This document shows, one piece after another, positions 1-64,000 of a stretch of DNA of 64,000 nt. Under the pieces are notes generated by a model. The model saw only the letters and a program-made list of their open reading frames with translations. It had not been told where the DNA came from and did no database searches. How positions within the stretch are numbered: the first letter of the stretch is position 1; each line of letters starts with the position of its first letter. The DNA comes from a virus (taxonomy: Duplodnaviria > Heunggongvirae > Uroviricota > Caudoviricetes). Location: IMG/VR virus record IMGVR_UViG_2878480445_000013; one strand, 5' to 3'. The position numbers were made by a program, and so were the translations under genes.

Positions 1-547
1 TTTGTCCCCTCTTTCTTGTTGAGGTGACCAATCAATACAACTGCACAGTCATACGCAGATGCCCACATTCCAAGACGCTGCATCAGCTTTCTCGCCCTGC
101 CTGCAATCTGAAGGTCAGAATCACTCCCCAGATATGCCTGTATCGGGTCAATGACCACCAACCTTGGACGAAATTGTATAATCGCCTTTCTGATACGTTC
201 ATCATCCAGCGTCAAGCCACTGTTCATTTCTTCATTTATAAAAGCTACATTCCTACAATCTGCTCCACACGTTTCCAATCTCGGCTTGATGGTGTCTGAA
301 GCATCATCTTCCGAACACTGGTAAATAACTTTCTGGGGCATTCCAATAGACTTTCCATCCGGCATAGTTCCACCCTTTGATAATTCTGCAATCAGATTCA
401 TCATCATGGTAGACTTTCCGTCGCCGGGGTCGCCTTGCAGCAATGTGATCTTCCCGACTGCAATGAACGGATACCACAGCCAGCGAACAGCTGTTGCTTC
501 TACATCACTATATAATGTGAAAATTCCTGTTTCCTCTTTGCCTGTCA
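1..547 (-). CDS. AAA_25/RecA-like P-loop ATPase (RepA-like), 5' part; gene continues past window start
   Basis: Minus-strand translation from ATG at 547 reads MTGKEETGIFTLYSDVEATAVRWLWYPFIAVGKITLLQGDPGDGKSTMMMNLIAELSKGG, with Walker A GDPGDGKST. The frame stays open to position 1. It is absent from the ORF track because it is truncated. Confidence 0.6.
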
Positions 548-615
548 TTCCCTTTACCTTTCATTTGCAGTCTTTTCCTACATTTATATTATAAGAGCTG
601 CATGACATTTTGACT

Positions 616-663
616 GCTACCTATCATGTAGCACGTTCCATGTTTTGCTACATAGTAGGTAGC
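616..663. promoter_or_regulatory. Operator-like inverted repeat between the divergent ATPase and XRE genes
   Basis: Arms GCTACCTATCATGTAGCA (616-633) and TGCTACATAGTAGGTAGC (646-663) are near-perfect reverse complements with a 12-bp spacer. This position is typical of a CI/Cro-type switch operator. Confidence 0.5.
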
Positions 664-800
664 AAAATGGCCTTAGACCACACAGCAGATAGGGGTGTGG
701 CATTTTGCGGTCTTAAAAATCTCTCATATTCAGTTGCTATGTATTTTTCTCTGCGGGATAATCGTACCAGCCTTATGCGGGAAAACATAAGGAGGAACAC

Positions 801-1142
801 ATGGCTATTGACTATGAAGCCTTGGGCAAGCGTATTTCAAATGCCCGCAAACAAATTGGTATCACACAGGAGGCGCTCGGTGAACAACTTAACATGACCC
901 GTAAACACATCAGTGTTATCGAAACTGCTATCAACCGTCCCAGCCTGGATACCCTGGTTGATATCGCAAATGCACTGAATGTATCTGCAGATGACCTTCT
1001 CGTAGACAGTCTGACGCACTCGGCATCTACTGCAGATTCTGAGATTCACCGTCTGCTTTTAGACTGCAATACAACGGAACAGGAAATTCTTACCCGCACC
1101 GTAAAGGAACTGAAAGCAATTTTGTATGGTTTAGGAATCTGA
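801..1142 (+). CDS. XRE-family HTH transcriptional regulator (Cro/CI-like)
   Basis: ORF MAIDYEALGKRISNARKQIGITQEALGEQLNMTRKHISVIETAINRPSLDTLVDIANALNVSADDLLV is a classic HTH_3 helix-turn-helix. An AGGAGG RBS sits 6 nt upstream. Confidence 0.8.
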   Translation: MAIDYEALGKRISNARKQIGITQEALGEQLNMTRKHISVIETAINRPSLDTLVDIANALNVSADDLLVDSLTHSASTADSEIHRLLLDCNTTEQEILTRTVKELKAILYGLGI

Positions 1143-1306
1143 TTTTGTAACTCATTGACCACATAACAAAAGGCCCGCATAAGCCACAGCTGCACTTCGG
1201 CTCACTCCGGGGTGCTGTCTGTGGTTCATGCGGGCAGGAGTAAAAAAGAAGCCCGCCAGCGTTCCATGTAGGATTCTACACAGTGCGCCAGCGGGCAGTC
1301 ATTTAC

Positions 1307-1639
1307 TTACTTTTTCGGCTTAAACTTTGCGCTATAAGCATTTACTGCTGCATCGTGGATAAGCCATCCAAATTTTCTCAAAAAATCCAATCGCTCTTCA
1401 TCAGTCATCCATTTTGCAAGTGTATGAAGAACTCCCTCGTATCGTTCATTTTCTTTTCCGTTAAAAAACTTACCTCCGGGTCCCTGCTTAAATCTGACTG
1501 GAATCCCATTTTTAATTATCGTCCAGACAGTTGAACCACCATCTGTCTGAAACATGTCCCCGACCATGCCGTCCAGTTCTCCGGCATCCATTCTTTTCAG
1601 CAGTTCTCTTTCCTCACTCGTCATCTTCATCACCCCCAC
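1307..1639 (-). CDS. hypothetical protein (110 aa)
   Basis: Intact ORF in the operon direction. No recognisable domain. Confidence 0.45.
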   Translation of the reverse strand: MGVMKMTSEERELLKRMDAGELDGMVGDMFQTDGGSTVWTIIKNGIPVRFKQGPGGKFFNGKENERYEGVLHTLAKWMTDEERLDFLRKFGWLIHDAAVNAYSAKFKPKK

Positions 1640-2312
1640 AATCCTCTACTTTTATATCTTCCGAATCATACGCTCCCATTGGGTATTCTCGAATCCAGCC
1701 TTCGATTTTTAATGTGTGGCCACATTCTGGACATTCATAGCAATCTTCAGAATTAAAGCTGTACACAAGATCCGGTCCCATACCATTTTCTTTTTCGTAA
1801 GAGCTTTCATCATACATGAAGTCCTCAAGGTCAACATTTTCTTCATGACCGCAATGAGGACATTTGACTGCTCTTTCCAGAGAAACCGGTCGATATCCAT
1901 ACATATCCTCGATATCGATAAATTCCTCGCCTGCCGCTTCTTTTTCGCTGATGATGTCCCAATAATGCTGCGTCTGGAAAGTTTCAAATTCTGCGCTGTC
2001 ATCCAGAAGGTTATCCAGCATTTTTAAGGCATTCCTCTTTCGTTCAAGTTCATCATTGATATACTGTTTCCGTTCACGGATTGCCTGTTCAAGATCAATT
2101 TCTCCTGCTTGAAGTTTTTTTATATCTCCACAGGTTAAGCCAGATTTTGTAAGGACAACAATCCTCTGCAGGTTTTTGAAATCTGCTTCCGTATAATCCG
2201 TTGCCTTGTTTCCCACCGGCGGATGTTCTGGTTTGAAGATGCCCTCACGCTTAAAGAGTTTTATGCGCTCTGCATCAATGCCTAATTTTTCTTGTATTTC
2301 TTTTGGTCTCAT
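1614..2312 (-). CDS. MerR-type HTH regulator with C-terminal CxxC...CxxC zinc ribbon
   Basis: N-terminus MRPKEIQEKLGIDAERIKLFKREGIF resembles a MerR HTH. C-terminus has CPHCGH...CPECGH. ATG at 2312 is preceded by GAAAGGAGG. The track start at 2348 uses an upstream alternative start. Confidence 0.6.
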   Translation of the reverse strand: MRPKEIQEKLGIDAERIKLFKREGIFKPEHPPVGNKATDYTEADFKNLQRIVVLTKSGLTCGDIKKLQAGEIDLEQAIRERKQYINDELERKRNALKMLDNLLDDSAEFETFQTQHYWDIISEKEAAGEEFIDIEDMYGYRPVSLERAVKCPHCGHEENVDLEDFMYDESSYEKENGMGPDLVYSFNSEDCYECPECGHTLKIEGWIREYPMGAYDSEDIKVEDCGGDEDDE

Positions 2313-2422
2313 AACATTCGACCTCCTTTCTGAAACCGAGTATAGCACATAGGGACTTTGTCCCCGTCAAGCCCTAAATATCATTTTTTCTAATTTTAAG
2401 GATACTCGATTCCAGTTTTATT

Positions 2423-2836
2423 TCAAGGCTTTTCTAAATGATTTGTATATTTCAGGCTTCGATACGCATCTCCAATGAATCCTACAAATTCCGGACTCAT
2501 TGTCTCCACCACACTCTTTCCCTCTACATTCTGCAAAACAGCAATACTGACTCCGGACATATCATCTTCCCTCACTTCCAGTTCTCGTATCGAATCCGCC
2601 ACGGCCTCATCGATGAACGCAGCAAACTTTGCCCCATCAACATGGCTTTGCACTGGCATCGGTGCGCCACTTTCACCGAACAGCTGGATTATCTTTGGTT
2701 CAATGATACTCTCCACCTTTTTCAAGGCTTCTTCCTCTGACATCCGCCTCAGATAGCCTTTCATTGCACTTGCCACAATGATTTCCATCACTGTTGTTCC
2801 ATAATCCTCAACGGACAGCCAAGCTAACTTTTTCAT
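2423..2836 (-). CDS. hypothetical protein
   Basis: ORF starts at MKKLAWLSVEDYG (ATG at 2836). No domain recognised. Confidence 0.45.
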   Translation of the reverse strand: MKKLAWLSVEDYGTTVMEIIVASAMKGYLRRMSEEEALKKVESIIEPKIIQLFGESGAPMPVQSHVDGAKFAAFIDEAVADSIRELEVREDDMSGVSIAVLQNVEGKSVVETMSPEFVGFIGDAYRSLKYTNHLEKP

Positions 2837-2924
2837 GTCAATCACTCCTGCTATGTGTATTTCTGTATCCTCACCATATACCAAAACTCTGCACATAGCA
2901 ATATGTACGATAAAAAATCCGTAC

Positions 2925-2975
2925 AAAGCAAAAAGGGCCCTGCCGGTATGCATTTCCATACATCCGACAGGGCAT
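2925..2975 (-). terminator. rho-independent terminator after the recombinase operon
   Basis: Hairpin GGGCCCTGCCGG (2935-2946) pairs with CCGACAGGGC (2964-2973). On the minus strand it is followed by a U-run (complement of the A-run at 2926-2934). Confidence 0.5.
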
Positions 2976-2983
2976 CCTTTCCT

Positions 2984-5280
2984 TTATACAGCCTGCTCTC
3001 GTTTTGCTTTACTTCTCAGATATCTTCGGTACTGAACCGTATTGTCATACACCCGGTACGGGGCATCGACCAGCGTCACCAGCCCATCAAGGCTGCATTT
3101 CTTAAATCCCAGAAAACTGGTCAGTGTCCTCTGATTTCCACAGGTGGGCAGCGTTACACCAAAATTCGTTTCATAAAGTACGATATCGCCTTTCACCGTT
3201 CCCTTTTTCATAAAGGCGCAGTAGATACCTTTTTCAAAATGGAGCAGATCCGGTGCTTCCGCGATCCTCTCCGGCGTTATCTTCAATCGTCCTCGTTTCA
3301 GACTGGCGACCGCACCATCAACCGGCTCTCCATCCACATCCCGAAACAGGCTGCCCTGCACATCCAGCCCGTTCACCTTCAGCGGCATACCGGCGGCATT
3401 CTGTTCCGGCAGTTCTTTCAGGCAGGCAATGAAAAGGTCAAAATTTTTCTTCATAACCATAAGGGTTCCCTGTTCCTGGCTCAGCGTTTCTTTTTCCTTT
3501 CGGAAACTCTCAATTCGCTGCCGGATATCCTTTGCCAGACTTGCATAGGCTTCGATTTCAGACCCTTCTTCATAGTCAGCATGGTAGAAGCTCGTACCAA
3601 TATCATTTCCCGTCAGCCCATTTCGGATATCACTGTCAATCTCGTCCAATGTGATGTTGCCCTCCGCCAGTGATTCATTCAGTTCCAAATTCTGCTCCAG
3701 CACCGCATCCCGCATGGCCGTAACCTGACGGCCGATCGTCTCCTGCAGTTTTTCTTCCAGCTCCTTGATCTGGGCCTCCAGCGTTTCCAGTCTTTCCAAC
3801 GATACGCTGTTTCCTTTCATCTGCTGATACATCTGTTCACAGGCTTTATGAAAAAGTGTGCTGATTTCCGAAGCTTCATGGTTTTTCTCGTAATCCCGTT
3901 TCAGGCGGTACAGCATTTCCATAAAACTCTGTTCCAAGGCACATTCATGGATGCTTTCCGAAGGGCATCTTTCATTGGCTGCTTTTCTCTCGGCATCCGA
4001 CAATCTCCCGTGTTTTTCCCTGCAGTACAGCTTCTGATCCGGTGTGCCATTCTGTCTGGCTTTTCGCCCTCACGCTTTCCCATCTTCTGTTTACACCGCC
4101 ACACGGGATAAGCATATGCGTATTTTTCAAGGTAGATATCCATATCGCCACCAGTTGCTGCAAGGCTTCGGTCATCCGTGTACCCGGTTGCCACACCTGT
4201 ATAGGTCACACGGAAGAATCCCTCACCGCATTCTTTTCCGGCTCTTTCTCCATGTTCAAGAACCGCACCGCAGACCAGATTTCCAAATGGCGAGCCGGTG
4301 TATCCTCTCTTCTTCTTTTGAGCCGGTACCGAATCTCCAACCTTGCTGGGCTTTTCATAAAGCATCGTCTGAGCCTTGTCCCATGTACTGCGGTCAATGA
4401 TGCCAACATGATGGTTTTCTACATAATAGCGAGGTGCCTCACCTTTGTTGATCGTGGACCGATGGGTCAGGAAATCCTTTGTGATGGTCTTCTGCATCTC
4501 AATGTCACCCACATATTTTTCATTCCGAAGAACTGTGAGCACAGAACTTGCCGACCAGTTCTTTTTGTTCACCGTCTTTCTGCCAAGTTCATTCAGCTCC
4601 TTTGCAATACGGTTTGCCGTCTGTCCACATACATACCGTTCAAAAATATAACGAACCGTTTTTGCCTGTTCCGGATTGATCACCCATTCACCATTTTCAC
4701 CCTTGTCATACCCAAGCATCCGGTTCAGATCAATCTTCGGCTTTCCAGCCTGGAAATTTTTCTGGATCGACCAGCGGATATTGTCCGAAATGGACCGGCT
4801 CTCATCCTGCGCCAGTGCGGAAAGAATAGTCAAGATCAATTCACCGGTCGCATCCAGCGTATCGATGTTCTCTTTTTCAAAGTAAACACCAACCGGAGGA
4901 TTCTGCTGCCGAAGCTGGCGGACACAATTCAGGGTGTCCACCGTGTTTCGGGCAAATCGTGAAATCGACTTGGTCACGATATAATCCAGCTTTCCGTCCA
5001 GGGCATCTGCCATCATGCGGTTGAAATCCTCACGATGTTCCCTGCTGGTTCCTGATTTTGCCTCATCTGCGTAAATGCCTGCAAATCTCCATCCGGGTTT
5101 GTTCGTGATCAGATTTGTGTAAAACGCTTTCTGTGTGGTGTAGGAAGTCTGCTGGCTTTCATCCCCTGTGGAGACTCGACAGTATGCCGCCACACGGATA
5201 TTGCTCTGCACCTTCAGCTGACCACCGTTATGCACCGACCGCTTTGTAGCCGGTATCACTTCTACTTTTTTCTGTGTCAT
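2984..5280 (-). CDS. large serine recombinase 1 (resolvase + recombinase + zinc-ribbon domains), frame break near 3975-4000
   Basis: The 3901..5280 ORF has the resolvase catalytic region VAAYCRVSTGDESQQTSYTTQ...KSISRFARNTVDTL. The 2984..4003 ORF continues the C-terminal coiled-coil (ALEQSFMEMLYRLKRDYEKNHE), homologous to recombinase 2 residues AIEQGFMEMLYRLKRDYEENKE. The two parts are in different frames. Confidence 0.7.
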
Positions 5281-5299
5281 ATACTCTCCTCCGTTTCCT

Positions 5300-7291
5300 T
5301 CATATCTTTTTTCCGTTCCGACGCTTTCTATACTCTACCTGAACCGATTCTCCAAGGATCTCTGCTTCATTTTCCGCAAACTTTGGTTTTCCATCTTTGT
5401 CGTATACCCGATAATCCTTGAAGTCCTTTATAGTCCTTCTGGCTCCGAAAGCAGTAAATTCCATTCCGTAAATGGTCCGGTAATGGATCACATCTCCGTC
5501 CACTCTGCCAGATTCAATATTTACGGCATACATTTCCCGGCTGAAGGTTAGCATATCCGGTGTACTCAAGAACACACCCGATTCCGTCCACTGCGGTTCT
5601 TTATCATCCAGACCATGCACCACCAGCTTCTGTCCATAGCGGTTTTGCTCCGGCAGGGCCAGCAGTTCCTCCAGAAAATATTCGTACCTCTTTTTCAGGA
5701 TGATGCCGCCTTCACTGCTTTCTTCCAAAATGTGAAGTTCGTTTTCCAGTTCTTCTTTCCGCTTCAGAATATCCTTCAGCAGTTCATTGTACATTGCCTC
5801 GGCACTTCCAGCCGCAGGTGTGTAAACACCATCCACACGCTGTTGATCCATCCCCTCCATAATAGCGTCCATCTGAATGCTCCCATCCCGAATGGACTCC
5901 TGTAAGCTCTCCTGCAGGAAAACCCGTTCCTGCTCTGCCATTTTCTTCTGTGCTTCCATCTGCTTTTTCATAAGGCGTTTACATTCCTGTTCCAGCTTCT
6001 GAAGCAGTTCCCTGAGTTCCAAAATCCGTCCTGAATGGTCTTCCGGCTCCCTCTGGCATTCACGGTATTTGACCGCCAGCTCCGACTGCTCTTTGTTTTC
6101 CTCGTAATCCCGTTTCAAGCGGTAAAGCATCTCCATAAAGCCTTGTTCAATAGCGACCTCATAAAGCTCCTCTGTGCAGTCTTTATCCGAACAGCGCATC
6201 TTCCCAACACCATAAAGCGGAAGTCCCTGCCGTTCCTTTGTATCTTCAATGGACTCTGCATCCACCCAGTATGCGGCAATCTTTCTCCTCTTGTGGACCA
6301 TCGTCTTTCCGCACGCTGGACACGAAAGGTTTACATAGCAGATATTGAGAGGATCACGGCTTAGTAGCGGCGGCCTCCGTTTCATTTCACTTTGCACGAT
6401 CAACCAGGTTGCCCGGTCGACGATCGGTGCGTGGTGGTCCCTGATGTAATACTTTGGAAGCTGCCCTCTGTTCGGAACCGCCTTATGGGAAAGAAAATTG
6501 CTGGTCACATATTTCTGCATCTCCAAATCGCCCACATACTTCTCATTTAGGATCACATTCGAGAAGCTGCTGGGGTTCCAGTCCGTGCCAGATACCGTTT
6601 TCCAGCCTCGCTCGTTCATCTCGTTAATGATCGTTGCACGGCCGGCTCCGCAGGCATATCTCCGAAAAAGGTAACGCACCGGTTCCGCCTGCTCTTCATT
6701 GATGATCCATTCTCCGTTTTCCCCTTTGTCATATCCGATCATCCGGCTTAGATGAACCATCGGCTTCCCTTCCTGGAACCGCTTCTGATAAGACCAGTGG
6801 ATGTTATCCGAAATGGAATGGCTTTCTTCCTGAGCAAGTGCGGAGTAAATGGTCAGGATCACCTCACTGGTGGAATCCAGAGTGTTGATGTTTTCCTTTT
6901 CAAAAAAGATTCCCACAGGAGGTGTCAGCTGTTTCAGCTGTCTTGCGCAGTCGAGGGTATCCACGGTATTCCTTGCGAATCTCGATATGGATTTTGTGAC
7001 TATTAAATCGATTTTCCCATTTCTCGCATCCTCCAGCATCTGGTTGAACTCATCCCTATGCAGGCGGCTTGTTCCGGTGATTCCCTCATCTGCATAAATT
7101 CCTGCGAATGTCCAGCCCGGATGCCGCTGTATCATATCCGTGTAGAATGCCTTCTGGGTCCGGTAGGACGTTTTCTGTTCATCTGAATCTGTGGACACTC
7201 TGCAGTAAGCTGCCACCCTTAACCCCTTCGGCTTTTCCTGGGCAGCCTTTTGAGCCGCCGCTTCCTTTATCAATCGTAAAACCTCTGACAT
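5300..7291 (-). CDS. large serine recombinase 2 (intact, 663 aa)
   Basis: Contains LRVAAYCRVSTDSDEQKTSYRTQ, KSISRFARNTVDTL, a recombinase domain, and a CPACG zinc ribbon with a C-terminal coiled-coil. Confidence 0.85.
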   Translation of the reverse strand: MSEVLRLIKEAAAQKAAQEKPKGLRVAAYCRVSTDSDEQKTSYRTQKAFYTDMIQRHPGWTFAGIYADEGITGTSRLHRDEFNQMLEDARNGKIDLIVTKSISRFARNTVDTLDCARQLKQLTPPVGIFFEKENINTLDSTSEVILTIYSALAQEESHSISDNIHWSYQKRFQEGKPMVHLSRMIGYDKGENGEWIINEEQAEPVRYLFRRYACGAGRATIINEMNERGWKTVSGTDWNPSSFSNVILNEKYVGDLEMQKYVTSNFLSHKAVPNRGQLPKYYIRDHHAPIVDRATWLIVQSEMKRRPPLLSRDPLNICYVNLSCPACGKTMVHKRRKIAAYWVDAESIEDTKERQGLPLYGVGKMRCSDKDCTEELYEVAIEQGFMEMLYRLKRDYEENKEQSELAVKYRECQREPEDHSGRILELRELLQKLEQECKRLMKKQMEAQKKMAEQERVFLQESLQESIRDGSIQMDAIMEGMDQQRVDGVYTPAAGSAEAMYNELLKDILKRKEELENELHILEESSEGGIILKKRYEYFLEELLALPEQNRYGQKLVVHGLDDKEPQWTESGVFLSTPDMLTFSREMYAVNIESGRVDGDVIHYRTIYGMEFTAFGARRTIKDFKDYRVYDKDGKPKFAENEAEILGESVQVEYRKRRNGKKI

Positions 7292-7297
7292 TTTTCC

Positions 7298-9726
7298 TCA
7301 CCCTTTCTTTACATATTTTTTCCGGTAGCAGTTATCCCGCATGGCCTGTCCGTCAAAATAAGATGCCGTATACCGGTAATCTTCTATATTACTGTACATG
7401 ACAACCTCTGTCCTTGTGTCATCATACCAGTGAACCGTATAGTTCAACGGGGAATGGACCGTAATAGAAAGGACAAATGCCTTGCAGTAATCTGAGGTCA
7501 CTCCATTCAAAAACTGCACCACGCCATCCCTTCCTTTCGGAAGTTCCTTCATCCATTCAATTGCCCGTTCTCTTCTCTTGTGGTCATTCTCCAAATCCTC
7601 CCAGTATCCTTCCAGATACTCCAACCGTTCTTCCAGATGCTTTTTCTCATCCATATCCCGGTCAAGTTTTTCTTTCAACCTTCTGATTTTCTCAGCATTG
7701 CTCTGAATGACTGCCTCGTCGATGCTCTCATCTCCCAGCAGTTTGCGTCTGGTCTGCATCACATCGTTCTGGCTTTCCAGAAGACGCAGTTTTTTCCCGC
7801 TGCTTTCCATTCCAATCTGAAGGGTGGCAATCTGCCGTTTGTAAAAAGCACGGTCCCGTTCCATAAAGTCGGTATGCTGGATGTTTTCCAGCCTTTTGAT
7901 CATCTGTGGAACAAAGTCATCAGCTTCCTTTGTAAAACCTTCAAACTGCTCTCCGTAACGGCCGCTCATGATGTCCGCCACTTCCACATTATCGTGGATG
8001 GGCTGTGCGCTCAGCCGGAACCGCTCAATGATCGCCTTGCGGAAAGCCCTCACAATCTGCTCTTCATAAACTCTCTCGGTGTGGCAGATTCTCTTTCCAT
8101 TGTAGATTTCCGCTGTTGGACAAAACCAGACCGGATAGTACTTGGAATTTCTCACACGGAAAAACCTGCCGCATTCCCCACACAAAATCCTTCCTGAGAA
8201 TGGCTTTGATCCTTTCTTTACTCCCTTCTCTTTTTTGGCGGCATTGGCTCTGCGGATTTCCTGAACAGTTTCAAACAGTTCTTCGTCAATGATCGCCGGA
8301 TGGTGGTTCTTCACCAATACTGCGGAAGTTCTCCATTATTCCGCTGGATGTTATGGTTCAGAAAGTCCACGGTGTATTTTTTCTGGATCAGGACAGCTCC
8401 TGTATATCGTTCCCTTTGTATCATCTGAGAAATAATCCTTCCAGTCCATCCTTCTTCCAGATCACTGTTCAGCTGTCCTTTCTTTGAGTTCTTTTTTCTG
8501 GCTTTGACCGCCACGGTCTCAGGAGCTGGAATCCGGTCATAATTCAAACCTCTGGCAACATCTGTATAGGCAGTACCCTCTGCCACTTCCTGAAAAATCC
8601 GGCGCACGATTTTTGCTTCTTCTTCCACAATTTCGATATCCCTATACTGATATCCACTTTCTGTCGTGACCATCTTTCCATTGTAGCGATACCCATATAT
8701 GACCATGTTCTTTACCTCACCTCTCGGATAGCGCATCTTATTTCCAAGATTGATGTTTCTGGAAATACTCCGGCTTTCTTCCTGGGCAATCGCCGCAAGT
8801 GTCGTTAGAATAAAATCACTGGTCGGATCAGCTGTGTCCAGATTTTCTTTCTCAAAAAGGATCGTCACATTGTTGTCATGCAAAGTATTAAGGGCGGTCA
8901 TAAAATCCGCCGTATTTCTGGAGAAACGGGAAATCGACTTGCATACAATACGGTCTATTTTCCCTTCCCTGCAGTGCCGCAGAAGTCTTTTGAATCCAAC
9001 ACGCTTATCCTTGACCGTTCCTGAAATTCCATAATCGGAGTAAACCCCGATTGGATTCCAGTCTGGATTGTTTTCGATCAGCTGATGAAAATACCGTTCC
9101 TGCGTTTCGTAGGAGTTTTCCTGGTCACTGGAATCAGTGGAAACTCGAATGTAAGCGGCTACGTTCAGATGCCCTTCCTTTTCCTTTGTCCTGCGAAAAG
9201 AAGCTGTGGAAATAAATTCATTTTCTTCTTTCATTGCTTCTGCCTGTGGCTGGAAGACCGCCTCGAACTCGCTTCTCAACCCACCGACCCGTTCCATAAC
9301 AGGAACTGCCTGCTGCATTTTCTCCTTTGCAGCCAACGCCTTCTGGATCAGGGAAGCAATTCCGGCATCTCCGTTTTCCTTGGATTCGGATAACGGCAAC
9401 TTTGTCTTTTTCTCTTTTTGTTGGGTAGACATCTCTTGGCGCACAACGCTTTCCTGCAAAAAAGAAGATGCAGCCGCCTTCTTTTCAGAGAGGTCAGCTG
9501 CACCACTTTTTTCTTTCACCGCTTCATAGGATTTCTTTTCCTGCACAGGCATCTGAGTCACAGATGTGGTTTCCGGCAGAACTGATTCGCCCTGTCCGGT
9601 CGCTGCCATCAACATCTTTGAAAGCTCGGCTGCTGAAGCATTCGGGCGGCTTTTCTGTTTCTGCTGTACGGTACTTTTGACCGTTGCGCTCTGCAGTTTC
9701 TGCAAAAAATCATTTGCTGTACTCAT
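7298..9726 (-). CDS. large serine recombinase 3, single frame break at 8311-8317; possible internal start near 9234
   Basis: The 8311..9726 ORF has NVAAYIRVSTDSSDQENSYETQ...KSISRFSRNTADFM and ends ...GELPQYW*. The 7298..8317 ORF begins VKNHHPAIIDEELF. Together they give the canonical LPQYYVxNHHxxIID motif if one base is restored. The first 164 residues are a low-complexity K/E/Q/S-rich extension. Confidence 0.7.
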
Positions 9727-9810
9727 CTTGTTCTCTCCTTTCCGCCCATCTGCTTTTCTCTTCGGGCAGTCACATATTCCCTCTACTGCGTGATATTATC
9801 AAGTAAATTC

Positions 9811-9860
9811 GGTGCAGAAAGACGGAGAATAATCCACCCGATTATTGTCCTATCTGCACC
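9811..9860. other. 50-bp imperfect palindrome, candidate attP (or attL/attR) site for the adjacent serine recombinases
   Basis: Sequence is GGTGCAGAaagacGGAGAATAATCcacccGATTATTGTCCtaTCTGCACC. The outer 8-bp arms are perfect and the inner 11-bp arms have 1 mismatch. Size and quasi-symmetry match serine-integrase att sites. It lies just upstream of recombinase 3. Confidence 0.35.
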
Positions 9861-9905
9861 ATCCAATATGTAAAGGCCCTGCCTGAAAAGACAGAGCCGT
9901 ATCTC

Positions 9906-11384
9906 TTACAATTTCTTGGCAAAATCAAGGCTGATCCAGCCATTACGCTTACCGGCATAGGCCTTCAGCAGACCCCAACGGGTTGCTCCCTCACCGTCTG
10001 CTTCCTCTACAATTGTAAATACGCCTTTTCCAGTGTACTGCCCGGTCTTAGCATAGTTCGTACCAGGTCCCTTACGGATATTAAGGTCACTGATTGAAAC
10101 GCGTACCGCATACGGGCAGTTTGCCTTAACTTCCGGGTAGACTGCCTTACCCGCCGGGTCATAAACGAAATAGCCCGGATTGACATCCGCACACTGCTTT
10201 GCGTAAGCCAAGTCATGGAAAGCACCCTTCTGAGAAGCCGCATTCTGCCAGCTTTTGCGGACACGGTACCAGCCGGAGATAACCGTACCCTCAGAAGCCT
10301 TTGCCACATCATACTGCGTAAGGTTCCAACGCTCGATGATACTGCAAAGATTCTGTACATAAGTGTGGCTGGTCGCATAACCACCATCTTTGATCAGCTG
10401 TACCGCTTTCTTGTAATCCGTGCAGCCGGCCAAACCTTCATAGCGTTTCTTACTGCCGTTCATCGCACCGAGCAGATATGCGGCATGGTCGGTAATGGAA
10501 TCCTCCACACAACTGTACTTTCGGAAGTCGGCTGTAATCGTGACCATCGAGCCATCATCATTCTGCTCCTGTGTTTTCTTGGTATAGACAGACTTGCCAT
10601 CCCAACTGCTGCCGCTCCAGCTGTTCCCGGAAAGCGAAGTCTTCATGCCAAAGCAGTTATTAGCATTCTGTGCCAGCTCAGATTTACCGTAGCCGGACTC
10701 AAGAATGAACTGAGCCATTGACACGCAAGCAAGAATGCCAGTGGTTTTCTGGTTCGCAGTAAACAGCGGACCGATCTTTGCAACTGCTTCTGCTTCCGAG
10801 AGATTTTTCAGTGAAGAAGCCTGCATGCCAGATGAGGATGAACCGCCCAGTGCTGCAGTCACCTTCACGGCCAGATCACCAAGACGGGCATACAGCCAGT
10901 TTCCAGGGCAGCTTTTGTTTGCAAACCAGCGGTGAACTGTCAGAACCATCTCGTCTGCGGCAGGTACATAATTGAGAGTTTTATTCTTATCTCCCAGCCA
11001 CAGAAGTTTTTTCTTGCCGTTTCGTCGGCAGATATCGGTACAGAGCTTAATGAGTGAACTGTACACCGCACTGTTCATGGCATACGGCTCATTCATATCA
11101 CTGGCACATTCGATGGTGACCGCCCTCTGGTCATTGGCATTGCTGGACGAACACCAGCTGCGGTTCTTTTCCTCGACACAAAGCGACACACGGCCATCTG
11201 TACCGATACCGTAGTTGCAACTTGCCTGACGGCTCGTACTGGTAAAACAGCCGCAGATGCTTTCCGCAGAAAGCTGACCGACCACACAATGCGGCGTAAT
11301 GCGGTCGATGCTGTGTGTCCTCTGACCGGAATGGTTCGGAGAGAGCTTGGTGTAAACAACGAGTGGACTATTGGTATATCCCAT
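9906..11384 (-). CDS. endolysin: N-acetylmuramoyl-L-alanine amidase + glucosaminidase + C-terminal SH3-like repeats
   Basis: N-terminal amidase_2/PGRP motifs (MGYTNSPLVVYTKLSPNHSG...HCVVG...NYGIG). Central LytD-like glucosaminidase (ILACVSMAQFILESGYGKSELAQNANNCFGMK). C-terminal repeats GWYRVRKSWQN... and GVFTIVEEADG... are SH3b-like. Confidence 0.8.
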   Translation of the reverse strand: MGYTNSPLVVYTKLSPNHSGQRTHSIDRITPHCVVGQLSAESICGCFTSTSRQASCNYGIGTDGRVSLCVEEKNRSWCSSSNANDQRAVTIECASDMNEPYAMNSAVYSSLIKLCTDICRRNGKKKLLWLGDKNKTLNYVPAADEMVLTVHRWFANKSCPGNWLYARLGDLAVKVTAALGGSSSSGMQASSLKNLSEAEAVAKIGPLFTANQKTTGILACVSMAQFILESGYGKSELAQNANNCFGMKTSLSGNSWSGSSWDGKSVYTKKTQEQNDDGSMVTITADFRKYSCVEDSITDHAAYLLGAMNGSKKRYEGLAGCTDYKKAVQLIKDGGYATSHTYVQNLCSIIERWNLTQYDVAKASEGTVISGWYRVRKSWQNAASQKGAFHDLAYAKQCADVNPGYFVYDPAGKAVYPEVKANCPYAVRVSISDLNIRKGPGTNYAKTGQYTGKGVFTIVEEADGEGATRWGLLKAYAGKRNGWISLDFAKKL

Positions 11385-11455
11385 AATGATTTCCTCCTTC
11401 TAAAAAAAATTGAGGCCCAGATCACTCTGAACCTCGTGCTGTGGTTATTTGGTTG

Positions 11456-12160
11456 TTACGGAATCAGCAGTTTCATGCCGACCCGGATAGCGTTGGAAGT
11501 CAGCCCATTCAGCACACGGAGATCTGCACAGCGGCTGCCACTCCCCAGTTCCCTTTCTGCGATCTTCCAGAGATTATCACCGGGAACCACAGTATAGATC
11601 TTGCTGGCTGTGAAGGCATAGGTATCCGCACTGTTAAGAACGTAGGCCAAACCACTCACCGCTTCCGGGCACTTTATTTTCAGCCAGCCCGCACAGAATT
11701 CCACGATTTCAATCAGTGTGTTCCTTTTGTAAACGGTCACGACTTCTGCGCCAGTGTCCGGCATCTCCCGAATATTCATGAGGGTCTTGAGTTTGCCGTA
11801 GGCAATGGTTGCCGGAAGCTCCTCTGCAGTCGGGAACTCGTTCTCATCCACTTCAGCCTCTGCTTCTTTCTCCGCTGGGGTATCTTCCACAGGGACTGTG
11901 GTTTCTGGCTTTTCTTCCGGGATATCGTCCACGACTGCTTTCTCTTCACTCTCATCTGCACCAGTATCTGGTACAGCCTCTTCCGGATAAATCACGTTGC
12001 CGTCATTGTCGAACACACGGCTGCCGGGGTTTTCATCACACTTGGCTTTTGCATTCGCCAGCAGACGGTACGCTCCCAACTGGGATGCCTCATCTTCCCA
12101 GACTTCACGCACACGATAATAGCCGTTTGTCAGCTTTGCGGGATACTCTTTCTTACTCAT
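11456..12160 (-). CDS. LysM-domain cell-wall-binding protein (SH3-like N-terminus, acidic linker, C-terminal LysM)
   Basis: C-terminus YTVVPGDNLWKIAERELGSGSRCADLRVLNGLTSNAIRVGMKLLIP is a LysM motif. N-terminus YYRVREVWEDEASQLGAYRLLANAK resembles the endolysin SH3-like repeat. Confidence 0.6.
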   Translation of the reverse strand: MSKKEYPAKLTNGYYRVREVWEDEASQLGAYRLLANAKAKCDENPGSRVFDNDGNVIYPEEAVPDTGADESEEKAVVDDIPEEKPETTVPVEDTPAEKEAEAEVDENEFPTAEELPATIAYGKLKTLMNIREMPDTGAEVVTVYKRNTLIEIVEFCAGWLKIKCPEAVSGLAYVLNSADTYAFTASKIYTVVPGDNLWKIAERELGSGSRCADLRVLNGLTSNAIRVGMKLLIP

Positions 12161-12213
12161 ATTGCTTTCCTCCTACTAATGAGGGAGAGACTCATCACCT
12201 CTCCCCGTTTTCC

Positions 12214-12632
12214 TTACTCTTTGTTCTGCTTGTCGCTCGTTTCTTCCTTCAGCTGTGCCAGCATCTCCTTCAGCTTATCCGGCACCGGAAGGCCAATGAC
12301 AGCCGCATTTTCGAGGCAGCTCAGACCTTCATTTGCCAAATAGAAAAACACAACAGCAGTCTGATAGCTGCGCCATTCTGAAGAATCTGCGTATCAATGA
12401 TGTTGGCAATGCCAACCAGTACGAAGATACACACCTTCTTGGCAATACCCTTAAAGCCAACTTCAGAAGAAAGTTCATGCTTGATGGCTGCTGCCAACAC
12501 CCCGGTGAAGTAGTCGCAGACCACAAACACCACCAGTGCATAAAGGAAGCCATCAAATCCGCCGAAGAACCAGCCCAGGAAACCACCCAGACCTGCGAAC
12601 ATCCACTCAATCTTATCGATCACATTCTGCAT
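12214..12632 (-). CDS. holin, phage_holin_4_1 family; frame break near 12335-12345
   Basis: ORF 12321..12662 reads MQNVIDKIEWMFAGLGGFLGWFFGG...GIANIIDTQILQNGAAIR then LLLCFSIWQMKV*. The +2 frame continues AVVFFYLANEGLSCLENAAVIGLPVPDKLKEMLAQLKEETSDKQNKE* to a stop at 12214, which is the canonical holin C-terminus. Confidence 0.7.
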
Positions 12633-12768
12633 AATCTTGTCCTTTCCAGCCCTTTTGGGCATAAAAAACAGGCGGTATCTCTGCCGCCCTTACGAAAAAA
12701 TACTCCTTCTATAATGAACACTGTTTCACAGCAAATAACAGACACTTTGCGTGAAAATCAGTGGAAAT

Positions 12769-15417
12769 TTATTTTCCGAATGCACGGATTACAGATCCTA
12801 CCACACATTCTCCGATTCTGGCGTAGCCTTCCGTACTGCAATGGAGCTGGTCGCCATTAAACGGATACGGCGAAGATCCCGTATATTTTTCCAGAATAAT
12901 GCTGCCATTCCGCTTCTGATAATAGGACTGTCCGTTCACATACCGCTGTGGTACACTTCCAACCACCCTGCCGGATGCATCTAGCTGATATTTGGCATAC
13001 TGCTCGTTCACAGCATTCTTCTGTGCGCCAAAGACACTCCAAGTCCTGCGGTTGATCCCACTCTCATGCCAGAGATCACAGACTGCCACATTATTTACCT
13101 GCGCCACAGCCTTGATCGTATCTGACAGTTTTTCCATTGTCTGGCCAGTTCCGGTCGGATATTCTTCGTATCCGTCTGCATCCACATACGGATATTTGCC
13201 CGCACAATGCGGCGTTGCCACCAGCACATGACAGAGCAGATTCCCGGCATCCTCCAGTTCTTCATAGATGCGGTTTAAAAGATACTGGATTCGACCACAG
13301 ATAGTCTCCTTTTCCGGGTAGCAGTCTCCTACCGAACCGAGTACCGTTGCTCTTTCGTTGTAGGCCGGCAGCACAATGATCAGGCTGACACCTTCTACGT
13401 CAGCGGCCATCAGCGGCCGCAGGACACCATTCTTATCCGTTTCTGCATTGTACGTTCCATCCAGACCGTTGTCACCGTCCGTCATCCGAAGGATTCCGAT
13501 ACCGCCCTTTGCATGGGTAGCAACATTCATACCGAGCAATTCTTCCAGCTTCTTCTGCCATTTTCCAGCCGCCGTAATGCTGTCACCAATGACCAGAGCC
13601 TTCTTCCCTTTCCAGCTACCGGACAGTTCCGCATATCCGGCAGCAACAGCTTTCTCTGCGGTATCAGATGCCACTGCATGATCTGCCTTTTTCGCTGTCT
13701 CCGCTTTTTCAGCATGATCCGCTTTTACTGCCACTTCCGCTTTTTCTGTAAGAATGGCGTGTGTCGCATTCTTCACAGCGGAGGCACGTTCCGTTATGCT
13801 GCTGTGACTGAGTGCCTCAATCTCCTCATTGGAAAGCCCAGTCACGTTCAGCACCCACATGGTCACAACAAAGGAAGTGTAATTGGAACCCGTCAACTGC
13901 ACCGCAAAATTCAGATTATCCTTTCCACCAGCATATTCGTAAACCAGATTCATTTGAAACGGAAGCGTTGCTTTGTTCAGTGTTCCACACGGCACACGTT
14001 TTGCCCAGTTTGGAATACCCGGTTCGATGATGCCAATGGATACCTCTCCCAGCTGTGTGTCATCCGTTTCTACAGATTCCACCCTGCCAAAGACAAGATA
14101 CTTCCCGGCAGCCAGACCACTCAGCCGTACTCCGCCGAACACGCCCCAGTCTTCGTTGCGGGTCACGGCAGCCTTTGCCCACGCATACATTGTGTCCTTT
14201 TCCTGAAACTTGCTGGAGAAAGGAATCATTTCAGAAAAGACAGGGCATCCATATGCTACATTGCCCAGCATTTCCCGTGTCTGGTCTGAAATGCCGGTTC
14301 TGTCTGCATACGGAACGCTCATGACTTTTCCGGCAATGCCCCATGTGTCATAATACTGAAGGATGCTGTCCTCAACCGGACTGCTGCTGATCAGTGACAG
14401 AACTTTCTGCAGTTCATCATCACTCTGTCCCGTCACATCCAGTAGGACACATCTGCCGTCACACTCCACTACAGCATCATTCCTTGCAACACACGGAGAA
14501 ATATCCAGCCTGTATGCATTCTCCAGAATCTCTCCGAAAAATACCACATAGATTTCATTTCCGTGAGCAACTCTTACCACCTTCGTCACATGAGTATTCA
14601 GATTTGCACCTTTGGAATCATACTGGTAGCAGCTCACACCGGCACAGGAGCCGGAAATTTCCCGGATCTTGGAGATGAACAGATATTTTCGGAATTTGCC
14701 CATCAGCATATTGGTAAAGCGATGGTAGAACTGACCGTAATCCGTAGTTCCCGTGATCCGGTAATCCAGAAATTCTCCTGCTTCACATTTAGCCCCCAGC
14801 AGAGCCGGCATCGCAGCCTTTGGGAACACCTCACCCAGATTACCATTGGAACCGGCAAGTGCCAGCTTTGCTCCGGTGATCCCATTCTCCACAGCCAGAC
14901 TGTACTGCCCACGGATTGCTTCACCAGCGGACGGATACACCGTTCCATCCTGCCCAACCCGGACATCAACCAGTTCCGCCGCATAATCTGCCTTAACGTC
15001 TGTAGAAGCTGTCACGTTTGCATCCAGCCGCTTGTTCATCTGTTCCACAGCTGTGTTCATGGCATCTTCTGTTTTCTGCATGGCAGACTGTGCATCGGAT
15101 ACTTTGGTGTTTACCCGGCTCTCTGCTTCCGATACTTCTTTGCTCATGGATGCTTTCGTTTCCGAAAGATCCTTGTGCATTCCTTCCACATCTTCTGCAA
15201 CATCCGTTTCCAGTCTGTACATCTGGGCGTTGAAATGACTGCACAGGCTCCAATAATCCGTATCGGACAGCACTGTACCTGCAGGGACTGGCTTTCTGGA
15301 AATATAACCATCCCCACTTTCCGCGTCCAGAACGATTGTCAGTTCCTCATATTCCTTTTTCTGATTCCATACGCCATCGTGTTTCGGAATGATCCGCTTA
15401 CCCTTAAAAGTTCCCAT
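12769..15417 (-). CDS. tail fibre / receptor-binding protein with C-terminal SGNH (GDSL-like) esterase domain, 882 aa
   Basis: The N-terminal 170 aa is 60-65% identical to the 17916..19226 protein. An ADHAEKAETAKKADHA linker precedes KKALVIGDSITAAGKW (SGNH block I), with further SGNH blocks downstream. Confidence 0.7.
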   Translation of the reverse strand: MGTFKGKRIIPKHDGVWNQKKEYEELTIVLDAESGDGYISRKPVPAGTVLSDTDYWSLCSHFNAQMYRLETDVAEDVEGMHKDLSETKASMSKEVSEAESRVNTKVSDAQSAMQKTEDAMNTAVEQMNKRLDANVTASTDVKADYAAELVDVRVGQDGTVYPSAGEAIRGQYSLAVENGITGAKLALAGSNGNLGEVFPKAAMPALLGAKCEAGEFLDYRITGTTDYGQFYHRFTNMLMGKFRKYLFISKIREISGSCAGVSCYQYDSKGANLNTHVTKVVRVAHGNEIYVVFFGEILENAYRLDISPCVARNDAVVECDGRCVLLDVTGQSDDELQKVLSLISSSPVEDSILQYYDTWGIAGKVMSVPYADRTGISDQTREMLGNVAYGCPVFSEMIPFSSKFQEKDTMYAWAKAAVTRNEDWGVFGGVRLSGLAAGKYLVFGRVESVETDDTQLGEVSIGIIEPGIPNWAKRVPCGTLNKATLPFQMNLVYEYAGGKDNLNFAVQLTGSNYTSFVVTMWVLNVTGLSNEEIEALSHSSITERASAVKNATHAILTEKAEVAVKADHAEKAETAKKADHAVASDTAEKAVAAGYAELSGSWKGKKALVIGDSITAAGKWQKKLEELLGMNVATHAKGGIGILRMTDGDNGLDGTYNAETDKNGVLRPLMAADVEGVSLIIVLPAYNERATVLGSVGDCYPEKETICGRIQYLLNRIYEELEDAGNLLCHVLVATPHCAGKYPYVDADGYEEYPTGTGQTMEKLSDTIKAVAQVNNVAVCDLWHESGINRRTWSVFGAQKNAVNEQYAKYQLDASGRVVGSVPQRYVNGQSYYQKRNGSIILEKYTGSSPYPFNGDQLHCSTEGYARIGECVVGSVIRAFGK

Positions 15418-15578
15418 AAAAAATCTCCTTCCTGCCGGTGTTTATCCGGCTGTCCTCATAACAGTTTCGGATAGTCACCCGGTCAGGGAGGAGTTCTTTT
15501 CTTATGGCGGTCAGGTTTTACCCCCCCTCGAACATTTTTTCGATATACCGCTTTTTCTTCATTTTAGTGTCCTTTCTC

Positions 15579-17931
15579 TTACTGTTCCAAAATTCCAAGT
15601 TCGATCATCTTCTTATACAGCATAGTTCCGATGACCGTCTTGGTTGCAGCTGTGTAATGAACGGAATCTGCCAACAGTGTCTGCGGAACCTGTCCCTGTT
15701 TGATACGCTCGATGTCCGCATCCGTGGGATCAAGGCCTGCATCGTCCAGACCATAGCAGCTGATGACCGTCTTGCCATCCGTGTCATACACCGGATGCGC
15801 CAGATACTCTCTGAGACTGACGAAACGTCTGCCAAACGCCTGCTTCATCTGCTTTTCATATTCTGCACGCTGGCTTTCCGTTCCAGACGAAAGGCCCAGC
15901 ACCAGATATTCCTTTCCCTTGAAGTGCTAATCATCTGCTGATGCATCCGGATCAGGTCTGTAAGGTCTGCATATCCTCCGTTCTGGCCTATGAAAAGGAT
16001 CATCACCTCGGAAGCCTGATTGTGCAGCCGGTCAAATGCAGTACGGACCGCAGTCGGACGCTTGATTGTGACAGCTTCACCAGCGACAGAACGTGTAAAC
16101 GTCCAGATGCCGTTGGTATCTGCATAGTTTGTGCCAGTCCAGCGGAGTGTGCCTTCTACCTCGCCAATCTTGACCGGATTGACGTGAGCTCCACCCTGCA
16201 AAAGCGGTGTTACCTTGTAGCCTTCTTCTGTCAGGATACCGGAATCCGTTTTTCGCACAGCAAGCGTCACTGGCTCACAAGCAGCCGGAATGGTAATGTT
16301 GTTGACCAGCATCACATCGGCTCCCTGACGGGCAGCAATCGTTCTGGCATTCTCGCCACCGGTACCGCCGTTGTAGACCGGAATCCCGGACAGCTTCTGA
16401 AGAGTGGACGTCCATCCACCTCCTGCGGTAAGAGAATCGCCCCAACAGACAATACCCGTCAGCACAGTCGCTTCTCCAGATTTTTTATTCGTGCTTCCTG
16501 CCCATTCAGTCTTTCTTCTGCCTTCTCCGCACCGGATTTCAGCTGTTCCAACGAAGCATCCACCTCTGCAAAGCGTTCTTTCAGCTTTCCGTGGTTCACA
16601 TAGGAACACCAGTAGGTGTATTTACTCTGGAAGAAGGTTGCCATATCTTCATTGGAAAAACTGTCATCCGCAAAAGCATAATCCTGCCAGTACCATTTCG
16701 GAGTCCATACAACAGGCTCCTCTCCGGAATACTTCCGGGTGTTCCAGATGCCAAACCAGCTGGCACTGAATGTTCCTGCTTCTTTCTGTACTCGGATTAC
16801 TTCCAGTATTTCCTGCGTAAAAGCAAACCGCCAGACATACATCTTTCGTTTTCCGTAAATGGTACGCTTCAGCACTGGTGAAACATTGATTGGATTCGTG
16901 AACTTACCATCCAGATAATAAGCAATCAACAGCCGGTTATCATACGCACCACCCTGAACACCTTCCGGACAGTTCTCGAATTCCTCGACCTCACAGAGAT
17001 AACAATACTGATAGCCTTCTTCAAACTTCCGGAGCATCTCGTCAAAGGACATCATGCCGCTCAGCTGCTTGGCATATCCCTGGTTATGCGGCTGATCGGA
17101 TTCTTTGCTCAGACCGATGCTGAACTCGACCACCTGGTCAAAACCTGTACCGCTGATCTTTGCACTTGCCCGGTTGCCGGTACTCTGGAATCCAAAACGG
17201 TAGGCATATGGATACTTCTCCGGGTACGCCAGCGTATCCAGCCCAAACGAATAACGCACTCCCGGATGATTCAGCAGTTCCTCCGCCGGGACGAGGAAGA
17301 AGTTATCTGCAATGACCGCACTCCCTGCGCTTCCGGCATACCCGGCTTCCTCTGCACTCTCAGCCTCCTTTGCATGGGTAGCACTTCCGGCTTCGTTAGC
17401 AAATGTCGCTGTTTCTGCATGGTCTGCACGGCTTATAAACCGTGACCGGGCAATGAAGGACTGCTGGTTTACAATAGAGGTTGTCAACTGGATCTGTCCC
17501 AGATTTTCTACGATTTTGTCATTCAGAAAACTGCCTGCGAAAACGATATACAGCGGTTTCCCCAGTGCAATGACTTTTTCCACCATCTCCTGTTCCAGAG
17601 GGTAAAATATCCGGGAACCGACCGTAACGGATGTGGTAATGATCGGGGTGACCGTGGATGCCCAGCTTCCAATACTGTTGACATAAAAGCGAACTTTCAC
17701 TTCTGCCCCTTCAAGCTCCTTGTTTCCTTCCGGTCCGATGCCCTCCAGAGTCAGTTCCAAATACAGCCGGTCCAGCCGTTTCAGCTTCATCATCTGTTCA
17801 TAGGAAATGCAGTAAGCAAAATGCAGAGATGACCATTGGGGCTTTTCATACTGTGTCACATAGGCAGCATGGTCAAACTTGAATACCACATTCTGACCAT
17901 CCACCTCTGCTCCCGTCACACCTTTTGACAA
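15579..17931 (-). CDS. tail fibre protein 2 with C-terminal GDSL/SGNH hydrolase domain; two frame breaks
   Basis: ORF 16459..17931 (490 aa) has an ADHAETATFANEAGSATHAKEAESAEEAGYAGSAG linker like the 882-aa fibre. It ends ...EARIKNLEKRLC* inside a T6/A6 homopolymer at 16471-16476. One extra A gives ...EARIKKSGEATVLTGIVCWGDSLTAGGGW (GDSL block I) in the 15845..16609 ORF. A second break near 15850-15900 joins the 15579..15902 ORF, which is the SGNH C-terminus. Confidence 0.6.
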
Positions 17932-19226
17932 TGCGCCATTTGTGTTGTCCTCGGCCCAAAATAATAAGATACCGGCAGCCTTGGTGCTGCCATTGCATCG
18001 ATCAGTTTCAAACGCTCAGCCAGGCTGTCATATTCCACACCTGCAGAGTCTGTATGACAGTCCGTCACCTCTTTCAGGATTGCCTCGTGCGCCCGCAAAA
18101 GCTGTGGTAGGGATGCCTCTCCGGCTCTGGCATTGATGATTTCCTGCTCCAGAATCCGCAGACAGTCATGCTCAGAAACATATTTCCATCCAAGATCTTT
18201 GACAGCTGTTGTTTCATACGCATACACATAAAACTCACTGTCCTGTGCAGCAGCTTTTTCCCTGCGGATACAGAAATAGAGTTTTCTGGATGCCGTGTAC
18301 TTCGTCACAAACTCTTCCCAGCGGCTTTCGGAAAAATCCAGATCAAACGCTGCCAGATAGCCGTTTTCCTCATTCAGCTTTACTGCACTGAGGGGCACAC
18401 AGCCAACTTTTCCATTATCACTGCCCCATGCATTCGGGGAGTTCGTAATGATAGCCTGTCCTTCATACGGCACCTGATTACTCAGAATAACGATCCGGAA
18501 CGACTTTTCTTTGCACTCTTCATAGGAACCGAAGAAACCAAGAAAGGTTCCCGTGTAACCAGAAACATGATGAACCAGGCAGCGGACAGCTGCACCTTCC
18601 ATACTATTCTGAACAGTATTCTCATTCCGGTATGCAGTTCCCATTTCTACCGGAACGATTTTTCGTAGCAGGCCTGCTGTAATACTGCGCATGGCTTCCC
18701 CGGCACTCGGATAGGTAGTCCCTTCACTGTCCACTCTGGTATCCACCAGTTCTGCGGCATAGTCCGCCTTGCTGTCCGTGGATGCCGTCACATTTGCATC
18801 CAGACGTTTATTCATCTGGGCAACTGCCGCATCCATGCCATTCTGAGTACTCTGCATTGCTTTTGTCGCCGCGTTGACATTTGACGTTACACGATTCTCC
18901 GTTTCGGACAGTTCTTCCGCCATTTTCTGATGAGTCTGCGAAAGTTCCTCACTCATCGCAGACTTCGTATTGGCAAGGTCTGTGTGCATTCCTTCCACAT
19001 CTTCTGCCACATCCGTTTCCAGACGGTGCATCTGGGCATTGAAATGGCTGCACCTTGCCCAGTAGTGCTCGTTTGTGAGTAGCGTACCGGCGGGAACATC
19101 ATACCGGCTGATATAGCCATCCCCCGTTTCCGGGTCAAGAACGATCATCAGCGGTTCATAACTTCTCGCCTTGTCCCAGTCTCCCTCATGCCGGGGAATG
19201 ACTCTCTTTCCAAGAAATTCTCCCAT
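17916..19226 (-). CDS. tail fibre N-terminal module protein (paralog of the N-terminus of the 12769..15417 protein)
   Basis: MGEFLGKRVIPRHEGDWDKARSYEPLMIVLDPETGDGYISRYDVPAGT...CSHFNAQMHRLETDVAEDVEGMH...AQMNKRLDANVTASTD..YPSAGEAMR aligns with the 882-aa protein N-terminus. ATG at 19226. Confidence 0.65.
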   Translation of the reverse strand: MGEFLGKRVIPRHEGDWDKARSYEPLMIVLDPETGDGYISRYDVPAGTLLTNEHYWARCSHFNAQMHRLETDVAEDVEGMHTDLANTKSAMSEELSQTHQKMAEELSETENRVTSNVNAATKAMQSTQNGMDAAVAQMNKRLDANVTASTDSKADYAAELVDTRVDSEGTTYPSAGEAMRSITAGLLRKIVPVEMGTAYRNENTVQNSMEGAAVRCLVHHVSGYTGTFLGFFGSYEECKEKSFRIVILSNQVPYEGQAIITNSPNAWGSDNGKVGCVPLSAVKLNEENGYLAAFDLDFSESRWEEFVTKYTASRKLYFCIRREKAAAQDSEFYVYAYETTAVKDLGWKYVSEHDCLRILEQEIINARAGEASLPQLLRAHEAILKEVTDCHTDSAGVEYDSLAERLKLIDAMAAPRLPVSYYFGPRTTQMAHCQKV

Positions 19227-19255
19227 TGTATCTCCTTCCTGCCGGATCTCCGGCA

Positions 19256-20017
19256 TCATTGTTCTTTTTCTTCTCCATACTGGATGACCAGTTGTGATTC
19301 TTCATCCAAAGAAAACACCAGACCCAGATCATCCCAGGACTGAAAATTCAGATAGCCGTTTCCGTCAATGGAGCTGTTGACCATCTTGTCATACACATCT
19401 GCTGCCACCTTTTCCATCGTACTGGAATAAGATCCTTTCATCAGCCCCAGTTCATCGTCCGACTCCATGACGAGATATCCATCCTCGGAAATATAGAAGC
19501 CCTGAATGCCAGACATCGTTGCATCCACGCACTGCTTATAAGTCAGCGTTGCGATCTTCCGGTTCGTGATCGCCGCCCGTGCCACATTCAACGTCAGGTT
19601 GAACATTCCCAGCACATCCCCCTCATCAGAAAGAAGGTAAATGTCGATGGGAAAACGACCATATACTTCCGTCATAAAAGAAGTGACGGTCAGGATGATC
19701 GTACCGGAATCCACAAACACAAGCTCCGGTCTGGATTCGCTGGAATACTGGAACACCGCTCCATCTGGCCTTGTACCCGAATAACTGACGATGGTACCTT
19801 CCTGCACAACATATTCCACCGAATTCTGATATAGTCGGCATCTGACTTTTCGTGCCTGATTGTCAAACTGTTTGACTGGGATCTGGACAGGGATCAGATT
19901 TTCCGTGAAAGACAGTTCAATCTCCTGAAAGATCCGGACTGGTTTCACTGTTGTTACTGCCGTCTCCTGTGCTTCCTGTGTCTGTATTTCCACTATTTGT
20001 TTCCTCCTTACTGCCAT
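19256..20017 (-). CDS. tail/baseplate-associated structural protein (hypothetical)
   Basis: Intact 253-aa ORF between Tal and the fibre genes. GGAGGAGG RBS before the ATG at 20017. An alternative GTG start at about 19993 follows AAGGAGG. Confidence 0.5.
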   Translation of the reverse strand: MAVRRKQIVEIQTQEAQETAVTTVKPVRIFQEIELSFTENLIPVQIPVKQFDNQARKVRCRLYQNSVEYVVQEGTIVSYSGTRPDGAVFQYSSESRPELVFVDSGTIILTVTSFMTEVYGRFPIDIYLLSDEGDVLGMFNLTLNVARAAITNRKIATLTYKQCVDATMSGIQGFYISEDGYLVMESDDELGLMKGSYSSTMEKVAADVYDKMVNSSIDGNGYLNFQSWDDLGLVFSLDEESQLVIQYGEEKEQ

Positions 20018-21920
20018 CGCTTTCGCCTCCTCCCTGCCCGGTGTTGTCCGGTTCTTCTGGCTCTACTGGTTTCTCTGGTTCTTTTGGGTCTTCTGGCTCA
20101 TATCCAACAGTTCGCCAGTTTTCTCCATCCCACAGTTTCAGCCGCAGATTCTTCTTATCGACCCACAATGCATCGTTCCCCGGCTCCTCTGGTGCGGTTT
20201 CCGATACTGGGATACTCGGCTGATACTTTTTATCCAGTTCTTTTTCGACATCTTCCGACAACTTCTTTGCCACGCTGTATCTCTCATCCAATTCCTTTTG
20301 CAGTGCTTCCGAAAGTGTCGTGACATTTCCATACCGGCTGTCCAATTCCTCAGCCAGTTCTTTGGATAACTTCTTTGCAGTTTCATACCGCTGATCCAGC
20401 TGCTCTTGGAGTTCGGAAGAAAGCGCTGTTGCCGTCTTATACCGATCATCCAGTTCTTTCAGCAATTCCTCGGAAAGCTCCGTAGCTTTCTTGTAGCGGT
20501 CATCCAGTTCCTTGAGGGTCTGTTCCAGCAGGATTGCTGTCTTGACTGCGGTGTCATCCGACTCCCAACCATAACCCCACGTCTTACCGCCATCCGTGGA
20601 TACAAACAACCCGGCAGAGCTGTTCTTCCATGCGACCGTTGACTGTTTCAAGGCTGCAGCATTGAATGCATACCGGACCGTATTGCCTTTGCTGTCCGTC
20701 TCATTCTTATAATGAAGGCCAAACAGTGCGGCAAAAAGCGCACCGTCATAAATGATGGATGCTGTGATTCCACCGACCTGCTCCCCCACTGCTGTCTCCG
20801 CACGGACCGCTGTATCGTAGGCAATCGTTGCTGTATTCCGGATGCTGTTGAGTGAACCAGTCAGGGAGGAATTCCGGCTGCTAACCGTGGAGTTTGAAAG
20901 CGTGATGCTGTTATAGCGTTCCAGCAGCGTGTCATACTCGGTTTCGGTGACTTTGGAACTGACTTCGATTCCCAGCTTTGAGATAAACACATGGACCGTA
21001 TCGCAAAGGGAAACACGCTCTGCTTCCACAATGTCCTCATACCCCGGCGTATTCCAGAGCTGCAAAAAGTCGATCTTGATATCGATCTCCGGCTCTGTTA
21101 AGTCCGTGGTGTCGATATAGTTCTGTGCGTATTCCCGAAGTGCCGCTTCACTCGGCTTTTCCTGAAAATTGCTGGTACAATCCAGCACGGTGATCTTCTG
21201 GTAGGGGATCGACCGTTTGCTTTGCAGCACCACCTTCTCCGGCAGTTCCATGACTGCCTGCGTTTCGTTGTCTACCCAGTACGGATGCACCCCTGTAATC
21301 GTGTTCTCGATGGACTTTTCCATCTTGAAATCCGTCAGGTTCTTACCGTAGATGATGTGGACGTTATGGTCGGCACCTCTGGCCTTATGGAACTTGACCG
21401 TATACCGGTCCCACTCGAACTCACCGCCAAAAACATCCAGAACTGACCCGGCCATACCTCCAAGGCAGTTTCGGAAGGAGGATGGAACTCCCAACGTAAA
21501 GGTTGCACTGGATTCCACATCCGCCCAGACATTAAACGGACAGTCAGAAGCCGCATGGCTTTTCAGCCCCCGCATTGCCCCGACACAGCCGGTCACTGAA
21601 AACGGCGATACCGTGATAAAGTTGAGCTGGTAGGAAATATGCCGTGCCTGCACTTCCAGCTTGCCATCAATCGGGGTTGTGATCTTGTAGATTCGGAACG
21701 GCTGAGACTGCATGGTATCGGATGGCTTGGCAAGGATGATATTCCCCTCCTCCAGCATCTCTGCATGGATACCTTCCGCCGGGCAGATGAGCTTCAGCTC
21801 ATAGCTTCCGTTTCTCTTTTCCGTTACGGTACAGGACTGTGCATCTGCCAGCTTTCCGATGCCGTTATGGTCAAATTTCATTTCTCTGGAATCATATAAA
21901 CATGGGATCACTGGCTGCAC
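19917..21920 (-). CDS. tail-associated lysin / prophage tail endopeptidase (Tal), with coiled-coil repeat region and acidic G/S-rich C-terminus
   Basis: The N-terminal about 350 aa resembles the siphovirus prophage endopeptidase tail family (PCLYDSREMKFDHNGIGKL...). Tandem 14-aa repeats of the form ELDxRYxxAxxLSxEL sit at about residues 465-560. Confidence 0.7.
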   Translation of the reverse strand: MQPVIPCLYDSREMKFDHNGIGKLADAQSCTVTEKRNGSYELKLICPAEGIHAEMLEEGNIILAKPSDTMQSQPFRIYKITTPIDGKLEVQARHISYQLNFITVSPFSVTGCVGAMRGLKSHAASDCPFNVWADVESSATFTLGVPSSFRNCLGGMAGSVLDVFGGEFEWDRYTVKFHKARGADHNVHIIYGKNLTDFKMEKSIENTITGVHPYWVDNETQAVMELPEKVVLQSKRSIPYQKITVLDCTSNFQEKPSEAALREYAQNYIDTTDLTEPEIDIKIDFLQLWNTPGYEDIVEAERVSLCDTVHVFISKLGIEVSSKVTETEYDTLLERYNSITLSNSTVSSRNSSLTGSLNSIRNTATIAYDTAVRAETAVGEQVGGITASIIYDGALFAALFGLHYKNETDSKGNTVRYAFNAAALKQSTVAWKNSSAGLFVSTDGGKTWGYGWESDDTAVKTAILLEQTLKELDDRYKKATELSEELLKELDDRYKTATALSSELQEQLDQRYETAKKLSKELAEELDSRYGNVTTLSEALQKELDERYSVAKKLSEDVEKELDKKYQPSIPVSETAPEEPGNDALWVDKKNLRLKLWDGENWRTVGYEPEDPKEPEKPVEPEEPDNTGQGGGESDGSKEETNSGNTDTGSTGDGSNNSETSPDLSGD
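20225..20530. repeat. about 42-bp tandem repeats (6-7 copies) encoding coiled-coil heptad-like repeats in Tal
   Basis: Protein repeats are LKELDDRYKKATELSEEL / LKELDDRYKTATALSSEL / QEQLDQRYETAKKLSKEL / AEELDSRYGNVTTLSEAL / QKELDERYSVAKKLSEDV / EKELDKKY. Confidence 0.6.
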
Positions 21921-21927
21921 CTCCCTC

Positions 21928-22710
21928 TTACAGCGTCCACCAGCGAGGAGTCACCTCCACCGCCGTGATACCGCCTGTCCATGTGATCTGCGTCTTTCCC
22001 TCCGGCAGTTCCGGGAAGTCATCCGAAAGGATGGTCTCATTGCAAAAGCCGGAAGCGTTGTAAGCGTTGTGCGTCTCACAGTTGAGCAGCACGTAGTCCT
22101 TGATGCTGTGGATGGTGATTTTCTCCTCACCCACATACAGCTCACCACCCGAATCTCCGTAGACCTTGAAGATGGGCTGTGCCGGGAAAGCAAAAGGATT
22201 CTTTAAGGTCGACCTGCCATCCAGCCGGATCACCCTCTGCCCATCCATACTCCAGCGCTGGGGCTTACAATTGAAGGTCAGTTCCATCTCAGCGGCTTTC
22301 TGGGCTGTCACATCGAATTCCAGAGCATCCTTGCAGACTGCCATCCGGAAGAAATCCGGATCGTAGGTGTCCTGCAATTTCTGATACCCGATCGGAGATA
22401 ACAGCCATGCCTTGACCGCCGCTGTCTTGGCTGGCAGACCGTTGAAGAAAAATGCCTTGTACTTGATATCCACGTTCTGGTATCTTCTTCTGCCTGCCTT
22501 CGCATTCTCGGAGAGGATGTCCCCATTCCTGCCGGGTACAGAGGTACTCTCCACATCCGCTGCCGGGGAATCATACACACCAGGACCAGACAAATATAAA
22601 AGGAAGTCTTTGCTGGACTTCCCGGCAAAGGACAGATACTGTCTGGCATATCTGCCTTTTAACTGAAACTGTGATACCGTCTGCTTTGGGGTGTTATAGC
22701 CCATACGCAT
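21928..22710 (-). CDS. distal tail protein (Dit / siphovirus tail component)
   Basis: A 260-aa ORF directly downstream of the tape measure gene and upstream of Tal. This is the conserved Dit position, and the protein is beta-rich. Confidence 0.55.
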   Translation of the reverse strand: MRMGYNTPKQTVSQFQLKGRYARQYLSFAGKSSKDFLLYLSGPGVYDSPAADVESTSVPGRNGDILSENAKAGRRRYQNVDIKYKAFFFNGLPAKTAAVKAWLLSPIGYQKLQDTYDPDFFRMAVCKDALEFDVTAQKAAEMELTFNCKPQRWSMDGQRVIRLDGRSTLKNPFAFPAQPIFKVYGDSGGELYVGEEKITIHSIKDYVLLNCETHNAYNASGFCNETILSDDFPELPEGKTQITWTGGITAVEVTPRWWTL

Positions 22711-22719
22711 CTACCTCCT

Positions 22720-25700
22720 TTACTTGAAGACCGAATCATCCTCGTGGATCATGCCGTTGATCTTATCGGCAACGGTCTGTGCCAGTTCGTCATCGTTCCG
22801 CACGTTATAGCCGTTGACTGTGATATACACACCGCCAAGGTTGGTCGTCCGGGTCGTACCGCCTCCGGCCAGAGCTGCCTGTGGGAAGTTCCATCCAGAG
22901 CCATCGAAGTGCGGCAGGGTCAGTTCCGGCAGGCTGAAAGAACTGATGCCCTCCATTCCCTGCTGTACCTTTGCTGCCATCGACTTGATCTGGCTGATCA
23001 GTCCACCCTCGCCTTTCTTGATGCCGCCAGTCAGCAGCTTCATGAAATCTGGCATATAGGTATCGGCATCAGACAAAGGACCCTCGTCCGGCACCGAGAA
23101 GTGCAGGAACGAGCGGATGCCCTTCGCCACACTTTTGACTGCGCTGCCGACCCAGCTCACGCCCTTTTTGATGCCTCCTGCGATACCGCCAACGATGTCC
23201 TTGCCCCAGCTGACTGCCGAGGAAGCCACGTTCTTGATACCGCCCCAAATGGACGAAGCCACGTTGCCAATAGCAGAAGCCGCATTGGAGATACCGTTCT
23301 TGATGGCCGACACACCCTTAGAGAACACCGACGTGACCTTGTTCCAGATATTTGTGACACCCTCACGGAAGCCATCACAGTTTTTCCAGAGTGCTCTCAA
23401 CCCAAGGCCAATTCCACCTACCGCTGCCACTGCGATACCTGCGGGACCCGCCAAGCCAGCAAGTGCTGTGCCTGCGGATGCGAGGAAACCACCTGCGGAG
23501 CTTGCTACGCCTGCAAGGGCCGTACCCGCACCTGCCGCCAAACCAGATACGGTCGTACCGACAGAACCGAGCAGACCGGAAAGCGTTGTGCCGACTGTCC
23601 CGGCAATACCGCCCAGCGAAGAACCGATAGACGATACAATACCGGAAAGACTGCCGCCTAAACCGCCGATCTTCGACACTACACCGGAAAGCAGCCCGCC
23701 CAGATTCGACAGGATTCCCCCACCGCTGGAGCCAAGGCTTCCCAGCTTCGAGATGATGCCGGAGATTCCCTCTCCCAGACCACCCATTTTGGAAGTCAGC
23801 CCAGAGATCAGGTTGCCAAAGTTCGACACGATCTGACCGCCATCTGCACTGCCGATCTTCGACAGGAAACTGCCGATGTTTGACAGCAGACCGCCTCCGT
23901 TCTCTGTACCGAGGACGTTGCCAAGGTTCTGCATCGTGCTTCCAAGGTTTCCGATGGTGTTCTTCATGGAGCCGAGCTTGTCCACAAGACCGGTGACCGT
24001 ATTGACCGTGTCACCGACTTTGCTGATGCCGCTTCCCAGGCTCTTTAGGAAATCCGAGTTGAGGGTATCGCCAAGGCTGCGGATCGCATTTCCAAGGGAA
24101 CTGGTCTGAGAACTCAGCTCCCCAATGGAATCCTTCATATCCGTAAAGCCCTGCTTCACTTCATCGCTCATACTGCCGACTGCGGTTTTGGTGATGACCT
24201 GCAGGTCAGCCCAGAGCTGCTGGAACTGTGTTTTCAGCCCGGAAAGTCCGGAAATCAGCTGGGTCTGGATACCGCTTCCCACATCCCTTGCAGCACTACC
24301 GATACCACTCTGACTTCTCTTGATCGTAGTGGCAAAACTGCCGATCACAGAATCCATCCAGCCACCCAGAGAATCCACAGGAGTTGTGAGGTTGCTGCTC
24401 ATAGACCCGGCAAGCCCCTGCACAGCCTTCACTACCGACTTGACATTTTTCTTAATGCCGGTCGCCAGCAGCTTCATGAAGTCGGGCATATAGGTATCTG
24501 CATCGGACAGAGGGCCTTCATCTGGCACGGAGAAATGCAGCAGGCTTCTGACCCTGCTTGCGACATTTTCTGCCGCTGCGATCACGGAACCGGCTGCTGC
24601 CCGGACACCTGCCGCCATCTGGGAACAGATATCTGCACCCCAGCGGTATGCCGAAGAAGCAATCGAACCGAGCGAGTTAAAGCTGCTCCTGATATTTGCA
24701 ACACCTGAGGAAACCGTGCTGCGCAGGCTGGACATTGCCGAAGACACCGTGGACTTGATGCTATTGAAAGCAGAGGTCGTGGTAGATTTCAGTGTGTTCC
24801 AGCCGCTTGTGACCGTACTGCGAACTGCGGATACAGAGGAAGTTGTAAGAGACTTGATACTGTTCCACGCTGTCGTGATGACTGTTTTGATACCATTCCA
24901 GCTTGTGTTCGTCAGAGTTTTCACTGCGTTCCATGCGCTTGTCATGGACGATTTTACAGAAGCAGTCGCCGAAGTAGTCAGAGACTTGATTCCGTTCCAT
25001 GCTGTGGTGATAACGCTCTTGATGCCGTTCCAGCTGGTCGTTGTCAGCGACTTCACGGCATTCCATGCACTGGTCATGGAAGATTTGACTGCCGCTGTTG
25101 CAGAGGTCACATTGGATTTCACCGCCGAGAAGCTGTTCTGGATACTGGACTTGATGGTATTCCATGTGCTGGCGGTACTGGTCGTAATGGAACTCCATGC
25201 AGATTTCATCGCGGCACTTACACCTGCCGTTCCGTTTCTTACCGTCTGGCTGATGGCCGCCCAGCTCTTACTGTATGCCTGCTCCACACCTCTCATGGAG
25301 TTGGTGATGGAGGTAGACAGCGTGGTGGACAGGTTTTCTGCCGCCGCAGTTACAAGGCTGGTGTTGGTCGTGATGCCGTTTGCCAGACCCTGCATAAAGT
25401 CCGGCATCCAGCTTTCCATATCAGCCAACGGGCCTTCGTCCGGCACGGAGAAGTGCAGGAAGGAACGGATACGGTCCGCCACTCCCGATACGGCATTTGC
25501 CACATCCTGAATCCTCGACTGGATACCGGACACAATGTTGCCGATCATGTCTGAACCCCACGAGAATGCCTGACCAGCCAGACCCTTGATAAAGGAAACC
25601 GCACTGTTAAAACCGTTCGTGATGGTGGTCTTAATACCGGAAATCGTAGAGGAAATCCCGGATTTCATCGAGTTAAAAGCTGTGGCCGCTGCACTCTTGA

Positions 25701-28639
25701 TGCTGTTACTGAGGGACGATACCGTGGATTTCATAGCATTCCAGCCGGAAGAAACTACCGATTTGATGCCATCTACCACCCCGGAGATCTTGCTGCTGAT
25801 GGCAGTCCAGATAGAAGAAACCGTGGACCGGATCGCAGAAAGGACAGTCGAAATGACCATCTTGATCGCATTCCATGCCGTACTCATCCGGGTCTGGATG
25901 CCAGTCAACAACGGAGACAGGAAGGATACAATCGCATTCCACACCGTTGTCACTGCTGTCTGGATCGCAGTCAGTACAGTAGAAACAGCTGTCTGGATCG
26001 CGGACCAAACCGTAGAGAAAGTCGTCTGCAACTCAGTCAGCAGCGGAGTCACAAAGGCGACGATGGCGTTCCAGATAGAAGTGATCTTCGTCTGGATTGC
26101 GGTCAGTGCTGCGCCGATCAGGATCTGAATCGCCTGCCAGATGGTCTCAAACAGATATTTGAACGCATCCAGCAGAGGCTTTATGGTGTTATAGATGCCA
26201 TTCCACACCGAAGTGATCGTCGTGCTGATGGTGTTCATGACCGTAGAGATCGCGGTCGAGATCGCCGTCCACACAGTTGTCACCGTGGTATGGATCGTAT
26301 TTATTACAGAAGAAACTGCTGTGGAAATAGCAGTCCAGATGGTACTGAAGGTCGTCTGGATACTCGTAAGAACAGTCGTAAAGAAGCTCGAAACTGCTGT
26401 AAATACAGTCGTTGCCACTGACTGGATAGCAGAAACTGTGTTTGAAAAGAAGCTGCTGATTCCACCCCACACGGTCTCGAAAAAGCTCTTGATACTGCCC
26501 CAGACAGTCTGCCAGTCTGTCCCGAACAGACCAAAGAACACATCCAGTGCGCTCTTTAATGCGGTAAGAGTCGTAGAGAATACAGACTTCACACCTTCCC
26601 AGATGCTGGAGAAGATTCCCTTTACCGCTTCCCATGCGCCGCTCCAGTTGCCGGAGAACACATTGGAAAAGACATCGAACAGACCCAGTAAGGTATCCAG
26701 AACGACACCGAGGATAGTCGAAATATTCTGGAATGCTCCCTCAAACAACGGTGCAAGCACTTGACAAAAGCCATCCCAGACTGCTTTCAGTACCTCGGTG
26801 ACATCCTTAAAGTCGAAGCCCAGCCCGTTGATCCGCTGTGTCAGCTGGTCGCAGAAGCCTTTCACCTTGGAAACAATGTCGTTCCAGATGCCGGTAATGG
26901 CAGTACGGAACTCTTCATTGGTGTTCCAGAGATTCATGAATGCTGCCACCAGCGTACCGATGACCGCCACCACTGCTACGACCGGCCCGGATAGACCACC
27001 CAGAACCACACCCAGCTTGCTGAACACACCGCTGGCACTGCCCACATGGGTGATGAGAAGCCGGACACCCTTTGCAAGAGAACTGAACCCCCGCATCGCT
27101 GTGCCAACCGTTGATATGGTCTTGCCAAGCACAATGAGCAGCGGACCAATGGATGCTGCCAGTAGTCCGATCTTGATGATCGTTTCCCTAGTACTTTCAT
27201 CCATACTGTTGAGCTTGTCCACGAACTGCTGCACGGCAGATACGATCTTACGGATGGTCGGCATCAGGATATCGCCAAAAGAAATAGCCAGCTCTTCCAA
27301 CTGAGATTTCAGGATGGTGAGCTGACCATTTAAGTTGTCCTGCATGGTTTCTGCCATGCTCTCTGATGCGCCGTCACAGTTTTCAATGGCACCACGCAGT
27401 TTGTTGATGTCCGTTTCACTGGAATTCATCAGGCAAGGAAACCGGACATGGCATTCTTGCCGACCAGTGCTTCTGCATTGGCTGCTTTCTCAGATTCCGA
27501 CAGCCCAGAAAATGCCACACGGCAATCCGCAAGGATATCGTTCAGGCTTCTCATGCTGCCATCCGCGTTGCTGGTCGCAATCGTGACCTCACCGATGTTC
27601 TTGCCCACAAAGGTCACTTCACCGGAAAGGTTGTTCATGATGGTACGAAGGGACGTACCTGCCTGCGAAGCCTTGATACCACTGTTTGCCATCAGACCGA
27701 TGGCTTCTGCGGTATCCTCTGCCGAGAACCCCAGTGCACCGGCGATAGGTGCGCAGTACTTGAACGTCTCGCCCATCATGGAGACATTGGTATTCGCATT
27801 GGAAGAAGCGGCTGCAAGGATATCTGCAAAATGCCCGGAATCTGCCGCAGACAAGCCGAAAGCTGTGAGGGCATCCGTAACGATATCCGAAGTCGTGGCG
27901 AGGTCTTCACCGGATGCCGCCGCGAGGTTCATGATACCCTCGATGCCGTTCAGCATGTCAGAAGTCTTCCATCCGGCCATGGCCATGTATTCCATCGCCG
28001 AAGCAGCCTCGGATGCGGAGAACTTTGTCTTTGCACCCATCTCACGGGCTTTTGCACGAAGCTGGTCGAAGTCATCCCCAGTCGCACCGGAAATAGCAGA
28101 AACCTTGCTCATCTCGGAATCGAAGTCGGCTGCCGTCTTCACTGCGGCAGTGCCAAGACCCGTTACAGCGGCAGTCACCGGCAGGAACTTCTTGCCGACA
28201 TTCTCCACAGAAGATCCGATGTTCTGAAGCTTTTCTCCGGCTTCATCGATCTTGGCAAGCGTCGCATTTGTAGTGGCCGCCTGGTCCTGTAAGGATCGCA
28301 GATTCTGTTCAGTCTCCACGATCTCACGCTGGAGGGCATCATACTGCTGCTGGGTGATCTCACCGTTGGCAAGCTGCTCATTGGCCTGCTGAGCCGCAGT
28401 CTTCAGCGTTGCCAGCTTTTCCTTGGTAGCTCAATGGCATCCTTCAGCATCTTCTGCTTCTGAACGACCAGTTCTGTATTGGAAGGGTCCAGTTTCAGGA
28501 GTTTGTTGACATCCTTCAGTCCGGACTGCGTCCCCTTGATTGACTTGTTTACACTTTCCAGTGCTTTGGAGAGCTTGGTGGTATCGCCGCCGATCTCAAC
28601 GGTGATGCCCTGGATTCTGGATGCCATGTGGATGACCAC
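22720..28639 (-). CDS. tail tape measure protein (TP901-family N-terminus), about 1970 aa, interrupted twice
   Basis: The three ORFs 28403..28639 (MASRIQGITVEIGGDTTKLSKALESVNKSIK...), 27429..28319 and 22720..27429 are contiguous pieces. At about 28410-28420, MLKDAIE continues as TKEKLATLKTAAQQANEQ in the next frame. A TGATGA junction at 27424-27432 sits between ...SGFLA and MNSSETDINKL. The 1569-aa part has periodic W/F repeats typical of tape measure proteins. Confidence 0.8.
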
Positions 28640-28844
28640 CTCCTTTTGGGCATGAAAAAAGCCCGACTTGCTTTGTCACAAGTGGGGCAAAATTAAAATA
28701 CGAAATGATAAACTTGAAATTTCTAGAGTAATTTCGCTTTAGCAATTTCACAAAAAGCCATTTTCTTGAAATTGCTAAGCAAAACAGGCCACGAATTTTC
28801 ATTTTCCGATGATTTTCTACCTATTGGAGGTAATGTCCGAAAAA

Positions 28845-28887
28845 TTGATATAAAAATACCCCTGTCAGATTTCTCCGACAAGGGTGT
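28845..28887 (-). terminator. rho-independent terminator closing the AbiE-like insertion
   Basis: Hairpin ACCCCTGTCAGATTTCTCCGACAAGGGTGT (28858-28887). On the minus strand it is followed by UAUUUUUAUAU. Confidence 0.55.
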
Positions 28888-28891
28888 ATTA

Positions 28892-29611
28892 TCAGTTGTT
28901 ATTCTTTTCTTTTTTTGCTTTGGCTGCTTTTAGGATATCCACAAGATTATCTCCGTTTAGAACATCCGGATAATCCTCCTGAAACTCCAACAAAATATCC
29001 TTATTCTGCATTTCATCTTCACGAATTTTCTCATACAGTGCCGAAAGATCCGGATTCTGGTAAACTGCCTCGATGAAAGTTCTCGATGATTCCGGTAAGT
29101 TCTCATACCCCTCATACAATTCATCAGCAGCTCGTTTGATGCTATCTAAACTAATTTCTTTTTTAGCATTCTTTTGCTCAATAAGAATTCCTACAACATC
29201 TGACAGATCATTTTTATACTGTCTGCCTGCCATTAACTTCATTACAACCAAATATTCTGCTGATACAGTCCGGATTCTTAAAACATTTGAGAATGTCTTA
29301 TAATACTGCGAATACTGGATCAATTTAGGCGTATAAGATGCTGTCTTCATGAAGTCTGTGTTTAACCATCCATTTGGAAGGCCCATCCGGTCTCCAACAT
29401 GGTTAATGGCATCTTTCATAGAGGATGATGCCTGTATAATTGCATCCATATCGTATGTCATCTCACGAAAGCCATAATTGATGAGTACCGCTGCACCACC
29501 AATCAAAATAATTTCAGCGGGCATTCGTGATCCATTCATTTTCCTAAATTCTTTTGATAATTCTTTCAGATACCCATCCAAATTATCTTTTGTAAATGGT
29601 ACTTCAGACAA
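28892..29611 (-). CDS. nucleotidyltransferase, AbiEii/DUF1814-like toxin family (putative)
   Basis: Pol-beta NTase signature IILIGGAAVLINYGFREMTYDMDAI (hGG-x14-DhD). N-terminus LKELSKEFRKM...IGGAAV resembles the AbiEii LKGGTAL block. Low GC. Confidence 0.5.
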   Translation of the reverse strand: MSEVPFTKDNLDGYLKELSKEFRKMNGSRMPAEIILIGGAAVLINYGFREMTYDMDAIIQASSSMKDAINHVGDRMGLPNGWLNTDFMKTASYTPKLIQYSQYYKTFSNVLRIRTVSAEYLVVMKLMAGRQYKNDLSDVVGILIEQKNAKKEISLDSIKRAADELYEGYENLPESSRTFIEAVYQNPDLSALYEKIREDEMQNKDILLEFQEDYPDVLNGDNLVDILKAAKAKKEKNNN

Positions 29612-29677
29612 GGTTTCTTACCTCGCTTTCTACAATATTAAACCTCATAAACTCAGGAATTGCCCTTTTTCTTGCCT

Positions 29678-30193
29678 CTATTTTACAGTCTCACTATGCA
29701 TAACCGCAGCCTGAATCAGCACACTTGAAGGATACACCACCTGTGCCAATTTATGTCTACGGATATCGTTATAATTCGTACACATAGGAAGGTCATTAAT
29801 CTTCGACAAATAATCAATCATTCCCAGCAAGTACAAAGATTCTGGATACCACATTTTTTTATAAAGGCTTCGGATTGTATCATTTTCCAAAGTATTAATA
29901 ATAAAATCAATATCACCCATATCCTTTACATGATGGCAAGTGTTGCTTTTGAACGTTTCAAAAGAACTACGGTATTCTGCATTTTGTGCCATTTCCTGCT
30001 CATCTGCTTCCAATAAAGCATCAACTGTAACATTCAATGCTTTTGCTATTTTATATAGTGTTCCAGCTGAACATTTTTCCATTGAAGTTTTTCCACTGCA
30101 AATGTCCGATATTGTGGCTTGTGCAACACCACTTGTTTTACTCAACTTATACCGACTCATTTTGGCTTCCCTAAGAAGTTCATCAATAATCAT
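29678..30193 (-). CDS. XRE-family HTH protein with about 110-aa C-terminal domain of unknown function
   Basis: N-terminus MSRYKLSKTSGVAQATISDICSGKTSMEKCSAGTLYKIAKALNVTVDALLE is an HTH_3 fold. It lies between the AbiEi-like and NTase genes. Confidence 0.6.
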   Translation of the reverse strand: MIIDELLREAKMSRYKLSKTSGVAQATISDICSGKTSMEKCSAGTLYKIAKALNVTVDALLEADEQEMAQNAEYRSSFETFKSNTCHHVKDMGDIDFIINTLENDTIRSLYKKMWYPESLYLLGMIDYLSKINDLPMCTNYNDIRRHKLAQVVYPSSVLIQAAVMHSETVK

Positions 30194-30253
30194 GTATCAT
30201 CAACTCCTTTCTCTTATATTATATCGGCACACCGAAGTATAGTCAAGGATATT

Positions 30254-30838
30254 TTACAAAAGAACTTCCATATATCTGCGGATCACATTATCAACCCGAA
30301 ATAGCTTTGCATACTCCATGAGTCGATTCAGGTCCTTGTCTCGTCTGGAAACATATGTCTTCAGAATGGAATTGAAATCCTGTGCTTCAATACTGCTCCG
30401 GCTTCTCATCAGGTCACAAATCGTCCGTTCCAGGTCATACATCGGAATCATATTCCCGTCATTGTCTTTCACAATGATCTTTCCGACATCCAGTAATTCT
30501 CGTTTTACCGTATATACTTTACAACTTCCATCCGCTGTAAGCCGATGCGCATTGTAACCGCTGTATATGGTAAGTGTGTGGACAAACGGTTCTCTGTCTG
30601 TCAGGCCATGATAATAAAAAGCCTCGTCATGTGAAAAAACAACATTTGCACATCTTTTATGAAGCACATACAGTTCATCTACCCAATCCGATCCCGTTGA
30701 ATAAACGCCCCGGCTGACCGACTCCAATCCGTTCTCTCGGACATATTTGTAAAACTTAAATTTTGAAATTCCAGATTCTTCCGCAATTTTCGGTGTAATA
30801 TAATCATAATTTTGAACCAATCTTGTCATCTCATCCAC
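30254..30838 (-). CDS. AbiEi-family type IV antitoxin / transcriptional regulator (putative)
   Basis: 194 aa. Core ...VFSHDEAFYYHGLTDREPF...MIPMYDLERTICDLMRSRSSIE...YVSRRDKDLNRLMEYAKLFRVDNVIRRYMEVLL matches the AbiEi pattern (HETAL.LHGL.D..P, ERTICD, KD.N.L..YAK..RV). Judged from memory of the family, not by HMM. Confidence 0.55.
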   Translation of the reverse strand: MDEMTRLVQNYDYITPKIAEESGISKFKFYKYVRENGLESVSRGVYSTGSDWVDELYVLHKRCANVVFSHDEAFYYHGLTDREPFVHTLTIYSGYNAHRLTADGSCKVYTVKRELLDVGKIIVKDNDGNMIPMYDLERTICDLMRSRSSIEAQDFNSILKTYVSRRDKDLNRLMEYAKLFRVDNVIRRYMEVLL

Positions 30839-30850
30839 AGAATCACCATC

Positions 30851-30888
30851 CTTCCGTGCTTATATTGTAATCGAAATAAGCACGGAAG
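30851..30888. promoter_or_regulatory. perfect 13-bp inverted repeat overlapping a -10 (TACAAT) upstream of the AbiEi gene; probable autoregulatory operator/promoter
   Basis: CTTCCGTGCTTAT-attgtaatcgaa-ATAAGCACGGAAG. In gene orientation a -35-like TCGACT lies 17 nt before TACAAT. AbiEi antitoxins are known to repress their own promoters via inverted repeats. Confidence 0.5.
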
Positions 30889-30903
30889 TCGAGCTTTATT
30901 CTG

Positions 30904-31469
30904 TTAAAAGACATCCATGTCATGTTGAGATGCCAGCTCTTTGTACGGATAGTCGTCGTTCTGCCGCTCTGTGAACATATCATTGACCAACCCGATGGTC
31001 AGCAGGTCGAGGTCGGCGATGCTGATACCGAGCTGTACACAGCGCAGCAGAAAGAGCGGGGTGGTCATTTCCCGCTCACTTTTGCGAGGTTTTTTCTGGA
31101 TTCCACCTCGGTCTGCACATTCAGACCCCACAGTTCGATCAGCTGGGGCAGGATCTGATAAATGGAGAAGGTGTTGAACTGGTCCAGGAACTCCTCCGGG
31201 CTGTCCGGCACCTTTGCCGGGTCTGCATGACGGGCCATCAGCCATGCCAGGTCCTCGAACATTTCCAGACTGAACAGGTCGAGGTTGGAATTATCCTCGT
31301 CGTTCTCTCCTACGCTCTTTTCCAGCTGGCGCAGATCCTTGTAGATGTCGCGGCCGAACTTTATCCGGTACAGGCGAGGCACAGCGGCACTTGCCTTAAA
31401 GGTTACTTCCTTGCCATCGATCTCGATTTTCTTTGTAACTGCCATAATCGTAATCCTCCAAAATTTCAT
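30904..31469 (-). CDS. tail assembly chaperone G (31065..31469) and G-T fusion made by a programmed -1 ribosomal frameshift
   Basis: G frame ends ...VESRKNLAKVSGK*. The slippery heptamer A_AAA_AAC (plus-strand T-run at about 31090-31096) sits 9 codons before the stop. A -1 shift reads KKPRKSEREMTTPLFLLRCVQLGISIADLDLLTIGLVNDM... to 30904. The position between major tail and tape measure genes is canonical. Confidence 0.75.
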
Positions 31470-31478
31470 GTAAAATTA

Positions 31479-31496
31479 GCAGAGCCGAAGCCCTGC
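31479..31496 (-). repeat. copy A of the direct repeat GCAGAGCCGAAGCCCTGC; on the transcribed strand it forms GCAGGGC-UUCG-GCUCUGC, a UUCG tetraloop hairpin
   Basis: Identical 18-mer at 31479-31496 and 32368-32385, with about 25 bp including flanks. It lies directly after the SPFH stop and directly after the major tail protein stop. Confidence 0.6.
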
Positions 31497-31511
31497 CGTA
31501 TATCGTGTTTC

Positions 31512-32349
31512 TTACTCTGCCGAGTCAATGCTGACCAGTGCATTACCGCCGCTCACAGTCGGCAGCTTTCCATCCCACTTCTGGATCTTCTGGTAATCAA
31601 TCAGCGTATCGGACAGACTTTCTGCCAGTTTGCGGTTTGCCTCTGCCTGTGCATCTGCGGCAATGGAAGTTTTCTGGGCATCCGCCTCTGCATTGGTGAT
31701 CGCCACCTGCTTATCCGCTTCTGCCTTGGCAATGGCGGCTTCATTCTCGATCTTCTGCTTATCTGCATTCTGCTGTGCAATGGACTTCTGCTGGATGGCT
31801 TCGTTATAGGCATCCTCGAAATTCATGTCGTTGATGACGACTTTGTTTACGAACACAACGTCCTCACCATATTTCTGCACAAGAGATTCTGCCAGCTTCT
31901 GCTGCGCCAGAGGCTCGATCCTGGTGCGGTTCGTTACCTCATTGGGACCAAGTTCAGCCATCGCAGACTTGATGGCAGATGCCACCAGCTCATCACCGAC
32001 CAGATTCTTGATGTCGGACACATTCGCATACAGCCAGGCACTCTTCTCAGGAAGCACCTGATAGGTCACGATGACATCAGCAGCATACACCGGAGTCTTG
32101 TCAGAGGCTTCGCCCCAGACCTGCGCCTCGATGTGTTTATCCTGCTGCTTGTTGTTGACCTTGTGAATGCTCTGCACAAAGGGAATGCAAAAGTTGAGCT
32201 TGCCGCTCTGGATGGTGGTCTCCTGGATCTGGCCAAAGCTGGTCTTCACGCCCGTGTATCCGGTGGGGATGATGTGAAACGAACAGACAGCCAGCACCAG
32301 AACGATAATCACTGCGAACAAAGGAAAAATCTTCTTCATAGTCATATAC
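31512..32349 (-). CDS. SPFH/band-7 (prohibitin/HflC-like) membrane protein
   Basis: True start MKKIFPLFAVIIVLVLAV (N-terminal TM helix, AAGAGG RBS). The SPFH core (GYTGVKTSFGQIQ...VYAADVIVTYQV...) is followed by an A/E/K/Q-rich coiled-coil. The upstream part of the track ORF is an alternative-start artefact. Confidence 0.7.
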
Positions 32350-32367
32350 CTCTTTATAATAATGTAA

Positions 32368-32385
32368 GCAGAGCCGAAGCCCTGC
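32368..32385 (-). repeat. copy B of the direct repeat / UUCG hairpin (see 31479-31496)
   Basis: Identical 18-mer GCAGAGCCGAAGCCCTGC located 17 nt after the major tail protein stop codon. Confidence 0.6.
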
Positions 32386-32401
32386 TGTGTGTGTCGGTCA
32401 C

Positions 32402-33016
32402 TTAGCCCTGCGGCTCCTCGGTGTGACTGGTGTCTTCGGTGTCCACAGCTTCCGCCTGCGGCTCGTAGACCGCATCGTACCACTTGTTATAGACATCATC
32501 GGTGGTGTTAGTACCGGTCTTGGCCTTGACATAACCGTTTGCCAGAGGGGTTGCCTGCAGGTTCAGGGTGTCTGTCTTGACTTCCTTGCTGTCCTCGTTG
32601 GTCTCACCCTCGATGGACGGACGGCTTGCCACACAGTTGTACAGCACATGGCGGATGTGACGCTGGTCACCATCGAACTCGAACAGGAAGGCGAAATGTT
32701 CCAGTTCCACATTGGCGTTCTCAGCAAGCACGCCGTTACCATCCAGTTCCTCGTGCATGATGTCCGTGAGGAAGCTCTCCGGGATCAGCGCGATCTCCAG
32801 ATCGCCCTCGTAGCCGGAGTTGTTATTCACAACATAGTAGGCGATATTGTCCGCATAGAACGGCTCGATCTCGCCATTGGCATCCATAGAAAGACTGACG
32901 GCACCGGGGATACGGACCGGCTTTGCATAGGTGACACTGCCATCTTCGTCAAAGGTTGCCTTTGCATAGTGGCAGTTTTTCAGGCCAAATTTGACCTTAT
33001 TGCTTTTCTTCGACAT
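32402..33016 (-). CDS. major tail protein (siphovirus, TP901-1/phi13-like)
   Basis: MSKKSNKVKFGLKNCHYAKATFDEDGSVTYAKPVRIPGAVSLSMDANGE... has the typical length (204 aa). The position is head-tail genes -> major tail protein -> tail assembly chaperone G/GT. Confidence 0.7.
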   Translation of the reverse strand: MSKKSNKVKFGLKNCHYAKATFDEDGSVTYAKPVRIPGAVSLSMDANGEIEPFYADNIAYYVVNNNSGYEGDLEIALIPESFLTDIMHEELDGNGVLAENANVELEHFAFLFEFDGDQRHIRHVLYNCVASRPSIEGETNEDSKEVKTDTLNLQATPLANGYVKAKTGTNTTDDVYNKWYDAVYEPQAEAVDTEDTSHTEEPQG

Positions 33017-33050
33017 AGTGTTCCTCCCATAAAAATATCCTGCATGAGCA

Positions 33051-33368
33051 TCACACAGTCAGCTCATACAGGACTTCATACATCTTTTCGGTTTCGATCC
33101 AGACCTCGCTTTTCTCATAGTAGAGTTCGTGTGCGGTCAGGACTTCTTCAATATTTGCTTCCATATCCGGGTCTTTGTAATCGGTGTAGACCTCAATGTC
33201 CAGCCGGTTGAAATGGTGGTACACAAGATTATCCGCGCCAAAGTTCTCAGCTTTCGGATACAGGAAGCAGATAAACGGTGGATCAGGGCTCTCCCCTTCT
33301 GCGAAATGGTCATACGCATAAGGAAGCCCCATCTCCTCCACCAGAGCCTTTACTTCTTCGTGGGTCAT
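33051..33368 (-). CDS. putative tail terminator / tail completion protein (positional call)
   Basis: A 105-aa ORF between the HK97 gp10-like gene and the major tail protein gene. Confidence 0.4.
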   Translation of the reverse strand: MTHEEVKALVEEMGLPYAYDHFAEGESPDPPFICFLYPKAENFGADNLVYHHFNRLDIEVYTDYKDPDMEANIEEVLTAHELYYEKSEVWIETEKMYEVLYELTV

Positions 33369-33378
33369 TGGTTCCTCC

Positions 33379-33756
33379 TTACTTTAGTGCCTTTTCGATA
33401 AGGGACTGGAGCTGCTCGATACCTGCCTGTTCAGCCGGAGCGATATGCGGTCTTCCTGCCACACGACCGCCGCCACGCTTGGCATGACCTTTTTCCAGAA
33501 GATGCGCCAGCTGGTAGCGGTTCTTGGAATGCACCACCATCTGAAGACTCTGACTGGATTCGGACTGCTTGGTCGCTACCCAGCTTCCCTTGTATGCGCC
33601 CGTCCGGGACGGTGCATTGGCCGAAATCTGGTCTTTGACCGTTTTCGCAGATTTGCGGACTGCCTTCTTAACCTCGGTGGAGGCAAGGGTCGCATATTCT
33701 TTTAAGCCCTCGTTGATGGCATCTGCCATCTCATCGATGCTGACAGTTCTGCTCAT
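33379..33756 (-). CDS. HK97 gp10-family head-tail joining protein
   Basis: MSRTVSIDEMADAINEGLKEYATLASTEVKKAVRKSAKTVKDQISANAPSRTGAYKGSW fits the HK97_gp10 pattern. Confidence 0.6.
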   Translation of the reverse strand: MSRTVSIDEMADAINEGLKEYATLASTEVKKAVRKSAKTVKDQISANAPSRTGAYKGSWVATKQSESSQSLQMVVHSKNRYQLAHLLEKGHAKRGGGRVAGRPHIAPAEQAGIEQLQSLIEKALK

Positions 33757-34087
33757 CCGGCTGCCTCCTTTCCAGTCTGCAATGGATCTTCAGGATCTTC
33801 TTCTGATAGTTCATCGGGTCAACGGATTCGATATTGTAAAGCTGCTCCCGGAAGCGGATGCGGAAACCGGTGGAAGTCAGGCATCTCGTCTCACTGCACC
33901 AGCGAACCGTAAACACCACGCTCTTCTGTTCGGCTGTGACCTCACCCTCTTCTTCCTGCGCCTGATAGGTCGAGGCGTAGGCAAAGCAGGTGAAATATTC
34001 CTCCCATGTGTTCCGATGGTTTCCGACCTTATCGGTCACGACCGTGCTTTTCTCGATCGTGATCCGCTCATTCAGCTTTTCGATCAT
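33731..34087 (-). CDS. phage head closure protein (head-tail adaptor, gp7/SPP1 gp16-like)
   Basis: A 118-aa ORF in the conserved position after the connector gene. The ATG overlaps the upstream stop (TGATG). Confidence 0.55.
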   Translation of the reverse strand: MIEKLNERITIEKSTVVTDKVGNHRNTWEEYFTCFAYASTYQAQEEEGEVTAEQKSVVFTVRWCSETRCLTSTGFRIRFREQLYNIESVDPMNYQKKILKIHCRLERRQPDEQNCQHR

Positions 34088-34424
34088 CAGAACACCCCCT
34101 CCCTCACAGCAAACAGAATGGAACGAAGCGTCAGCATCAGCTGCTTATGGTCAGCTTCGTCCCGGTGCTCATAGAGATACCCCAGCGCATACAGAATCGC
34201 CACACGGCAGGTGCTGCGCAGGCTCCCAGTTCCCTTGTAGGCTGTACTCCGTTCTCGGCATCCCGGTCAGCGGCATTGACTGCCTCCCACTGGTCTTCCG
34301 ATAAACGGCCCACATCCTTGCACATCTGCTCCGCAGAAGATAAAAGGATGCCGATCAGGGCATCCTCATCGCTGCTGTCCACGCGGAGATAGGTCTTCGC
34401 TTCGTAAAGCGGAATCAGTGCCAT
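34087..34424 (-). CDS. head-tail connector protein (gp6-like), frame break near 34230
   Basis: N-terminus MALIPLYEAKTYLRVDSSDEDALIGILLSSAEQ is gp6-like. The listed ORF ends aberrantly. The adjacent frame reads ...RVAILYALGYLYEHRDEADHKQLMLTLRSILFAVREGVF* to a stop at 34087, which is the canonical C-terminus. Confidence 0.55.
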
Positions 34425-34450
34425 AACCGGCTCCTCCTTTCCAGACTTTC

Positions 34451-35655
34451 TTAGCCCTGCGGTGCCATCTGCAGAAGCTGTACGGCTTCGGGCAGGATCA
34501 GCTTGCCATCCACACGCTGGGTGGTCAGGAAACCGACCTGATCAGTACGGGCATACAGCTCGTTCAGACGGCGGAAGGTGCGGTTCTGGCGGTCAGCCAC
34601 CCAGTAGTAGCTGTAATCGCCAAAGGCCATGACCTTGCTTCCACCCTTGATCTCCGGCATGAAGGCGGAAGTCTTCAGCGGACGGTTCAGCAGGGTATCC
34701 GGCTTGCCGATCTCCAGACCCGGCTTCCAGATATAGTTGCCGTTGTTATCCTTGATGGTCATCAACTGCAGCACCAGGCTTCGTTGCAGAGGAACTGTGC
34801 CTTCTTGCGGTACGGAGCCTTCAGTGCATAGTAGAGCTTGAAGATCTCATCGAAGGTAACGGCATCCTTCTGGGCAGCGGTCACACCGACCTTGGCACCG
34901 CCGGTCTCTGCCAGCAGACCCAGAGGCTTGCCCACACCGTCGCCGGTGATAAAGGCACGCTCCTCTGCGTTGCCCATACGCACACCGAAACGGCGGGCAA
35001 TATAGGTGGCAAGGTCAAAAGCGGAATCGTTCAGGAGTTCGTTGGAGATCTTGATCATGGTGCCCAGCTTGTATGCAGACAGCATGGTCTGGCCGAAGGT
35101 AGTATCGCTCTCCGGGATCTCCTCACCCTCATCGATCCAGCTTGCCTCACCGGTATCCTCTGCGATGGGGATCTTACGGGTGCCGGAGCTGGTGCGGATG
35201 ACCGTTGCCAGACCACGGAAGATGTTGTTCTCCTCCAGTGCCTCCACCAGCTTCTTCTCGAACTCATCGGGAACGGTAAAGCCGCCCTCGGTGTCCTCAC
35301 CCACAGACAGGGCATTGCGGACCTCGCCGTAATGGCCACGGTTGCGGATCATGTTCCAGAAGTTCTCGGCATACTCGGCAGTGGCGGTCGGCTTGACATC
35401 CTTCTTGGCACCGTTCTTCGGGTCAGCGTGGACAGGACTGGAAGTCGGTGCGGACAGCTGTGCCTCGATCTGTGCCTGCTGCTCCAGACGCTCGATCTCT
35501 GCACCCAGGTCCTTGACCTCCTGTGCCATCTTGTTGTACTGCTCCACGGCCTCAGCCTTTACCAGACCGTTCTCGCCGCGGTTCTTCTCCAGAAAGTCCT
35601 TGGTCTGCTCCCAGAGAGTGTTGCGCTTGGTGCGCAGTTCCAGAATCTTACTCAT
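34451..35655 (-). CDS. major capsid protein, HK97 family; frame break near 34770-34790
   Basis: ORF 34762..35655 has an N-terminal delta domain and the capsid core (...GGFTVPDEFEKKLVEAL...NELLNDSAFDLATYI...) and ends KAQFLCNEAWCCS*. ORF 34451..34774 continues ...LQLMTIKDNNGNYIWKPGLEIGKPDTLLNRPLKTSAFMPEI..FGDYSYYWVADRQNRTFRRLNELYA, which is canonical HK97 capsid C-terminus. Confidence 0.75.
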
Positions 35656-35712
35656 AGTGTTTGTCCTCCATAGATTGATTTGTGGTGATATAAAAAACAG
35701 CCTGAATGCACA

Positions 35713-36612
35713 TCACTTCATGCACTCAAGCTGTTTCATCAGGATATTGTAGGGGATGCTGCCATCCTCGGTCTTGCCGTCCAGATCAAGGACAGGGCCG
35801 GAATTGGCAGGTGGTTCGGCCGGAGGGGTCGGCTCTGCGGACGGTTTCGGGTCAGCAGGCGGCTCCTTCGGCTCAGTGTGCTTCTGACCTACGTCTTCCG
35901 GCTTCACCCCCAGACGGTTCAGGACGATTAGATCCATCTGACGGCTGGAGAAAAGGTGCCCTGCCGTATCCTTCTGGAACGGCTTCTTTTCTTCGCCCTC
36001 GCCCGGTTCACTGTCAGGGTCTTCTTCCGGTTTCTCCGGGTCTGCCGGGTCACTGTTCGGCTCCTCCTCTTTCTTTGCAAAGAGGATCTCGTCTGCGAAG
36101 CCCAGCTCCACAGCCTTCTTCGCATTCATCCAGGTCTCGTTGCTCATGAGGTTTGCAATACGGGCATGGCTGAGTCCGCTCTTTGCAGCATAGGCGTTGA
36201 TGATGCTCTCCTTGACTTCGGTCAGCACCTCGATGGCCTTTTCCATGTCCTTGGTATTGCCCATTGCAACCGTGCTGGGGTCATGGATCATCAGCATGGC
36301 AACAGGACTCATCTGAACAGTATCACCGGCCATTGCCACAACAGATGCAGCAGATGCCGCAATTGCATCGATCTTGACCGTGATGCTGCCCTTGTAGTCC
36401 TTAAGCATGGTATAGATCTCGGCAGCGGCGAACACATTTCCGCCCGGACTGTTGATCCAGACGGTCACATTCCCCTCGCCGGATTCCAGCTCATCCCGAA
36501 ACATCTGCGGCGTGATCTCATCACCCCAGAATGATTCCTCATCGATGGGACCTTCCAGCCGGAGGATTCTGGTGTCGTCACTGTTTTTGATCCAGTTCCA
36601 GAATTTCTTCAT
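35713..36612 (-). CDS. prohead maturation protease, ClpP/S14 family
   Basis: ILRLEGPIDEE...VWINSPGGNVFAAAEIYTMLKDYKGSITVKIDAIAASAASVVAMAGD are ClpP-like motifs. The acidic/Pro-rich C-terminal tail is typical. Confidence 0.8.
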   Translation of the reverse strand: MKKFWNWIKNSDDTRILRLEGPIDEESFWGDEITPQMFRDELESGEGNVTVWINSPGGNVFAAAEIYTMLKDYKGSITVKIDAIAASAASVVAMAGDTVQMSPVAMLMIHDPSTVAMGNTKDMEKAIEVLTEVKESIINAYAAKSGLSHARIANLMSNETWMNAKKAVELGFADEILFAKKEEEPNSDPADPEKPEEDPDSEPGEGEEKKPFQKDTAGHLFSSRQMDLIVLNRLGVKPEDVGQKHTEPKEPPADPKPSAEPTPPAEPPANSGPVLDLDGKTEDGSIPYNILMKQLECMK

Positions 36613-38017
36613 CGGGTTCTCCTTCTTTCATTCTTTCGTGGCTTACTCTCACTCAGCCGATTTTCGCTGTCAGGTTCTTCTTCCGGGTCTTGTTCCTCTG
36701 GCTGTGTCTGTTTGGGCTGATTCTGCTGGACTGCGGCAGCTTTATTCTGCTGCGCCACCCCTGCATCTTTCAGCTTCACATAGCCGCCGTTCAGGTAGTA
36801 GTCATCTCCGCCCTCCTCTGCCGGGATGAGATCCATGTTCTCCAGACGATGCACATCATTCGGAGAGAGGAAGCCGTTGCTGATGCCGGTCGCATAACCG
36901 TTCATCCGGCTCTGGTAGTCGCCACGGAGCAGACCGTCCACATTGAATTTTGGAAAGTAGGTATCCTGCTCCTCTTCCAGCAGAAGATCCTTGATGATGC
37001 CCTGCTCGATGCGGACAAGCCACGGAGTCAGGGAGTGCATCACGAAGTTCAGCGACTGGTATTCAATGTTGGAGAATGTGGCTCTGGACAGATCGGCTAC
37101 CAGATGCGGAGGCACACGGAAGATGCGGCAGATCTCCGTCACGGAAAACTGCTTCGTTTCCAAAAACTGGCTGTCTTCCGGCGGCAGGGAGATCGGTTTG
37201 TAGGCCATGCCCTCTTCCAGCACTGCCACACGATGGGCGTTCGCTGCGCCACCATAAGCCGCTTCCCAGCTATCGCGGATACGGTTCGGGTCTTTCACAA
37301 CGCCGGGATGCTCCAGCACACCACTGGGCTGTGCGCCGTTCTTGAAGAAAGAGGAACCGTATTTATCTACCGCAATGGAAGTACCGAGGCTGTTCTTCAT
37401 CATGGCGATTGGCGAGAAACCGATCAGACCATTAAAGCCAAGCCCCGGCACATGAAAGATCTCGTCCCGGCGGAAGTAGATGTCCTTGTTCTGCTCTCCC
37501 GGAACTTCATCCGTGTATGCGTGGTAGATATAGTAGAGCTCGCCACTTTCATCTCGGTCAACTTCGACATTTTCCGGCAAAAGCGGATACAGACCCAGCA
37601 CCGTGTTCTTGCCATCCCGGACGATCTGTGCGTAGCGTTGCCCCAGAGAAGCAGATGGGTCATCAGCGTTTCCCAGAAGACAAAGGATGTCATCTCCGGG
37701 TTGGGCTGGCGATACAGGATCTTATACAGCGGATGATCCCTCGCCTTTTCCTTGTTGCCGTTGTCGTCTGTCATCCGGTACAGATGCAGCGGCAGTGCCG
37801 CAATGGACTCTGCCAGCAGACGGACACAGGCGTACACAGTCGGGATCTGCATGGCTGCTTTCTCATCCACCTGCTCCCCGGCATTGGAGCGACCAAACAC
37901 AAAGGTCTGCCCGGAATCGCGGACGTTATCCGTGACCTTCGGCAGACCTTCTTTTGGCTGTTCTGTTTTGGGAGAATCCCTTGGATTCTCAAACCCCATC
38001 CATTCCCAGAATCCCAT
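36609..38017 (-). CDS. portal protein, HK97 family; single frame break at about 37640
   Basis: ORF 37424..38017 ends ...ETLMTHLLLWGNATHRSS. The adjacent frame reads YAQIVRDGKNTVLGLYPLLPENVEV, which runs into ORF 36609..37601 (MLGLYPLLPENVEVDRDESGELYYIYHAY...). Inserting one base after GGCAACGC joins them. Confidence 0.75.
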
Positions 38018-38232
38018 TAAGCCTTATCCCCCTTTTCCAGTTCCGGCAGACCGGCAAGGCTGGTACCGAGGGACGCAACACCCGCCACGATCACTGCACT
38101 GCCAACTGCCATCCAGTCCACAGTTCCGCCAGGCATCTGGGTCACGACCAGAGCCGCGCCGGTCTGGAACATCGTCTTTGCAGCACGGATGCCGGCTGCC
38201 TTCCACCATTCTGCACTCATCAGATACTTCAT
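38017..38232 (-). CDS. small membrane protein, LL-H holin-like (putative)
   Basis: MKYLMSAEWWKAAGIRAAKTMFQTGAALVVTQMPGGTVDWMAVGSAVIVAGVASLGTSLAGLPELEKGDKA has two predicted TM helices and resembles Holin_LLH proteins. It lies between the portal and large terminase genes. Confidence 0.4.
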   Translation of the reverse strand: MKYLMSAEWWKAAGIRAAKTMFQTGAALVVTQMPGGTVDWMAVGSAVIVAGVASLGTSLAGLPELEKGDKA

Positions 38233-38256
38233 TGTGTTTTCCTCCAAATCTTCATA

Positions 38257-39885
38257 TCAAAAAACGATCATGTCACGTTCGTCATAGACGCTTCCCTGCT
38301 GCTGTCCTTCGTTTCGGATGCAGCGGTCCAGTGCCATGATCGCAGCGACGATACCATCGATCTTCTCCGGCGATTTTGCCTTTGTCGGCTTGATATTGCC
38401 TGCCGGGTCGGTATCCACGACCACATTCCCCGCCATCCATGCCATGACCGGGTTGCCGCCGTGAGTAATACGCCCTTCCATCAGGAGCTTGTAGAACTCT
38501 TTGGTAGGCGGGCTCATATCTTTAAAGCCCTGACCGAAAGGCACGACCGTAAATCCCATCCCCTCAAGGTTCTGGGTCATCTGCACCGCACCCCATCGGT
38601 CAAAGGCAATCTCCAGAATGTGATAGGTCTTGCCCAGCTCCTCAATGACTTTTTCGATAAATCCGTAGTGGATGACATTGCCCTCGGTCGCCATCAGGTA
38701 GCCCTGCTGATACCAGACATCATACGGAACGGATGCCCTGCGCACACGCTGGGGGATCGTATCCTCCGGTATCCAGAAAAACGGAAGCATGATGTACTTC
38801 TCCTCTGGAACTCTGGGCGGGAACATCAGCACAAAAGCCGTGATGTCTCCAGTGCTGGACAAGTCCAGTCCTCCATAACAGTCACGGCCTTTAAGTGCTT
38901 CCATATCGATTGGCTGATTGCCGAGGTCATAGATGTGTTCCGGGATAAACCGGGTCAGCGAGGACACCCACATGTTCAGACGAAGCTGCTTGAACACATT
39001 CTCCTCTGCCGGGTTATCCAGTGCTTCCTGATATGCATCCCGGACACGCTGGATCTGAATGGTCTGCCCCAATGAGGGATTTGCCTTATACCAGTTGGCT
39101 TCATCATGCCAGTCATCCTCATCTGTCAGTCCATAGACCACAGGATAAAAGGTGTGGTCGATCTTACGTCCAGCCAGCAGGTCAAGGGCTTTCATGTGGA
39201 GCTCGTAGCAGATGCTCTCCTTATCCGTACCGGCCGTGGTGATCAGGAAGAACAACGGCTGCTCACGGGCATCACCGGAACCTTTGGTAAGGACATCGTA
39301 GAGTTTTCGGTTTGGCTGGGCATGAACCTCATCCAGCACCAGACCTGACACGTTCAAACCGTGCTTCGTACCAACTTCGGCAGACAGAACCTGATAAAAT
39401 CCTGCGTTCCCGTAGTTCACGATGCGCTTGGTGGCTGCCATGATCTTGCACCGTTTCAAAAGTGCCGGGGTCATCTGCACCATCTGGTGGGCAACATCAA
39501 AAACAATGGATGCCTGCTGGCGGTCAGCCGCCGCACCATAGACTTCGGCAGATGGCTCATTATCGGCAAAAAGCAGATACAAGGCCACCGCAGCGGCAAG
39601 TTCGGACTTGCCGTTCTTCTTACCTATTTCGACATAAGCCGTGCGAAACTGACGTTTTCCCTTTTCATCCACGATGCCGAACACATCCCGGATGATCTGC
39701 TCCTGCCAAGGAAGCAGCCAGAACCGCTTGCCCGCCCACTTGCCTTTGGTATGACGCAGGTTTTCGATAAAAGTCACTGCCCGGTCTGCTTTTGCGGCAT
39801 CGTAATGGCAGGTCGGAAGCATGAACCGGCTGGGTTTGTAGTCCTTCAGTTTCGGATAGTTTTGGGGTCTGCACTCTGCCATCAA
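38257..39885 (-). CDS. terL: terminase large subunit
   Basis: 542-aa intact ORF. Walker A-like VEIGKKNGKSELAAAVALY, an ATPase domain and a C-terminal nuclease domain. Typical Terminase_1 architecture. Confidence 0.85.
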   Translation of the reverse strand: MMAECRPQNYPKLKDYKPSRFMLPTCHYDAAKADRAVTFIENLRHTKGKWAGKRFWLLPWQEQIIRDVFGIVDEKGKRQFRTAYVEIGKKNGKSELAAAVALYLLFADNEPSAEVYGAAADRQQASIVFDVAHQMVQMTPALLKRCKIMAATKRIVNYGNAGFYQVLSAEVGTKHGLNVSGLVLDEVHAQPNRKLYDVLTKGSGDAREQPLFFLITTAGTDKESICYELHMKALDLLAGRKIDHTFYPVVYGLTDEDDWHDEANWYKANPSLGQTIQIQRVRDAYQEALDNPAEENVFKQLRLNMWVSSLTRFIPEHIYDLGNQPIDMEALKGRDCYGGLDLSSTGDITAFVLMFPPRVPEEKYIMLPFFWIPEDTIPQRVRRASVPYDVWYQQGYLMATEGNVIHYGFIEKVIEELGKTYHILEIAFDRWGAVQMTQNLEGMGFTVVPFGQGFKDMSPPTKEFYKLLMEGRITHGGNPVMAWMAGNVVVDTDPAGNIKPTKAKSPEKIDGIVAAIMALDRCIRNEGQQQGSVYDERDMIVF

Positions 39886-40364
39886 CTTCCACCTCCTCCC
39901 AGCAGATTCTCCATCTCATCAGCTGCATCCGCAGGACCGCCGTCCGAAGCAATGATCCGGCTTCGGGAGGACGGGGTCAGACCGAACTGCTCTGCAAACT
40001 TGTTCATGATCTTCAGATAGGTCTGGGCGATGGAAACCTGCGGCACCTGCTGCCAGTACCCAGATGGGGTCTTGACAATGGTGCCGTGCTGGGTGATAAA
40101 TTCCTCAGCCTCTTTCCATCGGGCATACGCCTGACAGTAACCAGCGAAAGCAGCCATATCCACTTCGGTCAGGATGCCGATGGCTTCCATCTGCTTTGCA
40201 AGTCTGCGCCACTCTTTCTTTGCTTCCGGCTCCAGCCACTTCGGACAGGCCGGTGCTTTCTTGTTGGGCTTCGGTTCGCTGGTGTTCAGCGGATGCTTGC
40301 CCGGATTACCTTCCAGTTCCTTCATGGCGGTCGGCTTTGGTTTTCTGCCTCTGGTAGCCATTGG
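39882..40364 (-). CDS. terS: terminase small subunit, P27 family
   Basis: MPMATRGRKPKPTAMKELEGNPGKHPLNTSEPKP...AFAGYCQAYARWKEAEEFITQHGTIVKTPSGYWQQ is the P27-family signature. The track ORF is over-extended upstream (232 aa). Confidence 0.8.
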   Translation of the reverse strand, partial: PMATRGRKPKPTAMKELEGNPGKHPLNTSEPKPNKKAPACPKWLEPEAKKEWRRLAKQMEAIGILTEVDMAAFAGYCQAYARWKEAEEFITQHGTIVKTPSGYWQQVPQVSIAQTYLKIMNKFAEQFGLTPSSRSRIIASDGGPADAADEMENLLGGGGS

Positions 40365-40552
40365 CATCTCCTCCTTTCTGCAAAAATGGGTAAAGAAAAA
40401 GGACCTCCAAAGAAGTCCTCGAAATATCATTTTCCTAAACAGGAAACTTTTCTGTATAACTAACAAATAGTTTCCCATTTCGGCAACTTTATATAAAACA
40501 CATCGGATACGAGGCACAGCCCCTTTTCGGGGCGTGTACCTTTCGGGTGCTG

Positions 40553-40929
40553 TTAGGCGTTGGGGTTGGCTTCCTTCCAAGCCTCGTATTCATCGACCAG
40601 CTCCGCTTCCTCGATGACCTGCCAGACGCTGCAGAAGCGGCTTCTCTGCTGCTCGATCTCCGCTTCCGTCCAGTCTTCCGGCTTGCGGCTCATGTCGTGG
40701 TAGGCATCCATCTCCGCTTTCGTCCGGAAGAAAAGAATCTGCTTCAGCTTCAGCGTTTCCTCGTTATTCCGCAGGCTGTACCGCCTGTCTTCTGCCGCCC
40801 TGCAAAGGCTTCCGAGATCGTTGCAGCTGAGGGTCATGTCCTGCTTGAAGGCGATCTCGATGCCGATCAGCTTCTTCTCGGTGTCAGCTTCCTGAATGTT
40901 CTTAAGGTAGGTTTTTGCTTTGTTCGTCA
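40553..40929 (-). CDS. hypothetical protein (first cassette gene of the small-gene array)
   Basis: Start MTNKAKTYLKNIQEADTEKKLIGIEIAF... at ATG 40929. Preceded by promoter-leader repeat copy 1. Confidence 0.5.
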
Positions 40930-40942
40930 TGGTCTGTATCCT

Positions 40943-41034
40943 CCGTGTGTTTTGTTTTCCGTAGGGCTTTTCCCTTCGTTGTGACTGTATATTACCGTCA
41001 CTGCCCGGACATAGCAAGCGGCTATGCTGCACGA
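40943..41034 (-). promoter_or_regulatory. promoter-leader repeat copy 1
   Basis: Minus-strand consensus: GATCGTGTACTTTAGCCGCTTGATAGT-(N)-TGACGGTAATATACAGC..ACCGAAAGGGGAAAAC..GGAGG-ATG. It has -35 TTGATA, a 17-nt spacer and -10 TAATAT. Plus-strand landmarks are tatattaccgtca and tagcaagcggcta. Confidence 0.55.
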
Positions 41035-41129
41035 TCATACACACCTCTTTTTGTCGGATTTATGTGTATTTCCACACTGGAAGAATCCGCCACTACGAGC
41101 AAAAGCCCCCGAAGGAGCTCTGCCCTTTT

Positions 41130-41414
41130 TCAGTGTGCGTTCTTGATGCACCACTCGATCGCGTGACCGGCATCCGTGTAGGTCTCATCGGAAATCTTCA
41201 GAAGCTCCAGTCGGCACTCAATCGGTGACCAGCCTTCCTCTGGGTCTTCCACAAATCCGTATACCGCTCCCTCCAGCATGCCGTTCCAGTTCATCTGGGC
41301 AACCAAAACCCGGTCGCCGAACTGCATGATGCTGTCGTAGCAAGGTCTGAGTCGGTCGTAGAAACTCTCAATGCTGATGTTGTTTTCTGGGAAATTAATC
41401 AAATGCTTTTTCAT
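41130..41414 (-). CDS. hypothetical protein (94 aa)
   Basis: Intact ORF MKKHLINFPENNISIESFYDRLRPCYDSI... behind repeat copy 2. Confidence 0.5.
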   Translation of the reverse strand: MKKHLINFPENNISIESFYDRLRPCYDSIMQFGDRVLVAQMNWNGMLEGAVYGFVEDPEEGWSPIECRLELLKISDETYTDAGHAIEWCIKNAH

Positions 41415-41429
41415 GGTGAATTCCTCCGT

Positions 41430-41520
41430 GTTTTCGTTTTTCCCTTGGGGCTTTCCCCTTTCGGTATGTGCATATTACCGTCAGATGCAAAGGATAGCAA
41501 GCGGCTAAAGTACACGATCT
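41430..41520 (-). promoter_or_regulatory. promoter-leader repeat copy 2
   Basis: Plus strand reads ttcccctttcggtatgtgcatattaccgtcagatgcaaaggatagcaagcggctaaagtacacgatc. Confidence 0.55.
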
Positions 41521-41549
41521 TCCGCCCGGAATACCAGGCAGAATGTACA

Positions 41550-41756
41550 TCACTCTGCGTCCTGCTCCATGAGTTTCACTATGGTGTCGTAGAAGAACTG
41601 CGGGTCATATGCCAGCGGCTCCCGTCCGGCTTCCTTATCCATCCTGATCTGGTCTTCCACCATATCCTCGGCAGCCTCCAGCGTGAAGGCATCCTTATCG
41701 CTGTCATCCATGTGGTTGTAGATTTCCACGATGACATCCATCATCCGTTCTTCCAT
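41550..41756 (-). CDS. hypothetical acidic protein (68 aa from ATG 41756)
   Basis: MEERMMDVIVEIYNHMDDSDKDAFTLEAAEDMVEDQIRMDKEAGREPLAYDPQFFYDTIVKLMEQDAE. The upstream part of the track ORF is an alternative-start extension. Confidence 0.4.
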   Translation of the reverse strand: MEERMMDVIVEIYNHMDDSDKDAFTLEAAEDMVEDQIRMDKEAGREPLAYDPQFFYDTIVKLMEQDAE

Positions 41757-41879
41757 GTGTGCTTTCCCTTCCTCCACGCCGCCACATCTGCCCCTGTCTG
41801 GGGCGTTGTCGGTTCCTTCGGATTGTTTTGCCACCCGTGGCACAAGCCCCTGTGTGGGGCTGTGTCGGGGGCTGTCGGT

Positions 41880-42071
41880 TTATCTGTTCATCCGTCCCAG
41901 CAGGTAGGCTTCCTCCATTGTTTTCTGGATGCCCCAGACCGGAACCTCAATGAAGTCCTCGCTGTCATTGTTGCGGGCTTCGAGGTCGCCCCGACTGTCT
42001 ACCGCTGCCATCAGGCGCTTGGCGATCTCCAGCAGGGCTTTTTCTTCTTCCTTGGTAATGTTCTTCTTCAT
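41880..42071 (-). CDS. hypothetical protein (63 aa)
   Basis: MKKNITKEEEKALLEIAKRLMAAVDSRGDLEARNNDSEDFIEVPVWGIQKTMEEAYLLGRMNR behind repeat copy 3. Confidence 0.45.
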   Translation of the reverse strand: MKKNITKEEEKALLEIAKRLMAAVDSRGDLEARNNDSEDFIEVPVWGIQKTMEEAYLLGRMNR

Positions 42072-42084
42072 GGTGGTTTCCTCC

Positions 42085-42165
42085 GTTTTTCTTGGTTTTC
42101 CGTTTCGGTATGTGCATATTACCGTCTATGTCACACACTATCAAGCGGCCATACTACACAAAGAT
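42085..42165 (-). promoter_or_regulatory. promoter-leader repeat copy 3
   Basis: Plus strand reads ttttccgtttcggtatgtgcatattaccgtctatgtcacacactatcaagcggccatactacac. Confidence 0.5.
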
Positions 42166-42242
42166 AGCCGTCCGGAACTGTGCGTATTACGGCAGGAGAA
42201 AAGGGCCGCCGTTTCCGGCAAGCCCCACGTGTTTCTCAGGCT

Positions 42243-42696
42243 TAGTAGTCTTCTTCGTCCTCGTAATCTTCCTCTTCGCCCCAGTCATCTTCCTCTTCAT
42301 CCCAGCTGTCATCCTGGTCTTCTTCCTCATCCTTGAAATCCCACATATCTTCGGTCGGCTGGTTTCTAAGGTCTGGGTTCTGCTCGACATAGTCGGCAAC
42401 TGCTCCGCAAAGGATGTCCAGAACCTTTTCATAGGCTTCCTCGCTGTAGACTGCCCAGGCATCCGCAGTCAGCTTTGCGATTTTGTCGTTGCCCTTGACT
42501 CCAAGGAACCGCCCTGCAGGGTTGCAGTTTCCTTGCCGTAGCCGATGCCCAGCTGGTCGCCGTCGTTGTAAAAGCGGTATCCGATGCGGCTCATTGCCCG
42601 TACCAGCTCTCCTGCGAGGCTGTCTGCCTTGCCCGTCTCCGGTACCAGTTCCTTGAAAAGTTTATTGATGCGGTCTTCGTTCTTCGTCATTGTCAT
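42243..42696 (-). CDS. hypothetical protein with poly-acidic C-terminus; frame break near 42530
   Basis: ORF 42469..42747 (MTMTKNEDRINKLFKELVPETGKADSLAGELVRAMSRIGYRFYNDGDQLGIGYGKETA...) continues in the next frame as ...GVKGNDKIAKLTADAWAVYSEEAYEKVLDILCGAVADYVEQNPDLRNQPTEDMWDFKDEEEDQDDSWDEEEDDWGEEEDYEDEEDY* to a stop at about 42243. Confidence 0.5.
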
Positions 42697-42699
42697 ATC

Positions 42700-42785
42700 C
42701 TCCGTTTTTATTGTTTTCCCCTTTCGGTGACTATATATTACCGTCACTCTGGGGCACTATCAAGCGGCTAAACTACACGATCATC
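42700..42785 (-). promoter_or_regulatory. promoter-leader repeat copy 4
   Basis: Plus strand reads ttttcccctttcggtgactatatattaccgtcactctggggcactatcaagcggctaaactacacgatc. Confidence 0.55.
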
Positions 42786-42892
42786 AAACTCTGTAATTGT
42801 CATATTTATGTGCTTTTCATGCCATTTTTCGGAAGACCGACACGAGCAAAAGGCTGGTCATTTCCAGCCCCTTGCGCCTGTCGGTCTTGCCT

Positions 42893-43153
42893 TTAGCGGA
42901 TGATTTCGAGGTAGCTTATGTTACCCCAGCAGTCCGTTCCCTTGAAGCGGATGTGCTTGTCGTTTTCCCTGTCGAGGGTGAATTTCCGCAAGAGCTTCAT
43001 CTTTTGGATGCGGTTCAGAAGGTCCTTGCCGTTCTTCGCATCCTCAACGGCATCCCTGATCTCGACCGCTGCGCTGTCGCTTCCGTACCAGAGGTTGCTG
43101 AATGCCTCCGGAATTCCGTTTGCAAGGTAAAGGTTGATTTTTGTGTAGGTCAT
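42893..43153 (-). CDS. hypothetical protein (86 aa)
   Basis: MTYTKINLYLANGIPEAFSNLWYGSDSAAVEIRDAVEDAKNGKDLLNRIQKMKLLRKF... Translationally coupled to the upstream gene 43169..43375. Confidence 0.45.
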   Translation of the reverse strand: MTYTKINLYLANGIPEAFSNLWYGSDSAAVEIRDAVEDAKNGKDLLNRIQKMKLLRKFTLDRENDKHIRFKGTDCWGNISYLEIIR

Positions 43154-43168
43154 TGTATTTTCCTCCTC

Positions 43169-43375
43169 TCAGAATGTCATCGTTTCCAGAATCTCATCCA
43201 TGCCTGTCTCCCAGTCGTGGCGGCCAAGTTTGATTTTGCTGTACATCTCTGCGCTGTCCGGCTCATCGAAAAGCCGAAAGCATTCTCTTGCCAGCTCCTC
43301 GCTGGTGTGCTGCTGGATTTCATCCGGCTGTCCATCCAGCCGTGTAAATGTGATCTCGTAAGTGTAGCGTTCCAT
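43169..43375 (-). CDS. hypothetical protein (68 aa)
   Basis: MERYTYEITFTRLDGQPDEIQQHTSEELARECFRLFDEPDSAEMYSKIKLGRHDWETGMDEILETMTF behind repeat copy 5. Confidence 0.45.
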   Translation of the reverse strand: MERYTYEITFTRLDGQPDEIQQHTSEELARECFRLFDEPDSAEMYSKIKLGRHDWETGMDEILETMTF

Positions 43376-43377
43376 GT

Positions 43378-43455
43378 TCTTTGCCCCTTTCGTTTTGGTA
43401 GCTGTATATTACCGTCACTGCCGGATACTATCAAGCGGCTAAAGTACACGATCAT
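43378..43455 (-). promoter_or_regulatory. promoter-leader repeat copy 5 (best-defined: -35 TTGATA = rc of 43429-43434; -10 TAATAT = rc of 43406-43411; 17-nt spacer)
   Basis: Plus strand reads cgttttggtagctgtatattaccgtcactgccggatactatcaagcggctaaagtacacgatc. Confidence 0.6.
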
Positions 43456-43514
43456 CTGCACCCTGATCTAGTGGATTTATGTGTTTATCTGGGGAGGTTT
43501 CCCTCCCCGTTTTC

Positions 43515-43691
43515 TTAGCTGAACATCTCTGCCGTGTCATCATCGATCCAAAGGTGCATGCCGTCTGCTTCCATGATCGCGTGGTCTTCATGAACCTCGG
43601 TGATAATCCCTTCCCGGCTTCCGCTTCCGTCGAATTCGTCCCAGTGCCATGTTGTCTTTCTTCCCTTTTTCCATGTTCTCCAATCAGCCAT
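43515..43691 (-). CDS. hypothetical protein (59 aa from ATG 43691)
   Basis: MADWRTWKKGRKTTWHWDEFDGSGSREGIITEVHEDHAIMEADGMHLWIDDDTAEMFS. Followed by a terminator hairpin GGGGAGGTTTCCCTCCCC at about 43488-43505. Confidence 0.4.
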   Translation of the reverse strand: MADWRTWKKGRKTTWHWDEFDGSGSREGIITEVHEDHAIMEADGMHLWIDDDTAEMFS

Positions 43692-43704
43692 TCTGCTGTC
43701 CTCC

Positions 43705-43790
43705 TTTGCTTTTTGTAGCTGTATATTACCGTCACCGCCCTGTGATAGCAAGGCCATAAAACGTCATATTATCACCGATCTTCACCCTTC
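43705..43790 (-). promoter_or_regulatory. promoter-leader repeat copy 6 (diverged)
   Basis: Plus strand reads ttttgtagctgtatattaccgtcaccgccctgtgatagcaaggccataaaacgtcatattatcaccgatc. Confidence 0.45.
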
Positions 43791-43900
43791 ATGTTTGGTA
43801 CATATATGATCCCTGATTGACTTGCTATATATGTGTTTCTGCGGCATTATACACACAACGAAAGCAAAGAAAACCAAACCAAAAACGGAGGACAAAAACC

Positions 43901-44152
43901 ATGAAAAAGACCATTACAGAAGTTGAAACCGCAATCGAAAACCGCATCGCAGAGCTTGAAGAAGAATACGAGCTGGACATTTACGACCGCAACGACATCC
44001 GGGAAGAAGAATACCAGAAAGCCGGATGGCGGCACGACCCTTTCCCAGAGGAGCTTGAGGAAGAAGACGAAGAAGAGGAAGAGGATTGGCACTACCACAG
44101 CATGGAGGAACGACTGAACGAGGTCGGTATGAGCATGAGGGATTTCTTCTAA
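43901..44152 (+). CDS. hypothetical acidic protein (83 aa) on the opposite strand
   Basis: MKKTITEVETAIENRIAELEEEYELDIYDRNDIREEEYQKAGWRHDPFPEELEEEDEEEEEDWHYHSMEERLNEVGMSMRDFF. The leader aaaaacggaggacaaaaaccATG matches the repeat leader motif but on the plus strand. A hairpin terminator follows at about 44165-44200. Confidence 0.5.
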   Translation: MKKTITEVETAIENRIAELEEEYELDIYDRNDIREEEYQKAGWRHDPFPEELEEEDEEEEEDWHYHSMEERLNEVGMSMRDFF

Positions 44153-44351
44153 GGAATCCCCCAGAGGCTCCCCAGCAGAGGCTGGGGCTCTGCCTCGTAT
44201 CCCCGGTTTTGGTTTGGTATGATACACAAAACCGCTGCCAGATGTTTGTGTACATTATGGCGGCGGTTCTCCTTGCTATTGTTGCTTTCCAGAGGTAATA
44301 TACAGTAAACTGGAAGGGGGGTCTCATTCTTTTGAGGCCCCCATTTTCCGT

Positions 44352-44543
44352 CTAATCGGCTGCGCCCTGTATTGCCTGATGCATCACCCTGCGGTTATGC
44401 GCTCTGGCTTTCTTTTTCAGGTCCCTTTTCCATCTGCGAATGGTTACTGCCTTGCAGTGATTTCTCGACCATTCGTATTCATCCAGAATGTATCTGCCGC
44501 CGTGTTCCCTCTCACCATAAGCCGGCATCTTTCTGTGTCCCAT
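44352..44543 (-). CDS. small basic protein (63 aa), hypothetical
   Basis: MGHRKMPAYGEREHGGRYILDEYEWSRNHCKAVTIRRWKRDLKKKARAHNRRVMHQAIQGAAD. An RBS-like GGAGGAGCC sits before the ATG. Confidence 0.4.
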   Translation of the reverse strand: MGHRKMPAYGEREHGGRYILDEYEWSRNHCKAVTIRRWKRDLKKKARAHNRRVMHQAIQGAAD

Positions 44544-44616
44544 AGGCTCCTCCTGTTAAACCAAGCCCTCCCGGTCTTTTCTGGCCGAGAGGGTATTTTT
44601 TTCTGATTGTGGTATC

Positions 44617-44988
44617 TTATTCCGGCTTCGTTCCGTCATCCATCTGGATGACTGCCATCTGCCCGAACATGCTGACGAATGCCTCCGGCACCCAGAAGCG
44701 TTCCCTGAATTTCCGGATCAGGTCTTGGGGCAACTCTGCGAAATCTTCCTCTCCCAGTCCACAGATGAAGAAGTTTCCCTTGATGGGCTGCTCCAGCTCC
44801 GGGATGTATCTGCTGAATGACTTCTCGGTGAACAGCCCGTTGTCATCGGTGACCAGGGCAGCGCGTTCTTCCCAAGGGTATGTGGCTGTGATGCAGTCGC
44901 AGTCGAGGATGCAGTAGAACTCTTCCAGGGAGTTTTCGATGTCCACCACCTGCGGATGCTCCATCGGTTTGATCAGAAGGACTTTCAT
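44617..44988 (-). CDS. DUF3846-family protein
   Basis: MKVLLIKPMEHPQVVDIENSLEEFYCILDCDCITATYPWEERAALVTDDNGLFTEKSF...KGNFFICGLGEEDFAELPQD matches the DUF3846 pattern seen in phages and conjugative elements (MKVLVIEPGK...EV.EI...LE..Q..VGG.IE..YPF.D..VALICNEEGK...FFICG). Confidence 0.55.
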   Translation of the reverse strand: MKVLLIKPMEHPQVVDIENSLEEFYCILDCDCITATYPWEERAALVTDDNGLFTEKSFSRYIPELEQPIKGNFFICGLGEEDFAELPQDLIRKFRERFWVPEAFVSMFGQMAVIQMDDGTKPE

Positions 44989-45452
44989 TCGACCCAGCCC
45001 CCTTTCACGATTGCCCAGTCTGCAAGATGCATCTTCTGCTGTCCGCCCCATGCAATGTCCTCTAACGCTTCCTCAGTTCCGCAGCGGTTGCAAATCAGAA
45101 TGTCCGCCCTTCGGCTGAGTGCCTGCTGCTGATGGTCGTAGCAGTCAGGATTTGCTCCGCACCTGGGGCAACGTGGGCCGGTCTGTCGCGTTTTTCCAAG
45201 CCGGTCGAGCGACACCTTGACCTCGGCTTCTGAAGCCACACGGTGGCAACTGTCCGCACCGTAGGAAATGTTCAGATGGCTTCCGGTGTCCCAGCTCACT
45301 AAGATGTTTCCGGCATCATCAACCCCGTTGCAGGTTCCCTGCGTTCCGATGGGCGGTGCCTGCCTGTCATCCATCTCATCGAGGATGATCCGGCATCCGA
45401 CCGGGAATTCTGCCCGAAGGCGTTTGACTGTCTTTTCGTCTGCGAAATTCAT
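44985..45452 (-). CDS. DUF4314-domain protein with C-terminal CxxC zinc ribbon
   Basis: EFPVGCRIILDEMDDRQAPPIGTQGTCNGVDDAGNILVSWDTGSHLNISYGADS is DUF4314-like. The C-terminus has CPRCGANPDC...CNRCG. Confidence 0.5.
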   Translation of the reverse strand: MNFADEKTVKRLRAEFPVGCRIILDEMDDRQAPPIGTQGTCNGVDDAGNILVSWDTGSHLNISYGADSCHRVASEAEVKVSLDRLGKTRQTGPRCPRCGANPDCYDHQQQALSRRADILICNRCGTEEALEDIAWGGQQKMHLADWAIVKGGWVE

Positions 45453-45928
45453 GCCTGCACCTCCTCGATCATCCGCTGGGCGGCGTCCTTATCCATGCAT
45501 TCTTTCAGCGCACCTTCGAGGATGTGCATCGGGAAGTGGAATGCCTTGTAGCCGTCATGCAGGACTTTGTAGTAATACCGGCTCGGTGCGCGGTGTCCGA
45601 AGTCGTTCTCCATGATGTAGACCATTGCGGTCACCCTCTCCGGCTCTGCCCCTTCCCGGAGCAGTTCGAGGTTCAGGTCTTCCTTGCGGTAGTAGTTCGG
45701 GTAGCCCTCATAGAGGTCGAGGTTTTCTTCGTCCCTTTCCGAGATTTCCCACACCAGAACCGGCGTGTTCTTCTTCGGGTTCGGTGCGATGGTGGCGCAG
45801 CCCCGGAATAAAAGCTCCCAGCCGGTCAGCACCGCCTGCCCTGCAATTTTTGCATCCGGGCATCGGTCTGACATCTGCTCCACCGACAGGTTGCTGCCGT
45901 AGGCGATGTAATATTTCTTGTTCTTCAT
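45449..45928 (-). CDS. gamma-glutamyl cyclotransferase-like (AIG2/GGCT family) protein 1
   Basis: From ATG 45928: MKNKKYYIAYGSNLSVEQMSDRCPDAKIAGQAVLTGWELLFRG.. carries the YxAYGSNL..M..R.P motif of AIG2/GGACT enzymes. RBS GGAGAG. Confidence 0.65.
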   Translation of the reverse strand: MKNKKYYIAYGSNLSVEQMSDRCPDAKIAGQAVLTGWELLFRGCATIAPNPKKNTPVLVWEISERDEENLDLYEGYPNYYRKEDLNLELLREGAEPERVTAMVYIMENDFGHRAPSRYYYKVLHDGYKAFHFPMHILEGALKECMDKDAAQRMIEEVQA

Positions 45929-45934
45929 TTGAAT

Positions 45935-46020
45935 CTCTCCCTTCGGTTTTCTCCGCTCTTGTCTGGCGGTATGGTATATATCACTCTTTTGCCCTGATTT
46001 ATCAAGGCCGATGAGCATCA
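45935..46020 (-). promoter_or_regulatory. promoter-leader repeat copy 7 (diverged variant)
   Basis: Plus strand reads ggcggtatggtatatatcactcttttgccctgatttatcaaggccgatgagcatcatatactgcac. It shares the tatatatcactc and tatcaag blocks with the copy at 49185-49275. Confidence 0.4.
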
Positions 46021-46058
46021 TATACTGCACAATGTTTTTTCCCTGTGATCGTGTACTC

Positions 46059-46580
46059 TTACATCATCTGCCGCTTCTTCAGATACCGGACGGCTTCCGT
46101 CCTTCCGATACTGGCGGAAAGCCCACGCTTCAGTGTGTCCAGTGGAAATTCCCAGTCGCTGTATCCGCCGCGCAGCAGTTCAAAATACTCGGCATCCGGG
46201 CAGCCAAGCCGCCGGTCCTCGTGCATCACATAAGCGATGCAAGGCTTTGCCTTTTTCATGCGGTTCCCGTTCAGGTTCCAGACCGGAAGCTGGAACTGCT
46301 TCTTATAGTAGTATTTTGGGCAGCCCTCGTATCGGTCCAGCAGGAGCTCATCGTATTCTGAGAGTTTCCAGACCACTGCCGGTACGCTTTCATTGGCATC
46401 CTGCTCAATGGTGGCATAGCAACCGGTCTTGCTCTTTTTGAACAGGAGCCGGTAGCCCTTGATCTCGGTCGTGCCGACCACCACAGCGTAGGGGCATCTC
46501 TTTCCCATCCGCTCCATGTCGAGGTTGCTTCCGTAGGCAAGGTAATATCTGGATGGGACTCGGCTGATCAATTCAAACAT
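46059..46580 (-). CDS. gamma-glutamyl cyclotransferase-like (AIG2/GGCT family) protein 2
   Basis: From ATG 46580: MFELISRVPSRYYLAYGSNLDMERMGKRCPYAVVVGTTEIKGYRLLFK... is a paralog of protein 1. The track ORF start at 46643 is a TTG alternative start. Confidence 0.65.
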   Translation of the reverse strand: MFELISRVPSRYYLAYGSNLDMERMGKRCPYAVVVGTTEIKGYRLLFKKSKTGCYATIEQDANESVPAVVWKLSEYDELLLDRYEGCPKYYYKKQFQLPVWNLNGNRMKKAKPCIAYVMHEDRRLGCPDAEYFELLRGGYSDWEFPLDTLKRGLSASIGRTEAVRYLKKRQMM

Positions 46581-46809
46581 CCGCCTCACCGTCCTCCCTG
46601 CCAGTGAATTCCACGCCCTGGAAATCATCTGTCCCAAGCTCAATCTGGCTGTCCTGCCACCAGTCCTCTGCCACTCGCTGGGCTTCCTCCACGGTCGGCT
46701 CTTTCATTTCGGATTCATAAATGGTCACCGTTCTCTGGTAGGTCTCGGTGATGGTCACCTTAAAGGTCCTGCCGCCCGGTGTGCTTTCATTTTTTAACGT
46801 GCTTTTCAT
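46573..46809 (-). CDS. hypothetical protein (78 aa)
   Basis: MKSTLKNESTPGGRTFKVTITETYQRTVTIYESEMKEPTVEEAQRVAEDWWQDSQIELGTDDFQGVEFTGREDGEADV. AGGAGG lies 9 nt before the ATG at 46809. It sits between the amidoligase and GGCT gene 2. Confidence 0.5.
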   Translation of the reverse strand: MKSTLKNESTPGGRTFKVTITETYQRTVTIYESEMKEPTVEEAQRVAEDWWQDSQIELGTDDFQGVEFTGREDGEADV

Positions 46810-46876
46810 AAACCTGCACCTCCTTCTACCGCCTCAAGGGCGGTTGCCCGCCCAAAAGGTGCCCGTGCATCCTGGC

Positions 46877-47812
46877 TTATTTGTTTCGCCAGGATGCGTT
46901 GCCCTCCATGTTCCGCAGAAGGATCTCCCTTGCCGTTGCAAATTCATCCCCGATGAATCCCAGCCTCAGCATCCAGCACCGCATCGCGTACTTTTCGTTG
47001 TCGGTCTGCTGGGGCTTCGGGCTTGCCGTTCTGACCATCTTGGCAAGCTGGCTCATTGCGAGGCAAAGCTGGATGTAGGCTTTCATCTCTCCAGCGTGCA
47101 GTCCGTTGCGCTTTCCGTCCGCTGGGTCTGCAAATTGGAAAAGGCGGAATTCAATGGTTCCTTTTGTAAAGGTGGCATGAAGGTTCAGCATATGGTACCG
47201 GCTTGAATTGTAGTGGGCATTCCGGTTTTCCCAGCTGGAACCGTTGCCTTCGTACCAGATGTCTTCCAGCTTGCGCATGGTGGTCGGCTTCTCGCGGTTC
47301 AGCCGGTCGAGGAAGCGGTGGTCGACTACCCGGCAATATTGTCCGGTGCGCCCTGCGTCGATCCGGATGGCTCTGCCGATCTGCTGTTCGTGTGCCGCCA
47401 TGATGTTCACAAGGTTGCGGATGGTCTTTGCGGTGTGGTCGCCTTTGCCGATGTGGATGTGGACCCCACATCCGCGACTTGGGCCGCTCTTTGCGCCTGC
47501 CTTGCGGAGCAGCCGGATGATTTCCTGCAGGGGTTCGATGTCATCGTAGGTGAGGATCGGGGTGACCAGTTCGCATTTTTCTGCGTCCGGTCCGTAGATG
47601 CTCACATCCCTCTGGAATTTCCAAACCCTGCCCAGCTGGTCCTTGCAAGCCCAGCTGTAATATCCGTACTCGCCGGCGGCGTTCCATGCTCTGGTTCCGA
47701 AGTACTCGGCAACCTTTCTTGCCGCTTTTTCTCTGGTGATGTTGTTCATCTCGATCTCAACTCCGATGGTCTGGTTCTTCATGGCTTCAATCTGCTCTCT
47801 TGTTTTATCGTT
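46877..47812 (-). CDS. amidoligase (Amidoligase_2 / glutamine-synthetase-like COOH-NH2 ligase family)
   Basis: From MNDKTREQIEAMKNQTIGVEIEMNNITREKAARKVAEYFG...WKFQRDVSI...ELVTPILTYDD...GCGVHIHIG.. The IGVEIE, xDxSI, ELVSP and HVHI motifs match the phage/plasmid amidoligase family defined by Iyer and Aravind. Behind repeat copy 8. Confidence 0.65.
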   Translation of the reverse strand, partial: NDKTREQIEAMKNQTIGVEIEMNNITREKAARKVAEYFGTRAWNAAGEYGYYSWACKDQLGRVWKFQRDVSIYGPDAEKCELVTPILTYDDIEPLQEIIRLLRKAGAKSGPSRGCGVHIHIGKGDHTAKTIRNLVNIMAAHEQQIGRAIRIDAGRTGQYCRVVDHRFLDRLNREKPTTMRKLEDIWYEGNGSSWENRNAHYNSSRYHMLNLHATFTKGTIEFRLFQFADPADGKRNGLHAGEMKAYIQLCLAMSQLAKMVRTASPKPQQTDNEKYAMRCWMLRLGFIGDEFATAREILLRNMEGNASWRNK

Positions 47813-47834
47813 CATGGTATGTTCTCCTTTGTTT

Positions 47835-47905
47835 TTTCCTTGTTTTCCCTTTCGGTATGTGCATATTACCGTCAGGTGCGGATAATAGCAAGGATATAAA
47901 AGAAC
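47835..47905 (-). promoter_or_regulatory. promoter-leader repeat copy 8 (drives the amidoligase gene)
   Basis: Plus strand reads ttccctttcggtatgtgcatattaccgtcaggtgcggataatagcaaggatataaaag. Confidence 0.5.
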
Positions 47906-47929
47906 ATATATTCGACAAATATGAGCCAG

Positions 47930-47995
47930 AATGATCGTGTACATTTCTGTGGTTTATCCGCTTGATAATGTACATTTTCAGAGTTAATATCGGTA
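47930..47995 (+). promoter_or_regulatory. inverted (plus-strand) copy of the promoter element, back-to-back with copy 8
   Basis: GATCGTGTACatttctgtggtttatCCGCTTGATAatgtacattttcagagTTAATATcgg has -35 TTGATA and -10 TAATAT 17 nt apart, firing rightwards, antisense to the 3' end of the 48048..49174 gene. The plus-strand ORF 47962..48372 looks non-coding. Confidence 0.45.
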
Positions 47996-48047
47996 CAATG
48001 GAAGAGGATCTCGCATTTTTTCCGGCCCACATTGGGGGCTTGGGAGC

Positions 48048-49174
48048 TTACGCTCCCGCCTCCAGCATCTGCGCCGTGTCTGCCCCACCGCCGGGCTGTG
48101 TCGGCTCGGCATCTGCTGATGCGATTGTTTCCCCAGCGGAGGCACTACCTTCCTGTGCTGCCTGTTTCGCGGCTTTCAGGGCATCCCGCTTTGCCTTTTC
48201 CCTTGCAAGGAACTTCTGTGCTTCCTCATCCGTGCGGAAAGCCGCATGGCCGGAAAGGTTCTCCATCAAGATCTTTCTGGTCTGCTTGAAGTCCGGGCCA
48301 TTCATGCCAAGGCGCAGAAGCCAAGTTCGCAAAGCGTATTTCTCATTTGAATCGTTCACCTCTTTTGCCTGAATCCGCTTCTGGCTGATAGCCTGCTGAT
48401 TCATCAGGATCGCAAGGTGTCCGAATGCAGTCAGGTGGTCATAATCCGGTGCCGTCGGGAAACCTGTAAAGGTAACTTTCTCATCTGTGATCGTCAAGCC
48501 TTCCAGGGAAGCACCATGCTGTTCTTCATATTCTTTGACCGCATGAATGAAATTTGCTACCGCATAAGTGCAGCTGTCATCTTTCAAGGCATCCACCAAC
48601 CCCTTATCGGCAAGGAAAATGCCGTCCGTTGCCTTGCTGATGAGTTCCCCTCTGCTGTAGATCAGATTGACCAGGTTGCGAAGCGATACGCCGTTATGCT
48701 GACTGATTGGAAAAGAAAAATCCGCATCCAGAGGGATTGCTTCTTCTGACACAGGCTGTTCCGTGCCTTCTTCCGATGGGATTTGCTCTGCACTCTCCAT
48801 TTCGGATTCCCCATCTTCCTCGGCTTCTTCTGGATCTCCGTCACAGGTCTCCTGCCCATTTGGATGTACTGCCGGGATCATCTGGACACCCTCGGCAAGG
48901 TCTACCGCAGGCTGTTCGTCTGCAGTTTCCTGCAAAGTCTCTGCATCCACATCCTCGCCGCCGCGGATCAGGCCTTCATTCATCAGCGTAGTCAGCAATT
49001 CCAGATCTGCATTTTCCGCCTCAACCAGCAGGTTGCCATCCCGGTCAATGGTATAATCTCCGATGTCATACGCATACCGAGGCGCCTTGGTGTAGTAGGA
49101 TGGATGCCTGTCAACTCCTCCATCCGCTTTGCCAGTGTTTTGCGCTCCTCTACATTTAGTTCAAATTTCAACAT
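48048..49174 (-). CDS. acidic hypothetical protein sharing a C-terminal helical module with the amidoligase; frame break near 49095
   Basis: ORF 48992..49174 (MLKFELNVEERKTLAKRMEELTG...) joins ORF 48048..48998 in the adjacent frame (...YAYDIGDYTIDRDGNLLVEAENADLELLTTLMNEGL...). C-terminus ...NEKYALRTWLLRLGMNGPDFKQTRKILMENLSGHAAFR parallels amidoligase ...NEKYAMRCWMLRLGFIGDEFATAREILLRNMEGNASWR. A long D/E-rich linker sits in the middle. Confidence 0.5.
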
Positions 49175-49184
49175 AATTCATCGC

Positions 49185-49275
49185 TCCTTTTTCATTATTT
49201 TGTTTTTGTACATCCCGATGTTTTTTTCGGTAGCACATATATCACTCTGAACCGGGCAAATAGCAAGTCCATTTC
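49185..49275 (-). promoter_or_regulatory. promoter-leader repeat copy 9 (diverged variant)
   Basis: Plus strand reads cggtagcacatatatcactctgaaccgggcaaatagcaagtccatttccgaataatc. Confidence 0.4.
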
Positions 49276-49397
49276 CGAATAATCTTTATGTTCGACCCTT
49301 TACACAATGAGGTGCAAACTCATTTGTGTAAATAGCCCCGATATGTAAGCCGCCATATCACTGGGTGACTGTCTACCTAGTAATATAGCGGGCCAGT

Positions 49398-51522
49398 TTA
49401 TTCTTCCAGACCTGCGCACCATGCGATGCCGGCCAGAACAAAAAATGCGTTGGCTAAGCATATGCCGTTGCCCCAGATACGGTACTCTGCCGAATCCGTA
49501 TACGGGTCAGCCAGCCATTTTCGGATCTGCTTCTCCGTTTTCGGCTTCTTGGCATGGGTCACGATCTTACGGTGCGTTTCAAACACCTCCGTCCAGAACG
49601 CCAGCTCTTCTTCGGTCGGATCTTCCGTTCCGAGATCTCTGCACCACCAGTCCGGGAAACCCTGCAGTCTGGCACACTCGGTCGGTGTCAAACGGCGGAC
49701 GGTATAAGTCACAGGTGCGGGCTGTGCTTCCGGGTTGTCGATGACCAGACGGTCATTAAAAGCATCCTGCCCGTTGAAGCCGCTGGGATGCGCCCCTGTT
49801 GCCACCGTTCCCATGACACCCTCGTTCAGATGCGGTGCCGGTGCGATGGTGGTCGGGTCTTTGTAATCCCGTGCCATCAGGGTCGGTGCGACTTCTTTTG
49901 CCACCTGCATATAGGAGCCGGTGGTCATGGCATACACATCCTCCGGTGCGCAGACTGCATGACGGTCAGTGGCATCCAGTGTAAAGCAGACATCCTCATT
50001 GACGCCATCGCCCTGCGGACCGTTCTCATCCTTGCGGCCGATCATGTTGCCCTGCAAGACGAAGGTCTGCTGCTTCATCCCTAGCTCTGCTGCAAGTGCT
50101 GCTGACTTCTCTCCCAGATCCCGGACTTCATCCCTCTGATTCTGTGTAAAAGCAACCGGCTCTACTACACAGATGCCGCCCTGGTTACAGGTCGGGTCTC
50201 CACCACTGCGGTCAAGAGTCCGGGATGTATCTGCTTCATAAAAACCGCTATGCGGATTATCGGACATCATGGAATGACTGGCTTTGGAGCAGACACCGTA
50301 GCATTTCGGAACGAACAGCGTCTGGTCGTTGTTGCAGCCGAGGGTGGCTGACTTTTCTTCCTGCCAGATGGCTCCCTTGCCGCCGCCCTCACATCCGGAG
50401 CGGATCTTCAATGTGACTGCCGGGGAGTTCTCAACATCTTTCACCGGGCTTTCCACCGACTTTTCAACACCATCCATGACCAGTGGAACATTGCCGCCAC
50501 CCGTACCACACCGGCTGGTCAGGGTCTGCACCTTGCCATCCTCGGAAATCTTCACCCGGCTGTCTGCAGGATGGTTTTCCAAAGCAATAGCGGCAGGCAC
50601 AACACCAGCCCGGAGAGTTGGTGACCGTTCCTCTTCATACCCGATGCTTCTTGCGTTGGCAGAGTGTTCCGTGCAGAAACCGGCTGCTTCCAGAACACAC
50701 GGAGGATGGTGTGCTTCTGCTCGAAGCGTTGATGTCGCTTCCTTTGTCACATCCATTCTCTCCCCACCCTGATCATTCAGGCAGATTCTTCCTGTGCCGC
50801 CTGCCTTTCCAGTGCTGCTTTCAACACAGGTGGCAGCTCTTTGCCACGCACGGAAGCTCTCCGCAGAATACCGAGACACGCCTCGGACTCAAATAATACT
50901 TTTGGGGCACTCTGTCTGCAAAATCTGCGACAAGGAAGATTCGTTTTCTACGCTGGGGCACGCCCCACCACTGTGCATCAAGGACTCGATACGCGACACT
51001 CCATCCGTCTCCCAAATAGTAGTCAGCATCCGGCCATCCCTTTTTCTCAGGCGCAGGCACCTGGGCGGACGGTTCTTTAACACCGATGACGGCTTCGAGA
51101 ACTGCCTTGAAGTCCTGTCCTTTGTTTGAGGAGAAGGCCCCTGGCACATTCTCCCACACGATAAATCTTGGTTTTTCTCCATTGGTCTTACACCTCATTT
51201 CCTTCACGATTCGGATTGCTTCGTAAAACAGGCTGGACCGTGAACCATCCAGACCGTCCCGCTTACCGGCGATAGACATATCCTGACAGGGACTTCCAAA
51301 AGTAATGATGTCAACAGGCGGCAAGTCCGCACCGCTGATGGCAGACACATCACCATAGTGCCTCACCCACGGCAGGCGCTTGGTCGTGACTCGGATGGCA
51401 AAGGGCTCCACCTCGCTGCTCCACAGCGGAGTGATCTGCCCGGTCAAAAGTCCACCCAACGGGAAACCCCCGGAACCATCAAAGAGGCTGCCGAGTGTCA
51501 GCTGTTTATTCTCCATCGGCAT
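49398..51522 (-). CDS. DNA (cytosine-5)-methyltransferase, long TRD; at least two frame breaks near 50800-50900
   Basis: ORF 50821..51522 has motif I LTLGSLFDGSGGF, motif IV GSPCQDMS, ENV and QRRKRIFLVA. The third frame continues YYLSPR-CLGILRRASVRGKELPPVLKAALE. ORF 49398..50879 ends with motif X TVRRLTPTECARLQGFPDWW. Confidence 0.75.
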
Positions 51523-52801
51523 CCTCGCTTTCCGGCTCGAAGGTTGCCACTTCCTCGAACTTCAGCTTCTGACCGTCGCGGATAACAAACACATCATCGT
51601 AGTGGCCTTCGCTGTGTTCGATGTACCGCTTCACGATAACATCCACGAACTTCGGGTCCAGCTCGATGCCCCGGCACACACGGTCTGTTTCCTCACAGGC
51701 GATCAGTGTCGAGCCACTGCCGAGGAACGGATCAAGCACGATGCCGTTGGTCATAGTGGAATTGCGGATCGGATAGCTCATCAGACCGATGGGCTTCATG
51801 GTCGGATGGTCCTTGTTGGACTTCGGCCGGTCATACTCCCATATGGTCGTCTGCTTCCGGTCGGAATACCACTGGTGCTTCCCCTTCTGCTTCCAGCCGT
51901 AAAGACACGGTTCGTGCTGCCACTGGTAAGGACTGCGGCCCAGCACCAGCGCATTCTTCTTCCAGATACAGCACCCGGACAGGTAGAACCCGGCATCCTT
52001 GAATGCCTTTCTAAAGTTCAGCCCTTCCGTATCTGCATGGAAGATGTAGATGGAACCGTCGTCTGCCAGATGGCCGTGCATCTGCTGGAACGCTGCCAGA
52101 AGGAACTGGTAGAATTCCGAATCTCCCATGTTGTCATTCATGATCTTACCGGCAGTCTCTTCCACATCCACGTTATAAGGGGGATCGGAAAGGACCAGAT
52201 TTGCCTTGGTTCCGTCCATCAGGGTGTCGTAGCATTCCGCTTTGGTAGAATCCCCGCACAGAACGATGTGCTTTCCCAGATGCCAGAGATCACCCTCTTT
52301 GGAGAAGCATGGCTGCTTCAGCTCGGATTCCACATCGAAGTCATCTTCCTTGACCTCTTTGCTGTGGACCTTGTTGAACAGCGTCTCGATCTCAGGCGGG
52401 TCAAAGCCTGTCTTACCGAGGTCGAAGTTGGAATCTTCGATGTCCTTGAGCAGGTCAGCCAGCAGAGAATCATCCCATGCACCCGTGATCTTGTTGAGTG
52501 CAATGTTCAGGGCTTTCTCTCTGGTCTTGTCGATGTCCACCACCGCACAAGGCACTTCTGTGTATCCCAGTTCCATTGCAACAGTCAGTCTCTGATGGCC
52601 GCCGATGATCGTCATGTCGGCATTGACCACCAAAGGATCTGCGAAGCCGAACTCCGTGATGGAGTTCTTGATTTTCTTGTACTCTTTATCCCCCGGCTTC
52701 AACTTTTTCCGGGGATTGTATGCAGCCGGCTTGAGTACGGACACCGGCAGCATCTTTAGTTCAGCAGTCGCTTCATGTAAGCCCTCCCGTTTTAGATTCA
52801 C
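51506..52801 (-). CDS. ParB-like nuclease domain fused to beta-class N6-adenine/N4-cytosine DNA methyltransferase (DPPY)
   Basis: N-terminus LPVSVLKPAAYNPRK...IIGGHQRLTVAMELG is a ParB/Srx fold. The C-terminus has LVLSDPPYNVDV and an FLGSGSTLIACE SAM-binding motif. This architecture is common in phages and conjugative elements as a protective orphan methylase. Confidence 0.8.
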   Translation of the reverse strand: MNLKREGLHEATAELKMLPVSVLKPAAYNPRKKLKPGDKEYKKIKNSITEFGFADPLVVNADMTIIGGHQRLTVAMELGYTEVPCAVVDIDKTREKALNIALNKITGAWDDSLLADLLKDIEDSNFDLGKTGFDPPEIETLFNKVHSKEVKEDDFDVESELKQPCFSKEGDLWHLGKHIVLCGDSTKAECYDTLMDGTKANLVLSDPPYNVDVEETAGKIMNDNMGDSEFYQFLLAAFQQMHGHLADDGSIYIFHADTEGLNFRKAFKDAGFYLSGCCIWKKNALVLGRSPYQWQHEPCLYGWKQKGKHQWYSDRKQTTIWEYDRPKSNKDHPTMKPIGLMSYPIRNSTMTNGIVLDPFLGSGSTLIACEETDRVCRGIELDPKFVDVIVKRYIEHSEGHYDDVFVIRDGQKLKFEEVATFEPESEDADGE

Positions 52802-53025
52802 ATGCGTATGACCCCGGAAAACGGCACGAAAAAGGAGCCGAACAAAAAGCCCGACTCCATTTCACTGCCATCTTCTTCTGGCTGCGGTTTCTCTGCCATC
52901 TCGCACCATTCCGGTTTTTCCCCGTTCACAGATGCCAGGACCTTATCTTCCGCATAGTCGATTGCATGTACACAAATACCCCCGGTGTTGAACAACGGGT
53001 ACACACCGATCACCTTTTCACTCAT
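52798..53025 (-). CDS. hypothetical protein (75 aa)
   Basis: ORF translationally coupled between the Zn-ribbon and ParB-methyltransferase genes. Confidence 0.35.
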   Translation of the reverse strand: MSEKVIGVYPLFNTGGICVHAIDYAEDKVLASVNGEKPEWCEMAEKPQPEEDGSEMESGFLFGSFFVPFSGVIRM

Positions 53026-53521
53026 GCTCCTTCGCCTCCTTCAGTCCATATCGAAATTCAAAATAACAATTTCTGCTGCAGAACATCCGCTGACTCCTGC
53101 TTTCGCAGATTGCCGTAAACGGACGGCCACAGTTCTGACAGAATGCTACCCTGCCAGCCTTTTCCCGTTTATAATTCCTTCGTTCATATTCAGCATAGCA
53201 CTCATCCGAACAATATTTTCTCGGCGCACCTCTTCCACTCTGCCCGATGATTCTTCCACAGACTGGACATCTGCGTTCTTTCACTCTGCCCGGCGGCACC
53301 AGATGGCAGCTTCCTATTTCCGGCAATCCCAGTTCTCGGCAGTAATCCATCACCTGTTCCACAGGCATTCCCGTCTGCTCTGCGATCTGAGAAAGTTTCG
53401 TTCCAGAAAGCCGCAGCGTCCTCACCTGCTCCCTGGCAGCATCAAACGCCGTTCCTTCAAAAACACAATCCATACGGATGCCATTTCTTCTGACATCCCG
53501 TTCAATACTCAACGGCTGCAT
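53018..53521 (-). CDS. sigma-70 region-4-like HTH + multiple CxxC zinc-ribbon protein
   Basis: From MQPLSIERDV...VRTLRLSGTKLSQIAEQTGMPVEQVMDYCREL (region-4-like HTH), then CPVCG...CSDEC...CQNCG..CSRNC. May be one gene with 53502..53810 if a frame break is present. Confidence 0.45.
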   Translation of the reverse strand: MQPLSIERDVRRNGIRMDCVFEGTAFDAAREQVRTLRLSGTKLSQIAEQTGMPVEQVMDYCRELGLPEIGSCHLVPPGRVKERRCPVCGRIIGQSGRGAPRKYCSDECYAEYERRNYKREKAGRVAFCQNCGRPFTAICESRSQRMFCSRNCYFEFRYGLKEAKEHE

Positions 53522-53810
53522 CTTTTGCCTCCTTTCCTCTGCCCCGGTTAGCACAAGCCCGGCTGCAATATTTTCGTTCCAACCCGTACTGATGCCGGTA
53601 GGAAAACTCCCTGCCGCACACCGGGCAGATCTTCGACCGCACGGTCTTCCAGTTCTCCGGCTTCGGGTGGGTGTTGTTCCACCGTGACCGGCATTCCGGT
53701 GAGCAGAACTTTCTCGGTCTGCCTTTATGATTCGGTACAATGGCTGTACCGCACTGAGGACAGAAGGAAAACGCCATGTCCCTTATCATCTCAGCCGTGT
53801 AATCTTCCAT
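53502..53810 (-). CDS. zinc-ribbon protein (CPQCG/CSPEC/CPVCG/CSRAC)
   Basis: 102-aa ORF with four CxxC pairs. Its repeat architecture matches the C-terminus of the 53018..53521 protein. Confidence 0.45.
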   Translation of the reverse strand: MEDYTAEMIRDMAFSFCPQCGTAIVPNHKGRPRKFCSPECRSRWNNTHPKPENWKTVRSKICPVCGREFSYRHQYGLERKYCSRACANRGRGKEAKDAAVEY

Positions 53811-54212
53811 CTGCCCTCACCCCACTCTCATTTTTCGCCGTTTCTTCGGCGGTTTCTTAGAAAAATCTCATAATTCATACGAAAAGCGGCGAAGTGGAAA
53901 TCGGCACCGCCCCGCCAGGTTGGATCGTTGTTGCGACGTCCGATTCCCGCTCGCCCTCGCTCCTCCCGGAACAAGCTAAAATGTGCGAAAGCTCCCTGTT
54001 TACGAGAGGTTTTCACACACTTTGGTTCATTTCGGGGAAAAAGAATGGCACCGGAACCGAAGCTCCGATGCCTGTACATTTCTCCTGTTTCATTTTGCGC
54101 CGTTATTCCTCTGACCCCCGGCCTATGAATTTTGCGGTTTTTCACGCAAAAGGGGCCACCGGTCTCCGTGTGACTTCACCGTAGAGAAGTGACCCCGGCC
54201 CCGGCGGGGGTG

Positions 54213-54571
54213 TCAGTAGGTGTAGGTCGGGTTGATGTCCTCGGTCAGCGTCTTTTTATCGTGGCAGCTCTTGCAGAGAGCCTGCCAGTTGTTCTGGTCC
54301 CAGAAAAGTTTCTGTCACCACGGTGCGGAATGATATGATCCACCACCGTTGCCCGGACGTACTTGCCCTGCTTGGCGCACTGCTCACAGAGCGGATGGGC
54401 TTCCAGATACGACTTTCTTGCTTTCTGCCACCGTCTGTTGTATCCACGCTTTGCTGCCGGGCGGGTGACTTCTGGATGGAGAGGCAGGTGCTTCTCACAG
54501 TAGAGCCGACCGGCTTCCACCAGCTCCGGGCAGCCGGGATGATGGCATGGTGTCTTTGGTCTGTACGGCAT
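54213..54571 (-). CDS. HNH endonuclease; frame break near 54300
   Basis: HPLCEQCAKQGKYVRATVVDHIIPHRGD is an HNH motif. The adjacent frame continues LFWDQNNWQALCKSCHDKKTLTEDINPTYTY* to a stop at about 54213. Confidence 0.65.
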
Positions 54572-54589
54572 TTTACTTTTCCTTTTCTA

Positions 54590-54618
54590 TTGAAATCTGA
54601 TAGCATTTATGCTATCAT
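54590..54618 (+). promoter_or_regulatory. promoter (TTGAAA-17-TATCAT) with embedded perfect palindrome TGATAGCATTTATGCTATCA (54598-54617): operator for the HigBA-like operon
   Basis: The -35 is at 54590-54595 and the -10 at 54613-54618. The 20-bp palindrome spans the spacer and -10. This is a typical toxin-antitoxin autoregulation site. Confidence 0.55.
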
Positions 54619-54662
54619 TATGTTGAACAAATGAATAAGATAACTTAGGAGACCATACACTA

Positions 54663-55046
54663 ATGAGCGACGCTAAATATGAAATTGCGTTCTATCAAAC
54701 AAGAGACGGTGAATGTCAGGTTTGGGACTTCCTCGAAGGATTACGCATTAAAGCCTCTACCAACAAGGATGCCCGCATCCAACATAAGCAAGCCAGCTTA
54801 TACATTGAGTTGCTCTCACTAAACGGGACCAACATGAATGAAAACATCACAAAGCATTTGGAAGAAGACATCTGGGAATTACGTCCCGGTAACAACCGCG
54901 TTTTTTATTTCTTCGTCCAAAAAGACACCTTTGTTCTACTCCATCAATTCCGTAAAAAGTCTCAGAAGACTCCTCGCAGGGAAATTGAGAAAGCAAAGCG
55001 TGAACGTGATGACTATCTGTCCAGAAAGGAGAACGGTGAATTATGA
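54663..55046 (+). CDS. type II toxin, RelE/ParE superfamily (phage Gp49/HigB-like)
   Basis: ...EDIWELRPGNNRVFYFFVQKDTFVLLHQFRKKSQKTPRREIEKAKRERDDY matches the Gp49-like (DUF891) pattern ELR....R..YF......IVLLH.F.KK.QKTP..EI..A. Confidence 0.7.
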   Translation: MSDAKYEIAFYQTRDGECQVWDFLEGLRIKASTNKDARIQHKQASLYIELLSLNGTNMNENITKHLEEDIWELRPGNNRVFYFFVQKDTFVLLHQFRKKSQKTPRREIEKAKRERDDYLSRKENGEL

Positions 55047-55330
55047 AAACTTGGAACGATTACAAAGAACACGTAAAAACAGTCGATCCTGTCATTGCAA
55101 AAGACATGGAAGAAACTGAAGAAATCGCAGCCATCGTAACCGCAATGGTCGAGCAGCGAAACGCACTTGGCTTAAGCCAGCGTGATCTTGCTGCTATGTG
55201 TGGCATTCCTCAGTCCTCTGTTGCAAGAATTGAATCTTGCAAAACAACTCCTAATCTTGGAACTTTGTTAAACATTTTCCAGCATCTTGGACTGACTCTT
55301 ACCGTTTCCCAAGCTAGACCAATGGCATGA
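55043..55330 (+). CDS. XRE-family HTH antitoxin (HigA-like)
   Basis: ALGLSQRDLAAMCGIPQSSVARIESCKTTPNLGTLLNIFQHLGLTL is an HTH_3 fold. A 4-nt overlap with the toxin gene (ATGA) is typical of Gp49/XRE pairs. Confidence 0.7.
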   Translation: MKTWNDYKEHVKTVDPVIAKDMEETEEIAAIVTAMVEQRNALGLSQRDLAAMCGIPQSSVARIESCKTTPNLGTLLNIFQHLGLTLTVSQARPMA

Positions 55331-55387
55331 TGTTTAATCCTCCGGGAGTGACGGGGAGCCTTACGGCGTAGAATATCACTCACTTTG

Positions 55388-55418
55388 AGAGCTTATCCTC
55401 GGATAGGCTCTTTTTTAT
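55388..55418 (+). terminator. rho-independent terminator of the HigBA operon (hairpin + T6), convergent with the metK end
   Basis: GAGAGCTTATCCTCGGATAGGCTCTTTTTTATTT. Confidence 0.55.
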
Positions 55419-56482
55419 TTCTCCCACGGAAGACCAGCCTTACCGAAATGACCGTAAGCACTGACCTTGTTGTAATCTACATCCAACAGACCCAGCCGCT
55501 TGATGATACCCTGCGGAGTCAGGTCGTAGCTGTCATGAACGTAGGCTTCGATGAAGTCCAACGACTGGTGTTCCGTACCGAAGCACTCCACCGACACACC
55601 CACTGGCTGTACCACGCCGATGGCGTAGGCCAGCTGGACTTCGCACTTGTCTGCGTAGCCGGCCTGCACGATGTCCTTTGCAATCTTTCGTGCCATGTAT
55701 GCTGCGGAGCGATCCACCTTGGTGGGGTCTTTACCGCTCAGAGCACCGCCACCCATGCGACCAATGCCGCCGTAGGTATCGCACGCCAGCTTCCGACCAG
55801 TCACACCACAATCGGCGTAGCTGCCACCCAGCACAAAACGGCCGGTCGGATTGACCAGCTTCGTGAAGTCCCCATCCAACCCATACTCACAGGCGGCCAG
55901 TACCATCATGGATTCGATGATGTGCCTGAAGTCGCCGACCTCCACATCCGGGCTGTGCTGCACGGAGCAGAGGAATGTGGTGATGCGTCCGGTGTCGTAA
56001 TCGTAGCTGATCTGCGCCTTGGCATCTGCACGGAACATCTTGGACGGATGGTTCTTCAGCAGCTGCAGGAACTTGGTGGCGACCATGTACGGGATCGGCA
56101 TCTGCTCTGCCGTCTCGTTGGTGGCGTAGCCATACATGATTCCCTGGTCACCGGCACCGCCCTTATCCACGCCGAGCGCAATGTCCGGTGACTGCTTGTC
56201 CACCAGAATGCCGATACGAAGAAGCTCAGTCAGGTTCCAGCCCAGCTTTTCAGCACCGATGCGGTTGAACACATCGTGAACGATCTGGTTGTAGTTTGGC
56301 CGATAATCGGTAGTGACTTCGCCGGCAATAAAAAGCTGGCTCTTTTTCAGCAGACACTCGATTGCCACACGGGCGTTCCTGTCATGCTGGAGAATGTCGG
56401 TCACGATGGCATCTGCGATCTGGTCACAGATCTTATCGGGATGACCATTGCTGACCTGTTCACATGTAATAATCTTACTCAT
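55415..56482 (-). CDS. metK: S-adenosylmethionine synthetase (methionine adenosyltransferase), compact phage-encoded form
   Basis: 355-aa intact ORF with MetK hallmarks: GHPDK (N-terminus), GAGDQG, NPTGRFV, DTYGG, SGKDPTKVDRSAAYMAR. Confidence 0.85.
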   Translation of the reverse strand: MSKIITCEQVSNGHPDKICDQIADAIVTDILQHDRNARVAIECLLKKSQLFIAGEVTTDYRPNYNQIVHDVFNRIGAEKLGWNLTELLRIGILVDKQSPDIALGVDKGGAGDQGIMYGYATNETAEQMPIPYMVATKFLQLLKNHPSKMFRADAKAQISYDYDTGRITTFLCSVQHSPDVEVGDFRHIIESMMVLAACEYGLDGDFTKLVNPTGRFVLGGSYADCGVTGRKLACDTYGGIGRMGGGALSGKDPTKVDRSAAYMARKIAKDIVQAGYADKCEVQLAYAIGVVQPVGVSVECFGTEHQSLDFIEAYVHDSYDLTPQGIIKRLGLLDVDYNKVSAYGHFGKAGLPWEK

Positions 56483-56700
56483 GTTCTGTCCTCTCTTTCA
56501 TGTATCACAAAGCAGGCCGCCTTTGCCCATGCCCACAAATAGGCTCCCACAAAGACTGCCTGCTCTGTCTCGGTTAAATATTTCGGTTAAAAGAACCACG
56601 TTCTGTCTCTCACAAAATGGGGCTGTTCAAAAAGCCGGGCCACCCAGATGAAAAGCAGACCTCAAATTCTCTTATTTGCTTTTCTTCTTTTCAACTCATG

Positions 56701-56733
56701 TAGCACGTAGCAACTATGTAGCTGAATTTTATA
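56701..56733. promoter_or_regulatory. operator-like motif TCATGTAGCACG + CTATGTAGC in the AT-rich region upstream of metK
   Basis: The 12-mer TCATGTAGCACG (56707-56718) is identical to 624-635 inside the 616-663 inverted repeat. CTATGTAGC (56724-56732) matches the other arm of that repeat. Confidence 0.35.
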
Positions 56734-56833
56734 TAAGAAAGCTATAAAAGAAAGTAATAATAAAAAGGGGTATGAAATCTCGGCTACAAACCTGCTACTC
56801 GCTACAACGCAGCCCGAAATCCACGAAAAAAGT

Positions 56834-59286
56834 TTATAGAAGGCTGTCTTTGGGCTTGTAAGCATCCTGCACAGTCTGATCCTCTGCCCCTTCTTCCACT
56901 TCCTTGAATTTACAGCCGAGAATCAGCGTCGTTTGGCCGCCACCGCCTTTGGGCCGTTTTCGAGCCACTGTAAAATGCACGCCGAGGGCATTTTTGAAGT
57001 TCTTCTGGTTTTCCGAAGAATAACCATTCTCCTCACACCACTTTGTGTACAACTGGTATGCTGCAGCGGTCCGAAGTTCAGCCTCATTATCTTTTTCCAG
57101 CCACGCTTCGATAAACTGTCCGATTCGATCAGAATCATCCTTGTAATCTTCCGTAGCTTTTGTGACAGCCTGCGGAAGTTCCAGACCTCGCTGGCAATAT
57201 TTCTTGTACCCTTCCAAGCACCAGTTGAAAATACCTGACAGGTTCTCCGGCTTCGCAAACTGCCCCTTCAGCCCCTGGTCCTGTTCTCCCTCTTCAAAGT
57301 GACGGTTGAACGGTATGATTTTCAGTCGGCCGGATTGGAACAGGGTCATATCATTAACATTGGGCAGGTAGTTCGTATTGATAAAAATCTTGAACACTGG
57401 CACAAAATCAAAGCTGTTCTCATTCAGGAATCGGGCGTTGATGGTATCGTTGCCGGTCATTCTTTTTACGAGAGCTGCATTGAATGTGATCTTCTTCTCC
57501 GGCTCAGAGATATTTACGAATCTGGAACCGACCAGACGAGCCACTTCTTCCGAGGTCCGCCTGTGTTCCCACCACGGAATTTAGCTGCCAACATATCCGG
57601 ATTTGATGTCTTTCCGTAGTCGCCCATGATCTTCAGGAATGTTTCCATTGCAGTACCTTTTCCGTTTCGGGAAGTGGCACCGTAAAGGATAAACATACAC
57701 TCCTGAGAGGTGTCTCCTGTCAGGGCGTATCCCAAAGAACGCTGAAGGAAGTCTGCCAGATCTGCATCCCCGCACATGACTTCCTTGATAAACGAGTGCC
57801 AGCGTTGGCAGTCTGCATCCGGGTCATAGGTAATACCGGATTCCATTGTGAGATAATCCTCCGGCCGATGCTCCCTGAATTCCAGTGTCCGCATATCCAG
57901 CGTTCCATTTTTGCAATTAAAGAAATACTTGTTCCTGTCGAATGCCTGCATGGAGATCGGATACACGGACATGGCATCTTTCAGCATCGTTTCCCGGTTC
58001 TTACGCAGTTGCAGCTTTCGGACACGGTCGATGAACCGCTTCCTGGCATCCTCTTCAGTGATCGTCAGGGCAAACACATACAGCTTGTCAGCCAGCAGCT
58101 TTGCCAGTTCCGACACCTTGAGATTGCCTTTGTCCGGCCGCCAGACAGAGCCGTCATAGACATACCAGCCTTTACGCTCACTGTTGTACCGGGCGATCTG
58201 CTTGAAATAATCCGCAAACATATTGCCCATACCGATCTCATTTCTTCCATACCGGGCATTTGTATGCGGAGCCATTTCTTCCAGAGTAACTGTGATCTTG
58301 GTGAGATCCGGCTGAAACTCGATATAATCATCCTCATCCAGCTTGGAAAATTCCTCATCGACAATGTCCTGCGCATTGACCGGCATATAGACAGCCGAAC
58401 AGGTATTGACGGTATTGCGGATGGAAATCGCACCGTAGGTCGAACCAGCCTGCTTGCGATCCCACTTATCACGCATCAAGCCCGATGTACGGAAGATGCG
58501 ATCCATCTGCTCCTCATCGCAGCCACACCAGAATGCCAAAATGGACAGTAACGCCATATCTGCATCCGACTGGCTGCCATAGAGATCTTCCCAGTCACCG
58601 GCAAAGAGTTTTTTGAATTTATCACTGTTGCTGGCTTCATTGGCGTGTGCGATAACTGCCTCATCATCCAGATACGAATGGTGCTGGAAATGGGTCTGCT
58701 GCACCTGCTTGTTTCGCTTCATCAGCGTGTCCAGCAGTGTTGTCATTGCCGTTTCATCGTTTGGGATCTCACCTGTGCGGTAAACATCTCCCGTTACGGT
58801 GACGAAGCGGTTCGTCGCACCGGGCATATACACTTCCAGACCTTTGCTGCGGTTGTTGATGTAGTAGACCGTCTTGTCATAGACGTAGTCTTCCGGCACA
58901 CAAAAGAAACCTCGCAACCCTTTGCCGGACGGTGATTTTTCCACGTAAGCTGTAGGAAAGATAGAAAGGACGGTGTCCGCTGTATCGTTCAGCGTGCCAT
59001 CCTCCCGGATACAGTGGTCGATATCAAAAGCACCGATTCCGTTGCCAACTGCAATACCGATACCGTCATAACCACCCATTGCATAAGTGACGAGGGTATT
59101 CTTGAAATCTGAGAATGTACGCAGGTCATTGATCTTTGCCCGTTCTCCCGTTGCCGGATTAAACGGCATCTTGGTCTTCTGGCCATTGCGCTTTTCAAAC
59201 TTCCAGACACAGAAGCTGCAGGTCGTTTTCAGCTTGCCCGGAATGTTCTTGATGTCCATCATGCCTGCGCCTCCCTTCCCGTACAA
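56834..59286 (-). CDS. bifunctional primase-polymerase / D5-P4-family primase-helicase (SF3 NTPase); frame break near 57520-57560
   Basis: ORF 57514..59286 has N-terminal prim-pol and PriCT-like regions and a Walker A ILYGATSRNGKGTAMETF. ORF 56834..57544 continues the P4-family C-terminal domain (ARLVGSRFVNISEPEKKITFNAALVKRMTGNDTINARFL...IPFNRHF). Confidence 0.7.
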
Positions 59287-59828
59287 GCCTGCATCGCAAA
59301 CTGCTTTTTAACCGCAGCTTCGATCTCCTGCTTTTTCCTGGCCGAGGTCACACGGCAGAGCCGGCTGCACAGAACCATCTTGTCAATGGTCGTGATCTGC
59401 TCCACCAGCAGAATGGATTCTTCCAGACACTCATCCCGGAGCATTTCACAGTCTTTCTCGGTGACCGGAATGTGTACCGGCAGCTCCAGCTTCTTCAGCT
59501 TAGAACTCATCGGGATCGCCGTGATGATCGGGGAATTGCGGTTTGCCATATCGTTGCTGATAACCAGCACCGGACGGTTTCCGCTCTGAACCGAAGTGCC
59601 ATAATGATTTCCCAATTCTGCAAACCAGATTTCATACTGCTTCGGTATCTTTGTTGCCGGCCACTGATCTGCTGGCAACTCGTGAAACTGAGGTTCTTTC
59701 GATGTCAGTTTACAAGATGCCTCTGATCTGCGGTGCGGCTTTGTTTTTCCACGCTGATTGATGTATTTATTGACATGGATCTTGCGGCCGCGCTCTACCG
59801 GCCGGGCATTACTTTTCTTTCGTCCCAT
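59259..59828 (-). CDS. MazF/PemK-family endoribonuclease toxin-like protein with about 60-aa basic N-terminal extension (start uncertain)
   Basis: Core YEIWFAELGNHYGTSVQSGNRPVLVISNDMANRNSPIITAIPMSS...LPVHIPV...SILLVEQITTIDKMVL matches the PemK/MazF growth-inhibitor pattern. Confidence 0.55.
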   Translation of the reverse strand: MGRKKSNARPVERGRKIHVNKYINQRGKTKPHRRSEASCKLTSKEPQFHELPADQWPATKIPKQYEIWFAELGNHYGTSVQSGNRPVLVISNDMANRNSPIITAIPMSSKLKKLELPVHIPVTEKDCEMLRDECLEESILLVEQITTIDKMVLCSRLCRVTSARKKQEIEAAVKKQFAMQACTGREAQA

Positions 59829-60055
59829 CAGGATATCACCTCCATGTTGATAGCAAAAAGGCCGCCCAAGTTCACACTTTTAGGCGGCACAAAATGTAAA
59901 AAGGCGTAAAAAATACCGGACAGCATCTTCTGCTCCCGGATTTTCTGCGCCTTCGTTTCTCCTATTTTCCTAGTTTAAAGTATAGCAAAAAGCCAATGTA
60001 CGGTAAACTGGAAAAATGTTCATCTGCGTTCATTTAAGACCGCATCATGTTCAAA

Positions 60056-60508
60056 TCACAAAGAATTTTCCAGAATCTCCTCCAGCTTCTTCAAGTCGGC
60101 CTCAACAGGAGAAATATTGTCAGCCAGTTTTTGGATTCCGATTTTCTTATACTTTGTTGCCGTCGTTCTGGACATATACCGGTTCCGTCCTCCACGAATA
60201 GATTTGAGCGGTTTTCCCTCAACAAAATGCTGTATCAAAACCTGCTCGGCTTCATAAGGCAAAACCATTCTCATAGCTCTGTCTACTATTTTCAGCCATT
60301 TAATCGAAGCCTTGAATCCAGTCAGAGCTTTGTCTGCATATTCCTCATACATTTCGGTTTCTTTTGGATATTTGGCATCCGCAGCCATATCCAGATTATA
60401 CTTCCATACCTCCTCTGCCTTTTTTCCATCGGCCTTGATACGATTGTACTTTTTACAGACCTCCATTGCTGAAGCAATTTTCTTCTCCATAATTTCTTCT
60501 GCCTGCAT
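60056..60508 (-). CDS. sigma-70 region-4-type phage transcriptional regulator (ArpU/RinA-like late activator)
   Basis: C-terminus KPLKSIRGGRNRYMSRTTATKYKKIGIQKLA is a region-4-like HTH. This is the typical position upstream of the packaging module. Confidence 0.5.
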   Translation of the reverse strand: MQAEEIMEKKIASAMEVCKKYNRIKADGKKAEEVWKYNLDMAADAKYPKETEMYEEYADKALTGFKASIKWLKIVDRAMRMVLPYEAEQVLIQHFVEGKPLKSIRGGRNRYMSRTTATKYKKIGIQKLADNISPVEADLKKLEEILENSL

Positions 60509-60509
60509 A

Positions 60510-61027
60510 TTATGCCCCCTCCCTTCTCCAGCGAATCACAGCCGCAATTCCCTGCAAAGCATTTTCTTTTTCCCGGACTACGTTTCGACGGGTCAGATTG
60601 TTTCCATCTGCCCCTGTGATCTCCGACTGCTTCTTCCCATCTACAAACAGTTGCTCTGCCACAAGCCGGGTCTGTCCGCGCAGACTACGAAGTCCTATCT
60701 CGAAGAGTTCAATCTGTTCACAGACTTCATAGTAAGGTTCCAGAAACTGCTCAGTGCGCTGGGTCTGTACTTCCCGGTTCATGGATGCCAGCACCTTGTC
60801 ACAGTTCAGCACGGTGCGTTCCACCGGATTTGATGTACCACTGGTCTGTACGCGCTCGGATTCCTCATGTGCGCCCTGCGACAGCTATAGATGATCTCGT
60901 CCTTAGTATAAAACCAGGACCGGGAATCCTCGTACTGTTGCCGGAGCAGATCACGCCTGTGAACCAGAAGCCGATAGGAATCGGCCAGTTCCTTTGCCTG
61001 TGCCATATAATCCATCTCGTCTGCCAT
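60510..61027 (-). CDS. DUF1492-like sigma region-4 HTH phage regulator; frame break near 60830-60870
   Basis: ORF 60806..61027 (MADEMDYMAQAKELADSYRLLVHRRDLLRQQYEDSR...) continues in ORF 60510..60824 (...LVAEQLFVDGKKQSEITGADGNNLTRRNVVREKENALQGIAAV). Confidence 0.45.
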
Positions 61028-61066
61028 ACTGCACCTCCTGTTCTGGTCTGTTTATTTTTATCACGC

Positions 61067-61440
61067 AATGTCACCTAACGCCCGGATGTTCTCCGGAGTC
61101 AGAGCGGCACCGGCTTCCGTGAGCAGCTTCACGAGCTTTTTCATCTCGCGCTCCGCTTTCCGGTGCAGGTTTTCTGCCCTCCTCTTTCTACGCTCCACAG
61201 CTTCAACCTCACTCTTGCCTGCACACCAGAAATAAGTGTGCAGGCATCCAGATCCGTCAGCGTGTTGTACCAGTTGGAGTGAAAGAAACCTTCCAGCCTC
61301 TTTTTCTCAAACTGCGCATCCCGGTTGTTCGGATGGTCCTCCAGACGGAACAGTACGGTTTTGTAGTCCTTGACAGCCTGCAGGATGATTGCATTCGCCA
61401 GATTCTCGTAGCATTCCAGATTGTCTGCTGCCATTCCCAT
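61067..61440 (-). CDS. hypothetical phage protein; frame break near 61150-61200
   Basis: ORF 61141..61440 (MGMAADNLECYENLANAIILQAVKDYKTVLFRLEDHPNNRDAQFEKKRLEGFFHSNWYNTLTDLD...) continues in the adjacent frame as ...AENLHRKAEREMKKLVKLLTEAGAALTPENIRALGDIA* to about 61067. Confidence 0.4.
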
Positions 61441-62207
61441 CAGTCGTTCACCCTGCCCTTTCCTGAATCATGCGCTTTCGTGTCGTACCATGGTGCCGGC
61501 ACCTTCTGTCTATCCAATCCATACTTGAACATATAGATGGAATCCCATGCCGCCTCGTACATGCAGTCGATCAGTTTGCGGTTCGGCTCCGGCATCAGAG
61601 CTGCATTCCGCACAAACAGGTCAACAAAGTTTTCTTTTTCTTCCCTGTCTGTCACCAGACGGTGTTCCTTCGCGTCAATCAGGATCTCAGCAAAGCGATA
61701 GCATTTTCTCTTGTTCTGCTGAATCCAATCGAAACGCCAGGTAACCGCATCCAAAATCGTCTGTCTGGTATCCTCCGCTGTCAGCTTCGGTGCATCCGGG
61801 TGTTTTCCTGCTACCACTGCTTTCGCATAGCATTCCTCCGCACGGTCTTCCGCACAGAAACGCTTGTGGAACTGAAGCTCGTAAGATTTTGCCTGACACA
61901 TGAGCAGTTCGATCTCATGCTCATAGGCTTCCTTCGCCAGCATATCCTGTGTGACTCGCAGGTCAGAGGTCTTACGGGCAGGTGTTTCCCCGAAGATCGC
62001 ACACAACAGCCCGGTGCCACTGTACGGACGGAACATCGCATACGGTGTGAAAAATCCATCTCTGTTGCGCTTCCGCTTGCTGGTCTGCACATGCGGTGCA
62101 GTCATGTAGTGATATCGGTCGGTATCCAGAATGCCGTGAGAGTTCTTTCTCTCAGAGGCACGATCCTTTGCATTCAGAAACTTGTAATTGGTCGTATTCT
62201 TTTCCAT
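61440..62207 (-). CDS. hypothetical phage protein (255 aa)
   Basis: Intact ORF in the replication module. No domain recognised. Confidence 0.45.
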   Translation of the reverse strand: MEKNTTNYKFLNAKDRASERKNSHGILDTDRYHYMTAPHVQTSKRKRNRDGFFTPYAMFRPYSGTGLLCAIFGETPARKTSDLRVTQDMLAKEAYEHEIELLMCQAKSYELQFHKRFCAEDRAEECYAKAVVAGKHPDAPKLTAEDTRQTILDAVTWRFDWIQQNKRKCYRFAEILIDAKEHRLVTDREEKENFVDLFVRNAALMPEPNRKLIDCMYEAAWDSIYMFKYGLDRQKVPAPWYDTKAHDSGKGRVND

Positions 62208-62216
62208 AATCTTCTC

Positions 62217-63599
62217 CTATCTCCCCAGCTGCGCCTTGACTGCTGAGATCAGTTTTTCCTGTGTCATATCTTTCTGCTCCAAAGCGGCCATGACATCCTC
62301 GTCCACGGTGTCCTTGGTGATGATATGGTGAATCGTGACCACATCCGTCTGCCCCTGCCGCCAAAGTCTGGCATTGGTCTGCTGGTACAGTTCCAGACTC
62401 CATGTCAGTCCAAACCAGATCAGAATGTGTCCGCCCTGCTGGATATTCAGACCATGTCCAGCCGATGCCGGATGGATCAGAGCGACCGGGATATTCCCGG
62501 CATTCCAGTCCTTGATGTCGGTGCTGCTCTTGATATCCCGGACTTTGATTTTCAGCTTCGACAGATGGTTGATGATACGCTCCCGGTCATGCTTGAACCA
62601 GTATGCCACCAGCACCGGCTGTCCGTTGGCCGCTTCGATCAGGTCTTCGAGAGCTTCCAGCTTGTGGTCATGGATGACTCGTGCTTTGCCGTTCTCGTCA
62701 TAGACCGCGCCATTGCTCATCTGCAACAGCTTCCCTGTCAGTGATGCGGCATTGGCAGCATCTATGTCACCGTCTTTGAGCGGGATCAGCAAGTCCTTTC
62801 GGAGCATATCGTAGAGTTCCCGCTCCGGTGCGCTCATCTCCACCTCATACCGGCTTGGAATACAGTCCGGCATATGGAGATAATCCAGTGCTTTCATGGA
62901 GATTGTGATATCCGAGATCCTCTGGTAGATCAGCTCCTCTGCTCCTTCTCTGGGCTTGTATTGGAACACAACACCGGTGGATGGATTCATGGAAGAGGCC
63001 TTGAAATAAGCCTCCCTGTACCGGCCGATGAATTTACCGAGCCGCTCCCCTCCATCCAGAATCCCGATCTCCGCCCAAAGATCCATAAGACCATTGGAAG
63101 AAGGGGTACCGGTCAGCCCGACCCACCGCTTCACAAACGGTCGCACCTTTCGCAGAAACTTAAAACGCTGGGACTGGTAGTTCTTGAACGATGACAGCTC
63201 ATCGATCACAACCATGCCAAAATCCCAGCGCATTCCATTTTTCTCGTAATACTCCACCAGCCACTTGATGTTCTCCCGGTTGACGATGTAGATCATCGCC
63301 GGGTGGTGGACTGCCGCGATCCGGGTCTTGACATCTCCAACGATGACGGAAATGTCCAGCCCTTTCAGATGATCCCACTTTTCGATCTCTGCCGGCCATG
63401 TATCACGGGCCACACGCAGCGGCGCAATGATCAGGACCTTGCTGACCTCGAAGGTCTCCAGCATAAGGTCTTTGATGGCCGTCAATGTGATAACGGTCTT
63501 TCCTTAACCCAAGCCCATATCCAGAAAAAGGGCTGCGACCGGGTGTGTTTTGATATATTCTGTACAGTAGCTCTGATAATCATGTGGAATGAACTTCAT
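62217..63599 (-). CDS. SNF2-family DEAD/DEAH helicase; frame break near 63490-63510
   Basis: Start is MKFIPHDYQSYCTEYIKTHPVAALFLDMGLG (in ORF 63504..63887). It continues (K)TVITLTAIKDLM...VVIDELSSFKN...GLTGTP...HPASAGHGLNIQ...RLWRQGQTD in ORF 62217..63485. Confidence 0.7.
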
Positions 63600-64000
63600 T
63601 TGGGCATCACCTCCTCCCCGACATCCTGAGCCCGTGTTTCCGGCTCCTCGCTTTGTGTATTTCCCTGCGGCAGCGTAACTTCCGGCATCTCCGGGATCTT
63701 TGCACCGATTCCCTGGGGGATAGGCTCGCCCGTTTTCCAGCGAAGCAACGCATGAATAGCAGGCTGGATCTGTTCCGGGCGGTCTACGCAAAATACCGGA
63801 AAGCCCAGCGCCTCCAGCTGCTGTCTGCGTTTTCTCTGAAGGATACGCATCTGCTTTCCGGGTGCTTTCAGTTCCACAAACGCACACTTGCCGCCGAGCA
63901 ACAAAACCAGTCGATCCGGCACACCGTTCATGCTCTGGCTGGTAAATTTAAGGGCCTGCCCACCGGCGGCCCTGACTGCTTCCACAAACTGCTTTTCGAC
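63596..64000 (-). CDS. VRR-NUC domain nuclease (3' part; gene start lies beyond window end)
   Basis: GVPDRLVLLLGGKCAFVELKAPGKQMRILQRKRRQQLEALGFPVFCV is a VRR-NUC PD-(D/E)xK motif. The frame is open to position 64000. Confidence 0.6.
   Translation of the reverse strand, partial: VEKQFVEAVRAAGGQALKFTSQSMNGVPDRLVLLLGGKCAFVELKAPGKQMRILQRKRRQQLEALGFPVFCVDRPEQIQPAIHALLRWKTGEPIPQGIGAKIPEMPEVTLPQGNTQSEEPETRAQDVGEEVMPK

Follow-up and report, generated by a model that had tools for sequence, protein, structure and literature searches.

An SPFH gene between duplicated hairpin spacers in the tail operon of a human-gut phage lineage

We analyzed a 64,000-nucleotide stretch of DNA from the IMG/VR virus record IMGVR_UViG_2878480445_000013 (hereafter the window), whose source is a temperate siphophage or prophage of human-gut Clostridia, related to the Ca. 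Heliusvirales phages. All genes at the locus described here lie on the minus strand and, read in that direction, the major tail protein gene is followed by a hairpin (B), a gene for an SPFH/Band_7 membrane protein, a second hairpin (A) and the tail chaperone gene:

32402-33016, minus strand: major tail (tube) protein gene, upstream neighbor of the cassette (phrog_88, 6.7e-59; Pfam PF06488, 1.7e-07)
32340-32401, minus strand: spacer B, comprising the tail-protein stop, 16 nt, a hairpin, TTACAT, an AT-rich stretch, an AAAGAGG ribosome-binding site (RBS) and the SPFH start
32367-32386, minus strand: hairpin B, with its core 18-mer at 32368-32385, an 8-bp stem with one G.U pair, and a UUCG loop closed by C-G
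31512-32339, minus strand: SPFH/Band_7 membrane protein gene, 275 aa (PF01145, 64.4 bits; phrog_200, 9e-40)
31446-31511, minus strand: spacer A, comprising the SPFH stop, 15 nt, a hairpin, the RBS region AATTTTACATGAAATTTTGGAGG and the chaperone start
31478-31497, minus strand: hairpin A, with its core 18-mer at 31479-31496 (exact repeat and fold)
31065-31445, minus strand: gene in the tail-chaperone position, downstream neighbor of the cassette (phrog_709, 1.2e-39)
30904-31068, minus strand: small ORF overlapping the chaperone stop by 4 nt (phrog_3033, 4e-20 on its last 54 residues)

The tail protein encoded at 32402-33016 recurs as a 100% identical protein in many IMG/VR contigs, and 215 relatives of it are present in IMG/VR, with prophages in Blautia, Clostridium fessum and Faecalibacterium. 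The name chaperone for 31065-31445 is taken from gene order and not from a named family; the phrog_709 gene directly follows the tail protein gene in relatives that carry no SPFH gene. The small ORF at 30904-31068 forms the end of the conserved block, before a variable cargo slot, in an arrangement that is identical in L001-L003 and L154/L156. No second Band_7 ORF is present between 27 and 38 kb, and the neighbors of the SPFH gene are the tail protein and chaperone genes. In the Ca. Heliusvirales relatives (L001-L003) these two genes lie 1-13 nt apart with neither hairpin nor SPFH gene between them, bearing out the view of the initial annotation that the SPFH gene is an addition to the tail module. 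An AbiE-like island adjoins the block in the slot between chaperone and tape measure, one junction beyond that of the SPFH gene. The window's own prophage is possibly defective, with its SPFH gene intact: apparent frameshifts affect the capsid and connector genes (34779 and 34223), though these could be consensus errors.

The start of the SPFH gene is the conserved ATG at 32339, an upstream ATG at 32345 being missing from most relatives. For the chaperone gene, the upstream ATG contained in TACATG was considered and rejected as a start: not all alleles have it in frame, copy B lacks it, and in the SPFH-less sister lineage described below a stop follows it.

As proposed initially from the letters alone, the inserted gene encodes a genuine SPFH/Band_7 protein, which passes the Pfam Band_7 profile search (PF01145, 64.4 bits against a cut-off of 23.6, 1.8e-17, profile positions 2-175 of 176) and is matched by solved structures and folds of the family. 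Its architecture consists of a transmembrane helix at about residues 5-20, the SPFH domain at 21-173, a single long helix of 78 residues at 175-252 and an unmodelled tail. The AF2 model of the monomer, of moderate quality (mean pLDDT 71), places strands at 21-95, then helices, a strand at 162-173 and the helix at 175-252, and its top Foldseek matches were prohibitin (E 1.7e-14) and HflK/C (3e-13), with erlin, stomatin and QmcA also found. Kyte-Doolittle hydropathy in a 19-residue window exceeds 1.6 at residues 1-31 only (maximum elsewhere, 0.87), and the positive-inside rule, applied to the MKK N terminus, would place the bulk of the protein beyond the cytoplasmic membrane, the arrangement known from HflC and prohibitin. 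The initial label of HflC-like is not earned, given that the NCBIfam HflC equivalog models scored below their cut-offs (TIGR01932, 22.8 against 134.4 bits; NF008259, 29.8 against 427), that there is no HflK partner, and that the best solved relative is prohibitin. A lipoprotein assignment, the label attached to PHROG 200, was rejected on inspection, LAVC having no G, A or S at lipobox position -1. A link to a ClpP/NfeD-like prohead protease, prompted by a weak NfeD1b_N match in L156, was likewise dropped, since HK97-like phages generally have prohead proteases of the ClpP type.

The two identical 18-bp repeats that had been noted on either side of the SPFH gene, folding with a UUCG loop, were confirmed: the 18-mer GCAGGGCTTCGGCTCTGC occurs at 31479-31496 and 32368-32385 with 0 mismatches between the copies, and has only these two sites in the 64 kb, even with 3 mismatches allowed (chance expectation, 0.10; two matches in 0/100 shuffles). 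In a repeat search the similarity extends to 29 nt at 86% identity (31471-31499 / 32360-32388), and some alleles share a longer left flank, GACACAC-N-GCAGGGC, so that the repeat is longer there. Both copies form the 8-bp stem with its UUCG loop in the centroid structure, the fold energy of the spacer with hairpin B being about -15 to -16 kcal/mol, and they begin 16 nt (B, tail protein) and 15 nt (A, SPFH) past the respective stop codons. The two spacers are paralogous, weakly similar over their whole stop-to-start length, with TAAG..ACAC.. before the hairpin and TTACAT..RBS..ATG after it; in shuffle tests of this similarity the counts were 81/2000 upstream of the hairpin and 39/2000 downstream of it. 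Hairpin A was flagged as terminator-like (site 31497-31478), with AAUUUUACAU after the stem, and likewise in L005; the U-tract there is weak and unconserved, and a homologous hairpin is present where there is no SPFH gene. Rfam covariance models searched against 30800-33100 on both strands gave no match at E <= 1.

Comparison among relatives indicates that the hairpin is maintained as RNA. All unique spacer units fold (68/68), and among these there are 53 with A-U and 14 with G-C at stem pair 2, 36 with G.U and 23 with G-C at pair 4, and 36 with C-G and 18 with A-U at pair 6, as counted from per-sequence folds registered on the GC(A/G)G anchor, which leaves a few GCGGC-starting sequences off by one step. 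For 34 spacer units aligned with MAFFT, RNAalifold returned no consensus structure, variable loop length having misaligned the 3' arms. Diversity in the stem of hairpin B is 0.0 among 24 spacer variants, compared with 0.09-0.10 in the flanks, and overall the stems, at 0.0 and 0.014 against 0.05-0.19 in flanks, are the least variable part of the spacer, unlike the adjoining genes, which reach dS 0.3-0.66. Since a G.U pair becomes an A.C mismatch on the opposite strand, the pattern points to a role at the RNA level on the sense strand. Together, the compensatory changes and G.U pairs argue that the hairpin is a selected sense-strand mRNA structure and not an inert scar, and pair covariation and low stem diversity favor the functional mRNA element that the initial annotation had expected here. 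Only the stem is conserved: the loop is UUUG, UUCA or CUCG in relatives and 8-10 nt long in the sister lineage. At a guess, the hairpin may cause attenuation; the U-tract after it is not conserved. A TACAT motif is conserved after the hairpin. Its reading as a promoter for these ORFs, in which it overlaps a -35-like (C/T)TTACA with a -10-like TA(C/T)GAT 16-17 nt downstream, was rejected, as only 1-2 nt separate the end of the -10 from the ATG and the -10 is unconserved in the single-hairpin lineage.

The SPFH gene is absent from L001-L003, L158-L205 and L234-L313. In L158-L205, the SPFH-less sister lineage, the tail protein/chaperone junction carries one hairpin, GGC(A/G)GGG-loop-CCC(T/C)GCC, followed by CTACATGA and an RBS; this hairpin, with TACATGA after it, is homologous to those of the window, and the single spacer is matched by the right-hand part of spacer A. 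In relatives whose SPFH proteins are 72-78% identical the slot is unchanged, and the A and B hairpins differ in sequence, each being followed by TACAT and an RBS. A hairpin, (C/T)TACAT and an RBS lie between the tail protein and chaperone genes across the lineage, part of which carries the SPFH gene there, and in the carriers the spacer is found in two paralogous copies, one on each side of the ORF. An HNH-AP2 endonuclease gene occupies the same spacer in L082 and probably in L323.

The single-hairpin empty site that had been predicted for relatives was found in the whole L158-L205 lineage and, separately, in the near-isogenic contigs L009 and L018. The empty allele of L009/L018 consists of the left flank of B, one hairpin and the right flank of A, with BLAST pieces that overlap by the 21-nt hairpin. 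These contigs come from different metagenomes (samples 3300029374 and 3300014948), are 47.8 and 29.4 kb long and identical over 6.6 kb, and show 1-2 nt differences from the nearest filled alleles in 5.7-7.8 kb. Because 2 nt differ from the filled allele in 7.8 kb, the L009/L018 state is a recent precise deletion and not an ancestral one. The proposed insertion at the hairpin is partly supported by the comparison of lineages; L009/L018 represent a derived, rare deletion and not the pre-insertion state. Being direct repeats, the hairpins also lend themselves to precise excision, and one natural allele has that deletion. Among IMG/VR contigs anchored on the major tail protein, 2 are empty and 73 carry the SPFH gene. 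A stricter empty-junction pattern was found in 0 metagenome contigs, which is informative because the matched filled-junction pattern found 115. The first empty-junction DNA pattern was abandoned as unspecific (2/12 matches were true empties) because filled alleles with a GACACAC-like left flank of the A copy also matched it.

The SPFH gene itself has a median dN/dS of 0.036, against 0.01-0.02 for tail genes, and it keeps the same slot in relatives down to 72% SPFH identity. GC content at 31-33 kb is 0.525-0.528, like that of the flanking phage genes, with 0.37-0.40 in the AbiE island next door. These features mark a long-resident gene, the product of an old insertion that became fixed in a broad lineage and has been kept under strong purifying selection. 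The ORF is intact in 67/75 informative contigs, disrupted in 6/75, and lost by one lineage; given the disrupted copies and the loss, the gene is dispensable, at least for persistence. A sigma-70 consensus scan upstream of the SPFH gene found no usable promoter in the window, L005 or L156, other promoter types being possible; the only promoter-like match in L005, CTTACA-16-TATGAT, ends 1 nt before the ATG, and by contrast the AbiE island has an 11/12 promoter match. Intact SPFH genes are kept in the heavily deleted prophage remnants L140, L321, L322 and L324, a retention that hints at a benefit to the lysogen and would fit better with a prophage-expressed function.

Combining these observations, we consider it probable that an accessory gene was gained long ago, as a cassette at the hairpin spacer of the late tail operon, with hairpins that act as attenuators and an SPFH protein that acts late as a cage. 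The SPFH gene would have entered by recombination at, or with duplication of, the hairpin spacer. Alternatively, the cassette of hairpin, SPFH gene and hairpin could have arrived whole into a tight tail-protein/chaperone junction, making the single-hairpin phages, L158-L205 included, secondary precise deletions, a course of events that we regard as possible but not likely. Precise deletion between the repeats demonstrably occurs, as in L009/L018, the outgroup has neither hairpin nor SPFH gene, and in L163 the SPFH gene stands behind a hairpin of the 'single-site' sequence type. Whole-cassette arrival would also suit the neighbor-joining tree of the tail protein, where SPFH-bearing groups fall on both sides of the single-hairpin group; Fitch parsimony gives 4 changes with an ambiguous root, and the tree does not decide between a hairpin that preceded the SPFH gene and cassette-borne hairpins. 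The single-hairpin lineage, however, is deep, and its diversity is seen in 27 unique spacers and in tail proteins that share 72-88% identity with that of L156; it has its own conserved long loop, ATGAAA(T/C)ACT, which does not flank the SPFH gene in the window clade. Moreover, the SPFH gene of another phage type (L157) has no flanking hairpins, suggesting that the ORF travels alone, and an insertion leaving duplicated spacers is needed under either reading.

In the reading that we favor, the hairpins would serve as 3'-end stabilizers or leaky attenuators that leave the abundantly needed tail tube protein in excess over downstream products, with SPFH, and then the chaperones, behind successive attenuators and SPFH co-transcribed with the late genes. 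In the weakest step of this model, SPFH would oligomerize late in infection into a membrane-anchored ring or cage, and the ring would fence off a patch of host membrane or an FtsH-type host membrane protease. Such a fence might protect membrane integrity, or membrane-active proteins of the phage, until lysis, as opposed to conferring prophage-expressed immunity. A role during infection is favored because SPFH homologues occur in strictly lytic phages, including AR9/PBS1, T4-like and Vi01-like phages (PMC1524935).

The SPFH gene could instead be a classical moron, expressed from the repressed prophage and protecting the lysogen, for example by blocking the entry of superinfecting DNA like HK97 gp15, which we consider rather unlikely. 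Such a reading would account for a membrane protein added to a tail operon, for which HK97 gene 15, encoding a membrane superinfection-exclusion protein, is a precedent (PMC3594210), and for SPFH genes that stay intact in degraded prophages without upstream capsid or tail genes, and perhaps in the window prophage with its capsid gene frameshift. Against it stand the missing sigma-70-type promoter in the window, L005 and L156, set beside the 11/12 match of the AbiE island, a GC content that is not foreign, and homologues that turn up in strictly lytic phages and, in other phages, in early regions. A PADLOC-DB v2 scan of SPFH also matched 0 defense families at E <= 0.01, with the neighboring ORF, which matches AbiEi at 1.4e-63, as positive control. 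With no usable prophage promoter and no PADLOC match, the roles in lysis-lysogeny control, FtsH modulation and superinfection exclusion raised in the initial annotation gained no direct support. The literature on phage SPFH proteins yielded annotations only, with no assigned function found, and the Heliusvirales paper mentions neither SPFH nor prohibitin.

A bolder proposal, which we deem improbable, makes the hairpin-TACAT spacer a dedicated cassette-exchange site, the late-operon counterpart of the PeSLs of T4, and the SPFH protein a prohibitin/HflC-type cage on the outside of the host membrane that encloses host FtsH or a membrane patch late in infection. Accessory ORFs would then be captured and precisely released by short-homology recombination, SPFH being one such ORF, and the cage might protect the hydrophobic tape-measure protein or the holin, or set the timing of lysis; if true, this would be the first function assigned to the widespread phage SPFH family. 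That the two hairpins arose independently and converged as terminator-like structures, or that the empty allele is an assembly artefact, with no duplication or excision involved, is barely credible: although short GC-rich hairpins are common after highly expressed genes, and the empty allele is known from two metagenome contigs only with a repeat of ~21 nt, a common minimum k-mer, the 18/18 identity not reproduced in 100 shuffles, the similarity of both flanks, the long agreement of empty contigs from different metagenomes, and a single-hairpin state seen independently in 27 distinct sister-lineage spacer variants all speak against it.

Annotations of SPFH/prohibitin-like proteins in phages, lytic as well as temperate and from many hosts, go back to at least 2006 and assign no function, and the lineage described here is very common in human-gut metagenomes; Clostridium fessum SNUG30386 and Blautia faecis DFI.3.66 are lysogens with copies that are 97-99% identical. 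The locus offers a clean experimental handle, combining strong constraint, a defined transcriptional context and a natural near-isogenic precise deletion. With both end states available, it illustrates how one short conserved RNA hairpin can double as an expression element and as the homology through which a gene is gained or lost within a structural operon that is otherwise rigid. This is clear but ordinary accessory-gene turnover of a kind familiar from morons, PeSLs and phage SPFH genes, and its value lies in a well-characterized example and an experimental entry point, not in a new kind of system.

Several known systems resemble parts of this arrangement. Tuerk et al. (1988) reportedly described C(UUCG)G tetraloop hairpins in phage intercistronic regions, and the hairpins here likewise have the extra-stable UUCG loop with its C-G closing pair and come immediately after a highly expressed gene; unlike in those hairpins, the tetraloop is not essential here, only the stem being conserved among relatives. 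HK97 gene 15, said to be the moron prototype of lambdoid phages in work attributed to Juhala et al. (2000) and Cumby et al. (2012), is likewise an extra, hairpin-bounded tail-operon gene that encodes a membrane protein and is absent from relatives. It lies between chaperone and tape measure, whereas here that position holds the AbiE-like island and the SPFH gene is found one junction upstream. Morons are defined by a promoter and a terminator of their own and by deviant GC (PMC3594210), whereas the SPFH gene, fixed throughout a deep lineage, shows no usable promoter in the scan and has native GC. Of three moron criteria it thus departs from two, GC and promoter, while it is extra DNA relative to closely related phages.

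In the PeSL cassettes of T4-type phages, repeated intergenic stem-loop motifs bracket non-essential ORFs, which are deleted or shuffled when neighboring copies recombine (Arbiol et al. 2010, PMC2839356; Comeau et al. 2014, PMC4122927). The likeness is close in that two stem-loop copies bracket the SPFH gene and the L009/L018 deletion junction lies in the hairpin. PeSLs differ, however, in combining a strong early promoter with an effective terminator and in occurring in many copies per genome in hyperplastic early regions, whereas here two copies, with no functional-looking promoter, are found in the late structural operon of a temperate siphophage.

At the protein level, Band_7, the N-terminal anchor and the long C-terminal helix are shared with prohibitin 1/2, HflK/HflC-FtsH, QmcA-YbbJ, erlin, stomatin and flotillin, but identity to the cage-forming SPFH proteins is ~18-23%, and the phage has a single gene with no adjoining HflK-type or NfeD partner. 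Closer in kind are the phage SPFH proteins of PHROG 200, found in the Faecalibacterium phage FP_Toutatis (gp21), the Bacillus phages AR9/PBS1 and the T4-like phages RB43/44RR/Aeh1, which belong to the same protein family and likewise have unassigned functions. Those copies are 22-29% identical and lie in early or non-structural regions; only in this gut-phage lineage is an SPFH gene, flanked by duplicated hairpin spacers, fixed between the genes for tail tube and chaperone.

We found that the repeat proposed in the initial annotation to bracket the SPFH gene is real: GCAGGGCTTCGGCTCTGC occurs exactly twice in the window, at 31479-31496 and 32368-32385, an outcome obtained in 0/100 shuffles, and no third copy was found in the window with 3 mismatches allowed. 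Both copies form a hairpin of 8 bp capped by a UUCG loop, starting 15-16 nt past a stop codon. The two copies lie in the following array of genes, all encoded on the minus strand.

Genes of the region, in transcription order
Minus strand: portal gene, then ClpP-type protease gene (first transcribed)
Minus strand: major capsid gene and connector genes, after the protease gene
33379-33756, minus strand: HK97 gp10-like gene
33051-33368, minus strand: tail terminator gene
32402-33016, minus strand: major tail protein gene (phrog_88, 6.7e-59)
31512-32339, minus strand: SPFH gene (Pfam Band_7, PHROG 200)
31065-31445, minus strand: tail-chaperone-position gene (phrog_709)
30904-31068, minus strand: small ORF overlapping the chaperone-position gene (phrog_3033)
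28892-30838, minus strand: low-GC island of three genes, after that small ORF and before the tape measure gene
Minus strand: tape measure gene, after the low-GC island

Similarity extends beyond the hairpins, as the spacer between the tail protein and SPFH genes (spacer B, with hairpin copy B) and that between the SPFH and chaperone genes (spacer A, copy A) align along their whole stop-to-start length, sharing TAAG..ACAC.. on the 5' side and TTACAT, an AT-rich stretch, an RBS and ..GA(C/T)TATG on the 3' side. Both flanks were more similar than most shuffles (81/2000 upstream, 39/2000 downstream), and in many relatives the spacers share more, such as TACGATTATG ahead of the two start codons and GACACAC ahead of the two hairpins.

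All distinct spacer units (68/68) fold into the hairpin, at -12 to -24 kcal/mol, with compensatory changes at two stem pairs (A-U in 53 vs G-C in 14; C-G in 36 vs A-U in 18). A third pair is G.U in 36 and G-C in 23; read from the other strand, a G.U pair would turn into an A.C mismatch, which places the constraint on the sense transcript. Within the window's clade, spacer variation is lowest in the stems (diversity 0.0 and 0.014, vs 0.05-0.19 in the flanks), and synonymous divergence in neighbouring genes reaches 0.3-0.66. These patterns mark the hairpin as a selected RNA structure of the sense strand. The UUCG tetraloop is not essential, because loops differ in sequence and length among relatives. 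The U-tract after the hairpin is weak and not conserved, with copy A flagged as terminator-like and copy B not. Most economically, a hairpin following the gene for an abundantly needed tube protein would act as a leaky attenuator or 3'-end stabiliser.

The motif (C/T)TACAT follows every hairpin at the tail protein/chaperone junction, in copy A (TACAT at 31469-31473), copy B (32362-32366) and the single-site lineages, and is kept even where tail-protein identity between phages falls to about 72-75%. Neither a promoter nor an upstream start codon holds as its explanation. One more TACATGAAAGAGAGG lies at 56504 on the minus strand, after a weak hairpin.

The SPFH protein matched Pfam Band_7 over the whole domain model, as had been predicted (64.4 bits, cut-off 23.6), and PHROG 200 at 9e-40. 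The label 'HflC-like' had to be dropped: the protein scored far below the cut-offs of the HflC equivalog models, and neither an HflK nor an NfeD partner gene was found near the SPFH gene. Among solved structures its sequence is closest to prohibitin 1/2, HflC and QmcA, and the AF2 model, an SPFH domain with one 78-residue helix (pLDDT 71), best matches the cages of prohibitin, HflK/C, erlin, stomatin and QmcA. The protein has a single N-terminal hydrophobic segment, and its long helix is repetitive and rich in A/E/K/Q, corresponding to three imperfect 29-nt direct repeats (72% identity) at 31674-31783. The gene has the GC content of the phage, and its median dN/dS relative to the window copy is 0.036 (tail protein 0.01, chaperone 0.014). 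PADLOC defence models gave no match.

To trace the junction, we assigned classes by the gene after the tail protein in the best 80 of 215 close tail-protein relatives in IMG/VR, all at least 88% identical. The SPFH ORF was intact in 67, disrupted in 6 (for example, 371 bp are deleted in L028, L037 and L062, and 509 bp in L032) and absent in two, L009 and L018; the remaining 5 end too early to classify. These two contigs, from different metagenomes and identical over 6.6 kb, join the left flank of copy B to the right flank of copy A through a single hairpin, whose 21 nt form the overlap of the two BLAST pieces. This structure, with only 1-2 nt differences from the nearest SPFH-bearing relatives in 5.7-7.8 kb of flanking DNA, shows that the two direct repeats recently recombined to delete the gene precisely. 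Such an allele is rare: a pattern specific to the junction lacking SPFH had 0 matches in the metagenome collection, and the corresponding SPFH-containing pattern 115.

Only 2 of 6825 nt distinguish the prophage regions of Blautia faecis DFI.3.66 (L318) and Faecalibacterium intestinale CLA-AA-H281 (L325), although the two genomes are placed in separate bacterial families. This suggests that the host range is very broad or recent, or that one of the assemblies is contaminated or mis-assigned. Four degraded prophages (L140, L321, L322, L324) keep SPFH intact or nearly so, L140 and L324 lacking its first 2-3 residues; through large deletions, capsid-gene fragments have become joined to SPFH or to the C-terminus of the tail protein, or the whole upstream part has been replaced. 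Anecdotally, this may hint at retention for host benefit.

At greater distances, the nearest annotated phages (human-gut 'NatCom' phages, Ca. Heliusvirales; 66-71% DNA identity) have neither SPFH nor hairpin, with tail protein and chaperone genes 1-13 nt apart, and contigs L234-L313 likewise show a tight junction without hairpin. L154 and L156 carry an SPFH 72-78% identical in the same slot, flanked by hairpins unlike each other and unlike the window's, each followed by (C/T)TACAT and an RBS. A large SPFH-less lineage (L158-L205), whose tail proteins share 72-88% identity with the L156 protein, carries only one hairpin, GGC(A/G)GGG-loop-CCC(T/C)GCC, then CTACATGA(A/T)TTTTGAGAGGAG and the chaperone start; this element is plainly homologous to copy A. 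A neighbour-joining tree of the tail protein orders a tight-junction clade, 3 SPFH carriers, 22 single-hairpin variants and 24 SPFH carriers, the last containing the L009-type deletion; Fitch parsimony gave 4 changes with an ambiguous root state.

Single-hairpin junctions in SPFH-less relatives, as anticipated, thus exist both in this lineage and in L009/L018. An insertion that duplicated the spacer is well supported, and the hairpin may have preceded it; the close empty allele, however, is a recent deletion. The cassette had been correctly spotted, and its proposed evolution holds with these corrections.

L157 carries at 1476-2309 an SPFH gene that shares 76% identity with that of the window, and is closer to it than those in the tail slot of L154 and L156; it lies among small ORFs and genes for a metallophosphatase, YonV_C and an RNA ligase. 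This unrelated context, where the junctions are 4-10 nt and hairpins are absent, indicates that the bare SPFH ORF moves horizontally between gut phage types. A second kind of insertion at the hairpin junction is a 231-aa ORF in spacer A of L082 (2983-3678), resembling a free-standing homing endonuclease, with candidate HNH and AP2-like motifs seen by eye in the translation; L323 probably has the same kind of insertion, about 780 nt between SPFH and chaperone.

The low-GC island (28892-30838; GC 0.37-0.40) encodes AbiEi (PADLOC, 1.4e-63), an XRE-type HTH protein and a DUF6036 nucleotidyltransferase; a strong terminator lies at 28885-28858. The boundary of this cargo slot is marked by a perfect inverted repeat of 13 bp (loop of 12 nt; 30851-30888) that immediately follows the small ORF and immediately precedes the AbiEi RBS; in L154 and L156 the slot holds Abi_2 and RelB/YoeB, and in L318 and L330 other cargo. 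It resembles a hotspot of variable defence or toxin-antitoxin genes, at the position where HK97 has its gene 15 moron. Elsewhere, single-base deletions (GCCC to GCC) at 34779 and 34223, relative to relatives with intact genes, frameshift the major capsid gene into two ORFs (34762-35655 and 34451-34774) and fall in a connector gene, and the ORF list likewise shows breaks in the portal (about 37424-37601) and tape measure (27429 / 28319-28403) genes; either the window's prophage is defective or its consensus contains errors.

A consensus scan found no usable promoter upstream of SPFH, in contrast to the adjacent island (TTGACT-17-TATAAT at 30246-30218, 11/12 match), and distant SPFH homologues, at 22-29% identity, are present in strictly lytic phages and, in Faecalibacterium phages, within early regions. 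Its place in the operon, the absence of a usable promoter and the homologues in lytic phages lead us to favour a model in which SPFH would be expressed late and form a membrane-anchored ring that acts, during infection, on the host membrane or on a membrane protease. The main rival, a protective protein expressed from the prophage like HK97 gp15, draws some support from the intact SPFH in heavily deleted prophage remnants.

The family was already known in phages and is functionally uncharacterised, with only annotations in the literature searched; the cassette adds a well-documented example. Of the three published moron criteria (PMC3594210), the SPFH gene shows one. It resembles the promoter-early stem-loop (PeSL) cassettes of T4-type phages (PMC2839356, PMC4122927) in the stem-loops bracketing the gene and the deletion between them, but its hairpins lack the PeSL promoter and multiplicity. 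The cassette is of a kind already known, in which a phage structural operon holds an accessory gene and hairpins mediate its gain and loss.

Follow-up and report, generated by a model that had tools for sequence, protein, structure and literature searches.

Promoter-like leader cassettes repeated through an accessory-gene island upstream of terS in a temperate siphovirus of gut Clostridia

One short element recurs among the small genes of an island that separates the DNA-methylase genes from terS in a temperate HK97-like siphovirus prophage of gut Clostridia. What is this repeat, what keeps it alike from gene to gene, and how does it relate to the turnover of the genes that it precedes? We examined it in the window (the whole 64-kb stretch of DNA that was analysed) and in related loci. 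A sequence-only reading of the window had described about ten near-identical promoter-leader cassettes, one of them inverted. Our analysis suggests that these are probably host sigma-A-type promoter-leader cassettes, independent units in a hyperplastic island that are likely to be co-regulated and that now and then act as points of crossover. The repeat, its siting relative to genes, its conservation box by box, its confinement to the island and two crossover junctions are seen directly in the sequence, from which we infer promoter activity, the choice of sigma factor, expression timing and a common factor.

Strong copies and weaker variants in the window

Exact GACGGTAATAT occurs at seven minus-strand sites in the window against 0.49 expected. 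Allowing up to one mismatch gives eight sites, seven of them exact, again against 0.49 expected, a count matched in 0/100 shuffles. Using nhmmer with a profile of 224 related instances, seven minus-strand copies were highly significant (E = 1e-16 to 1e-23) and lie at or close to the positions first proposed, whereas the remainder of the supposed ten are weak variants. The profile search found no strong copies in the rest of the 64-kb window outside the island.

Alignment and profile reproduce the consensus that had been read from the sequence, but the copies are far from near-identical: the mean pairwise identity of the seven is only 59% over 86 nt (range 45-69%) and falls to ~45% outside the fixed boxes. 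Each cassette is ~85-100 bp long, and similarity is confined to ATGATCGTGTAnTTTAGCCG, CTTGMTA, then ~10 nt of variable sequence, TGACGGTAATAT and ACCGAAAGGGAAAA, followed by a Shine-Dalgarno (SD) sequence and start codon. The TAATAT -10 and its 17-nt spacer are present in 7/7 strong copies, as claimed, and GACGG is invariant immediately 5' of the -10. The -35 had been given as TTGATA throughout; it is so in c3, c4 and c5 but TTGCTA in the other four, and in a consensus scan against TTGACA/TATAAT these four (TTGCTA with TAATAT) score only 8/12 and are not listed. Conservation upstream of the -35 had suggested a UP element, but ATGATCGTGTAnTTTAGCCG, the box found there, is sequence-specific and ~50% A+T, not A/T-rich, and is absent from c6 and c7. 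The predicted leader, A-rich, U-poor and 23-57 nt long, starts with ACCGAAAGG and leads to a GGAGG SD sequence. The features are as follows.

40961-41045, minus: cassette c1 (E = 5e-20, exact GACGGTAATAT, alignment); -35 TTGCTA 41012-41017, -10 TAATAT 40989-40994, upstream box GATCGTGCAG, small AGGG/CCCT hairpin in the leader; serves gene 40553-40930
41444-41528, minus: cassette c2 (E = 8e-23, exact GACGGTAATAT, alignment); -35 41495-41500, -10 41472-41477; serves Nmad4 gene 41130-41414 (Pfam)
42088-42170, minus: cassette c3 (E = 2e-18, consensus promoter scan); -35 TTGATA 42139-42144, -10 42116-42121; serves DUF6900 gene 41880-42071 (Pfam), then gene 41550-41756, itself without a copy
42708-42787, minus: cassette c4 (E = 8e-21, consensus promoter scan); -35 42758-42763, -10 42735-42740; serves acidic-tail gene ~42240-42690, frameshifted in the window, with an intact 149-aa homologue in related locus L099
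43380-43462, minus: cassette c5 (E = 9e-22, consensus promoter scan); -35 43429-43434, -10 43406-43411; serves gene 43169-43375 and then gene 42893-43153, which in other phages stands behind a separate promoter copy
43696-43778, minus: cassette c6 (E = 9e-16), no GATCGTGTAC box; -35 43746-43751, -10 43723-43728; serves gene 43515-43691; back to back with i2
47836-47920, minus: cassette c7 (E = 4e-19), crossover point of related locus L044; -35 47886-47891, -10 47863-47868; serves amidoligase 46877-47815, then DpnD/PcfM 46573-46809 and GGACT 46059-46580 (Pfam); back to back with i1
45978-46032, minus: variant promoter c8 (E = 0.7 only), second partner of the L044 hybrid; TTGATA 46000-46005, 16-nt spacer, TGATAT 45978-45983; serves GGACT 45449-45928, DUF4314 44985-45452 and DUF3846 44617-44988
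44352-44543: gene after the c8 cargo, beyond a terminator-like hairpin
49239-49276, minus: variant promoter c9 (E = 1.0); TTGCTA 49261-49266, 16-nt spacer, TGATAT 49239-49244; serves frameshifted acidic-protein gene 48048-49174
47934-47990, plus: inverted copy i1 (E = 0.018, consensus scan), GATCGTGTAC box; -35 TTGATA 47962-47967, -10 TAATAT 47985-47990; directed into the acidic-protein gene from its 3' end
43802-43877, plus: inverted copy i2 (E = 0.026, inverted repeat I7); -35 TTGCTA 43822-43827, -10 CATTAT 43845-43850, A-rich leader, GGAGG; serves acidic 83-aa protein gene 43901-44152, plus
44242-44318, plus: inverted copy i3 (E = 0.003); -35 44273-44278, -10 TAATAT 44296-44301
44317-44342: terminator-like hairpin with T-run, directly after i3 (terminator scan)
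42833-42888: long hairpin separating gene 42893-43153 from c4 (inverted repeats I5, I8; terminator scan)
43490-43509, 44317-44342, 42206-42221 and 41839-41864: similar inter-cassette hairpins
40399-40420, minus: terminator-like hairpin with U-run (terminator scan)
9751-9821, minus: related promoter (E = 0.003) beyond the range first described; TTGATA 9797-9802, 17-nt spacer, GAATAT 9774-9779; upstream of serine-recombinase gene 8311-9726

The two copies originally placed at 45935-46020 and 49185-49275 are c8 and c9, only shorter promoter-like variants of the form TTGMTA-16 nt-TGATAT followed by ..ACCG. The inverted copy reported at 47930-47995 (i1) is present but weak, with only the upstream box, TTGATA, 17-nt spacer and TAATAT, and it is one of three weak plus-strand copies, i2 and i3 having been missed. 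Antisense transcription from i1, as first proposed, may occur, both hexamers being in place. Downstream of i1 neither an SD sequence nor a credible ORF was found, and i1 is conserved in close relatives only, too close for selection on the hexamers to show. The serine-recombinase gene carries a weaker version of the cassette upstream, and in 16 other loci a full copy lies 5' of a serine recombinase (cargo cluster 7).

Hairpins do exist between cassettes, as had been noted, but several show no U-tract when read on the gene strand, and the independence of the units is therefore uncertain. Behind the last cassette gene comes a 190-nt A+T-rich gap, and the hairpin at 40399-40420 lies at its end, ~15 nt before the SD sequence of terS and ~25 nt before its likely Met.

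Conservation in related loci

Scanning related phages, a check that the sequence-only reading had itself proposed, found the module at no fewer than 220 loci, viral and bacterial. With the window, the 223 fetched loci made up 224 sequences with 559 instances, many of the loci being near-duplicates. An SD sequence and an ORF of 30 aa or more lie 25-65 nt past the -10 in 504/559 instances, in keeping with the promoter-like siting first proposed. Among 66 arrays with at least three copies, 51 have within the retrieved sequence a TerS/TerL homologue downstream (59-100% identity) and/or a C5 methylase gene upstream; in the other 15, each with 1.8-14.3 kb of sequence, no searched marker was found. 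The early/replication regions of related phages gave one weak match in 80 loci, and 72,556 plasmids gave none. The expectation of rapidly changing accessory cargo also held: the genes served fall into 50 protein clusters, including amidoligase, GGACT, DpnD/PcfM, DUF4314, DUF3846, DUF6900, Nmad4, acidic proteins, MetK and serine recombinase, and between relatives the order of the array is stable while its gene content varies.

The loci were fetched by a box-containing pattern, and part of the conservation seen in the profile and diversity values is thus circular. To avoid this we chose a second sample without conditioning on the motif. In it, GACGGTAATAT with at most one mismatch stands 5' of 39/39, 35/35, 31/31, 24/24, 20/20, 41/41 and 23/30 orthologues in seven sets whose proteins have diverged to 48-76% identity. 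Before homologous genes, pairwise diversity of the spacer (0.31-0.61) is similar to that of third codon positions (0.24-0.62); in the same sets it is at most 0.10 for the -35, 0.18 for TGACGG and 0.07 for the -10. Outside the boxes, orthologous copies follow genome divergence (0.52-0.95 identity), and copies sharing a genome resemble one another no more closely than do non-orthologous copies from different genomes (0.48 vs 0.46), which gives no sign of homogenisation. In these sequences the conservation reflects selection, not recent duplication.

What may read the boxes

If the boxes are sigma-A promoters, host RNA polymerase with sigma-A would initiate ~7 nt past TAATAT, and the unstructured purine-rich leader with its strong SD sequence would favour efficient translation. 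The hairpins between units and the terminator before terS would curb read-through into the late genes. GACGG and ATGATCGTGTAnTTTAGCCG, which sigma-A does not need, would be read by one putative shared DNA-binding factor, so that the set would behave as a regulon. An XRE, MerR or sigma-like protein, as raised in the first reading, may be such a factor; no candidate regulator linked to the boxes was found, and the lysogeny-switch dyad GGAAC-N4-GTTCC, taken from the early region of a relative, was not found in the array.

Selection might also act on the transcript. Many leaders begin with a small hairpin with a GNRA-type loop (CC-GAAA-GG, CC-GCAA-GG or CCG-AAA-CGG), their first ~16 nt are moderately conserved and their composition is extreme (46% A, 7% U), as would be expected if the transcribed part (ACCGAAAGGGGAAAA...) were an RNA element (the site of an RNA-binding regulator, a 5' stabiliser or a translational enhancer) and the main cause of conservation, with the promoter incidental. 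We regard this as improbable: the boxes that would not be transcribed are better conserved than the leader, which at 23-57 nt has stems of only 2-3 bp, a mean folding energy of -5 kcal/mol and a mean z-score of ~ -1. Moreover, the leader has no Rfam match even at E = 1, and in c5 and c6 its ACCGAAAGG start is absent.

A further question is which form of polymerase would use the boxes. The six invariant -10 positions and GACGG exceed known sigma-A needs, so that the boxes could be read primarily by another specificity factor. The cassettes would then be middle or late promoters dependent on a phage-encoded sigma-like or activator protein of the early operon, which would read the extended -35 (GCCGCTTGMTA) and/or GACGGTAATAT and turn the island on after early expression. 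A possible source exists in related locus L225, which is 100% identical to the window's right-hand 12.6 kb and extends past the window: its early operon, like that of its close relatives, encodes a 251-aa protein with sigma-70 region 4 (Pfam E = 3e-15) that weakly matches the NCBIfam entry 'positive control sigma-like factor'. The island lies directly 5' of terS, the usual place of action of late activators (RinA/ArpU/Xpf class) in Gram-positive phages, and the 11-12-nt boxes are invariant past what sigma-A requires. However, the 251-aa protein resembles sigma factors in region 4 only, no sigma-2-like region being detected in its first 170 residues; sigma-A fits the hexamers and 17-nt spacing; a terminator-like hairpin stands between array and terS; and serine-recombinase genes, whose function is not a late one, are preceded by the same promoter type. 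On balance a dedicated specificity factor seems unlikely, though it deserves serious consideration, and we retain sigma-A as the probable reader.

Cassette turnover and known analogues

Two indels between relatives have endpoints within promoter copies. L044 carries a hybrid c7/c8 promoter at a 1.9-kb deletion (window 47886-46009 missing), and L148 has an additional promoter-plus-gene unit, both flanks of which align to the c3 promoter. Cargo cluster 32 in L148 and cluster 29 in L142 are present between genes that are adjacent in relatives, and gene 43169-43375 of the window is absent from L148. Similarity breakpoints also cluster at non-promoter sites, for example 46900, 48700 and 48950. The suggestion that the repeats are a substrate for recombination stands for two junctions but not for frequent exchange between copies. 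The conserved boxes may act occasionally as short-homology crossovers that allow loss, gain or replacement of promoter-plus-gene units.

Could recombination be the purpose of the repeats, as attC-, MITE- or REP-like mobility sites, or could they be Frpo/ssi single-strand hairpin promoters or origins? Variable cargo is flanked by repeats, crossovers fall inside them, and the cargo families are like those of conjugative-element accessory regions, where amidoligase, GGACT, DpnD/PcfM, DUF3846, DUF4314 and acidic proteins are common. Against this, DNA folding z-scores of the seven copies range from -2.95 to +0.76, with 5/7 folding no better than shuffles and no consistent single-strand fold; terminal inverted repeats and target duplications are absent; the copies keep a set orientation and a set distance from the start codon; the window showed no integrase of the tyrosine (integron) type; and neither plasmid matches, among the 72,556 plasmids, nor homogenisation within genomes was found. 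Structure and geometry largely refute such an element, which we consider very improbable.

For the promoter-leader cassettes that we favour, the closest known analogues are the promoter-early stem-loops (PeSLs) of T4-type phages (Arbiol et al. 2010, PMC2839356; Comeau et al. 2014, PMC4122927), for which promoter activity and mini-circles have been demonstrated and whose stem-loops were proposed to stop transcription of accessory genes from spilling over into virion genes. In both systems many composite copies, with a sigma-70-type promoter, SD sequence, start codon and associated stem-loops, crowd hyperplastic regions directly 5' of small genes of unknown function and mark the ends of segments that are inserted, deleted or replaced from one related phage to another. 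Here the hairpin ahead of terS would likewise block spill-over. PeSL hosts are lytic T4-type myoviruses, in contrast to the temperate siphovirus studied here, and the sequences are unrelated. The specific ~50% A+T box replaces the A/T-rich tract of PeSLs upstream of the -35, GACGG adjoins the -10, and no stem-loop lies consistently within the promoter, the hairpins standing 40-60 nt upstream and in some units only. Back-to-back divergent pairs and a version before a recombinase gene occur here, the copies are far more diverged from each other, and their promoter activity is predicted.

Morons of temperate phages (lambdoid, HK97) are independent promoter-gene-terminator units between conserved genes, classically single insertions with unrelated promoters. 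The cassettes resemble them in giving small accessory genes their own predicted promoter, often with a hairpin downstream, and in being present or absent between genes that are neighbours in relatives (L148, L142). Here, however, a dozen units in one island are built on a single conserved promoter design, implying that they are regulated together, and any expression from the prophage is a prediction. Anti-defence islands in the leading regions of conjugative plasmids (Samuel et al. 2024, PMC11541004) likewise cluster small establishment-type genes behind repeated Frpo-type promoters. Frpo promoters act as hairpins in transferred single-stranded DNA, whereas our copies look like ordinary duplex promoters, and the element belongs to a phage and has no match among the plasmids searched; an anti-defence role of the cargo is possible.

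The conserved promoter-leader array holds up as a real and tidy feature but introduces no new principle, resembling as it does the regulatory cassettes of T4-type phages. For the phage, the cassette would give the small accessory genes, singly or in short runs of two to four, transcription units of their own, and the hairpin at 40399-40420 would shield the late operon from the array.

Copies and anatomy of the predicted promoter-leader element

The window is a siphovirus-type prophage with nearly all of its genes on the minus strand; in transcriptional order they are:

62217-63485, SNF2 helicase, first of the replication genes
56834-59286, D5/primase-polymerase, among the replication genes
55415-56482, minus strand, SAM synthetase, after the replication genes
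HNH proteins, between the SAM synthetase and the ParB-N6/N4 methylase
51506-52801, ParB-N6/N4 methylase
49398-51522, C5 methylase
49280-40940, promoter-cassette region, between the C5 methylase and the packaging genes
packaging and head genes: TerS (P27 family), TerL, portal, ClpP protease, HK97-type capsid
tail genes, endolysin and then three serine recombinases (3901-9726), at the end of the gene order

The 11-mer GACGGTAATAT has seven exact matches in the window, which lie between 40989 and 47873 and share the minus-strand orientation; at up to one mismatch the window scan found 8 sites against 0.49 expected, a number reached by 0 of 100 shuffles. Searching with a 90-nt profile of 224 unique related instances gives seven strong copies (c1-c7; E = 1e-16 to 1e-23), all within 40.9-47.9 kb, and no further site with E < 1e-3 in the 64 kb. 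The sequence-only reading had described about 10 near-identical copies. Seven are significant both by profile E value and by GACGGTAATAT count, the remaining ones being weak variants, and mean pairwise identity is 59% over 86 nt (range 45-69%), which is far from near-identical. The consensus given in that reading agrees with our alignment of the window copies and related instances. The sites at 45.9 kb (c8) and 49.2 kb (c9), taken for full copies, reach E values of only 0.7 and 1.0 and have the shorter form TTGMTA-16-TGATAT..ACCG; the 17-nt hexamer spacer ascribed to every copy therefore holds for all seven strong copies (TTGMTA-17-TAATAT) but not for these two. The inverted copy at 47934-47990 (i1) keeps the hexamers TTGATA-17-TAATAT but is weak (E = 0.018). 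Three further weak copies had been overlooked:

43802-43877, plus strand (i2); its leader and GGAGG precede the gene of an 83-aa acidic protein on the same strand
44242-44318, plus strand (i3)
9751-9821, minus strand; upstream of the serine-recombinase gene 8311-9726

At 44296-44342 on the plus strand, i3 has a strong terminator-like hairpin, complete with a T-run, no more than ~15 nt beyond it; if active, i3 would yield only a ~40-nt transcript, running antisense to the last part of gene 44352-44543. On the plus strand at 46040-46100, a decayed inverted copy (GATCGTGTAC..GCCGCTTCTTC..GGACGG) overlaps the 3' end of the GGACT gene 46059-46580; c8 may therefore be what is left of two back-to-back promoters such as c7/i1 and c6/i2.

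In gene orientation the element consists of an upstream box, ATGATCGTGTAnTTTAGCCG; a -35 box, C-TTGMTA, followed by ~10 variable nt; a -10 box, T-GACGG-TAATAT, followed by six variable nt; and a leader starting with ACCGAAAGGGAAAA and leading to GGAGG and ATG. The upstream box is present in c1-c5 and is position-specific, and because it is only ~50% A+T it is not the UP element that had been proposed. Copies c6 and c7, both back to back with plus-strand copies, have a TATATG..TTTTAT type of sequence instead. The distance from the -10 to the start codon is about 30-58 nt in the window copies; across the wider sample, predicted leaders measure 23-57 nt, with 46% A, 7% U and little structure. A structured leader RNA is a weak candidate; Rfam 15 gave no match in the window at gathering score and none at E <= 1 in 40500-49500. 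Single-strand DNA folding z-scores of the seven copies range from -2.95 to +0.76 without a common fold, and the sole dyads around the -10 are of 5 bp (GTGAC..GTCAC or CGGTA..TACCG). A single-strand promoter of the Frpo/ssi type, as in the plasmid leading region (PMC11541004), was rejected on these scores and on the absence of a shared hairpin.

Separate hairpins lie upstream of some copies. The hairpins said to divide the cassettes do occur between several units, but only some have a U-tract on the gene strand. The last cassette gene is separated from terS by a 190-nt A+T-rich gap (40365-40553), at the end of which is a terminator-like hairpin (40399-40420) that has a U-run and precedes the terS SD by ~15 nt and the likely Met by ~25 nt. 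The same gap also contains a GC hairpin at 40515-40540. No obvious late promoter is visible in the gap; the late operon might be switched on by antitermination, or the gap before terS might hold a cos site.

Cargo genes downstream of the copies (i2 on the plus strand)
c9: frameshifted acidic protein
c7: Amidoligase_2, DpnD/PcfM, GGACT
c8: GGACT, DUF4314, DUF3846; a 63-aa protein beyond a terminator-like hairpin
i2: acidic 83-aa protein
c6: 58-aa protein
c5: 68-aa protein and 86-aa protein
c4: acidic-tail protein, frameshifted in the window
c3: DUF6900 and 68-aa protein
c2: Nmad4
c1: 125-aa protein, family not detectable

The most conserved cassette gene, 40553-40930, has no match in Pfam, NCBIfam or PDB searches. 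Genes after related instances encode 379 distinct products in 50 clusters, mostly DUFs or unannotated and including a serine recombinase (16 loci), GGACT, DUF3846, MetK, DUF7678 and DUF7698. The amidoligase (46877-47815) and the acidic protein (48048-48998) have a common C-terminal motif (NEKYAMRCWMLRLGF..F...REIL versus NEKYALRTWLLRLGM..F...RKIL), which suggests a common module or partner-binding tail. Four genes appear to be split by frameshifts in the window assembly (acidic protein 48048-49174, acidic-tail protein 42240-42690, D5 primase 56834-59286 and C5 methylase 49398-51522), through either sequencing errors or recent prophage decay; in L224, a 99.96% identical Logan contig, the D5 gene is intact (809 aa) and the methylase single (706 aa), and the acidic-tail protein is intact at 149 aa in other phages. 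Elsewhere in the window are a Gp49/HTH (HigB/HigA-like) pair on the opposite strand (54663-55330, plus) and a MazF/PemK-like gene (59259-59828, minus). In another phage, at locus L044, the SAM synthetase gene is under an array promoter.

Constraint on the boxes and distribution of the array

Constraint on the boxes, rather than common descent, is indicated by three tests. Among copies preceding homologous genes, the pairwise diversity of the spacers (0.31-0.61) equals that of third codon positions (0.24-0.62), and in the same sets diversity is at most 0.10 in the -35, 0.18 in TGACGG and 0.07 in the -10, a comparison that is partly circular as the loci were fetched with a pattern containing these boxes. 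The second test avoids the circularity by locating genes with tblastn in loci fetched through a different copy. Upstream of these orthologues, with protein identities down to 48-76%, GACGGTAATAT was present at up to one mismatch in 39/39, 35/35, 31/31, 24/24, 20/20, 41/41 and 23/30 cases; the window gene 42893-43153 has its own copy in just 15 of 32. Thirdly, identity outside the boxes is 45-48% within one genome, 46% between non-orthologous copies across genomes and 52-95% between orthologous copies, where it tracks genome divergence. Concerted evolution of same-genome copies is thus not seen, these being no more alike than non-orthologous copies from different genomes. Spacer drift, box conservation and the lack of excess identity within genomes together indicate copies that are old, not homogenised and constant only in short boxes, which points to regulation, not homology-driven shuffling, as the main constraint.

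Relatives were sought with the pattern CTTGMTA-N12-GACGGTAATAT, which matched at least 120 IMG/VR stretches, with up to seven copies per contig among the matches listed, and 103 stretches when one genome per species was scanned. Multi-copy arrays occur in Blautia, Wujia, Acetatifactor, Clostridium fessum, Lawsonibacter, Faecalibacterium, Eubacterium and Acutalibacteraceae; single matches in unrelated phyla are at about chance level by our estimate (17-18 specified bases, ~1.2e12 positions). The motif scan of related phages that the sequence-only reading had proposed gave 559 profile instances in 224 sequences (223 fetched loci and the window), and 504 of them precede an SD and an ORF of 30 aa or more. 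Among 66 arrays with at least three copies, some of which have quite different cargo, TerS/TerL homologues at 59-100% identity lie downstream and/or a C5 methylase gene lies upstream, within the sequence available, in 51; the other 15 (1.8-14.3 kb of sequence each) have none of the searched markers. The early and replication regions of related phages (80 loci) contain no copy except one weak match. In annotated phage and plasmid collections, the array was found in no deposited annotated phage or plasmid, and there were no plasmid matches. Taken together, these results indicate that the element marks one island in one phage lineage. MT836278, an unannotated faecal phage record, has 82% identity over part of the region; a match in Pseudomonas phage Lu11 (80 nt) was set aside as chance. 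Literature searches on the 11-mer and on similar temperate-phage arrays found nothing relevant. Prophages ~95% identical at the nucleotide level (L179, L211, L213 and L140/L189 against window 37000-48300) occur in isolates labelled Faecalibacterium intestinale, Blautia faecis, Clostridium fessum and Blautia sp., which are assigned to different bacterial families; cultivable strains with such a prophage are B. faecis DFI.3.66, C. fessum SNUG30386 and F. intestinale CLA-AA-H281. The explanation is either a host range of unusual breadth or assemblies that are contaminated or wrongly labelled.

Exchange of units and comparison with known systems

Array order is kept between relatives while units are gained and lost, as seen in strings of cargo clusters (0-6-5-1-3-4-2 in the window; 0-5-8-1-3-4-2, 6-8-1-32-3-4-2 and 0-15-11-48-17-20-13 in relatives). 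Two aligned junctions fall inside promoter copies, in partial agreement with the proposal that the repeats are a substrate for recombination. L044 lacks window 47886-46009 (amidoligase, DpnD/PcfM and GGACT), and its junction is a hybrid promoter with the upstream half of c7 and the downstream half of c8, the crossover lying at CCTTG[AC]TA; L148 has an additional promoter-plus-gene unit, both flanks of which align to window 42102-42149, the core of c3. Similarity breakpoints also have hot spots at c6, c7 and the 43150 junction, but since non-promoter sites are hot spots too and the loci are not independent, we rely on the two junctions rather than on breakpoint counts. The low identity between copies argues for crossovers as rare short-homology events and against routine homologous exchange.

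The element is genuine and conserved, and it follows a known kind of logic, the nearest precedent being the promoter-early stem-loop (PeSL) of T4-type phages. In those phages, hyperplastic regions carry repeated sigma-70-type early promoters, combined with stem-loops, in front of ORFans; strong promoter and terminator activity has been demonstrated for PeSLs, which also mediate indels and mini-circle formation (PMC2839356, PMC4122927). Our element resembles them, as read from sequence, in its consensus-like hexamers at promoter spacing with an SD and start codon, in its concentration in a variable region upstream of small genes of no known function, and in the indel endpoints within motifs (L044, L148), although other breakpoints here fall elsewhere. 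It differs in several respects: PeSLs have an A/T-rich tract upstream of the -35, whereas here ATGATCGTGTAnTTTAGCCG is ~50% A+T and absent from c6 and c7; no consistent fold like the stem-loop built into a PeSL was seen in the element; its boxes are distinct and invariant; the copies are far more diverged from each other, being old and constant in short boxes only; and the phage is a temperate siphovirus of Firmicutes. Unit by unit the cassettes are also like morons, with a predicted promoter of their own and hairpins, present or absent between conserved neighbours. Integron gene cassettes were rejected, as each unit here has its own promoter, no imperfect-palindrome attC fold is present, and the only recombinases found are of the serine type and ~31 kb or more away, where an adjacent tyrosine integrase would be expected.

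Candidate readers of the boxes and implications

On the most likely reading, each cassette would be a duplex promoter with an efficient leader, read by host sigma-A RNA polymerase, and the island would form a series of independent units insulated from the late operon. The extra boxes probably co-regulate the units: GACGG and all six positions of TAATAT are conserved although dispensable for sigma-A, and this conservation beyond the needs of sigma-A is our main reason for proposing a shared trans-acting reader. The same design appears to drive a recombinase gene, which suggests an establishment-type or prophage-expressed timing, not a late one. The serine-recombinase genes at the prophage end are three, large and in tandem (3901-5280, 5300-7291 and 8311-9726); only the last is preceded by an array-related promoter.

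The main rival to reading by host sigma-A is that a phage-encoded factor is required, for example a sigma region-4 protein. No sigma factor was found within the window, but one such protein is encoded past its right end: the right-hand 12.6 kb is 100% identical to GCA_003480145.1 contig QUIO01000005.1 (L225), which continues with a sigma-70 region-4 gene and then DUF7768, a PDDEXK nuclease, an ssDNA-binding protein, DNA polymerase A and DUF932. L226, a close relative that extends further upstream and whose DUF7768 protein is identical to that of L224, encodes there an ImmR-like XRE repressor with an ImmA-type M78 protease, a Cro-like XRE protein and a sigma region-4 protein of 251 aa, counted from its likely Met. 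The sigma-2 part of the protein is undetectable, and we consider this rival unlikely. To our knowledge, none of the Spo0A box, cre, LexA box, sigma-F/G/B/D and ECF promoter consensuses, compared by eye, fits the boxes. The GGAAC-N4-GTTCC dyads of a relative's immunity region are absent from the array, which speaks against a link to the lysogeny switch. In the immunity region of L226 (5375-5435), two dyads, GGAACAACTGTTCC and GGAACTCATGTTCC, overlap a TTGACA/TATACT promoter and fit the Firmicutes LexA-box pattern GAAC-N4-GTTC, so LexA could read the switch besides or instead of the ImmR-like repressor.

A bolder reading, which we regard as rather improbable, makes the boxes the operator of a dedicated regulon: a putative factor would recognise GACGGTAATAT, the upstream box or both, and the integrase and some dozen accessory genes would be expressed in one burst on genome entry. 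If the virion DNA ends next to terS, the island would be packaged last and injected first, making it the phage counterpart of the anti-defence island in plasmid leading regions; this could help explain the ~95% identical prophages across the families of Blautia, Clostridium fessum and Faecalibacterium.

CTTGMTA-N12-GACGGTAATAT is a compact, readily searched marker of a hypervariable accessory island in a widespread lineage of so far uncultured phages from gut Clostridia of humans and animals. The marker also bounds individual cargo units, and ~50 protein families, most without known function, are linked to it so far. Were the units early and of the establishment type, they would make up a ready catalogue of candidate anti-defence or host-takeover genes of gut Firmicutes phages. 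As a portable part, the promoter might also drive gene expression in these hosts, which are poorly tractable. Finally, the array extends the PeSL idea, that conserved cassettes are both expression signals and crossover points, from lytic T4-type phages to temperate siphoviruses.

Follow-up and report, generated by a model that had tools for sequence, protein, structure and literature searches.

An amidoligase and gamma-glutamyl cyclotransferase cassette beside a predicted catalytically dead ligase paralogue in a Blautia prophage

Genes and promoter elements of the locus

The window, a 64,000-nucleotide stretch of viral DNA, is a prophage of the Ca. Heliusvirales type in Blautia, of the lineage of a Blautia faecis prophage; the phage type that hosts the cassette described here is very common in the human gut. 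The region under study is a variable accessory slot, with DNA methylases on one side and terminase on the other. It holds seven genes at 44617-49174, at the coordinates given in a preliminary description and all on the minus strand, and Pfam profiles matched the domains named there: DUF3846, DUF4314, both GGCT (gamma-glutamyl cyclotransferase) genes, and Amidoligase_2. The neighbours it listed are likewise present: a C5 methylase (49398-51522, which is also frameshifted), a ParB-N6 methylase (51506-52801), and MetK (55415-56482).

The gene at 46877..47812 (minus strand) encodes an Amidoligase_2 protein of 311 residues with a pI of 9.35, a predicted GS/GCL-type ATP-dependent carboxylate-amine ligase. 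The match to PF12224 is strong (3.1e-54; 184.9 bits against a cut-off of 22), and residues E19, E21, E81, H118, H120, R205, E221, and R223 are invariant in phage homologues from Clostridia, Bacillus, Arthrobacter, and Porphyromonas. The profile match and these invariant acidic, histidyl, and arginyl side chains, kept in distant homologues, uphold the earlier call of a glutamine-synthetase-like COOH-NH2 ligase; judged from its sequence, the protein is a member of the glutamine-synthetase/glutamate-cysteine-ligase superfamily. The nearest solved structures are all of small-molecule enzymes: a YbdK-like protein, glutamate-cysteine ligases, glutamine synthetase, and gamma-glutamylmethylamide synthetase.

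Two GGCT/AIG2-like genes lie on the same strand. The first (45449..45928, minus; 159 aa) matches Pfam GGACT at 1.5e-11, AIG2_2 at 2e-6, and PHROG 2520 at 5.1e-41; the second (46059..46580, minus; 173 aa) matches GGACT at 3.7e-9 and PHROG 2520 at 1.3e-36. They are paralogues, as had been proposed, with 35% mutual identity (E 2e-32) and aligned YGSNL and YEGCP motifs. Both keep the YGSNL motif and, in alignment with human GGCT, the glutamate at the position of its catalytic E98. Human GGCT (2pn7) is also the nearest solved relative of the first copy, in an alignment that spans the YGSNL motif and the catalytic Glu98 position.

The gene for the acidic 'virulence-related protein' occupies 48048..49174 (minus). 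The preliminary description read a single 316-aa acidic protein here; an acidic protein gene is indeed present, but the span consists of two ORFs in different frames, of 60 aa (48992-49174) and 316 aa (48048-48998). Alignment against all relatives locates a one-nucleotide deletion, of a T in CCTTAC, between 49098 and 49097. This breaks a 375-aa gene that is intact in relatives (homologue P0001, 375 aa, is 97% identical), so the paralogue may be non-functional in this particular genome.

The C-terminal homology between the acidic protein and the ligase that had been noted earlier is borne out (38% identity across 68 residues, E 2e-13). The relationship extends further than a shared C-terminal domain, since hhalign aligns the paralogue with the ligases over 245 columns, essentially full length (99.55%, E 2.4e-23). 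All 26 representatives of the paralogue family have substitutions or deletions in the catalytic columns, and at least 23 of the 26 retain the non-catalytic columns shared with the ligases. By these alignments, the acidic protein is a predicted catalytically dead, full-length paralogue of the ligase that has lost all catalytic residues. What it retains is the shared surface (R27, H126, and the RNLVN helix) together with the basic C-terminal helical module NEKYAxRxWLLRLG...R..L. The AF2 model has a mean pLDDT of 83.7, with residues 75-145 disordered, and the disordered insert is acidic: the linker carries 28 acidic and no basic residues. The overall pI is 4.4, opposite in charge to the ligase.

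The remaining genes encode small proteins. At 44985..45452 (minus), a DUF4314 domain (residues 6-71; Pfam 3.7e-26) is fused to a CxxC...CxxC zinc ribbon; the C-terminal ribbon matches PHROGs 2945, 6105, and 9308, and both matches agree with the zinc-ribbon assignment made before. L060 and L093 encode the ribbon separately, in an ORF of 66 aa. The DUF4314 gene shares a 4-nt start/stop overlap with the gene on either side, one of which encodes a 123-aa DUF3846 protein (44617..44988, minus; Pfam 5.7e-22). On a Monoglobus plasmid (H73), a DUF4314 match lies inside a gene annotated as DUF3846. The 78-aa ORF listed earlier without a family is present at 46573..46809 (minus) and is now assigned as a DpnD/PcfM-like protein (PF14207, 3.1e-7; 30.7 bits, above the cut-off of 25); its stop overlaps the start of the second GGCT gene by 8 nt.

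A promoter-like element recurs across the region. The motif CTTGMTA-N12-GACGGTAATAT has seven exact minus-strand copies between 40989 and 47892, against 0.02 expected. The aligned copies read TTGmTA, a 17-nt spacer, and TAATAT, followed downstream by a conserved ACCGAAAGGG. One exact copy of this sigma-A-like element (CTTGCTA-N12-GACGGTAATAT, 47863..47892, minus) precedes the start codon of the ligase by about 50 nt and is kept in relatives. The ligase and the acidic protein had each been credited with a strong repeated promoter of their own; this holds for the ligase but not for the acidic protein gene. Upstream of the latter, the sequence at about 49225..49267 (minus) reads as a diverged promoter-like element (CTTGCTA ... 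TGATAT ... TACCGAAAAA) that falls outside three mismatches of the seven-copy family and has a 21-nt repeat in common with 45967-45987. In more distant relatives, the exact motif lies directly upstream of the paralogue gene.

Linkage and distribution

The gene neighbourhood was surveyed in 80 related viral contigs from IMG/VR, with 77 loci assessable for GGCT and 72 for the paralogue and DUF4314. In all 77 assessable loci, the ligase is followed within 2 kb by a GGCT gene, and the copy directly after the ligase is in each case paralogue 2. The ligase-GGCT pair is also seen in an unrelated phage, Bacillus phage 035JT001. Between two Blautia phages that are 98% identical, the sole difference is a 1.5-kb segment containing exactly ligase and GGCT, which makes this cassette dispensable.

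Around this pair, linkage varies. Of 72 related loci, 54 have the dead paralogue and 58 have DUF4314, which in 47 lies immediately upstream of the ligase; both are phage backbone that remains when the cassette is absent. DUF3846 (10/72) and PcfM (12/77) are sporadic and are independent passengers. The seven genes are thus not the single module of the preliminary description: ligase and GGCT are separable from the rest. Nor do two features regarded there as unusual stand out. A second GGCT gene occurs in 16 of 77 related loci, and the acidic paralogue that shares homology with the ligase is widespread, its family comprising 2278 clusters at 50% identity. The paralogue is also found in phages lacking any ligase, and its function therefore cannot depend on the ligase.

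Proposed chemistry and alternative explanations

The two enzymes of the optional cassette probably put a glutamate tag on some target and take it off again. If so, the reaction would involve: activation of the gamma-carboxylate of glutamate by ATP as an acyl phosphate; joining of the activated glutamate to a target amine, forming a gamma-glutamyl amide; and attack of this amide by GGCT via the free alpha-amino group, releasing 5-oxoproline and regenerating the amine. GGCT/GGACT enzymes require a free alpha-amino group on the glutamyl residue. Between them, the ligase could write and GGCT erase a gamma-glutamyl group that serves as a mark or as protection; alternatively, they could run a cycle that consumes glutamate and ATP. 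Action of both on the same bond at the same time would be a futile cycle, which needs explanation. The paralogue may serve as a non-catalytic binder, adaptor, or decoy, whose ligand or partner would be the one recognised by the ligase C-terminal module.

Biologically, the system most probably serves host takeover or counter-defence, as suggested by the adjacency of MetK and orphan methylases and by the accessory, mobile-element-associated gene content. The counter-defence role put forward earlier draws on this neighbourhood only, and searches with PADLOC and NCBIfam gave no match. Taken together, a glutamate-ligase/GGCT cassette, a dead-paralogue binder, and a takeover or counter-defence role form what we consider the best explanation of the whole, held with a little less than even confidence.

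One alternative, which we regard as unlikely, is an auxiliary metabolic cassette, in which ligase and GGCT form a private gamma-glutamyl cycle on small molecules with no macromolecular target. Such a cycle might synthesise gamma-glutamyl amino acids or polyamines and degrade them again, act as a sink that channels glutamate and ATP into 5-oxoproline, or eliminate some gamma-glutamyl compound of the host; nitrogen or amino-acid metabolism would thereby be reprogrammed during infection or lysogeny. The small-molecule enzymes nearest to the ligase, the action of human GGCT on gamma-glutamyl amino acids, the PHROGs class of the GGCT ('moron, auxiliary metabolic gene'), and the dispensability of the cassette are all consistent with this. 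An aid to nitrogen metabolism has been proposed for a phage with amidoligase, GATase, glutathione synthase, and GGCT, although that claim is speculative (PMC10945688). A metabolic cycle would leave unexplained the dead paralogue with its highly conserved ligase-type binding module, the fixed location between methylases and terminase, and the link with small mobile-element domains such as DUF4314.

Envelope modification appears decidedly improbable. On this view, a peptidoglycan stem peptide, teichoic acid, or surface protein would receive an amino acid or amide from the ligase, and GGCT would trim it, blocking superinfection or tuning lysis. The idea is cited for phage amidoligases: a passage of PMC11318856, on C. 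clostridioforme prophages, credits it to Iyer et al. 2009 for phage phiEco32. The accessory nature of the cassette would fit, as would an own promoter for each gene in the slot, often seen for prophage-expressed morons; against it, translations from the region have no obvious N-terminal hydrophobic segment by eye, and no cell-wall enzyme genes adjoin.

Highly improbable is DNA or nucleotide hypermodification, in which the ligase would decorate a modified base and extend methylation-based protection from restriction. In viral metagenomes, genes for amidoligases and amidotransferases are found together with clusters for thymidine hypermodification, where their function was not assigned (PMC8989533). 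Three DNA-modification genes stand beside the cassette, and a gene with the Pfam 'nucleotide modification associated domain 4' lies 5 kb off. However, the ORFs scanned at 38-64 kb contain no dUMP hydroxymethylase, 5-HMUDK kinase, aGPT-Pplase, or TET/JBP domain; the always-linked GGCT would have no obvious DNA role by known chemistry; and near-identical phages lack the cassette.

Slighter still is the chance of pupylation-like tagging, in which the C-terminal Glu of a small phage protein or peptide would be linked by the ligase to lysines of host proteins, in the manner of PafA and Pup. Genes for small proteins (DUF4314, PcfM) do stand beside the ligase, but DUF4314 proteins have no conserved C-terminus and do not end in Glu, Gln, or GG, PcfM is found at only 12 of 77 loci, and GGCT could not remove a Pup-like tag.

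Comparison with known systems

Phage and plasmid COOH-NH2 ligase systems with GGCT and/or a class-II glutamine amidotransferase were reportedly predicted in silico by Iyer, Abhiman, Burroughs and Aravind (Mol Biosyst 2009). The present system is of this kind, already predicted and annotated; the dead pseudo-ligase is a modest new element of it. Ligase family PF12224, obligatory GGCT pairing, and mobile-element setting are common to both, with GGCT pairing also in Bacillus phage 035JT001 and a GATase variant in Arthrobacter phage Laroye. The window differs in having neither a GATase nor an ATP-grasp partner. In addition, the Clostridia-phage clade adds the basic C-terminal helical module of the ligase, a dead paralogue with the same module, and the tight DUF4314 association, none of which was found described in the searchable literature. 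The same literature yielded no substrate, product, or phenotype for any Amidoligase_2-GGCT pair, in line with the earlier statement that no function is experimentally defined.

The gene order of the window recurs in Ca. Heliusvirales genomes (PV036426, PV036444, PV036434) and in the C. clostridioforme LM41 prophages phi13-alpha and phi13-epsilon (PMC11318856): methylase, C5 methylase, 'virulence-related'/partner protein, (DUF4314), amidoligase, GGCT, terminase. Each of the LM41 prophages has two ORFs that already bear the label 'amidoligase' (PHROG 2443) and adjoin GGCT (PMC11318856). These records carry automatic labels only, and none says that the first ORF is a dead paralogue. In comparison, the window lineage has a second GGCT, the PcfM-like gene, DUF3846, and the DUF4314-zinc-ribbon fusion.

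In the gamma-glutamyl cycle, a gamma-glutamyl-forming ligase (glutamate-cysteine ligase or a YbdK-like ligase) is paired with a 5-oxoproline-forming cyclotransferase such as human GGCT (C7orf24), whose structure 2pn7 represents the closest solved sequence relative of the first GGCT copy. Sequence identity to these enzymes is only 10-15%, and the phage ligase has a much smaller core (~250 aa) plus the extra C-terminal module.

PafA and Dop, which act on a gamma-glutamyl-lysine isopeptide, resemble the phage ligase and its dead paralogue in being a paralogue pair with diverged activities. In contrast to Dop, an active enzyme, the phage paralogue is predicted to have lost every catalytic residue. 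The phage region also lacks a Pup-like tag, proteasome, and Mpa context, and removal would be by a cyclotransferase rather than a Dop-type amidase.

Finally, in butirosin biosynthesis a ligase, BtrJ, installs a gamma-glutamyl protecting group that BtrG, a GGCT-type cyclotransferase, removes as 5-oxoproline. BtrJ belongs to the ATP-grasp enzymes and is encoded in a secondary-metabolite cluster that includes a carrier protein, whereas the phage ligase is GS-like and secondary-metabolite cluster and carrier-protein genes are absent here. The likeness lies in the order of events: BtrJ and BtrG offer a precedent for writing and then erasing a gamma-glutamyl group, instead of a futile cycle.

Enzymes of the locus and their genomic setting

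Every gene of the locus lies on the minus strand. In coding-strand order, the region comprises: primase, MetK, a ParB-N6 methylase and a C5 methylase; the acidic protein (48048-49174), the Amidoligase_2 ligase (46877-47812; Pfam 3.1e-54), a 78-aa ORF (46573-46809), the GGACT/AIG2-like GGCT2 (46059-46580; Pfam 3.7e-9) and GGCT1 (45449-45928; Pfam 1.5e-11), DUF4314 (44985-45452; Pfam 3.7e-26) and DUF3846 (44617-44988; Pfam 5.7e-22); and several small genes including DUF6900 and Nmad4, followed by TerS and TerL. The Pfam profile search bears out the domain calls of the preliminary description for DUF3846, DUF4314, the two GGCT-like proteins and Amidoligase_2, and identifies the 78-aa ORF, nameless there, as DpnD/PcfM-like (3.1e-7, exceeding the cut-off). 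From the coordinates, start and stop codons overlap at PcfM/GGCT2, GGCT1/DUF4314 and DUF4314/DUF3846. At its C-terminus, the DUF4314 protein has a CxxC...CxxC ribbon with matches to separate PHROG families; in other phages this ribbon forms a stand-alone 66-aa gene. Neither NCBIfam nor PADLOC returned a match for any of the seven proteins, and a plasmid DNA search was likewise empty.

Among annotated genomes, judged by similarity and synteny only, the top DNA and protein matches come from Ca. Heliusvirales gut phages, whose gene order is the same. Near-identical copies (~95% at the DNA level) are found in numerous gut metagenomes and, as a prophage, in genomes of Blautia faecis. Two genome contigs (L097 and L098) carry a prophage ligase 96-97% identical to that of the window; such prophage copies lie in assemblies labelled Faecalibacterium intestinale, Clostridium fessum and Blautia faecis, labels that imply either an unusually broad host range or contamination/misbinning. 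In close relatives, an additional methylase (N6/N4 type, 257 aa; 6751-7524 in the related locus L003) separates the ParB-methylase from the C5 methylase; it is missing from the window at the 51506-51522 junction. Compared with close relatives, the window has an 849-bp insertion (54572-55420) between MetK and the next gene, with a Gp49/HigB-like toxin ORF (54663-55046; Pfam 1.7e-18) and an HTH_3 antitoxin-like ORF (55043-55330; 2.4e-12), both on the opposite (plus) strand. A PemK/MazF-like toxin domain protein (59259-59828, minus strand; 1.2e-19) is encoded directly upstream of the primase, and a MazF-like gene is annotated in the same region of related Heliusvirales genomes.

The ligase scores 184.9 bits against PF12224 (cut-off 22) over profile positions 1-244 of 245, and matches PHROG 2443 at 9e-104. 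Among eight homologues from phages of Clostridia, Faecalibacterium, Bacillus, Arthrobacter and Porphyromonas (four host phyla), the invariant residues are G17, E19, E21, W64, K65, D69, S71, E81, P85, C115, G116, H118, H120, C160, R205, N210, G218, E221 and R223. The acidic/His/Arg set expected for metal/ATP/acyl-phosphate chemistry (E19, E21, E81, H118, H120, R205, E221 and R223) is contained there in full. The profile match and conserved catalytic residues confirm the proposal that 46877-47812 encodes a GS-like ligase, with a GS/GCL-type fold; the roles of individual residues are probable ones, assigned by analogy with GS/GCL. Characterised ligases of the superfamily phosphorylate the gamma-carboxylate of glutamate and transfer it to an amine. 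By this chemistry, the predicted phage ligase would form a gamma-glutamyl amide.

A PDB sequence search with the ligase as query returned no match. Profile searches of a 5.8-billion-protein set retrieved only close relatives, at least 64% identical, whose only names are 'virulence protein' and 'amidoligase family protein'; two of the top matches (P0367 and P0368) have duplicated segments and are chimeric assemblies. A paper on a K. pneumoniae 'amidoligase' was rejected as a comparison, the enzyme there being ATP-grasp.

Enzymes of the GGCT fold cut gamma-glutamyl amides with a free alpha-amino group, giving 5-oxoproline. GGCT1 and GGCT2, which are 35% identical, score 45.3 and 37.6 bits against PF06094 (cut-off 22.8) and match PHROG 2520 at 5e-41 and 1e-36. 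GGCT1 aligns over its full length with human GGCT, including the YGSNL motif and a Glu at the catalytic Glu98 position: YIAYGSNL and LYEGYP correspond to human YFAYGSNL and the Glu98 position. Among the chains listed, 3cry departs from wild type at exactly this column. GGCT2 has YLAYGSNL and RYEGCP in register with GGCT1. With Pfam scores above cut-off and both motif and catalytic Glu kept, the two ORFs belong to the GGCT/AIG2 family, as had been claimed. Family, fold and conserved catalytic residues are thereby established for the ligase and the cyclotransferases alike.

The acidic protein as a paralogue of the ligase

The acidic protein had been read as one ORF at 48048-49174. In the window, this span holds two ORFs in different frames, and the gene is continuous in relatives. 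One intact homologue (P0001; 375 aa, 97% identical, from Blautia faecis) bears the UniRef name 'virulence protein' and has 1096 member sequences on 514 contigs. When the gene is aligned with four relatives, the break proves to be a 1-nt deletion between 49098 and 49097, where one T of CCTTAC is lost. A programmed frameshift was rejected because the ORF of the relatives is continuous. Two further genes are split: the C5 methylase (49398-50879 and 50821-51522; a single 751-aa gene in relatives) and the D5-type primase (56834-57544 and 57514-59286; a single 809-aa gene in relatives). These frameshifts, at least three in 10 kb, mean that the window is an assembly prone to error or else a prophage copy in decay.

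A shared C-terminus had been noted for the acidic protein and the ligase. BLASTP agrees, confining the match to the C-terminal 68 residues, but the extent was underestimated, as profile-profile comparison carries the homology over the full length. An hhalign comparison of eight acidic-protein homologues (partners) with eight ligases gives 99.55% probability and E 2.4e-23 over 245 columns, pairing partner positions 28-280 of 336 with ligase positions 30-296 of 297. Likewise, PHROG 2443 ('amidoligase enzyme') matches residues 96-286 of the acidic protein, and tblastn of the ligase against 'virulence-related proteins' covers residues 97-309. In a joint alignment, the two proteins correspond from the first strand on: ligase VEIEMNNITREKAA with LKFELNVEERKTLA of the acidic protein; GCGVHIHIG with PLDADFSFP; HTAKTIRNLVN with HNGVSLRNLVN; and GTIEFRLF with EKVTFTGF. 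Ligase SRYHMLNL is deleted.

The pattern of loss is uniform across 26 diverse partner representatives. E19, E21, H118, H120, E221 and R223 are replaced in all 26, and R205 and N210 are deleted in all 26. At least 23 of the 26 keep R27, G39, H126, N133 and L134 and, toward the C-terminus, N272, K274, R278, R283, G285, G288 and R295. The Pfam Amidoligase_2 model does not detect the acidic protein. Full-length homology combined with the loss of the catalytic residues marks the protein, as judged by sequence, as a dead paralogue of the ligase: a pseudoenzyme relative rather than an active member.

The AF2 model of the acidic protein has 258 residues at a pLDDT of at least 90, with residues 75-145 disordered. 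Structure matches were weak but pointed the same way: in a BFVD search, the best-ranked named match is a phage amidoligase, and five further amidoligases lie lower in the ranking (E 0.055 and weaker). The acidity is concentrated in the disordered insert, where pLDDT is below 50: residues 73-148 include 28 acidic and 0 basic side chains, and the pI of the whole protein is 4.4 versus 9.35 for the ligase. A strongly acidic insert is found in 27 of the 36 partner representatives whose linker the pattern could delimit; some relatives have a short neutral linker. Pfam, NCBIfam and PADLOC gave no match for the acidic protein, including to DNA-mimic anti-restriction proteins (Ocr, ArdA). Action as a DNA mimic was rejected because the acidity sits in this variable, disordered insert.

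At 50% identity, the partner family falls into 2278 clusters with E up to 1e-3, 1198 of them with E up to 1e-10. Two representatives (P0321 and P0236) are extended: one is joined to a large serine recombinase (797 aa), and the other has an N-terminal HTH and zinc-ribbon extension (551 aa). Either the fusions are genuine, and so hint at a role related to DNA, or they arose in gene calling.

Linkage and expression of the cassette

The genes that travel together were surveyed in 80 IMG/VR loci with a ligase 64-99% identical to that of the window, by searching all ORFs with the window proteins. A GGCT lies within 2 kb downstream of the ligase in 77/77 loci, and 16 of the 77 have two. The dead paralogue is found upstream in 54/72 loci; DUF4314 is present in 58/72 and directly precedes the ligase in 47/72. 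DUF3846 (10/72) and PcfM (12/77) are infrequent. The ligase-GGCT pair also occurs in the unrelated Bacillus phage 035JT001, and in Arthrobacter phage Laroye the ligase is accompanied by a glutamine amidotransferase. Porphyromonas and Faecalibacterium phages have the ligase with no recognisable GGCT nearby.

Phages lacking any ligase can still have the paralogue, invariably downstream of the methylases and ahead of the terminase: in Streptococcus phage Javan102, where DUF4314 follows; in a C. butyricum prophage; and in the Heliusvirales genomes NatCom_9287 and NatCom_27009. Streptococcus phage Javan25 has DUF4314 alone in the slot, and DUF4314 is also found on conjugative plasmids of Enterococcus and Staphylococcus. 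Identity of the Blautia phages NatCom_24097 and NatCom_27009 is 98% across the methylases and paralogue, and the two resemble each other again from DUF4314 on. Between these points, a 1.5-kb ligase-GGCT segment (6868-8378 in the related locus L015) corresponds to 22 bp in the cassette-free phage of the pair. The cassette of ligase and GGCT is therefore a discrete, dispensable unit, and the paralogue and DUF4314 are backbone genes. Taken together, the linkage of ligase to GGCT is strict and the paralogue is independent of the ligase. The view of the seven genes as one module does not survive this survey, given the separable cassette and the infrequent DUF3846 and PcfM.

A promoter-like element, CTTGMTA-N12-GACGGTAATAT, occurs in seven exact copies between 40989 and 47892, all on the minus strand (40989-41018, 41472-41501, 42116-42145, 42735-42764, 43406-43435, 43723-43752 and 47863-47892), versus 0.02 expected by chance. 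Each has a start codon 50-75 nt downstream and reads TTGmTA, a 17-nt spacer, TAATAT and then the conserved ACCGAAAGGG; the conserved upstream flank is GTGTAsTTTAGCCG. Each precedes a short gene in the pre-terminase slot, the copy at 47863-47892 being that of the ligase. A strong promoter copy had been attributed to both the ligase and the acidic gene. An exact copy does precede the ligase; what stands before the acidic gene is only a diverged relative. Related phages conserve the motif, and more distant ones have it in exact form immediately ahead of the paralogue gene. Scanning 38-56 kb against Rfam returned nothing, so the element belongs to no known RNA family. The invariant GACGG in the spacer, together with the conserved transcribed leader, suggests a dedicated regulator.

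The slot contains other genes of note. Those for Nmad4 ('nucleotide modification associated domain 4'; 41130-41414, 3e-20) and DUF6900 (41880-42071, 5.6e-19), on the minus strand just upstream of the terminase genes, have their own copies of the element. The sole opposite-strand gene (43817-44152, plus strand), whose orientation is kept in relatives, encodes a very acidic 111-aa protein with an EEEDEEEEED run that matches no family; a terminator-like hairpin (44317-44342) lies nearby.

Possible function and relation to known systems

In the leading reading, the carboxylate activated by the ligase is probably that of glutamate, the GGCTs would act on the ligase product, the paralogue would bind the same partner as the ligase C-terminal module, and the role may be host takeover or counter-defence. 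One scheme that joins the cassette and the backbone pair, speculative and rather improbable, is phage-encoded reversible protein gamma-glutamylation, in which the ligase writes, the GGCTs erase, and the paralogue with DUF4314 is a target-recognition adaptor. This adaptor would recognise its target via the C-terminal module that paralogue and ligase have in common. The mark would be placed on lysines of a host protein (e.g. in defence or transcription/replication) or of a virion protein. In enzyme-free phages, the adaptor alone would inhibit the same target by binding.

The same two activities could instead serve a purely metabolic gamma-glutamyl cycle, an auxiliary role (AMG) speculated for another phage (PMC10945688), or modification of the cell envelope, an idea raised in a passage of PMC11318856 that cites Iyer 2009. 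DNA hypermodification is a further rival, since amidoligases have been noted near thymidine-hypermodification clusters (PMC8989533), but none of the accompanying genes (5-HMUDK kinase, aGPT-Pplase, dUMP hydroxymethylase or TET/JBP) was found among the 38 ORFs scanned in 38-64 kb. Pupylation-like tagging fares worst: no disordered small tag with a conserved C-terminal Glu/Gln was found beside the ligase, PcfM is present in only 12/77 loci, and DUF4314 was rejected as a Pup-like tag because its C-termini are variable.

If reversible protein gamma-glutamylation proved true, phage-host conflict would gain a new post-translational modification, and its carrier would rank among the most prevalent phage lineages of the human gut. 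Ca. Heliusvirales has been described as widespread in the gut and linked to metabolic syndrome (PMC9226167, PMC11283538), and most related loci surveyed carry the slot. Handles for a first biochemical test are: the natural with/without phage pair, 98% identical; the isolate lysogen Blautia faecis DFI.3.66; and the defined dead paralogue, which may point to the target. Together they offer a tractable route to a first characterisation in this very prevalent lineage. With a defined substrate, a function could be assigned to the thousands of Firmicutes-phage annotations that read 'amidoligase', 'GGCT' or 'virulence-related protein', and it would be clear whether gamma-glutamylation serves in phage-host conflict.

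Since 2009, when Iyer et al. reportedly described phage and plasmid amidoligase-GGCT(-GATase) systems in silico, the ligase-GGCT pairing has stood as a prediction from computation only. GenBank and PHROGs entries for these phages already label it. In agreement with the preliminary description, no experimental or biochemical function for the pair was found in the searchable literature; these domains go unmentioned in the polyvalent-protein paper, and a broad search on anti-defence yielded nothing informative. Nor did the searchable literature give a description of the 'virulence-related protein' as a dead full-length paralogue with a clade-specific C-terminal module common to the ligase, or of the paralogue and DUF4314 as a backbone pair with the enzymes inserted between them. 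The pseudo-ligase paralogue is thus one modest new element of the locus. In other respects, the locus resembles the systems of the 2009 type in its conserved ligase-GGCT adjacency on a mobile element (77/77 loci), and differs in that the GATase is absent from the window, the GATase variant being that of Arthrobacter phage Laroye.
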